The notes under the pieces: generated by a model
Databases searched by the model: none
What the model was told of the DNA's origin: nothing
The model's input: only the letters and a program-made list of their open reading frames with translations
Assembly: GCA_022730075.1 (NCBI GenBank)
Contig: DZBX01000014.1
Location: 8,417 to 32,416 of the forward strand
Source of the DNA: Rhodanobacter sp.
GTDB lineage: Bacteria > Pseudomonadota > Gammaproteobacteria > Xanthomonadales > Rhodanobacteraceae
Length of the DNA stretch: 24,000 nt
Direction: 5' to 3'
Position numbers and translations under genes: made by a program
In this document: positions 1-24,000 of the stretch, piece by piece
Layout: each line of letters begins with the position of its first letter
Numbering within the stretch: the stretch's first letter is position 1

Positions 1-8359: not shown

Positions 8360-9415
8360 ATGAAAAGAAAGAGCCTTTACGCTCTGATCGCGCTGATCGT
8401 GGCGGGCAGTGGCATCGGTACCGCGCAGGCAGTGGATTATGGCAACTGGTACATCGCGCCGCGGCTTGGCGTGCTGGTGCCCGATTCCAAGCGTGATACC
8501 CAGAATTCGATTCTGGCCGGGCTGGGTGTCGGCTTCTGGGTCAACCCCAAGTTCGCGGTTGATTTCGAGTACACCATCAACGACGCGGACTACAAGAGCA
8601 GTTCGCCTTATGCCACACGTCAGTGGCAGACGCAGAGTGTGGGTGTGACGGGTCGCTATTTCTTGGGCGATGAGCAGGGTTACTCGGGCTGGCGTCCGTA
8701 TGTCGCGGGTGGCCTGGATTTTGTCGGGCATGATGCGTTCATGTCGCGCAATGGCTGGGGTCCCGGCTTCCTCGTTGGTGGCGGCGTACAGCGCGCACTG
8801 ACCGATCGCGTCGCCTTGCGCGGTGAAATCGACTACCGCTGGAACCGCGATACCGTCTCCCTTCCGACCACGAGCAGCTATGGTGACTGGGCCGCGACAC
8901 TGGGTCTGGTGATTTCGATGGCGCCGCCACCGCCGCCACCGCCGCCGCCGCCGCCGGCAGCTGCCCCGCCGCCGCCACCCCCGCCGCCGCCGCCGCCGCC
9001 GGAACCGGCTGCGCACAAGGTGGTCATCGAGTTGCGTGGTGTCAACTTCCAATTCGATCGTCCGCGCCCTGGCCAGACCGATATCAACGGTATTCTTGAC
9101 AAGCCCATCGCCGACTCCGTGGCCATTCTCGATCAGGCCGCGGATACGCTGAAGCGCTATCCGAACGTGGAAATCAAGATCGATGGTTACACCGATTCGA
9201 TCGGCAGCCAGGCCTATAACCTGAAGTTGTCCGACCGTCGCGCCGAGTTCGTCAAGCATTACCTGATCGCGCATGGCGTGGCCGAATCGCAGATCATCGG
9301 CGCCAAGGGTTATGGCAAGCTTGATCCGGTTGCGAGTAACGCTACGGCCGAAGGCCGCTCGCGCAATCGTCGTGTCGAGTTCAAGGTCGAGAACCCGGGG
9401 CAGATGGGGCAGTAA
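8360..9415 (+). CDS. OmpA-family outer-membrane protein (N-terminal beta-barrel, poly-Pro linker, C-terminal OmpA peptidoglycan-binding domain)
   Basis: Signal peptide MKRKSLYALIALIVAGSGIGTAQA. The N-terminal half has an alternating aromatic/Gly beta-barrel pattern. The linker reads P11-AAA-P12-EP. The OmpA_C motifs are FDRPRP...DGYTDSIGSQAYNLKLSDRRAEFVKHYL...NRRVEF. RBS AGGAGA lies at 8349-8354. Confidence 0.85.
   Translation: MKRKSLYALIALIVAGSGIGTAQAVDYGNWYIAPRLGVLVPDSKRDTQNSILAGLGVGFWVNPKFAVDFEYTINDADYKSSSPYATRQWQTQSVGVTGRYFLGDEQGYSGWRPYVAGGLDFVGHDAFMSRNGWGPGFLVGGGVQRALTDRVALRGEIDYRWNRDTVSLPTTSSYGDWAATLGLVISMAPPPPPPPPPPPAAAPPPPPPPPPPPPEPAAHKVVIELRGVNFQFDRPRPGQTDINGILDKPIADSVAILDQAADTLKRYPNVEIKIDGYTDSIGSQAYNLKLSDRRAEFVKHYLIAHGVAESQIIGAKGYGKLDPVASNATAEGRSRNRRVEFKVENPGQMGQ
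8924..9007 (+). repeat. Near-pure CCG/CCA trinucleotide tract encoding the poly-proline linker
   Basis: There are 11 Pro codons (8924-8956), then GCA GCT GCC, then 12 Pro codons (8966-9001), then GAA CCG. All were read directly from the sequence in the ompA-family frame. Confidence 0.9.
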
Positions 9416-9436
9416 TTCAATTCCCCTGCGCAACAC

Positions 9437-9466
9437 GCAAAAGCCCGGCGCGAGCCGGGCTTTTGC
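9437..9466 (+). terminator. Rho-independent terminator downstream of the OmpA-family gene (A-tract/T-tract flanked, potentially bidirectional)
   Basis: The sequence is CAAAAGCCCGGC-GCGA-GCCGGGCTTTTGC. It forms an 8-bp GC-rich stem (9442-9449 / 9454-9461) with a 4-nt loop and a T-run, 22 nt after the stop codon. Confidence 0.8.
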
Positions 9467-9725
9467 ATTTACGTGTAGCACAATCTCATCTGTGCTTGTG
9501 AAAGCGGTAGTGCGCGATCAGCCATTGCCTGCCATGGTCATAGGCGAAAAGTTCGGCACAAGCCATCCAAAACAAGCGCCAGCGTTGCCATCATAGGCGC
9601 GCAGCATCCTGGTTGCGCAACCATGCGTTGGCGGTGTGCGCTGGGTGCGTTCCGGCCAGCAAGTGAAGACTCGGCGAGATGGCATCATGCGCGAATTCGA
9701 GTACCTCGGTGCTAGGCTCTGAAGC

Positions 9726-10640
9726 ATGTCTGACAATGTCCGTTTGCGTGGCGGCAGGCACGTCATCCCGCCCTCACAAAATGTAGCCGCATGTGCCGTC
9801 GCTGTTCCGCGCCGCGGACTGGCGCGCGAGATCTCGCGGCGCGGTCTGTGTTCGCGCAGCCAGGCCACCGCGGCCATACGCGCCGGCCGGGTATGCGTCG
9901 ATGGCCGCCGCATCCGTGATCCAGAGCAGCCCTGTGACCGCCATGCGCGCATCAAGCTGGATGGTCAATCCGTGTTGTCGAGCGAGCGTGTTTATCTGGC
10001 ACTGAACAAGCCGCGGGGCTTGTTGACCACGGCGCGGGATGAGCACGGCCGCGATACTGTCTACGCACTGCTTGCCGATGCCGGTTTGCCATGGCTGGCG
10101 CCGGTAGGGCGCCTGGACAAGGCCAGCGAGGGATTGTTGTTGCTGACCAACGACAGTGCCTGGGCTGCGGCGCTGATCGACCCGGCGCGGCATGTGCCAA
10201 AAATCTATCGAGTCCAGGTTCGCGGCGTCCCGGATGCGACCGCGCTGGCGCGCATGCGCATCGGAATCAGCGATAACGGAGAGCATTTGGCCATGCGCGA
10301 GGTCGTGCTACTGCAAAGTGGCGGTCGCACGGCGTGGCTGGAATGTGTGCTTGACGAGGGACGCAATCGTCATCTGCGACGATTGCTTGCGGCGCTGGGT
10401 TTCGATGTGTTGCGTCTGCTGCGTGTGGCGATCGGTCCGCAGTTGCTGGGTGATCTGCCGCGCGGCGCCTGGCGCAAGCTGGATAGCGGCGAAGTGACCG
10501 CACTGGCTGCCGCTGCGGGGTTTACAGCCAGCCGAGCGCGCGCAGTGTCATCAGCGTCAGCAGGCCGAAGATTCCCAGCAGCAGCAGTGCCCGCACGCGC
10601 CCGGTCCAGCGCCCGCTCCGGCGTGTCGGGCGCGCGTTGA
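9726..10640 (+). CDS. RNA pseudouridine synthase, RsuA/RluB/RluF family (S4 domain plus catalytic domain)
   Basis: An S4-like N-terminus (SRSQATAAIRAGRVCVDGRRI) is followed by the catalytic-Asp motif VGRLDKASEGLLLLTNDSAWA and KIYRVQVRG. The Arg-rich C-terminal tail is typical of RluB-like proteins. The last 119 nt overlap the convergent gene at 10522-10905. Confidence 0.8.
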   Translation: MSDNVRLRGGRHVIPPSQNVAACAVAVPRRGLAREISRRGLCSRSQATAAIRAGRVCVDGRRIRDPEQPCDRHARIKLDGQSVLSSERVYLALNKPRGLLTTARDEHGRDTVYALLADAGLPWLAPVGRLDKASEGLLLLTNDSAWAAALIDPARHVPKIYRVQVRGVPDATALARMRIGISDNGEHLAMREVVLLQSGGRTAWLECVLDEGRNRHLRRLLAALGFDVLRLLRVAIGPQLLGDLPRGAWRKLDSGEVTALAAAAGFTASRARAVSSASAGRRFPAAAVPARARSSARSGVSGAR

Positions 10641-10905
10641 ATTCGAGATTTGCCGAGAATCGCTCGGCAGACGTCGCGATGCCCATGCCGAGCAACAATT
10701 CACGAGCGCGTGACAGATCATCGGCGTTGGATACCCAGACCTTGGGCCAGGATTGGACATCGTTGTCGCGAAAACTGGGCCGGTTGTAACTGGCGCGCTG
10801 GTACACGGGGCGATCGGTCACGCGCGTCTCGATGCCATGCTCGTTCAGCAAGGCCACCATGCGCTCGATGTTTTCCAGCCGCGGCGAGGTATAAATCTGG
10901 CGCAT
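10522..10905 (-). CDS. Small membrane-anchored protein of unknown function (N-terminal domain possibly DUF2007-like, C-terminal TM helix)
   Basis: 127 aa (MRQIYTSPRLENIERMVALLNEHGIETRVTD...) with a C-terminal TM helix VRALLLLGIFGLLTLMTLRALGWL. The start is 6 nt downstream of the tesB stop, so the gene is probably co-transcribed. The family call comes from memory of the motif pattern only. Confidence 0.5.
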   Translation of the reverse strand: MRQIYTSPRLENIERMVALLNEHGIETRVTDRPVYQRASYNRPSFRDNDVQSWPKVWVSNADDLSRARELLLGMGIATSAERFSANLEFNARPTRRSGRWTGRVRALLLLGIFGLLTLMTLRALGWL

Positions 10906-10911
10906 GCTCGC

Positions 10912-11826
10912 TCAGCCTGGCCGGTGGATGCGCAGAAGGCCTTCCTGCGCGGTCGATGCGACCAGCCTGCCGTCCTGCGCGAAGATCATGCCGCGCGCCA
11001 GTCCGCGCGCGCCTTGCGCGCTGGGGCTGTCGCAGCTGTACAACAGCCATTCGTCGACCCGGAATGATCGGTGAAACCACAGCGCGTGGTCCAGGCTGGC
11101 CATCTGCACATCGTGGCTGAGATAGGAAATGCCGTGCGGCAGCGTGGCCGTGCCGATCAGGTGGAAATCGGAGGCATAAGCCAGCATCGCGCGTTGCAAT
11201 CGAGCGTCGTCCGGAGCCTTGCCACCAAGTCGAAACCATACTTGCTGATACGGCGGGCGCTTGCTGGGATGCAGTTCGTCGCGCGGGTACACCGGGCGAA
11301 ACTCGAACGGACCGCGCCGTGTCAGCCAGCGCTGCAGTTTCTCCGGCAATTGCGCCAGTTCCTCGGGCGAAATGGTCGCTGCCGGCTCCAGGTCATCGGG
11401 ACCTGGTACCTCGGGCATGGACAGCTGATGCTCGAAGCCCGGCTCGTCGATCTGGAACGAAATCGAGCCGTTGAGGATCGGTTGCCCGTGCTGGATGGCG
11501 AGTACGCGGCGTGAAGAGAAGCTGTGCCCATCGCGCAGGCGCTCGACCTGGTACACGATGGGTGCGCCGATATCTCCGGCGCGCAGAAAATAACCGTGCA
11601 GCGAATGCGCGATGCGCGTGTCATCCACCGTTTGTTGCGCGGCGGCCAGCGCTTGGCCGAGGACCTGGCCGCCGAATACGTAACGCGTACCGATGTCGCG
11701 GCTCTGGCCACGGAACAGGTTGTCTTCCAGGCGCTCGAGGCTGAGCAGCGTGGTCAGTTCATCGGCCAGGGCCTGGGACATGGCGTGCTGCGCGAGTTGC
11801 GGGGGCGCAAGTATAGCGTTGCTCAT
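10912..11826 (-). CDS. tesB: Acyl-CoA thioesterase II
   Basis: Typical TesB sequence: LLSLERLEDNLFRGQSRDIGTRYVFGGQVLGQALAAA...HSLHGYFLRAGD...PIVYQVERLRDGHSFSSRRV. Start is set at the Met at 11826, whose ATG overlaps the HIT gene stop (ATGA on the minus strand). The protein is 304 aa. The track start at 12024 lies inside the HIT gene. Confidence 0.85.
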   Translation of the reverse strand: MSNAILAPPQLAQHAMSQALADELTTLLSLERLEDNLFRGQSRDIGTRYVFGGQVLGQALAAAQQTVDDTRIAHSLHGYFLRAGDIGAPIVYQVERLRDGHSFSSRRVLAIQHGQPILNGSISFQIDEPGFEHQLSMPEVPGPDDLEPAATISPEELAQLPEKLQRWLTRRGPFEFRPVYPRDELHPSKRPPYQQVWFRLGGKAPDDARLQRAMLAYASDFHLIGTATLPHGISYLSHDVQMASLDHALWFHRSFRVDEWLLYSCDSPSAQGARGLARGMIFAQDGRLVASTAQEGLLRIHRPG

Positions 11827-12254
11827 TCCGTGGGCGTGACCAGTCGCAGACGCAGCGCCGCGCACAATGCCCGACCCGCGGTCGGTGCGTAGGGCATGCG
11901 CGTGCCGTGGCCCCAGACCGGGTTCGGCCATGCCGCGTCGTCGCCGCGACGTCCCACTAGATGGATGTGCAGTTGGCGCACGATGTTGCCGAGTGCGCCC
12001 ACATTGAGTCTGTCGCATGGGCACTGCGCGCGCAGTACGCGTGCCGCGCGATCCAGTTCAGCCATCAGCTGCACGCGCGCGCCTGCATCGAGATCGAAGA
12101 TGTCCTCGAGCGCGGGCCGGCGCGGAACAAGCACCAGCCAACCAAAACGGCTGTCGTCCATCAGGCGCACCTCGCACAGCGCGAGCTGCGCCACGGGCAG
12201 GGTATCGGCCGCGAGCCGCGCATCGAGCGTGTATGCAGTGGCCGCGTGCGTCAT
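11823..12254 (-). CDS. HIT-family nucleotide hydrolase/transferase
   Basis: 143 aa with the histidine-triad motif in NIVRQLHIHLVGR. Fits the Hint/diadenosine polyphosphate hydrolase-like family. The gene lies 21 nt downstream of the dienelactone hydrolase gene. Confidence 0.8.
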   Translation of the reverse strand: MTHAATAYTLDARLAADTLPVAQLALCEVRLMDDSRFGWLVLVPRRPALEDIFDLDAGARVQLMAELDRAARVLRAQCPCDRLNVGALGNIVRQLHIHLVGRRGDDAAWPNPVWGHGTRMPYAPTAGRALCAALRLRLVTPTE

Positions 12255-12275
12255 CGTGACGGGTACCAGTCGTGC

Positions 12276-12941
12276 TCAGTTGCCCAGATGCCTGTCGAAA
12301 AACGCCAAGGTGCGCGTGCGTGCCAACTTTGCCGCAGCAGCGTCGTAGCTGGCACGCACATCGCAGTTGAAACCATGATCGGCGTCGTAGACATGGAACT
12401 CGGCGGTCGGGTTGGCAGCGCGTACTTTTTCGCGGTCCGCAGCAGTGATGTGGGCGTCTTTGACGCCGTAGTGGAACAGAAGCGGCGCCGTGGCCTGCAT
12501 GTCGACCAGTTGCGTATTGCGCCCGCCGTAGTAACTCACCGCCGGCATGCCCAGCTTGATCGCAGCCATATAGGCGATGCTGCCGCCCCAGCAGAATCCG
12601 ACCACGCCGATCTTGCCGGCGCTCTTGATTGCCTCGGCGGCGCTGGCGACATCTTCCAGTGGTCGTTCGAAGCCGAGTTCACTGATCAGCGCGAAGCCCT
12701 TTTTCATGCCGGCTTCGTCGTAGCCCAATTCGACACCGGTTTCGAGATGGTCGAACACGGCCGGCGCGATCGCCAGATAGCCCTCGGCCGCGAAATCATC
12801 GACCACGCTGCGGATGTGCGAATTGACGCCGAATATCTCCTGCACCACGACCACGCCGCCTTTCGCCTTGCCCGCTGGCTTGGCCAAGTAGGCGCTGATG
12901 CACTGCGTGCCGGTACTGCCGATGTTGATGAACTCGCCCAT
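12276..12941 (-). CDS. Dienelactone hydrolase family protein (carboxymethylenebutenolidase-like)
   Basis: 221 aa counted from MGEFINIG (cat at 12939-12941). The motifs are VVVVQEIFGVNSHIR, the nucleophile motif GFCWGG and the C-terminal HGF histidine. The track start at 13016 adds a 25-aa Arg-rich extension. Confidence 0.85.
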   Translation of the reverse strand: MGEFINIGSTGTQCISAYLAKPAGKAKGGVVVVQEIFGVNSHIRSVVDDFAAEGYLAIAPAVFDHLETGVELGYDEAGMKKGFALISELGFERPLEDVASAAEAIKSAGKIGVVGFCWGGSIAYMAAIKLGMPAVSYYGGRNTQLVDMQATAPLLFHYGVKDAHITAADREKVRAANPTAEFHVYDADHGFNCDVRASYDAAAAKLARTRTLAFFDRHLGN

Positions 12942-13063
12942 GGGCCGCTTCTGAGTTGATCGAGGTGCAAGCCTATTGCTTCGCCCCGCCAAGTCAACGC
13001 CAAATTCGCGGCGCATGTGCCCATTGACCTTACAATTGTGCTTTACGTCTCTGTGCTCACTCC

Positions 13064-14389
13064 ATGTCGCGTTCCGAACCCGCCATTGGCTTCGTCAGTC
13101 TCGGTTGCCCCAAGGCGCTGGTCGATTCCGAGCGCATCCTCACGCAGCTGAAAGTGGAGGGCTATCGCATCGTGCCCAGCTATGCGCAGGCCGATGCCGT
13201 CGTGGTGAACACCTGTGGCTTCATTGACAGCGCGGTGCAGGAATCGCTGGATGCCATCGGCGAGGCCCTGCATGAAAATGGCAAGGTCATCGTTACCGGC
13301 TGCCTGGGCAAGCGCGGCGAGCTGATCCGCGAGGCCTATCCCGAAGTACTGGCGATCAGCGGGCCGCAGGACTACGTCAGCGTCATGCAGGCCGTGCATC
13401 GAGCGCTGCCGCCGCGACGCAACCCGCTGCTGGACATCATCCCGGATACGGGCGTCAAGCTCACGCCGAAGCACTACGCCTACCTGAAGATTTCCGAAGG
13501 CTGCAATCACCGCTGCAGTTTCTGCATCATTCCATCGATGCGCGGCGATCTCGTCAGTCGGCCGGTGGATGAGGTACTGATCGAGGCGGAAAAACTGGTT
13601 GGCGGCGGTGTGCGTGAGCTGCTGGTGATCAGCCAGGACACCAGCGCCTATGGCGTGGACATGAAATACGCCGCGCGCACATGGCGCGGGCGCGGCTACC
13701 GCACACGCATGACCGAATTGTGCGACGGCTTGGCCGAGCTCGGTGCGTGGGTACGGTTGCATTACGTTTACCCGTATCCGCACGTGGACGAACTGATGCC
13801 GATGATGGCTGCGGGACGCCTGCTGCCTTACCTCGACATTCCTTTCCAGCACGCCAGTCCGCGCATCCTCAAGCTGATGAAACGGCCCGGCAACATCGAC
13901 AAAACACTGGAGCGCATCGGCAACTGGCGCAAGCTGGTGCCTGGACTGACGCTGCGCAGCACCTTCATCGTCGGTTTCCCGGGTGAGACCGACGCCGAGT
14001 TCGAGGCCTTGCTGGATTTCCTGCGCGCGGCCCAACTTGACCGTGTCGGCGCCTTCGCCTACTCGCCGGTCGATGGCGCCCACGCCAATGATTTGCCTGA
14101 TCCGGTTCCGGAAGAGCTCAAGGAAGACCGGCTCGAGCAATTCATGACGGTACAAGCCGGGATTAGTGCCACCAGGCTGCAGCGCAAGATCGGCCAGCGT
14201 CTGCGCGTGCTGGTCGACCACGTCGATGCCGAGGGCGCCGTCGCACGCTCCACCGCTGATGCGCCCGAGATCGACGGCGTGGTGCGCATCCGGGATGGCG
14301 TGCACCTTCAGCCTGGCGTCTTCACCGAGGTGATCGTCGATGGCGCGGATGCGCATGACCTGACAGCACGCTGCGGCGCCGCGAGCTGA
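13064..14389 (+). CDS. rimO: Ribosomal protein S12 (Asp88) methylthiotransferase
   Basis: Carries the UPF0004 N-terminal Cys motifs ([23 protein letters not shown]), the radical-SAM CxxxCxxC ([13 protein letters not shown]) and a C-terminal TRAM domain. The protein is 441 aa. Confidence 0.92.
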
Positions 14390-14523
14390 ACTACAACATC
14401 CACTGCCGCAGTTCATTCACGTCATCCTGTCGCGCAGCGCTGCGGCCATCGCGCCTGCTGCAAAGTTCCCAAGCGGCATATCCAGCGCATGCTGAATGGC
14501 TGATCAGCATGTCGCGCCAAAGT

Positions 14524-14544
14524 AACATTACGAATTGTAATGTT
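14524..14544. promoter_or_regulatory. AT-rich perfect inverted repeat (candidate operator) upstream of the sigma-54 activator gene
   Basis: The sequence is AACATTAC-GAATT-GTAATGTT, with 8-bp perfect arms and a 5-nt spacer. It lies about 80 nt upstream of the ATG at 14626 in an otherwise GC-rich region. A second hairpin (CATGCTGA-N8-TCAGCATG) lies just upstream at 14488-14511. Confidence 0.35.
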
Positions 14545-14625
14545 CATGGTTCAGGATTAAGGTTGTTGCCCGCACGCAGCGTGGATGGGCACGCTGCCGG
14601 GCTCGGGACGATGGGGAGACTTACC

Positions 14626-15993
14626 ATGGCTTCAGTGCATCCTCCGGTCGCACGCGATTTCGTGCATTACGGCGCTTTCGCGCCATCAGTGGATAAGGCC
14701 TTGCGCGATGCCGGCTGGAGGCGCGTCGAGGTCGAACAGCTCGAACACGTGCCCGAGGCTCTGCAGCGCCATGATGCCCATGTGGCGCTGCTTGATCTTG
14801 GTGCCGGGCAGGCGCCGATGCTGCGTCGGGTTGAGCGCTTGATTGCCTCGCATCCCGCCACCGAGTGGCTGGCTCATGTCAGCGAGCATGCACTGACCGA
14901 CAAGCACGTATGCGAAGTCATCTATGGCAGCTTTTTCGATTTCTGCACGCAACCGGTGGACATCAATCGGCTACTGGCTGCGCTAGGGCACGCCTGGGGC
15001 ATGGCCAAGCTGGGGCCGCAAGCCGCCAATGCCGAGCAGCAGGCCGCGCTGGGGCTGGATGGCATGGTCGGGACCAGCGCTGCGCTGGTGGAAATGCACA
15101 ATCAAGTGCGCAAACTGGCGGCGGTCAACGTGCCAGTGCTCGTTACCGGCGAATCGGGCACAGGCAAGGAAGTCGCGGCGCGCAATCTGCATCGCCTCTC
15201 GGCGCGCACGCACGGCCCGTTTGTCGCAATCAACTGCGGCGCCCTGCCGGAAAAACTGGTGCAGTCGGAGCTGTTCGGGCATGAGCGTGGCGCCTTCACT
15301 GGCGCCAACGCGCGCAAGATCGGCAAGCTGGAGTCGGCCCAGCAGGGCACGGTATTCCTTGATGAAATCGGCGACCTGCCACTCGACGCGCAAGTCAATC
15401 TGCTGCGTTTCCTGCAGGAAGGCACCATCGAGCGTATCGGCGGCAATGAGCACCTGCGCCTGGATGTGCGCGTCATCGCCGCCACGCATGTCGATCTGGA
15501 GCGCGCCGTGGCCGAAGGCCAGTTTCGCGCCGATCTCTACTACCGACTCAACGTGTTGCGTCTGCGGATGCCGCCGCTGCGCGAGCGCGGACAGGACGCC
15601 GAAATGCTGGCGCGTTATTTCCTCGAGCGCTTCGCGCGCGAACATGGTGTGCGTGCGCGTGGTTACAGTCGCGAGGCGCTCGATGCCATCAGCCTGCATC
15701 CATGGCCAGGCAACGTCCGCGAGCTGATGAATCGCGTGCGCCGCGCGGCCGTGCTATGCGATGGCGGGCTGATCCACGCGCGGGATCTTGAGCTGGAAAG
15801 CGATCTTGCAGAAGGCCGCTGCGCGCCCTCACTGGATCATGCCCGTGAGCAGGCCGAACGCGAATTGATCTGGCAGACGTTGCGCGAGACGCGCCACAAC
15901 ATGAGCGAGTGCGCGCGACGCCTTGGTGTATCCCGCGTCACCCTGTATCGGCTGTGCAAGAAGCTGCAGGTATCCCTCGGCAGCGCTGTCTGA
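14626..15993 (+). CDS. Sigma-54-dependent transcriptional activator (bacterial enhancer-binding protein) with a degenerate receiver-like N-terminal domain
   Basis: The AAA+ sigma-54 interaction domain has Walker A GESGTGKE, Walker B VFLDEIGD and an intact GAFTGA loop (ERGAFTGA). The C-terminus carries a Fis-type HTH (MSECARRLGVSRVTLYRLCKKL). The N-terminal ~120 aa align like a REC domain but lack the N-terminal acidic pair and the conserved Lys (FCTQP instead of KP). Start is set at the ATG at 14626, preceded by GGGGAGA. The protein is 455 aa. Confidence 0.9.
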   Translation: MASVHPPVARDFVHYGAFAPSVDKALRDAGWRRVEVEQLEHVPEALQRHDAHVALLDLGAGQAPMLRRVERLIASHPATEWLAHVSEHALTDKHVCEVIYGSFFDFCTQPVDINRLLAALGHAWGMAKLGPQAANAEQQAALGLDGMVGTSAALVEMHNQVRKLAAVNVPVLVTGESGTGKEVAARNLHRLSARTHGPFVAINCGALPEKLVQSELFGHERGAFTGANARKIGKLESAQQGTVFLDEIGDLPLDAQVNLLRFLQEGTIERIGGNEHLRLDVRVIAATHVDLERAVAEGQFRADLYYRLNVLRLRMPPLRERGQDAEMLARYFLERFAREHGVRARGYSREALDAISLHPWPGNVRELMNRVRRAAVLCDGGLIHARDLELESDLAEGRCAPSLDHAREQAERELIWQTLRETRHNMSECARRLGVSRVTLYRLCKKLQVSLGSAV

Positions 15994-16220
15994 GAGCCGC
16001 AGATGCGCGTCCGGCAGCGCGCAACGCGCGCGGGTTCATGGCGCACTGACCACGCCGGCATCGCGACAAGCCCCACCGGTTGATTCCGCACGTTGCGCTG
16101 CGTTGCTCCGCGCGGCGGGGGCTGCTCGTGAAATCGCCGACCATCCATTTTTCCGAGTCCCGACGTTGCGCCAGCGCCAAATCAGGGCTTCGTGCTGGCG
16201 GCGGACACGTTGTAATGATG

Positions 16221-16320
16221 TCGTGATATGCCTGTTTCATGGCTGCTACAGCCCATTCGAGGACGCCCGCAAGCAATTAGGCCGTTCCCTTGCGATAGGC
16301 ATTCGGCAGGCGTATCACGA
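16221..16320. promoter_or_regulatory. Candidate upstream activator sequences: inverted pair of 12-mers
   Basis: TCGTGATATGCC (16221-16232) and GGCGTATCACGA (16309-16320) are reverse complements at 11 of 12 positions. Their centres lie about 165 and 77 bp upstream of the -24 element. A match of this quality in a 440-bp region is not far from chance expectation by rough estimate, so it is only a candidate. Confidence 0.3.
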
Positions 16321-16390
16321 TCGAGACACTGGCCACCGACTCCGCTAGAAAAACATGCGCAACTATATGATTTATTTGTTTTAAAGTTAT

Positions 16391-16406
16391 TGGCATCAAG
16401 TTTGCT
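16391..16406 (+). promoter_or_regulatory. Sigma-54 (-24/-12) promoter of the fap operon
   Basis: TGGCATCAAGTTTGCT compares well with the consensus TGGCACG-N4-TTGCW. GG (16392-16393) and GC (16404-16405) have the exact spacing. Only positions 6 and 7 deviate. The promoter is followed by RBS AAGGAGAG (16422-16429) and the GTG start at 16434. It sits in an AT-rich tract directly downstream of a sigma-54 activator gene. Confidence 0.75.
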
Positions 16407-16433
16407 TGAAGACATGGGCGCAAGGAGAGTGCC

Positions 16434-16928
16434 GTGATCAAGTTCCCTCGAATATTCATCGGTTCGGTGTTGTTGCTGGCTCTGCTGCTGGTATTGAGCG
16501 TGTTGGCGCTCCCGGTGGAAGCCGCGGGCGCCCGGCGTGGCGTCAATACCAAGCCCGGCGAGTTCGTGTTGGTGCGCGCCGTGCCCGATCGGCACGCGAC
16601 ACGCATGCAAGCGCCAGGGCTGGCCACCATCATTGACCCCAGCGTGCGCCCCGAGATGCGCGGCATGCTCGGCAATCTCGAGTTGGACGACGCGGCGTAT
16701 GCCGCGATCAGCGGTGCAGCGCCGGGCGCCGTGGTCGAAAACGCAGTCGGCGGCGCGCTGCACGGTGCGGATCTGCTGCAAAGCGGCTCCAGTAGTGGCC
16801 GCGTGCCGGCGATCAACTCAGGCGGTCCGGGCGGTGTGCTGGGTAGCATGGGTGGTGCCACGCGCAACATCGGCAATCAGATCACGGGTGCCTTGCAAGG
16901 TGCTGGCGTGATCAAGGGCGGCGGCTGA
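16434..16928 (+). CDS. fapA: FapA-like secreted protein (first gene of the functional-amyloid operon)
   Basis: 164 aa with a GTG start after a strong RBS. The signal peptide is MIKFPRIFIGSVLLLALLLVLSVLALPVEA. The C-terminal half is Gly/Ala-rich and low in complexity. The assignment rests on operon position upstream of fapB (TGATG overlap at 16926-16930), not on motif recognition. Confidence 0.55.
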   Translation: MIKFPRIFIGSVLLLALLLVLSVLALPVEAAGARRGVNTKPGEFVLVRAVPDRHATRMQAPGLATIIDPSVRPEMRGMLGNLELDDAAYAAISGAAPGAVVENAVGGALHGADLLQSGSSSGRVPAINSGGPGGVLGSMGGATRNIGNQITGALQGAGVIKGGG

Positions 16929-17563
16929 TGGTCCGCCTCTTCGCTGTTGCATGTGCTCTGCTGATGCTGGGTCTTTCCACCGCCAAGGCCCAGGACGGTT
17001 ACGCCGAGATGTTGCGTTATCTCACCACCAGCAGCATCGGTGGCAATGCGCTGGCCGGTGCCAGTGGCGCGATTGCGGTGAATCTGGCCGCTGGTGACAG
17101 CAATCTTCAGTCGAACGCAGCGGCATTGGCCATCGGGCCGCTTGCAAATGTCCAGATCGAACAACGCCAGCGCATCAGTGCGCTGAGCGCCAGCGTGCCC
17201 GACGCGATGGTCGCCGACATCAGCGGCAACGCGTTGTCCGGCGCGCGCGGGCTGATTGCCATCAATCAGGCCAGTGGTGTCGGCAATCGCGAGGCCAACG
17301 CCATCGCGGTCGCCGTATCGCTGGCGCAACAAGGTATCGAGGAACAGTCATCCAACGCATGGCTGGCTGGCCTCGGCACGCAGACGGACGGTGCCACGGG
17401 GGATCGTCCGCAGGCCAATCCATCTTCCTCGTCACGTTCGGCGTCCGTTGCGGGTACGGCGTTGCGTGGGGCGGAGGGGGTGGTGCAACTCAATCAGATC
17501 GCCGGGATGGGCAATACCGCGGGCAACCGCCTGCTCATCACGGTTGATCTGCCACCCCGTTGA
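16928..17563 (+). CDS. fapB: FapB-like minor amyloid subunit (three imperfect repeats)
   Basis: 211 aa with signal peptide MVRLFAVACALLMLGLSTAKA. Three repeats carry the Fap signature: GGNALAGASGAIAVNLAAGDSNLQSNAAALA, SGNALSGARGLIAINQASGVGNREANAIAVA and AGTALRGAEGVVQLNQIAGMGNTAGNRLLI. Confidence 0.8.
   Translation: MVRLFAVACALLMLGLSTAKAQDGYAEMLRYLTTSSIGGNALAGASGAIAVNLAAGDSNLQSNAAALAIGPLANVQIEQRQRISALSASVPDAMVADISGNALSGARGLIAINQASGVGNREANAIAVAVSLAQQGIEEQSSNAWLAGLGTQTDGATGDRPQANPSSSSRSASVAGTALRGAEGVVQLNQIAGMGNTAGNRLLITVDLPPR
17036..17137 (+). repeat. FapB amyloid repeat R1 (coding)
   Basis: aa 37-70: IGGNALAGASGAIAVNLAAGDSNLQSNAAALAIG. Confidence 0.75.
17219..17320 (+). repeat. FapB amyloid repeat R2 (coding)
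   Basis: aa 98-131: ISGNALSGARGLIAINQASGVGNREANAIAVAVS. Confidence 0.75.
17447..17545 (+). repeat. FapB amyloid repeat R3 (coding, most divergent)
   Basis: aa 174-206: VAGTALRGAEGVVQLNQIAGMGNTAGNRLLITV. Confidence 0.65.
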
Positions 17564-17598
17564 AAGCTCGACATCATTCCAACGACAGGAGATACAAC

Positions 17599-18951
17599 AT
17601 GCGTAACCTCAAGAAAAACCTGCTGGCTCTGGCTGTTCTGGCCGCAACAGGCGCCATCGCACCTGCGGCGTTCGCGCAGGAGGGTCCGAGTTGCGACGGC
17701 ACCTGCACCGTCAACACGACGGAGAACTACACCCTCGACCAGCAAGACTGGATCCGCAATTACCTGCTCAACGCGAGCGCCTATATCTACGGTGACGTGC
17801 AGTACTACGAGAACGTCGACATCAATACCGACACCTCGATCCGCCGCGTGCGCATGAACAAGGATCTGAGCCTGCTGACCGACGTCAGCATCACCGGAAA
17901 TCCAACCGTCAGCGGCACCATCAACACCGATTCGGCCGCGATCGCCGTGGTCGACAATCGCCAGCACAACGTCTCCAACTATGGCGAGAACTATCTGCTG
18001 GCCAACGATGCATCGATCGCTGATGACGCGGCCCAGAATGCGCAGGGCAATATCGGCCTGAACGTGGCAGCCGGCGACAACAACCAGCAGCACAACGCGG
18101 CCGCATTGGCGGCGGCGGACGCTTCGTTCGCCTTCACCATGGCCGACTCGGAGGTGTTCGTCGAGCAGGTCAACGCCGCCAATACCACCGGCAACTTCGG
18201 CCAGACCAACTCGGCCAACCTCGGCGGCAACGCGCTGCAGGCTGCGCAGGGCAACATCGGTGTCAACATCGCCGCCGGCAACAACAACCAGCAGCAGAAC
18301 AACCTGGTGGCATCGACCGGCACCAACAGCATGGCCACGGCCTCGGTCAACAGCAAGCAGGATTCGGGCGGCAACTACACGCTCAACGAGGGCTACACCC
18401 AGCAGTTCGTGGACTTGATCACCATCAACCTGACCGGCACGGTGGGCGGCAGCGGCGAGGGTGGCCAAGTGATGGGTACCTCCATCGGTACCTCGGACCA
18501 GCGCTACAACATGTACCCGGACAACTGGGGCGTGGCGCAGGGTGAAACACCGACTTCGGCGCATCCGACCGATGGCCCGTGGCTGGGCCACACCGACTGG
18601 GATACCAGCACGCAGGGTACCGACATCAACGGTAACCCGATCGTGCGTACCCCGGGCAACGACCCGATGGATCCCAGCAACGACGGCGGCTCGCTGGTGA
18701 TGAACAACAACGATGAAATCACTCTGGAAGAGATGAGCGCGGCGTTGTCGGGGCAAATCGTCGACTACAGCTATGTCGCGGTGATGACCACCAACACGGC
18801 CTCGCTGAGTGGCTCTGCGCTGCAGAACGCGCAAGGCAACATCGGCGTGAACATCGCTTCAGGCACCGGCAACCAGCAGGCCAACTCCCTCGCGTTGGCA
18901 GTCACCCAGGCTTCTTCGGGTGGCGGCAGCAGCGGTGGCGGGGCTGAGTAA
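17599..18951 (+). CDS. fapC: FapC-like major functional-amyloid subunit
   Basis: 450 aa from the ATG at 17599, preceded by RBS AGGAGA at 17587-17592. The signal peptide is MRNLKKNLLALAVLAATGAIAPAAFA. Three well-conserved repeats share (A/N)LQxAQGNIG(L/V)N(V/I)A(A/S)GxxNQQxN. They are separated by a 34-aa linker and a 162-aa Asn/Gly/Thr/Asp-rich linker. The C-terminus is a Gly/Ser tail. Confidence 0.85.
   Translation: MRNLKKNLLALAVLAATGAIAPAAFAQEGPSCDGTCTVNTTENYTLDQQDWIRNYLLNASAYIYGDVQYYENVDINTDTSIRRVRMNKDLSLLTDVSITGNPTVSGTINTDSAAIAVVDNRQHNVSNYGENYLLANDASIADDAAQNAQGNIGLNVAAGDNNQQHNAAALAAADASFAFTMADSEVFVEQVNAANTTGNFGQTNSANLGGNALQAAQGNIGVNIAAGNNNQQQNNLVASTGTNSMATASVNSKQDSGGNYTLNEGYTQQFVDLITINLTGTVGGSGEGGQVMGTSIGTSDQRYNMYPDNWGVAQGETPTSAHPTDGPWLGHTDWDTSTQGTDINGNPIVRTPGNDPMDPSNDGGSLVMNNNDEITLEEMSAALSGQIVDYSYVAVMTTNTASLSGSALQNAQGNIGVNIASGTGNQQANSLALAVTQASSGGGSSGGGAE
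18016..18117 (+). repeat. FapC amyloid repeat R1 (coding)
   Basis: IADDAAQNAQGNIGLNVAAGDNNQQHNAAALAAA. The nucleotide-level similarity to R2 and R3 is visible (cgcagggcaatatcggcctgaacgtggcagccggcgacaacaaccagcagcacaac). Confidence 0.85.
18220..18318 (+). repeat. FapC amyloid repeat R2 (coding)
   Basis: LGGNALQAAQGNIGVNIAAGNNNQQQNNLVAST. Confidence 0.85.
18805..18903 (+). repeat. FapC amyloid repeat R3 (coding)
   Basis: LSGSALQNAQGNIGVNIASGTGNQQANSLALAV. Confidence 0.85.
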
Positions 18952-18974
18952 TCGCTGATTGATCGACGTATCCG

Positions 18975-19000
18975 GCGGGGCAGTTCGCTGCCCCGCTTTT
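18975..19000 (+). terminator. Intrinsic-terminator-like hairpin between fapC and fapD (candidate intra-operon attenuator)
   Basis: The sequence is GCGGGGCAG-TTCG-CTGCCCCGC followed by TTTT. It forms a 9-bp GC-rich stem (18975-18983 / 18988-18996) with a TTCG tetraloop and a T-run at 18997-19000. It begins 24 nt after the fapC stop and ends 28 nt before the fapD ATG. Confidence 0.6.
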
Positions 19001-19027
19001 CGATCGAATCCAGCGAATCGAGCCTTC

Positions 19028-19741
19028 ATGGACGCCAAAATTCCGTTTGCTGTGTTGTTGGCTTGCCTGCTTGCACCGGGCGGTAGCGGCTCCTTCGCGC
19101 GCGCGGCCGATATTCGCTTCGGCAACGTGCAGCCTACTGGCGAGGTGTATCGCGCCAAGGTCACCAGCCTGCGTGAGGCGCGCTTCACCGGCATCGTGCC
19201 GCAGGCCACCGATTTCAGTTGTGGTGCGGCGGCCCTGGCCACCTTGCTCAAGTACGCCTACGACATCGATGTGGACGAGTGGACGGTGATGGCCGGCATG
19301 CTGGCCAGGGCCGATCCAGGCAAGGTCGAGAAACAAGGTTTCTCGCTGCTGGATATCAAGCAATACGTCGAAGGCCTGGGCATGCGCGGCCGTGGCTACA
19401 AAGTGTCCGAGCCGCGCCTGCGTAGTTTGCGTGTGCCCGGCATCGTGCTGCTGGACACCAAGGGCTACAAACATTTTGTCGTGCTCAAGCGCGTCGCTGG
19501 TGATCGCGTGTATCTGGCTGATCCCGCGCTGGGCAACAAGACGCTGGCATTCAACGATTTCATGGCCGCCTGGCCTTCCAAGGCGGTGTTCGTGGTGATC
19601 GGTTCGGGCTTCAATCGCAATTCGGTGTTGCTGGATGCCAAGGGTGGACCCAGCGCGCGCACGCTGCTGGGTTCGCGTCAGGGCCCGATCACCGATGCCG
19701 AACTGATCGATTTCGGTTTCACCAAAGCCGACCTGTTCTGA
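19028..19741 (+). CDS. fapD: FapD-like periplasmic C39-family cysteine peptidase
   Basis: 237 aa from the ATG at 19028, with signal peptide MDAKIPFAVLLACLLAPGGSGSFARA. The C39-like catalytic residues sit in context: Cys in TDFSCGAAALATLL, His in GYKHFVVLKRV, Asp in VYLADPALG. The gene is fourth in the fap order. Confidence 0.8.
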   Translation: MDAKIPFAVLLACLLAPGGSGSFARAADIRFGNVQPTGEVYRAKVTSLREARFTGIVPQATDFSCGAAALATLLKYAYDIDVDEWTVMAGMLARADPGKVEKQGFSLLDIKQYVEGLGMRGRGYKVSEPRLRSLRVPGIVLLDTKGYKHFVVLKRVAGDRVYLADPALGNKTLAFNDFMAAWPSKAVFVVIGSGFNRNSVLLDAKGGPSARTLLGSRQGPITDAELIDFGFTKADLF

Positions 19742-19801
19742 GCGCGCGCAAGCAGTCGCAGCGTGCAGTCGAGTCGACGCAGCACAACTTGGAGATCCAC
19801 C

Positions 19802-20590
19802 ATGCGCGGCATTCCGACTTTGATTGCACTGGTTCTTGCCACGGTCCTAGCCTTGCCTGCAGCAGCCGATGAGGGCTTGCTGGGCGAACGCGTGCCCACC
19901 GCCACTCAAGACATCCAGCCTGTATCCGATCCTGCCCTCGATGCCATGCGCGGGCGCTTTGTCACCGGCGCCGGACAGGTGCTTTATTTTGGCGTCGAGA
20001 TGCTGTCCACATGGCACAGCCCGGATGGACGCGTACTCAGTGGCAGCGCATTGCTCAGTTTCGATTTTTCCAAAGGCACGCCGCAGGTCAGCTTCGTGCC
20101 AACCGTCAGCATCGTGCAGGGCAGCTCTGGCGGTGTGCTGGTCGATACCAGCCATCGGACGATTGATGCCAGTGGCCTGGATAACGTCAGCGGTATCGAG
20201 CAAGGCATCCAGATCGTCGGCGACTTCAACAGTGCTGGCAACAGCACCGAGCTGCGCCTGACTCACGCCATGCCAACGGGCGCGGGCAACGGCGTCGGCG
20301 CCAACACGGCATTGAGCATGGACGGTGCCAACGCCAGTGCGGCGCTGCAGGCAGACGGCATGGCGGTGACGCTGGGAATCGATGACCAAGGCAGCCTGCG
20401 CCAGATGATCCGTGGCGATGCATCGGGCAATGGCGCAGTGCTGCAAACCGTCGCTCTGCTCGGCGATGGACATGACGTATCCAACCAATTGCGCATCACC
20501 CTGGTGCAGCCGACGCAGGGTTCGAGCCAGTTGCTGCAACAGAGCGTGGCGCAGGCGTTGGGGCAATTGAAGGGCATTGGTGGGCACTGA
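19802..20590 (+). CDS. fapE: FapE-like secreted protein
   Basis: 262 aa from the ATG at 19802, preceded by RBS GGAGA at 19791-19795. The signal peptide is MRGIPTLIALVLATVLALPAAA. The assignment rests mainly on position between fapD and fapF and on size. Confidence 0.55.
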   Translation: MRGIPTLIALVLATVLALPAAADEGLLGERVPTATQDIQPVSDPALDAMRGRFVTGAGQVLYFGVEMLSTWHSPDGRVLSGSALLSFDFSKGTPQVSFVPTVSIVQGSSGGVLVDTSHRTIDASGLDNVSGIEQGIQIVGDFNSAGNSTELRLTHAMPTGAGNGVGANTALSMDGANASAALQADGMAVTLGIDDQGSLRQMIRGDASGNGAVLQTVALLGDGHDVSNQLRITLVQPTQGSSQLLQQSVAQALGQLKGIGGH

Positions 20591-20631
20591 GCATCAACAC
20601 ATATGCGAGCAACACACTACAGGGGACGACG

Positions 20632-22011
20632 ATGACCATGCGCAAGATCAAAACAGGCGCGTTGTTGGCATTGGTGGCAGTGACACTCGCCGCCAGCGCA
20701 TCAGTAGCGGCGCAGCAGACGCAGCAGGCCGGAGGTACCGCCGCCGCCGAGAACACCCAGGACATGCAGGCAATCACCCGCGAGATGCAGGCGCTCAAGT
20801 CGCGTTACGCTGACGAAGTCCGCAAGCTGCGCGAGTTGGAGATCCGCTTGCAGGCGCTGACCGCGCGCGTGCAGGCGCAGGAGGGCGTGGCGCGGGTACA
20901 GGCTATTCAACAGGGGGGCAAGCCCGCAGCCACGACTGGCATGGCAGGTGTTGGCGTGGCGGCGGGGGCGGCACAGGCAGCAACCGCGACCAGCAGCAGT
21001 GAAACGCTGGTCAGCAGCGAGGGCAGCACGCGCCAGGAGCCCACATCGCGCAGCGTCGAGGATGTATTGCAGCAGAAGCATGTGCTGTTCAACCAGCCAT
21101 TGACGCTCGAAGTCGGCCTCAACTACGCGCGATACGACCGCAAGCAACTCACGCTCAACGGGTTCCTCGCCCTCGACGCGATATTCCTTGGCAGCATCGC
21201 GGTCGAGGATGTCGCATCCGACACATTCACTTATACCTTTGCCGCGCGCAAAGGCATCACCCGCGACCTTTCCGCCAGCATCGAAGTTCCCATGGTGCAG
21301 CGCTGGACCACCTACCAGAAAGGCGGTGCCGGCGGCTCAGCGGCCGCTGTGGCCGAGGCTGGCGTGGGCGGTGATGTGGCCATCGGTGATGTCACCGCAG
21401 GCGCAAGTTATCGCCTGTTTCCAGAGACAACCGCGCGGCCTGAAATCGCTCTCAATGCCAGCGTCGGCATGCCCACCGGACAGGCGCCTTACGGCATTCC
21501 ATGGACCGTGCTCGAGCGCGACAACGACGACTTCATCCGCTTCGCTGTGCCGACCAAACAGCCCACCGGGCAGGGCGTGTGGAGCATCAACTTTGGCGCT
21601 TCGATGTTGAAAACACTGGATCCGGCAATCCTGTTCGCCAATGCCAGCGTCACCCATACCTTCAAAAAGCACTTTTCCGATCTGGATAACAGCCCGGATA
21701 CGGTCAGCCCGGGCAAGGTCGACCTCGGCAACGCGCTCAACTACGGTATCGGCGTGGCCTTTGCCTTGAACGAGCGCATGAGCCTGAGCATGAGTTTCTC
21801 GGAGCGGCTCAACAGCAGTGCCAGGATTCGCCCCGATGCTACCGGCGTGTGGCAAGGCATCATCGGCAGCTCCGGCAACGCTGCGACATTTGGCATCGGC
21901 ATGACCTATGCGCTCAGCGAAAGCATGACTTTTGTGGGCAATCTGGGCATCGGCCTGACACCCGACGCACCGGATTTCAGCATCACCGCCAAGCTGCCGT
22001 TCACACTGTGA
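20632..22011 (+). CDS. fapF: FapF-like outer-membrane amyloid-secretion channel (N-terminal coiled coil plus C-terminal beta-barrel)
   Basis: 459 aa with signal peptide MTMRKIKTGALLALVAVTLAASASVAA. A heptad-like coiled coil (QDMQAITREMQALKSRYADEVRKLRELEIRLQALTARVQAQ) is followed by an Ala/Gly/Ser-rich linker. After that comes about 300 aa with an alternating beta-strand pattern ending ...ITAKLPFTL. This architecture matches what is established for Pseudomonas FapF. Confidence 0.75.
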   Translation: MTMRKIKTGALLALVAVTLAASASVAAQQTQQAGGTAAAENTQDMQAITREMQALKSRYADEVRKLRELEIRLQALTARVQAQEGVARVQAIQQGGKPAATTGMAGVGVAAGAAQAATATSSSETLVSSEGSTRQEPTSRSVEDVLQQKHVLFNQPLTLEVGLNYARYDRKQLTLNGFLALDAIFLGSIAVEDVASDTFTYTFAARKGITRDLSASIEVPMVQRWTTYQKGGAGGSAAAVAEAGVGGDVAIGDVTAGASYRLFPETTARPEIALNASVGMPTGQAPYGIPWTVLERDNDDFIRFAVPTKQPTGQGVWSINFGASMLKTLDPAILFANASVTHTFKKHFSDLDNSPDTVSPGKVDLGNALNYGIGVAFALNERMSLSMSFSERLNSSARIRPDATGVWQGIIGSSGNAATFGIGMTYALSESMTFVGNLGIGLTPDAPDFSITAKLPFTL

Positions 22012-22209
22012 CATGTTTCAGCGCGCGTGCCCCTGCGACCGACCCGTTGCGGAGCCACACCTGCGGGCACACACGACGTCGTGTTGCTGGTGGAGACTCA
22101 GGGGCTCCGCGCGATATACAGCGGCAAGGGCTGCCAATGCGCACTCAGCATACTCATTGGCAAGCAGTCAACGTTCATTCACAACAACCACCGATAAGAG
22201 TATTCAGTC

Positions 22210-23115
22210 ATGCTAGACCTGAACATCGAATTCAAGCTCGACCACATTCATTGCCACGACGAGGGCGATGGCCCTGGCAACGCGGAGCCCTACCTTTGGA
22301 CCGTCTTCTTCAAGGTCGATGGCGACACCCTCGTCGTCAACTCCGACGGTCCCATCGCGCCATTCTTACAGGGCGCACCGACGGTGATCGGAACTCCGGG
22401 CAACCACGGCAACCTAGGCACCACCGATGTGGATGAAGGGGATGACGTGGGCGTTCCAGCGATCATCGGCGAATACCGTACGATCATGAAACCCATACCG
22501 CTGACGACACCCATTCTCGGTCTGTCGGAAGTAAGCGGAATGATCGGGTGCATCGTGGTGTTGATGGAGGAAGACAACACCCCATCCTCCGACATCGCGC
22601 GCGGCCATGAGGCGCTCGATAGCAAGGTCCGCGACAAACTCGCGGAAGTCCTCGGGACGCTGAGCATTAGCAAAACTGAACCGACTGAGGAAGACATCGC
22701 GGCCCTCACCGATCAGATCGGGAATGCTGTGAAGAGCGCCATCGGCGACGGCGTGAACGTCTTCGAGTGGATTTTCGGCTTCGGCAACATGGACGATCAG
22801 ATCGGGAGTGCCGTCTTCCGCTTCTCACACAAACAACTCGAAGAGTCGGGTGGTGTGGCCATCCCATTCAGTCGGAGATGGGAGAACGAAGGTGACTGGG
22901 AACTCTTCGGCCACATCAAGGCCACAGCCATCCGTCGCCAAGAGCCAAAGTGCTGCGACGAGCTGAAGCGGAAAGTAAAGGAACTGGAGCGCACCCTAGC
23001 CGAGCAAGGAAAGCGTCTCGGCAAAATAGAGGCAGATCTAGAGGCGCAAGCCAAAGGCTTTGCATCCGCCATAGTCCGCGCGAAGGCTACAGCAAAACCA
23101 ATGAAACGCGGGTAG
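22210..23115 (+). CDS. Hypothetical cytoplasmic protein: ~250-aa globular domain plus C-terminal coiled-coil/basic tail
   Basis: 301 aa with no signal peptide. The composition is coding-like (MLDLNIEFKLDHIHCHDEGDGPGNAEPYLWTVFFKVDGDT...). The C-terminus CCDELKRKVKELERTLAEQGKRLGKIEADLEAQAKG is heptad-like. I recognise no family. GC is lower than in the core genes. Confidence 0.65.
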   Translation: MLDLNIEFKLDHIHCHDEGDGPGNAEPYLWTVFFKVDGDTLVVNSDGPIAPFLQGAPTVIGTPGNHGNLGTTDVDEGDDVGVPAIIGEYRTIMKPIPLTTPILGLSEVSGMIGCIVVLMEEDNTPSSDIARGHEALDSKVRDKLAEVLGTLSISKTEPTEEDIAALTDQIGNAVKSAIGDGVNVFEWIFGFGNMDDQIGSAVFRFSHKQLEESGGVAIPFSRRWENEGDWELFGHIKATAIRRQEPKCCDELKRKVKELERTLAEQGKRLGKIEADLEAQAKGFASAIVRAKATAKPMKRG

Positions 23116-23275
23116 TCCGTGGCCCAACAAGGCGCTCCAGCCGACGGTCTTGCCTCCGCTTCGCTGCGGCAAGCCCGCAGTTGAGCTTGGGCGTCACAAA
23201 GCACAGTGCCGGCGCGAAGGCTCCGCCACTCCAACCGCGGCTCTTAGCTGCTTCAACACTCCTGAGGAAAGCACG

Positions 23276-23740
23276 ATGAGCGCAACGCGAGTGCTGGTTG
23301 TCTTCGCCATGGCGACGGTGATTCTTGCCGCCGGTCCAAAGTTCAGTGCGTTCGCGGCAGCGCCGCCGCCGAATCCCTGCAAGCTTGTCACAGTGCCGGA
23401 GATGCAACAGATCGTCGGACCACTCAAAGAAGCGCCTACAGCCACTGACCCATCAACGGGTGAGATCAGCTGTACCTTTCGTCCTAGCAAGGGATTGAAC
23501 TTTGTTGAAATCAGTTTGCACGACGGCGACCTCACGGCGTGGAAGCGCAGGAATGGCGGAAAGAACCCGGAGGCAGCATCAGAGTTCGGAAGTGGTTCCT
23601 TCGTTACACCCGACTTCGAGGGCTTCGCGGAGCTCTACGCGAAGAAGGAGGGCCTAGTCTTGCGCGTGAGTGCTCCCAAGGGCGCTCAGTCGGTCGAGGT
23701 CGTCAAGGCAATAGCCAGAAAGGCTCTCCCGCGTCTGTAG
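23276..23740 (+). CDS. Small secreted protein of unknown function
   Basis: 154 aa from the ATG at 23276, preceded by RBS GAGGAAAG at 23264-23271. The signal peptide is MSATRVLVVFAMATVILAAGPKFSAFAAA. The mature protein has two Cys residues (NPCKLVT, EISCTF). The track start at 23150 is an upstream extension. Confidence 0.6.
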   Translation: MSATRVLVVFAMATVILAAGPKFSAFAAAPPPNPCKLVTVPEMQQIVGPLKEAPTATDPSTGEISCTFRPSKGLNFVEISLHDGDLTAWKRRNGGKNPEAASEFGSGSFVTPDFEGFAELYAKKEGLVLRVSAPKGAQSVEVVKAIARKALPRL

Positions 23741-23865
23741 CCGACTGCACAGAGAGCAGGACGTCCCATTCGGGCTGTCCTGCAAGACACGACATGCGCG
23801 GCGCTCCGCGCTGCCGCTGAACCGAAGCATTTGCCGACAGGCGTCGGCGGAATGAGGGACTCGAA

Positions 23866-24000
23866 ATGAAAGCACGATATACGTTGTGTGTGGTCGCGTC
23901 CCTGCTGTTCGCAACGATCGCGGCGGCGGCATCAAACCTCAATCTTTCCAAGAGCAACATCTATCGGCTGACCTATTCCAGCGAACTCGCCAGTCCGGTT
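23866..24000 (+). CDS. Start of a further secreted protein (3'-truncated by the window edge)
   Basis: The ATG at 23866 follows GAGGGA. The translation MKARYTLCVVASLLFATIAAAASNLNLSKSNIYRLTYSSELASPV has a clear signal peptide and stays open to nt 24000. It is absent from the ORF track because no stop codon falls in the window. Confidence 0.4.
   Translation, partial: MKARYTLCVVASLLFATIAAAASNLNLSKSNIYRLTYSSELASPV

Follow-up and report, generated by a model that had tools for sequence, protein, structure and literature searches.

The 24,000-nt stretch of Rhodanobacter sp. DNA analysed here (hereafter, the window) carries, with a probability that we place at roughly 80%, the BrfA-RpoN-fap module in its Xanthomonadales form, in which an enhancer-binding protein (EBP) encoded upstream of fapA would drive the -24/-12 promoter of this gene. 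The elements identified in the window, the conserved linkage, promoter and enhancers found in about 75 loci and the homology of the EBP to BrfA strongly support its interpretation as a cis-encoded sigma-54 activator.

Such a circuit does exist and is well conserved, without being new, BrfA-RpoN-c-di-GMP control of Fap having already been published for Pseudomonas fluorescens. An earlier note on this DNA had placed a cis-encoded sigma-54 activator outside the textbook description of Fap regulation, but RpoN- and BrfA-dependent fap transcription had already been described in 2022 (PMC9207406). In P. fluorescens PF07, fap expression is lost in brfA and rpoN deletion mutants (Guo 2022, PMC9207406) and fapA is preceded by a -24/-12 promoter mapped by 5'-RACE (PMC9207406). 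BrfA ("biofilm regulator of fap") with RpoN, in P. fluorescens PF07 and SBW25, is among the nearest known systems. Passages of PMC13101488 and of bioRxiv 10.64898/2026.01.27.702051 also report c-di-GMP sensing by BrfA. The features that make up the putative module in the window are listed in Table 1.

Table 1. Features of the putative BrfA-type module in the window (NCBIfam matches for fapB to fapF are all under the equivalog cut-off).
Feature	Position	Strand	Basis
EBP gene, BrfA-type (455 aa)	14626-15993	+	Pfam domains; homology to P. fluorescens EBP
VpsR-type receiver-like domain, aa 8-121	14647-14988	+	PF20161, 5e-16
GAFTGA loop (sigma-54 contact), aa 222-227	15289-15306	+	read from sequence
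Fis-type HTH, aa 407-442	15844-15951	+	PF02954, 5e-12
Predicted enhancer UAS1, CCTGTTTCA-TGGC-TGCTACAGC	16231-16252		starts 160 nt upstream of -24 element
Predicted enhancer UAS2, GGCGTATCA-CGAT-CGAGACACT	16309-16330		starts 82 nt upstream of -24 element
AT-rich tract, presumed DNA-bending region	16345-16390		26% GC vs ~65% around
Predicted sigma-54 -24/-12 promoter TGGCATCAAGTTTGCT	16391-16406	+	motif scan; comparison of loci
fapA, GTG start 16434, signal peptide	16434-16928	+	NCBIfam match; position
fapB	16928-17563	+	NCBIfam Fap model
fapC	17560-18951	+	NCBIfam Fap model
fapD	18959-19741	+	NCBIfam Fap model; Peptidase_C39 (Pfam)
fapE	19763-20590	+	NCBIfam Fap model
fapF	20632-22011	+	NCBIfam Fap model

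Regulator gene, predicted enhancers and linkage to fap

The presence, upstream of fapA and on the same strand, of a gene for an EBP with an intact GAFTGA loop and a Fis-type HTH had been proposed from direct reading of the DNA, and is borne out by Pfam and by the sequence itself. The start of the open reading frame is backed by the N-terminal alignment with homologues, and the protein presents matches to the VpsR domain, to Sigma54_activat (aa 147-313, 1e-69), to AAA_lid_14 and to HTH_8 (aa 407-442). Walker A and B and the arginine fingers are also intact. In a profile of 75 fap-linked EBPs, GAFTGA is nearly invariant (the first Ala is replaced by Ser in nine and the second Gly by Asp in one), and conservation extends to Walker A and B, R301, R307 and R365. 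VpsR of Vibrio cholerae is described, in passages of PMC6158489, as devoid of residues for sigma-54 contact and as working with sigma-70 RNA polymerase; the window EBP, in which GAFTGA, Walker B and the arginine fingers are all intact, differs from it also in its predicted target promoter, of the -24/-12 type. The candidacy of a VpsR-like, sigma-70-dependent atypical EBP was hence discarded on the intact GAFTGA, Walker B DE pair, R301 and R307, with only the N-terminal domain being VpsR-like.

Within the operon, the match of fapA to its model is weak (E 6e-4), and its assignment is backed by position and by conservation in two related loci (L004 and L002). The predicted FapA is 73% identical to that of L004, with which it shares the start context, and its GTG codon is preceded by a ribosome-binding site (AAGGAGAG, 16422-16429). 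The FapF of the window is matched at 100% identity by proteins of Metallibacterium scheffleri, the species to which the analysis assigns this DNA.

Pseudomonas loci were reached by using as query the FapF of Pseudomonas sp. UK4, rebuilt from a PDB alignment. Two P. fluorescens loci (L083 and L084) encode a 441-aa EBP, convergent to fapF and containing VpsR and Sigma54_activat domains, that corresponds to the published brfA both by its location and by its size of 1,326 bp. The window EBP is 48% identical to the EBP of L083, which is not PF07 BrfA itself, over 428 aa (E 1e-123, aa 25-449). Both regulators combine a VpsR-type N-terminal domain, a sigma-54 AAA+ domain and an HTH, and both are encoded by genes linked to fapA-F with a -24/-12 promoter before fapA. 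Synteny and similarity thus point to the window EBP as a probable ortholog of BrfA. The two systems differ in gene order, the EBP gene lying upstream of fapA and on the same strand in the window whereas the Pseudomonas gene lies downstream of fapF and is convergent, and in the host, which for the window is an acid-tolerant Rhodanobacteraceae-like bacterium. BerB of Burkholderia cenocepacia can be set apart by its description only, as a protein without an N-terminal regulatory domain that targets not an amyloid operon but berA, a regulator gene for exopolysaccharide (PMC5552954).

The comparison set encompassed 79 fap loci (80 locus entries), mostly from the Xanthomonadales, drawn from the best 80 genome matches, among which Pseudomonas was absent. 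A palindromic motif, TGTWWCA-N4-TGWWACA, was derived from 70 loci and clusters near -155 (to -180) and -72, with the half-site TGWWAC[AG]SS reaching a density of 11.1/kb between -250 and -30 versus 0.09/kb elsewhere in the same loci (approximately 120-fold). When the window was scanned with a matrix trained on the other loci only, its three best scores all fell on two predicted sites upstream of fapA. UAS1 has the highest score in the window (17.6 bits on one strand, 13.9 on the other) and its position fits the -155 to -180 cluster. UAS2, which has a degenerate right arm, presents the third-best score (13.1 bits, reached by two of 300 intergenic shuffles) and fits the -72 site. The best scores on the two Pseudomonas loci were likewise located upstream of fapA, and the motif TGTTTCA-N4-TGAWACA is common to the window and to the BrfA system, at similar distances, although the window contains two clear enhancers against three in L083. 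A 2024 study by Guo is said to show that BrfA senses c-di-GMP and to define the enhancer consensus CA-N4-TGA(A/T)ACACC, which the three L083 sites fit; the two predicted sites of the window, located with the independently derived motif, are of this type too. An initial enhancer candidate, consisting of three TCGTGAWAY copies and an inverted repeat (16221-16234/16307-16320), was dropped in favour of the comparative motif; this repeat merely overlaps UAS1 and UAS2.

Whether the EBP gene adjoins fap in related genomes had been put forward as a check on the circuit, and a homologous EBP was indeed found beside fap in 72 of the 80 locus entries (79 fap loci). Three arrangements were observed. The EBP gene lies downstream of fapF and is convergent to it in 59 Xanthomonadales loci, whereas in the window it lies upstream and on the same strand, with 440 nt between it and fapA. 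The persistence of linkage across three arrangements argues for selection on the linkage itself, rather than for inherited gene order.

The qualification of this activator as "dedicated" fared less well. Four loci (L001, L085, L086 and L087) encode EBPs that are 83-90% identical to that of the window without fap beside the gene; in L001, L086 and L087 the flanking genes match the window up to approximately 15970, where a kinase/decarboxylase fusion gene follows immediately, and L085 is similar. In L004, at the same level of divergence, the fap operon (FapF 82%) has a promoter and enhancer-like sites, but neither the 5.6 kb upstream of it nor the 10 kb downstream contains an EBP gene. The regulator need not, therefore, be exclusive to fap. 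Both types of loci are what might be expected if the EBP regulated biofilms more broadly, through further targets in the genome, and if the fap block had come to lie next to its gene by insertion or translocation, the EBP not being a dedicated partner of fap. We consider this scenario somewhat unlikely, given that linkage is the rule, that strong matrix sites in the window occur only upstream of fapA and that the L004 enhancers fit the same EBP acting in trans, rather than another regulator. Moreover, a broader regulator would be compatible with fap as a direct target.

Input of the regulator

In an alignment to PhoP and to VpsR (PDB 7v2b, 7y19), D57 of the window EBP occupies the phospho-acceptor position, while H14-Y15-G16 stand in place of the acidic pair and Q109 in place of the conserved Lys. 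This agrees with the previous description of a receiver-like domain lacking the acidic pair and the Lys; the phospho-acceptor Asp is nonetheless present, and is all that was found of a complete NtrC-type receiver active site. The PF20161 N-terminal domain is shared with VpsR, and in both proteins the Asp equivalent to D59 is present and the conserved Lys is missing. VpsR is a biofilm-matrix regulator that binds c-di-GMP, and its activity depends on D59; the residues through which it binds c-di-GMP were not found in the literature looked at. The family profile places an Asp at position 57 in 73 of 75 fap-linked EBPs, which are of the Xanthomonadales type, whereas both P. fluorescens BrfA orthologs present an Arg at the equivalent position, suggesting that the input may differ between them.

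The AAA+ domain of the window EBP is homologous (257 bits) to that of FleQ from Pseudomonas aeruginosa (PDB 5exx, 8p53), with which it shares an identical KEVxARN after Walker A, but the N-terminal domains of the two proteins are unlike. In addition, c-di-GMP inhibits the FleQ ATPase, whereas it is reported to activate BrfA. The earlier note had based a possible c-di-GMP input on the KExxxRN element. The motif is present (KEVAARN, aa 181-187), with R186 and N187 as counterparts of FleQ R185 and N186, but it does not sustain the prediction: of the 75 fap-linked EBPs, only five have the Asn and 32 the Arg, and the BrfA orthologs have AKM or AKT in place of ARN. The lack of an LFRS-like element, also noted before, is confirmed by the alignment to FleQ, in which R144 (LFRS) corresponds to D145 of the window EBP, a variable position across the fap-linked family. 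A second c-di-GMP contact of FleQ, E330, corresponds to Y331, and R334 to R335, a residue that ZraR has too. Neither the FleQ-type R-switch arginine nor ExxxR was thus detected in the window EBP, and the alignment to FleQ and the profile of 75 relatives rule out a FleQ-type c-di-GMP pocket as a feature of the family. Given the rarity of the Asn and Arg among fap-linked EBPs and the absence of the pair from BrfA, a FleQ-type site provides no basis for predicting c-di-GMP binding. By virtue of the 48% homology of the window EBP to BrfA, and on this ground only, c-di-GMP would most likely be its input.

A different input could be envisaged with the circuit unchanged. The EBP might be controlled through Asp57, by phosphorylation or by acetyl phosphate in the manner described for VpsR, or through a partner protein, with c-di-GMP not being the input or not the sole one. 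The conservation of the phospho-acceptor Asp in the Xanthomonadales-type EBPs, compared to the Arg of the two P. fluorescens orthologs, is in line with such control, as is the fact that the nearest match of the N-terminal domain is the VpsR receiver domain. However, phosphotransfer chemistry requires the missing acidic pair and Lys, the 24 window open reading frames scanned contain no HisKA or HATPase_c domain, and hence no histidine kinase gene, and BrfA, the sole characterised member, responds to c-di-GMP. We therefore deem control through Asp57 or a partner unlikely. More doubtful still is a combination of the two, whereby BrfA-type regulators outside Pseudomonas would combine c-di-GMP with another signal, related to metabolism or stress, via the Asp, the Pseudomonas protein being a simplified derivative; the Asp, if functional, may then be phosphorylated, respond to acetyl phosphate or make a charge-dependent contact of the kind proposed for VpsR. 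On a smaller scale, the Metallibacterium/Mizugakiibacter clade alone may have gained the FleQ-like Arg-Asn pair, with c-di-GMP binding possibly unlike that of BrfA.

Promoter and upstream region of fapA

The -24/-12 promoter reported directly upstream of fapA withstood closer scrutiny. It is the one exact match to TGGCAY-N5-TTGCW on both strands of the 24 kb (GG at 16392-16393, GC at 16404-16405), where 0.08 are expected and eight of 100 shuffles yield one. In 70 of 75 loci, an element matching at least 10 of 12 positions precedes fapA by 25-90 nt, in most cases as the best match of the 20-kb locus; that of the window scores 10/12 (TGGCAT, then C for G), slightly weaker than most of its relatives. 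The transcription start of fapA is predicted at approximately 16417. No rpoN gene was detected among those of the window. It is highly improbable that the match is fortuitous and that fap transcription relies on a sigma-70 promoter or on read-through out of the EBP gene, for even though shuffled windows occasionally contain an exact match and read-through is physically possible, with no terminator-like hairpin found from the EBP stop codon to fapA, the element is similarly placed in most loci, including those with the EBP on the other strand or downstream, in which read-through is impossible, a search of 14300-16600 revealed no sigma-70-like promoter, and the homologous P. fluorescens promoter has been mapped by 5'-RACE.

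An IHF-like site (AATCATATAGTTG, 16360-16372, minus strand) lies inside the AT-rich tract, suggesting that IHF could bind there, and AT-rich tracts occupy the equivalent place in L002 and L083. In the remainder of the intergenic region, GC-rich repeats (ACGTTGCGC) are present at 16019-16171, the predicted folding of 15985-16215 is not unusual (z = +1.3), and no riboswitch or sRNA was detected between the EBP gene and fapA by Rfam matches at E up to 1.

Proposed mechanism and its meaning for Fap regulation

From these elements we infer binding by the EBP, sigma-54 dependence in the window organism, a role for IHF and the identity of the signal, as follows. An EBP oligomer would bind the two palindromic enhancers, and the DNA would bend at the AT-rich, IHF-like tract. 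The EBP ATPase would then contact sigma-54 via GAFTGA and open the closed complex at the -24/-12 element, with transcription of fapABCDEF beginning at the predicted start. The VpsR-type receiver-like domain would act as the regulatory input and, by homology to BrfA, would most likely block the ATPase until c-di-GMP rises. Amyloid production would thereby be tied to a biofilm signal.

To the published circuit this analysis adds a wider range of bacteria and more detail on the cis elements. Across the Xanthomonadales and relatives, including Stenotrophomonas maltophilia, Luteimonas, Rhodanobacter, Guyparkeria and Metallibacterium, fap operons are accompanied by the activator, the -24/-12 promoter and the palindromic enhancer motif, and the module hence looks ancestral to the Fap system, rather than a peculiarity of Pseudomonas. 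The outcome is a set of concrete predicted binding sites for mutation and a matrix with which to seek additional targets, while the Asp versus Arg at the receiver site offers a natural comparison for dissecting how the regulator switches. For fap-carrying opportunists such as S. maltophilia, a candidate regulator of the matrix amyloid emerges from the analysis.

The fapA promoter and the activator gene

The earlier note placed a near-consensus sigma-54 (-24/-12) promoter ahead of fapA and, upstream of the operon, a gene for a sigma-54 activator with a GAFTGA loop and an HTH domain; both observations were confirmed. The promoter element matches TGGCAY-N5-TTGCW exactly, as does no other site on either strand of the 24-kb window (0.08 expected), and scores 10/12 against TGGCACG-N4-TTGCW. 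A scan of the gap between fapA and the gene encoding the enhancer-binding protein (EBP) detected no sigma-70-like promoter and no terminator-like hairpin, and this intergenic region returned no Rfam match and nothing unusual in RNA folding. The expected activator domains were identified in the EBP, and the same architecture was present in all of its best 120 homologues, among which the closest named ones belong to the Rhodanobacteraceae.

A 21-nt palindrome, AACATTAC-GAATT-GTAATGTT, lies in an AT-richer patch about 80 nt before the EBP start codon (14524-14544), and recurs with the centre GGATT upstream of an 83%-identical EBP in a related contig (L001, 8622-8642). It does not fit the fap enhancer matrix and has no -24/-12 element close by, and is a candidate operator for the EBP gene.

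FapB, FapC, FapD, FapE and FapF matched their NCBIfam models, with a weak match for FapA, and FapF is 100% identical to Metallibacterium scheffleri proteins. Stop and start codons overlap at the fapA-fapB (16925-16931) and fapB-fapC (17560-17563) junctions, suggesting translational coupling of the three genes. FapC comprises 463 aa, versus 244 and 277 aa for the proteins at the FapC position of two Pseudomonas loci. Two ORFs (301 and 196 aa) follow fapF on the same strand (22210-23740); they yielded no convincing family match and have no counterpart in five comparison contigs (L001, L002, L004, L006 and L009), and may be part of an inserted fap block. Further upstream (70-4286 and 8360-9415) are genes unrelated to fap regulation: a secretin cluster resembling type II secretion or pilus systems, with Secretin, Secretin_N and weak T2SSC matches, and a gene of the OmpA family.

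Coordinates of regulatory features in the window and in the related fap contig L004
Feature	Position	Details
EBP ORF, 455 aa	14626-15993	Pfam: VpsR domain (aa 8-121), Sigma54_activat, AAA_lid_14, HTH_8
KEVAARN	EBP aa 181-187	sequence
GAFTGA	EBP aa 222-227	sequence
Predicted enhancer, distal	16231-16252	both orientations; 17.6 and 13.9 bits; starts 160 nt upstream of -24 element
Predicted enhancer, proximal	16309-16330	13.1 bits; starts 82 nt upstream of -24 element
Sigma-54 -24/-12 element TGGCATCAAGTTTGCT	16391-16406	read from sequence
fapA start, GTG	16434	ribosome-binding site AAGGAGAG ahead
L004 enhancer-like sites	5467-5499 and 5545-5566	~-150 and ~-84
L004 -24/-12 promoter	5629-5644	

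Conservation across fap loci

Scanning a FapF alignment against one genome per species identified 79 fap loci among the matches listed, nearly all in the Xanthomonadales/Lysobacterales, with additional loci in Guyparkeria and Halothiobacillus. Window proteins were mapped onto these loci to score neighbours, and 72 of 80 locus entries have a full-length EBP homologue (45-70% identity) next to fap, bearing out the synteny that the earlier note had proposed to check; seven of the eight entries without one are cut off on a flank. The EBP gene lies on the opposite strand downstream of fapF in 59 loci, upstream and divergent in about 10 (S. maltophilia group), and upstream on the same strand in five distinct loci (the window, two Mizugakiibacter MAGs, contig L009 and Guyparkeria). 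That the linkage has been kept in three different arrangements speaks for a functional connection between the EBP and fap.

A Rhodanobacteraceae MAG (L018) carries its fap operon between two EBP paralogues, one upstream and divergent (3750-5081) and one downstream and convergent (11356-12654). A Mizugakiibacter sediminis contig (L003, 10001-12656) encodes a 60%-identical EBP convergent with a gene 27% identical to FapF, and ends before the remaining operon; it may encode a divergent Fap-like or Fil-like secretion system controlled by a regulator of this type. A contig labelled Nocardiopsis yanglingensis, an actinomycete (L075, JBJNRH010000003.1), has a fap locus, EBP and promoter that hardly differ from those found in the Stenotrophomonas maltophilia group, and probably reflects contamination of the assembly.

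In each locus the 450 nt ahead of fapA were searched for the GG-N10-GC element closest to TGGCACG-N4-TTGCW, and 70 of 75 loci reached at least 10/12. The conserved element lies 25-90 nt from the projected fapA start, and usually no other match in the 20-kb locus is as good; L009, a seeming exception, was found on inspection to contain TGGCATCGCTCTTGCC. The 8-mers enriched upstream of these promoters (TGTAACAG, GGTGTTACA and TGATACAG) resolve into palindromes of the form xxTGTWWCA-N4-TGWWACAxx, which cluster at two distances ahead of the -24 element, about 155-180 nt and about 72 nt. At least one strict half-site occurs in 57 of 68 loci, at a density some 120-fold higher upstream of fapA promoters than in the rest of the same loci (11.1 vs 0.09 per kb).

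A 22-nt enhancer matrix trained on the other loci, leaving the window out, placed its three highest-scoring window hits on the distal site, in both orientations, and on the proximal site; when the intergenic region was shuffled 300 times, only two shuffles reached the score of the proximal site. A tract of 26% GC separates the proximal site from the promoter and contains an IHF-like match (16360-16372), where IHF may bind. The predicted enhancers, AT-rich tract and promoter conform to the usual sigma-54 promoter layout. The half of the intergenic region farther from the promoter is GC-rich and contains, outside the conserved enhancer motif, three copies of ACGTTGCGC / GCGCAACG(C) (16019-16171), two direct, 73 nt apart, and one inverted.

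A BrfA-type regulator and its tie to fap

The cis-encoded activator had been put forward as an addition to Fap regulation, but this circuit is already known from Pseudomonas, as BrfA-type regulation: in P. fluorescens PF07 the -24/-12 promoter of fapA-E has been mapped by 5'-RACE (PMC9207406). PMC13101488 and a 2026 bioRxiv preprint on SBW25 describe c-di-GMP sensing by BrfA, citing Guo et al. 2024. Using as query a Pseudomonas FapF rebuilt from a PDB alignment, we retrieved two Pseudomonas fap loci, both encoding a 441-aa EBP with VpsR and Sigma54_activat domains convergent to fapF. One of these EBPs (P. fluorescens locus L083) shares 48% identity with the window EBP (aa 25-449, E 1e-123). 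Upstream of its fapA lie CA-CTTT-TGAAACACC, CTGTTTCA-TCAC-TGATACAAC and CTGTTTCA-GGGT-TGAAACACC, followed by CGGCACGCCTTCTGCT, and the Xanthomonadales-derived matrix gave its top scores on the fapA upstream sites of both loci. Guo et al. 2024 reportedly described three enhancer sites with the consensus CA-N4-TGA(A/T)ACACC. The identity and the matching enhancer sites mark the window EBP as a BrfA-type regulator sharing the BrfA DNA motif, and on this sequence evidence the EBP and sigma-54 very probably drive fapA in the window.

That the activator is dedicated to fap could not be sustained. Three contigs with EBPs 83-90% identical to that of the window (L001, L086 and L087) share the genes ahead of its EBP gene (pseudouridine synthase, thioesterase, dienelactone hydrolase and radical-SAM enzyme), yet their nucleotide sequences cease to resemble the window at about 15970, by the EBP stop codon, and the next gene, 67-145 nt on, is not fap but a kinase/decarboxylase fusion (L001 10083-10149, L086 2159-2303, and L087); no fap adjoins the EBP gene of contig L085 either. 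Conversely, L004 carries a fap operon (5380-11284) 73-82% identical to that of the window (FapF 82%), with its own promoter and enhancer-like sites, but 5.6 kb of sequence upstream and 10 kb downstream contain no EBP gene. Most simply, the same regulator would act in trans in relatives of the L001 and L004 types. Given where the homology ends, fap together with the 440 nt that control it forms a putative presence/absence block of at least 8 kb, most simply read as an insertion/deletion polymorphism beside the EBP gene, from about 15994 to past the window end.

Input to the activator

Alignment of the EBP N-terminal domain to VpsR and PhoP bore out the reported loss of the acidic pair after the first strand and of the conserved Lys (Q109), but the phospho-acceptor Asp is retained (D57). 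Because the acidic pair and Lys are missing, classical phosphotransfer is unlikely, as the earlier note had held, and the window ORFs that were scanned include no kinase gene. The Asp is present in 73 of 75 Xanthomonadales-type EBPs, whereas both Pseudomonas BrfA orthologues have an Arg at this position, and it may have a role in the window EBP.

The KExxxRN element, offered as ground for a c-di-GMP input, is present in the window EBP but is not conserved. FleQ R185/N186 align with R186/N187; FleQ R144, in the LFRS element that the earlier note likewise could not find, aligns with D145, and E330 with Y331. Among 75 fap-linked EBPs the Asn of the RN pair occurs in 5 and the Arg in 32, and BrfA orthologues have KM or KT instead, which speaks against a FleQ-type pocket as the means of c-di-GMP sensing in this family; the window RN pair is a clade-specific trait. 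In BrfA, c-di-GMP is said to stimulate the ATPase, and deletion of the receiver domain to cause activation (Guo et al. 2024). For the input of the window EBP, c-di-GMP is still the best guess, purely on account of the homology with BrfA.

The analysis thus adds to the known circuit a conserved enhancer motif with its two sites in the window, the accompaniment of fap by this module, in varying gene order, far outside Pseudomonas, and an Asp/Arg contrast at the receiver site between the window type and Pseudomonas BrfA.

Follow-up and report, generated by a model that had tools for sequence, protein, structure and literature searches.

A divergent six-gene fap locus, probably a complete functional-amyloid operon, in a DNA stretch assigned to Metallibacterium scheffleri

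The best-described counterparts of the locus analysed here are the fap operons of Pseudomonas (Pseudomonas sp. UK4, P. aeruginosa PAO1 and P. fluorescens), which have the same six-gene order and genes of similar size. Shared with them are three imperfect repeats in each of the amyloid subunits FapB and FapC, a C39 peptidase, FapD, and an FapF channel with coiled coil, plug, barrel and PTG motif. In Pseudomonas, FapA modulates the FapB/FapC ratio; it is dispensable and, of the fap genes, the most often missing, while secretion of FapC needs FapD. The curli system of Enterobacteria (csgBAC/csgDEFG) follows the same logic of Sec export, a dedicated outer-membrane channel and extracellular polymerisation, and curli and Fap both combine a nucleator with a major subunit built from imperfect repeats. 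The curli channel, however, is the CsgG nonamer in place of the FapF-type barrel found here, and the proteins are unrelated.

Dueholm et al. included fap operons of the Lysobacterales/Xanthomonadales (Stenotrophomonas, Rhodanobacter, Thermomonas and Lysobacter) in their 2013 listing (PMC3792158), and a catalogue for GTDB has about 1,170 fap clusters (PMC12392863). The original prediction for this DNA rightly held that the family is not new, operons in the same order having been reported in 2013. Its remark that the system is little studied outside Pseudomonas is fair for wet-lab work; on the side of cataloguing, these two listings exist. For P. fluorescens PF07, a −24/−12 promoter was mapped by 5'-RACE, and fap depends on RpoN and the adjacent activator BrfA, the operon under this control being fapA–E (Guo et al. 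2022, PMC9207406). The fap system and its sigma-54 control are thus already known from Pseudomonas and relatives, and the operon described below is complete but ordinary.

The window (the whole stretch of 24,000 nucleotides that was analysed) carries six co-directional + strand ORFs that lie exactly inside 16434–22011, all of them intact. Gene starts were refined with the gene calls on a 99–100% identical contig (L001) and the sequence 5' of each start, which is purine-rich in most of the six:

16434–16928, + strand: fapA, 164 aa, GTG start, predicted periplasmic chaperone-like protein (NF058617 chaperone_FapA, E = 6e-4)
16928–17563, + strand: fapB, 211 aa, predicted minor amyloid subunit and putative nucleator (NF058557, 1.4e-24; PF27129 FapBC)
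17599–18951, + strand: fapC, 450 aa, predicted major amyloid subunit (NF058558, 2.2e-48; PF27129)
19028–19741, + strand: fapD, 237 aa, predicted periplasmic C39-family cysteine peptidase (NF058616 C39_FapD, 3.1e-71)
19802–20590, + strand: fapE, 262 aa, predicted secreted minor fibre-associated protein (NF058559, 1e-20)
20632–22011, + strand: fapF, 459 aa, predicted outer-membrane amyloid secretion channel (NF058560, 4e-112)

Each product matches its one cognate NCBIfam model, in operon order, as expected for the six-gene fapABCDEF operon that had been proposed; this includes significant matches of genes 2, 3 and 6 to FapB, FapC and FapF, the profile-HMM check on which the original prediction had staked itself. 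Sizes likewise agree with the Pseudomonas-like order and lengths claimed for the operon (164/211/450/237/262/459 aa against models of 146/190/321/224/247/420). The genes are as closely spaced as described, with gaps from fapA to fapF of −1, 35, 76, 60 and 41 nt, and the predicted Sec signals can be read by eye at all six N-termini, where basic residues lead into a hydrophobic stretch with an AxA-like site behind it (such as ...ALPVEA|AG, ...STAKA|QD and ...PAAFA|QE). Scores from FapA to FapF were 20, 87, 166, 239, 74 and 375 bits, none of which passes the respective equivalog cut-off (110, 190, 195, 330, 250 and 700 bits), a Pseudomonas-tuned annotation threshold that does not represent a defining biological feature. 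We attribute these scores to divergence from the Pseudomonas training set, and they explain why the public records of the Metallibacterium proteins bear just the names 'adhesin' and 'transporter' and no NCBI Fap name. Complete syntenic fapABCDEF sets occur in Stenotrophomonas, Thermomonas and a gammaproteobacterial MAG, with 36–62% identity. The best explanation is that the locus represents a full fapABCDEF operon for functional amyloid, divergent in sequence, and operates by the mechanism proposed below (probability roughly 0.93); judged by sequence, its products are a set of divergent orthologues and not a Pseudomonas-type set.

PF27129 FapBC is assigned to both FapB and FapC in the precomputed annotation of the identical contig L001, and each protein contains three imperfect repeats, at about residues 35–70, 96–131 and 172–207 in FapB and at 138–173 (R1), 206–241 (R2) and 401–436 (R3) in FapC. 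The three repeats anticipated for each gene are therefore present, although they are 36 aa long and not ~33 aa as first estimated. All six align without gaps, with a mean column identity of 64% and seven invariant columns (A7, A11, G13, N18, G22, N25 and N29); of the six, the third in FapB diverges most. The FapC repeats are imperfect and rich in Asn, Gln, Gly and Ala. Being ~36 aa long and separated by linkers, the window repeats are unlike those of curli, and the CsgA, CsgB, Curlin_rpt and CsgG/E/F families are absent from the Pfam and NCBIfam matches of the six proteins, in keeping with the earlier distinction from the CsgA repeat. FapC matches the chains of solved cross-beta FapC fibrils (9NQD/9U4U) at 4e-18 in a PDB sequence search; the product is predicted to be a true amyloid. 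AF2 modelled FapC poorly (mean pLDDT 52), so its predicted solenoid fold rests on the sequence homology to the solved fibril.

Outside the repeats, FapC departs from its Pseudomonas counterparts, to which its identity is lower still than the ~35–38% between FapF and the Pseudomonas FapF structures. The signal peptide is followed by an N-terminal extension of ~110 aa with a CxxxC, unlike in Pseudomonas, then come a short L1 between the repeats and an L2 of ~160 aa, and the protein ends in a Gly-rich tail where UK4 FapC has a C-terminal CxxC instead. With the Lysobacterales/Xanthomonadales it shares operon architecture, the long N-terminal FapC segment, a conserved block before R1 (KDLSL...DSAAIAVVDNRQ), an L2 motif and the poly-Gly tail; in an alignment of the clade, the N-terminal CxxxC is confined to Metallibacterium-like sequences. 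The conserved, His/Asp-rich motif of linker 2, DQxxNxYPD(N/I)W ... HP.GG..GHxDxD..QG, has an invariant Tyr, Trp, two His and three Asp, and it extends from Metallibacterium through to FapC proteins that score above the equivalog cut-off.

FapF provides the strongest single match. In its AF2 model a signal peptide precedes a coiled-coil helix (37–92), a disordered linker (93–139), a plug helix (140–152) and a beta-barrel (158–458), and the hydrophobic a/d periodicity of the 56-residue helix was equalled by just 21 of 2000 shuffles. Residues 138–457 match the crystal structure 5O65 by sequence (2.4e-80). The top 18 Foldseek matches are all FapF, with target-normalised TM-scores (TMt) of 0.89–0.93 and rmsd 1.3–3.9 Å on the solved barrels 5O65/5O67/5O68. 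The structure prediction that had been suggested as a check for gene 6 thus places its C-terminal domain on the solved FapF barrel and, upstream of the barrel, predicts the anticipated long helix at the N-terminus as well as a plug helix. A PTG motif (P281-T282-G283) is invariant among 33 homologues; it is known from FapF and from COG4313 channels, to which FapF is structurally related (PMC6173800). This kinship raises the question of whether gene 6 encodes a COG4313/MetA-pathway-type channel for uptake of hydrophobic compounds that merely lies beside unrelated adhesins, a reading that suits the public names 'transporter' and 'adhesin' and the sole Pfam match of gene 6 over its cut-off (Phenol_MetA_deg, 1.3e-08). 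We regard it as very improbable, because the matches to the FapF model and to 5O65 and a TMt of about 0.9 contrast with a TM of only about 0.35 to FadL/TbuX-type channels, and because a coiled-coil stalk and plug helix are predicted within a conserved six-gene Fap context.

FapD matches Pfam Peptidase_C39 (PF03412) at 5e-19, and its catalytic Gln/Cys65/His/Asp set is kept in register with the C39 domain of LahT (6MPZ; aligned motifs ...Q..CGAA..., HFVVLK and DPA), which supports the Cys/His/Asp set noted earlier in gene 4 and marks it as a predicted peptidase. FapD also matches pilus_FilB (8.9e-33) and FapF matches pilus_FilC (1.4e-24) in NCBIfam, as would be expected if the cluster were a Fil-type putative pilus system, made up of a C39 peptidase (FilB) and an outer-membrane protein (FilC), and not Fap at all. 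The Fap models nevertheless outscore the Fil models on the same proteins (239 vs 114 bits for FapD/FilB and 375 vs 87 bits for FapF/FilC), the Fil scores lie far under their own cut-offs of 475 and 630 bits, and homologues of FapA, FapB, FapC and FapE are present together with the FapBC repeats. The chance that the cluster is a Fil system is accordingly minute, and the cross-matches indicate that Fap and Fil have the peptidase and channel in common.

The direct match of FapA to NF058617 is weak, though nearly full-length (residues 31–155), yet FapA is 36–41% identical to the first genes of three related fap loci (L004–L006), which themselves give E-values from 1e-7 to 1e-9 with NF058617; taken with gene position, this transitive homology identifies gene 1, at the level of sequence, as an FapA homologue. 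FapE matches profile positions 23–241 of 247 and is 38–40% identical to the fifth gene of the same three loci.

Regulatory features consistent with sigma-54 control precede the operon; the original prediction had overlooked the promoter and the adjacent activator gene:

14626–15993, + strand: predicted sigma-54-dependent enhancer-binding protein gene, ~455 aa (14509 is a possible alternative ORF start)
16221–16320, no strand assigned: candidate upstream activator sites, formed by a pair of 14-nt arms (TCGTGATATGCCTG and CAGGCGTATCACGA) from an inverted-repeat search
16391–16406, + strand: sigma-54 (−24/−12) promoter motif TGGCAT-caagt-TTGCT, with GG-N10-GC spacing and an A/T-rich tract before it

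The promoter motif lies 43 nt before the GTG of fapA, which has a purine-rich AAGGAGAG a few nt 5' of it. The + strand of the window contains the pattern TGGCA[CT]N5NTGC a single time, and each of the four loci compared (the window and L004–L006) has a sigma-54 motif at −43 to −51 of fapA; a search of 15900–23200 found no sigma-70-like promoter. The TCGTGATATGCCTG and CAGGCGTATCACGA arms are 93% complementary, 72 nt apart and ~70–170 nt upstream of the −24 element, and could be binding sites for the activator; relatives have a different repeated motif, GTGTAACAGG / GTATCAC, at the same position. The activator (called at 3995–5362 on the identical contig L001) is of VpsR type in its N-terminal domain and also contains an AAA+ sigma-54 interaction domain and an HTH of the Fis type (Pfam Sigma54_activat 1.6e-69, VpsR 5.9e-16, AAA_lid_14 and HTH_8). 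Its gene adjoins the fap operon in the window, and homologues with 44–49% identity sit directly beside fapF in L004–L006, so that the linkage holds in four of four loci. An adjacent sigma-54 activator and a conserved −24/−12 motif are thus further traits shared with the Lysobacterales/Xanthomonadales. Placement differs: the gene is upstream and on the same strand in the window, whereas it is downstream of fapF and on the opposite strand in the three relatives. PF07 resembles the window in its −24/−12 promoter before fapA and its adjoining Fis-family sigma-54 activator, but there, too, the activator is downstream and reversed (PMC9207406). BrfA has 441 aa, against about 455 aa here, and the two proteins are likened by adjacency to fap and by domain type. 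By analogy, the VpsR-type protein is a candidate dedicated fap activator of the BrfA kind.

The source organism was identified through protein identity as Metallibacterium scheffleri (Rhodanobacteraceae, Lysobacterales), an acid-mine bacterium: FapF is 99–100% identical to an M. scheffleri protein named 'transporter', and FapC 91–93% identical to a Metallibacterium 'adhesin'. A literature search found no papers tying Metallibacterium to Fap. GspD secretin, a weak GspM match, PrpD and RimO were found among the neighbouring genes, in line with the T2SS, prpD and rimO flanks named before. The original prediction had used these flanks and high GC to argue for a non-Pseudomonas host; the host conclusion stands, on protein identity, but the GC argument does not. 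P. aeruginosa has a GC content of ~66%, and the 61–66% found here therefore makes no case against Pseudomonas. The scores under all equivalog thresholds could also be taken to mean that the operon has fallen silent or is decaying, a remnant from which fibres are no longer made. Against this, none of the six ORFs is broken, each has a signal peptide that can be read from its sequence, most starts are preceded by a purine-rich stretch, and catalytic, structural and promoter motifs are conserved; moreover, the proteins are 98–100% conserved in M. scheffleri genomes and in many metagenome contigs of independent origin, which points to purifying selection. Decay is hence most unlikely, and an intact fap operon is the reading that we carry forward.

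A mechanism is proposed in which the upstream VpsR-type activator would drive the −24/−12 promoter before fapA. The motif and the gene are present in the window, and the regulatory link between them is suggested by their conserved linkage and by the RpoN/BrfA control in P. fluorescens. All six products would be exported to the periplasm by Sec, following the signal peptides read from their sequences. FapF, by fold homology, would form a plugged outer-membrane beta-barrel with a periplasmic coiled-coil stalk and, as the Pseudomonas protein suggests, could trimerise. On the model of Pseudomonas genetics, FapB, FapC and FapE would cross FapF unfolded, with FapA, as a chaperone-like protein, and the C39 peptidase FapD controlling the passage. 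In the extracellular space, the three homologous repeats of FapC may stack into a Greek-key beta-solenoid and so assemble into fibres, with FapB probably acting as nucleator and the FapC N-terminal segment and linker 2 decorating the fibre surface.

The conserved His/Asp-rich motif of linker 2 is the sole mildly new item of the locus. It is conceivable, if a long shot, that linker 2 is more than a variable 'fuzzy coat' and that this conserved module, displayed in register, could form a periodic metal-binding or catalytic array along the fibre; if true, this would be relevant to the metal-rich acid-mine habitat. The expected product of the operon is a fibre of the biofilm matrix that resists acid, detergent and protease, and such a fibre would suit an organism of acidic mine biofilms.

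Six plus-strand open reading frames occupy positions 16434–22011, where the original prediction had placed six genes of a functional-amyloid (Fap) operon, and the gaps between them are, in order, −1, 35, 76, 60 and 41 nt. The genes are as follows:

16434–16928, + strand, fapA, 164 aa
16928–17563, + strand, fapB, 211 aa
17599–18951, + strand, fapC, 450 aa
19028–19741, + strand, fapD, 237 aa
19802–20590, + strand, fapE, 262 aa
20632–22011, + strand, fapF, 459 aa

Start codons were set from gene calls on a public contig that is 99–100% identical to the window and from the sequence 5′ of each start; a purine-rich stretch precedes most of them. No convincing competing ORF was found on the opposite strand of 16434–22011. 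Read by eye, all six products carry one or two basic residues, a hydrophobic run and an Ala-X-Ala-like site, which agrees with the Sec signal peptide claimed for each.

Profile-HMM searches matched every product, in operon order, to its cognate NCBIfam Fap model: FapA (E 6e-4), FapB (1.4e-24), FapC (2.2e-48), FapD (3.1e-71), FapE (1e-20) and FapF (4e-112). Both curli and Fil, a putative pilus system that shares a C39 peptidase and a channel with Fap, were rejected as the identity of the cluster on model scores, and the interpretation as a Fap operon is supported. FapA is the weakest assignment of the six; its support is transitive, through the opening genes of three related fap loci, to which it is 36–41% identical and which themselves score 1e-7 to 1e-9 against the FapA model. 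The Pfam search gave no match for genes 1, 2, 3 and 5, a C39 peptidase for gene 4 and a ‘Phenol_MetA_deg’ barrel for gene 6; the precomputed annotation of the near-identical contig places PF27129 ‘FapBC’ on genes 2 and 3. The ‘phenol degradation’ label of gene 6 is misleading, as settled by the NCBIfam search and by sequence searches of the PDB.

All six products score below the NCBI equivalog cut-offs of these models, which are Pseudomonas-trained. At NCBI, identical or near-identical proteins go under the names ‘adhesin’ for FapC, ‘transporter’ for FapF, or ‘hypothetical protein’: FapF is 99–100% identical to proteins entered as ‘transporter [Metallibacterium scheffleri]’, a species of the Rhodanobacteraceae (Lysobacterales), and FapC is 91–93% identical to ‘adhesin [Metallibacterium sp.]’, with one match from a mine-drainage metagenome. 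M. scheffleri and many Lysobacterales carry such names because their proteins fall short of the Pseudomonas-trained thresholds, and PGAP therefore leaves the Fap operons of Lysobacterales unlabelled as Fap. Despite these labels, the genes are those of a complete Fap amyloid machine.

FapF matches the solved Pseudomonas FapF barrel (5O65, 5O67 and 5O68) at 2.4e-80 across residues 138–457 by sequence search. An AF2 model built from a 33-sequence alignment comprises a signal helix, a long helix (37–92), a disordered linker, a short helix (140–152) that sits where the plug would be, and a barrel (158–458) with pLDDT mostly 80–93. In a Foldseek comparison of this model with the PDB, the top 18 matches were FapF chains (E down to 1e-31), on which it superposes with a target-normalised TM of 0.89–0.93 and an rmsd of 1.3–3.9 Å, whereas FadL, autotransporters and porins scored far lower (TM ~0.3–0.5). 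The hydrophobic a/d heptad pattern of helix 37–92 was reached in 21 of 2000 shuffles; the coiled coil and β-barrel expected of gene 6 are both predicted. The PTG motif, known from published work on FapF and COG4313 channels (PMC6173800), shows no variation in the FapF alignment. The C39 catalytic set claimed for gene 4 was likewise found, the Gln, Cys (C65), His and Asp of FapD being in register with the solved LahT C39 domain. FapB and FapC each contain three 36-aa units, in line with the amyloid repeats predicted for genes 2 and 3, and the six units give a gap-free alignment in which seven positions are invariant and mean column identity is 64%. FapC aligns with chains of solved FapC fibrils, 9NQD and 9U4U (~4e-18), in two blocks, one covering repeats R1–R2 and the other R3. 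Its AF2 model (32-sequence alignment) has a mean pLDDT of 52, with values below 50 in the N-terminal extension and in linker 2 (L2), which lies between R2 and R3.

A sigma-54 activator gene is located directly upstream of the operon, and a homologue (44–49% identity) adjoins fapF in each of the three related loci (L004, L005 and L006), downstream and on the opposite strand:

14626–15993, + strand, sigma-54 enhancer-binding protein gene (VpsR-type N-terminal domain, AAA+ sigma-54 interaction domain, Fis-type HTH)
L004 ~11347–12681, − strand, activator homologue
L005 ~11350–12726, − strand, activator homologue
L006 ~11269–12504, − strand, activator homologue

Metallibacterium thus has the gene upstream, in the same orientation as the operon, whereas Stenotrophomonas, Thermomonas and a gammaproteobacterial MAG have it downstream in reverse orientation, as is described for brfA in P. 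fluorescens; the fap-linked activator gene has changed place. A TGGCAT-N5-TTGCT motif with canonical GG-N10-GC spacing, preceded by an A/T-rich tract, lies 43 nt before the fapA start, and each of the three related loci has a matching sigma-54 motif at −48 to −51 relative to fapA. A search of 15900–23200 gave no sigma-70-like promoter. In P. fluorescens PF07, a −24/−12 promoter before fapA has been mapped by 5′-RACE, fapA–E require RpoN (sigma-54) and BrfA, and the gene for this sigma-54 activator is ‘adjacent reverse’ downstream of fapF (PMC9207406). By analogy with PF07, the combination of an activator and a −24/−12 promoter at fap is not new. Further elements were noted upstream of fapA:

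16221–16234 and 16307–16320, 14-nt inverted arms, candidate activator sites
L004 ~5660–5760, repeated motifs upstream of fapA
L005 ~5400–5480, repeated motifs upstream of fapA
L006 ~5590–5700, repeated motifs upstream of fapA

The inverted arms could possibly be bound by the activator. The relatives have in common repeated GGGTGTAACAGG / GTGTATCAC-type motifs 100–200 nt upstream of the sigma-54 promoter, which are also possible activator binding sites; the window instead carries a related GCGTATCACG / CGTGATATGC pair.

Each Fap part has its homologue here, and we infer the steps of the pathway from work on Pseudomonas (PMC6173800, PMC12392863, PMC3792158). The activator and sigma-54 would turn on a single fapA–F transcript, and the six proteins would reach the periplasm via Sec. 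FapF would act as a plugged outer-membrane channel with its coiled-coil stalk on the periplasmic side, and unfolded FapB, FapC and FapE would pass under the control of the protease FapD and the chaperone-like FapA. Outside the cell, the three FapC repeats would stack as a Greek-key β-solenoid and then polymerise, with FapB as the probable nucleator and the N-terminal segment and linkers of FapC on the fibre surface.

FapC differs from its Pseudomonas counterparts at both ends. An N-terminal extension of ~110 aa includes a CxxxC (C32, C36) just past the signal peptide, which is found only in Metallibacterium-like sequences, and a poly-Gly tail (...QASSGGGSSGGGAE) replaces, across the Lysobacterales clade, the C-terminal CxxC of Pseudomonas UK4 FapC. 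L2 is ~160 aa long (residues ~245–395; 18331–18783); lengths of 35–259 residues within Pseudomonas (PMC12392863) and of 377 ± 143 aa overall (PMC3792158) have been reported, and a long, variable L2 is thus already documented. Among 32 Lysobacterales FapCs, Q301, Y306, D308, W310, H322, H331, D333, D335 and Q339 are invariant within the motif DQxxNxYPDNW...HP..G..GHxDxD..QG; the eight residues from Q301 to D335 are also invariant in five more distant FapCs, and the motif across the wider set reads DQxxNxYPD(N/I)W...HP.GG..GHxDxD..QG. With L2 as the only query, phmmer, run exhaustively on 1.84 billion representatives, returned just 14 proteins, all FapC-like, which rules out a separable domain occurring elsewhere and indicates that L2 is not a mobile or known domain. 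Three of the 14 exceed the FapC equivalog cut-off, one of them with a Pseudomonas-type C-terminal CxxC; the motif is therefore common to FapCs beyond Lysobacterales rather than specific to that order. AF2 left it without a confident fold. Its conservation may be an under-appreciated observation and, speculatively, it could form a surface-displayed metal-binding array.

Complete syntenic fapABCDEF sets (36–62% identity) were found in species-representative genomes of Stenotrophomonas, Thermomonas and a gammaproteobacterial MAG, and protein searches returned FapC and FapF homologues by the hundreds from Stenotrophomonas, Lysobacter, Luteimonas, Rhodanobacter and others. The neighbouring genes named in the original prediction were confirmed for GspD, PrpD and RimO, with a weak match for GspM, but its use of GC content to argue for a non-Pseudomonas host is weak, because the 61–66% of the window suits P. 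aeruginosa too. From 22210 to 24000 the GC content is 58–60%, versus 61–66% elsewhere in the window. Part of a type II secretion cluster lies at 1023–4286 (+ strand), and two ORFs follow fapF:

1023–1604, + strand, GspM/XpsM-like ORF, weak match
2025–4286, + strand, GspD secretin (TIGR02517, 3.6e-102, just below cut-off)
22210–23115, + strand, 301-aa ORF after fapF, without signal peptide, C-terminus coiled-coil-like and Lys/Glu-rich
23276–23740, + strand, 154-aa ORF, next in line, secreted or lipoprotein-like

ORFs 70–1026 and 1594–2151 beside the secretion genes had no family match. The two ORFs after fapF gave no significant Pfam, NCBIfam or PADLOC match (one DUF3558 at 3e-4, below cut-off) and the three relatives lack them at their fap loci; they were therefore rejected as Fap members and placed outside the system. 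The 198 nt between fapF and the first of them (22012–22209) hold no convincing intrinsic terminator, the sole feature being an 8-nt perfect inverted repeat, TGCCAATG/CATTGGCA, at 22132–22162.

Xanthomonadales (Stenotrophomonas, Rhodanobacter) have been known to carry Fap operons since a 2013 report (PMC3792158), and a 2025 GTDB survey counted 1,172 fap clusters, of which 925 comprise six distinct genes (PMC12392863). Our literature search yielded no publication that connects Metallibacterium with Fap or amyloid. Published work already covers the operon family and its broad distribution, the structures of FapF and FapC, and control by RpoN/BrfA, and no new principle is added. The chief value of the analysis is the annotation repair of mislabelled Fap genes in Lysobacterales. 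The operon, although unsurprising to a specialist, is useful in anticipating what makes up the matrix of acid-mine biofilms: Fap amyloid is predicted in the acidic mine biofilms that Metallibacterium inhabits, with its production turned on via sigma-54 and a dedicated VpsR-type activator.
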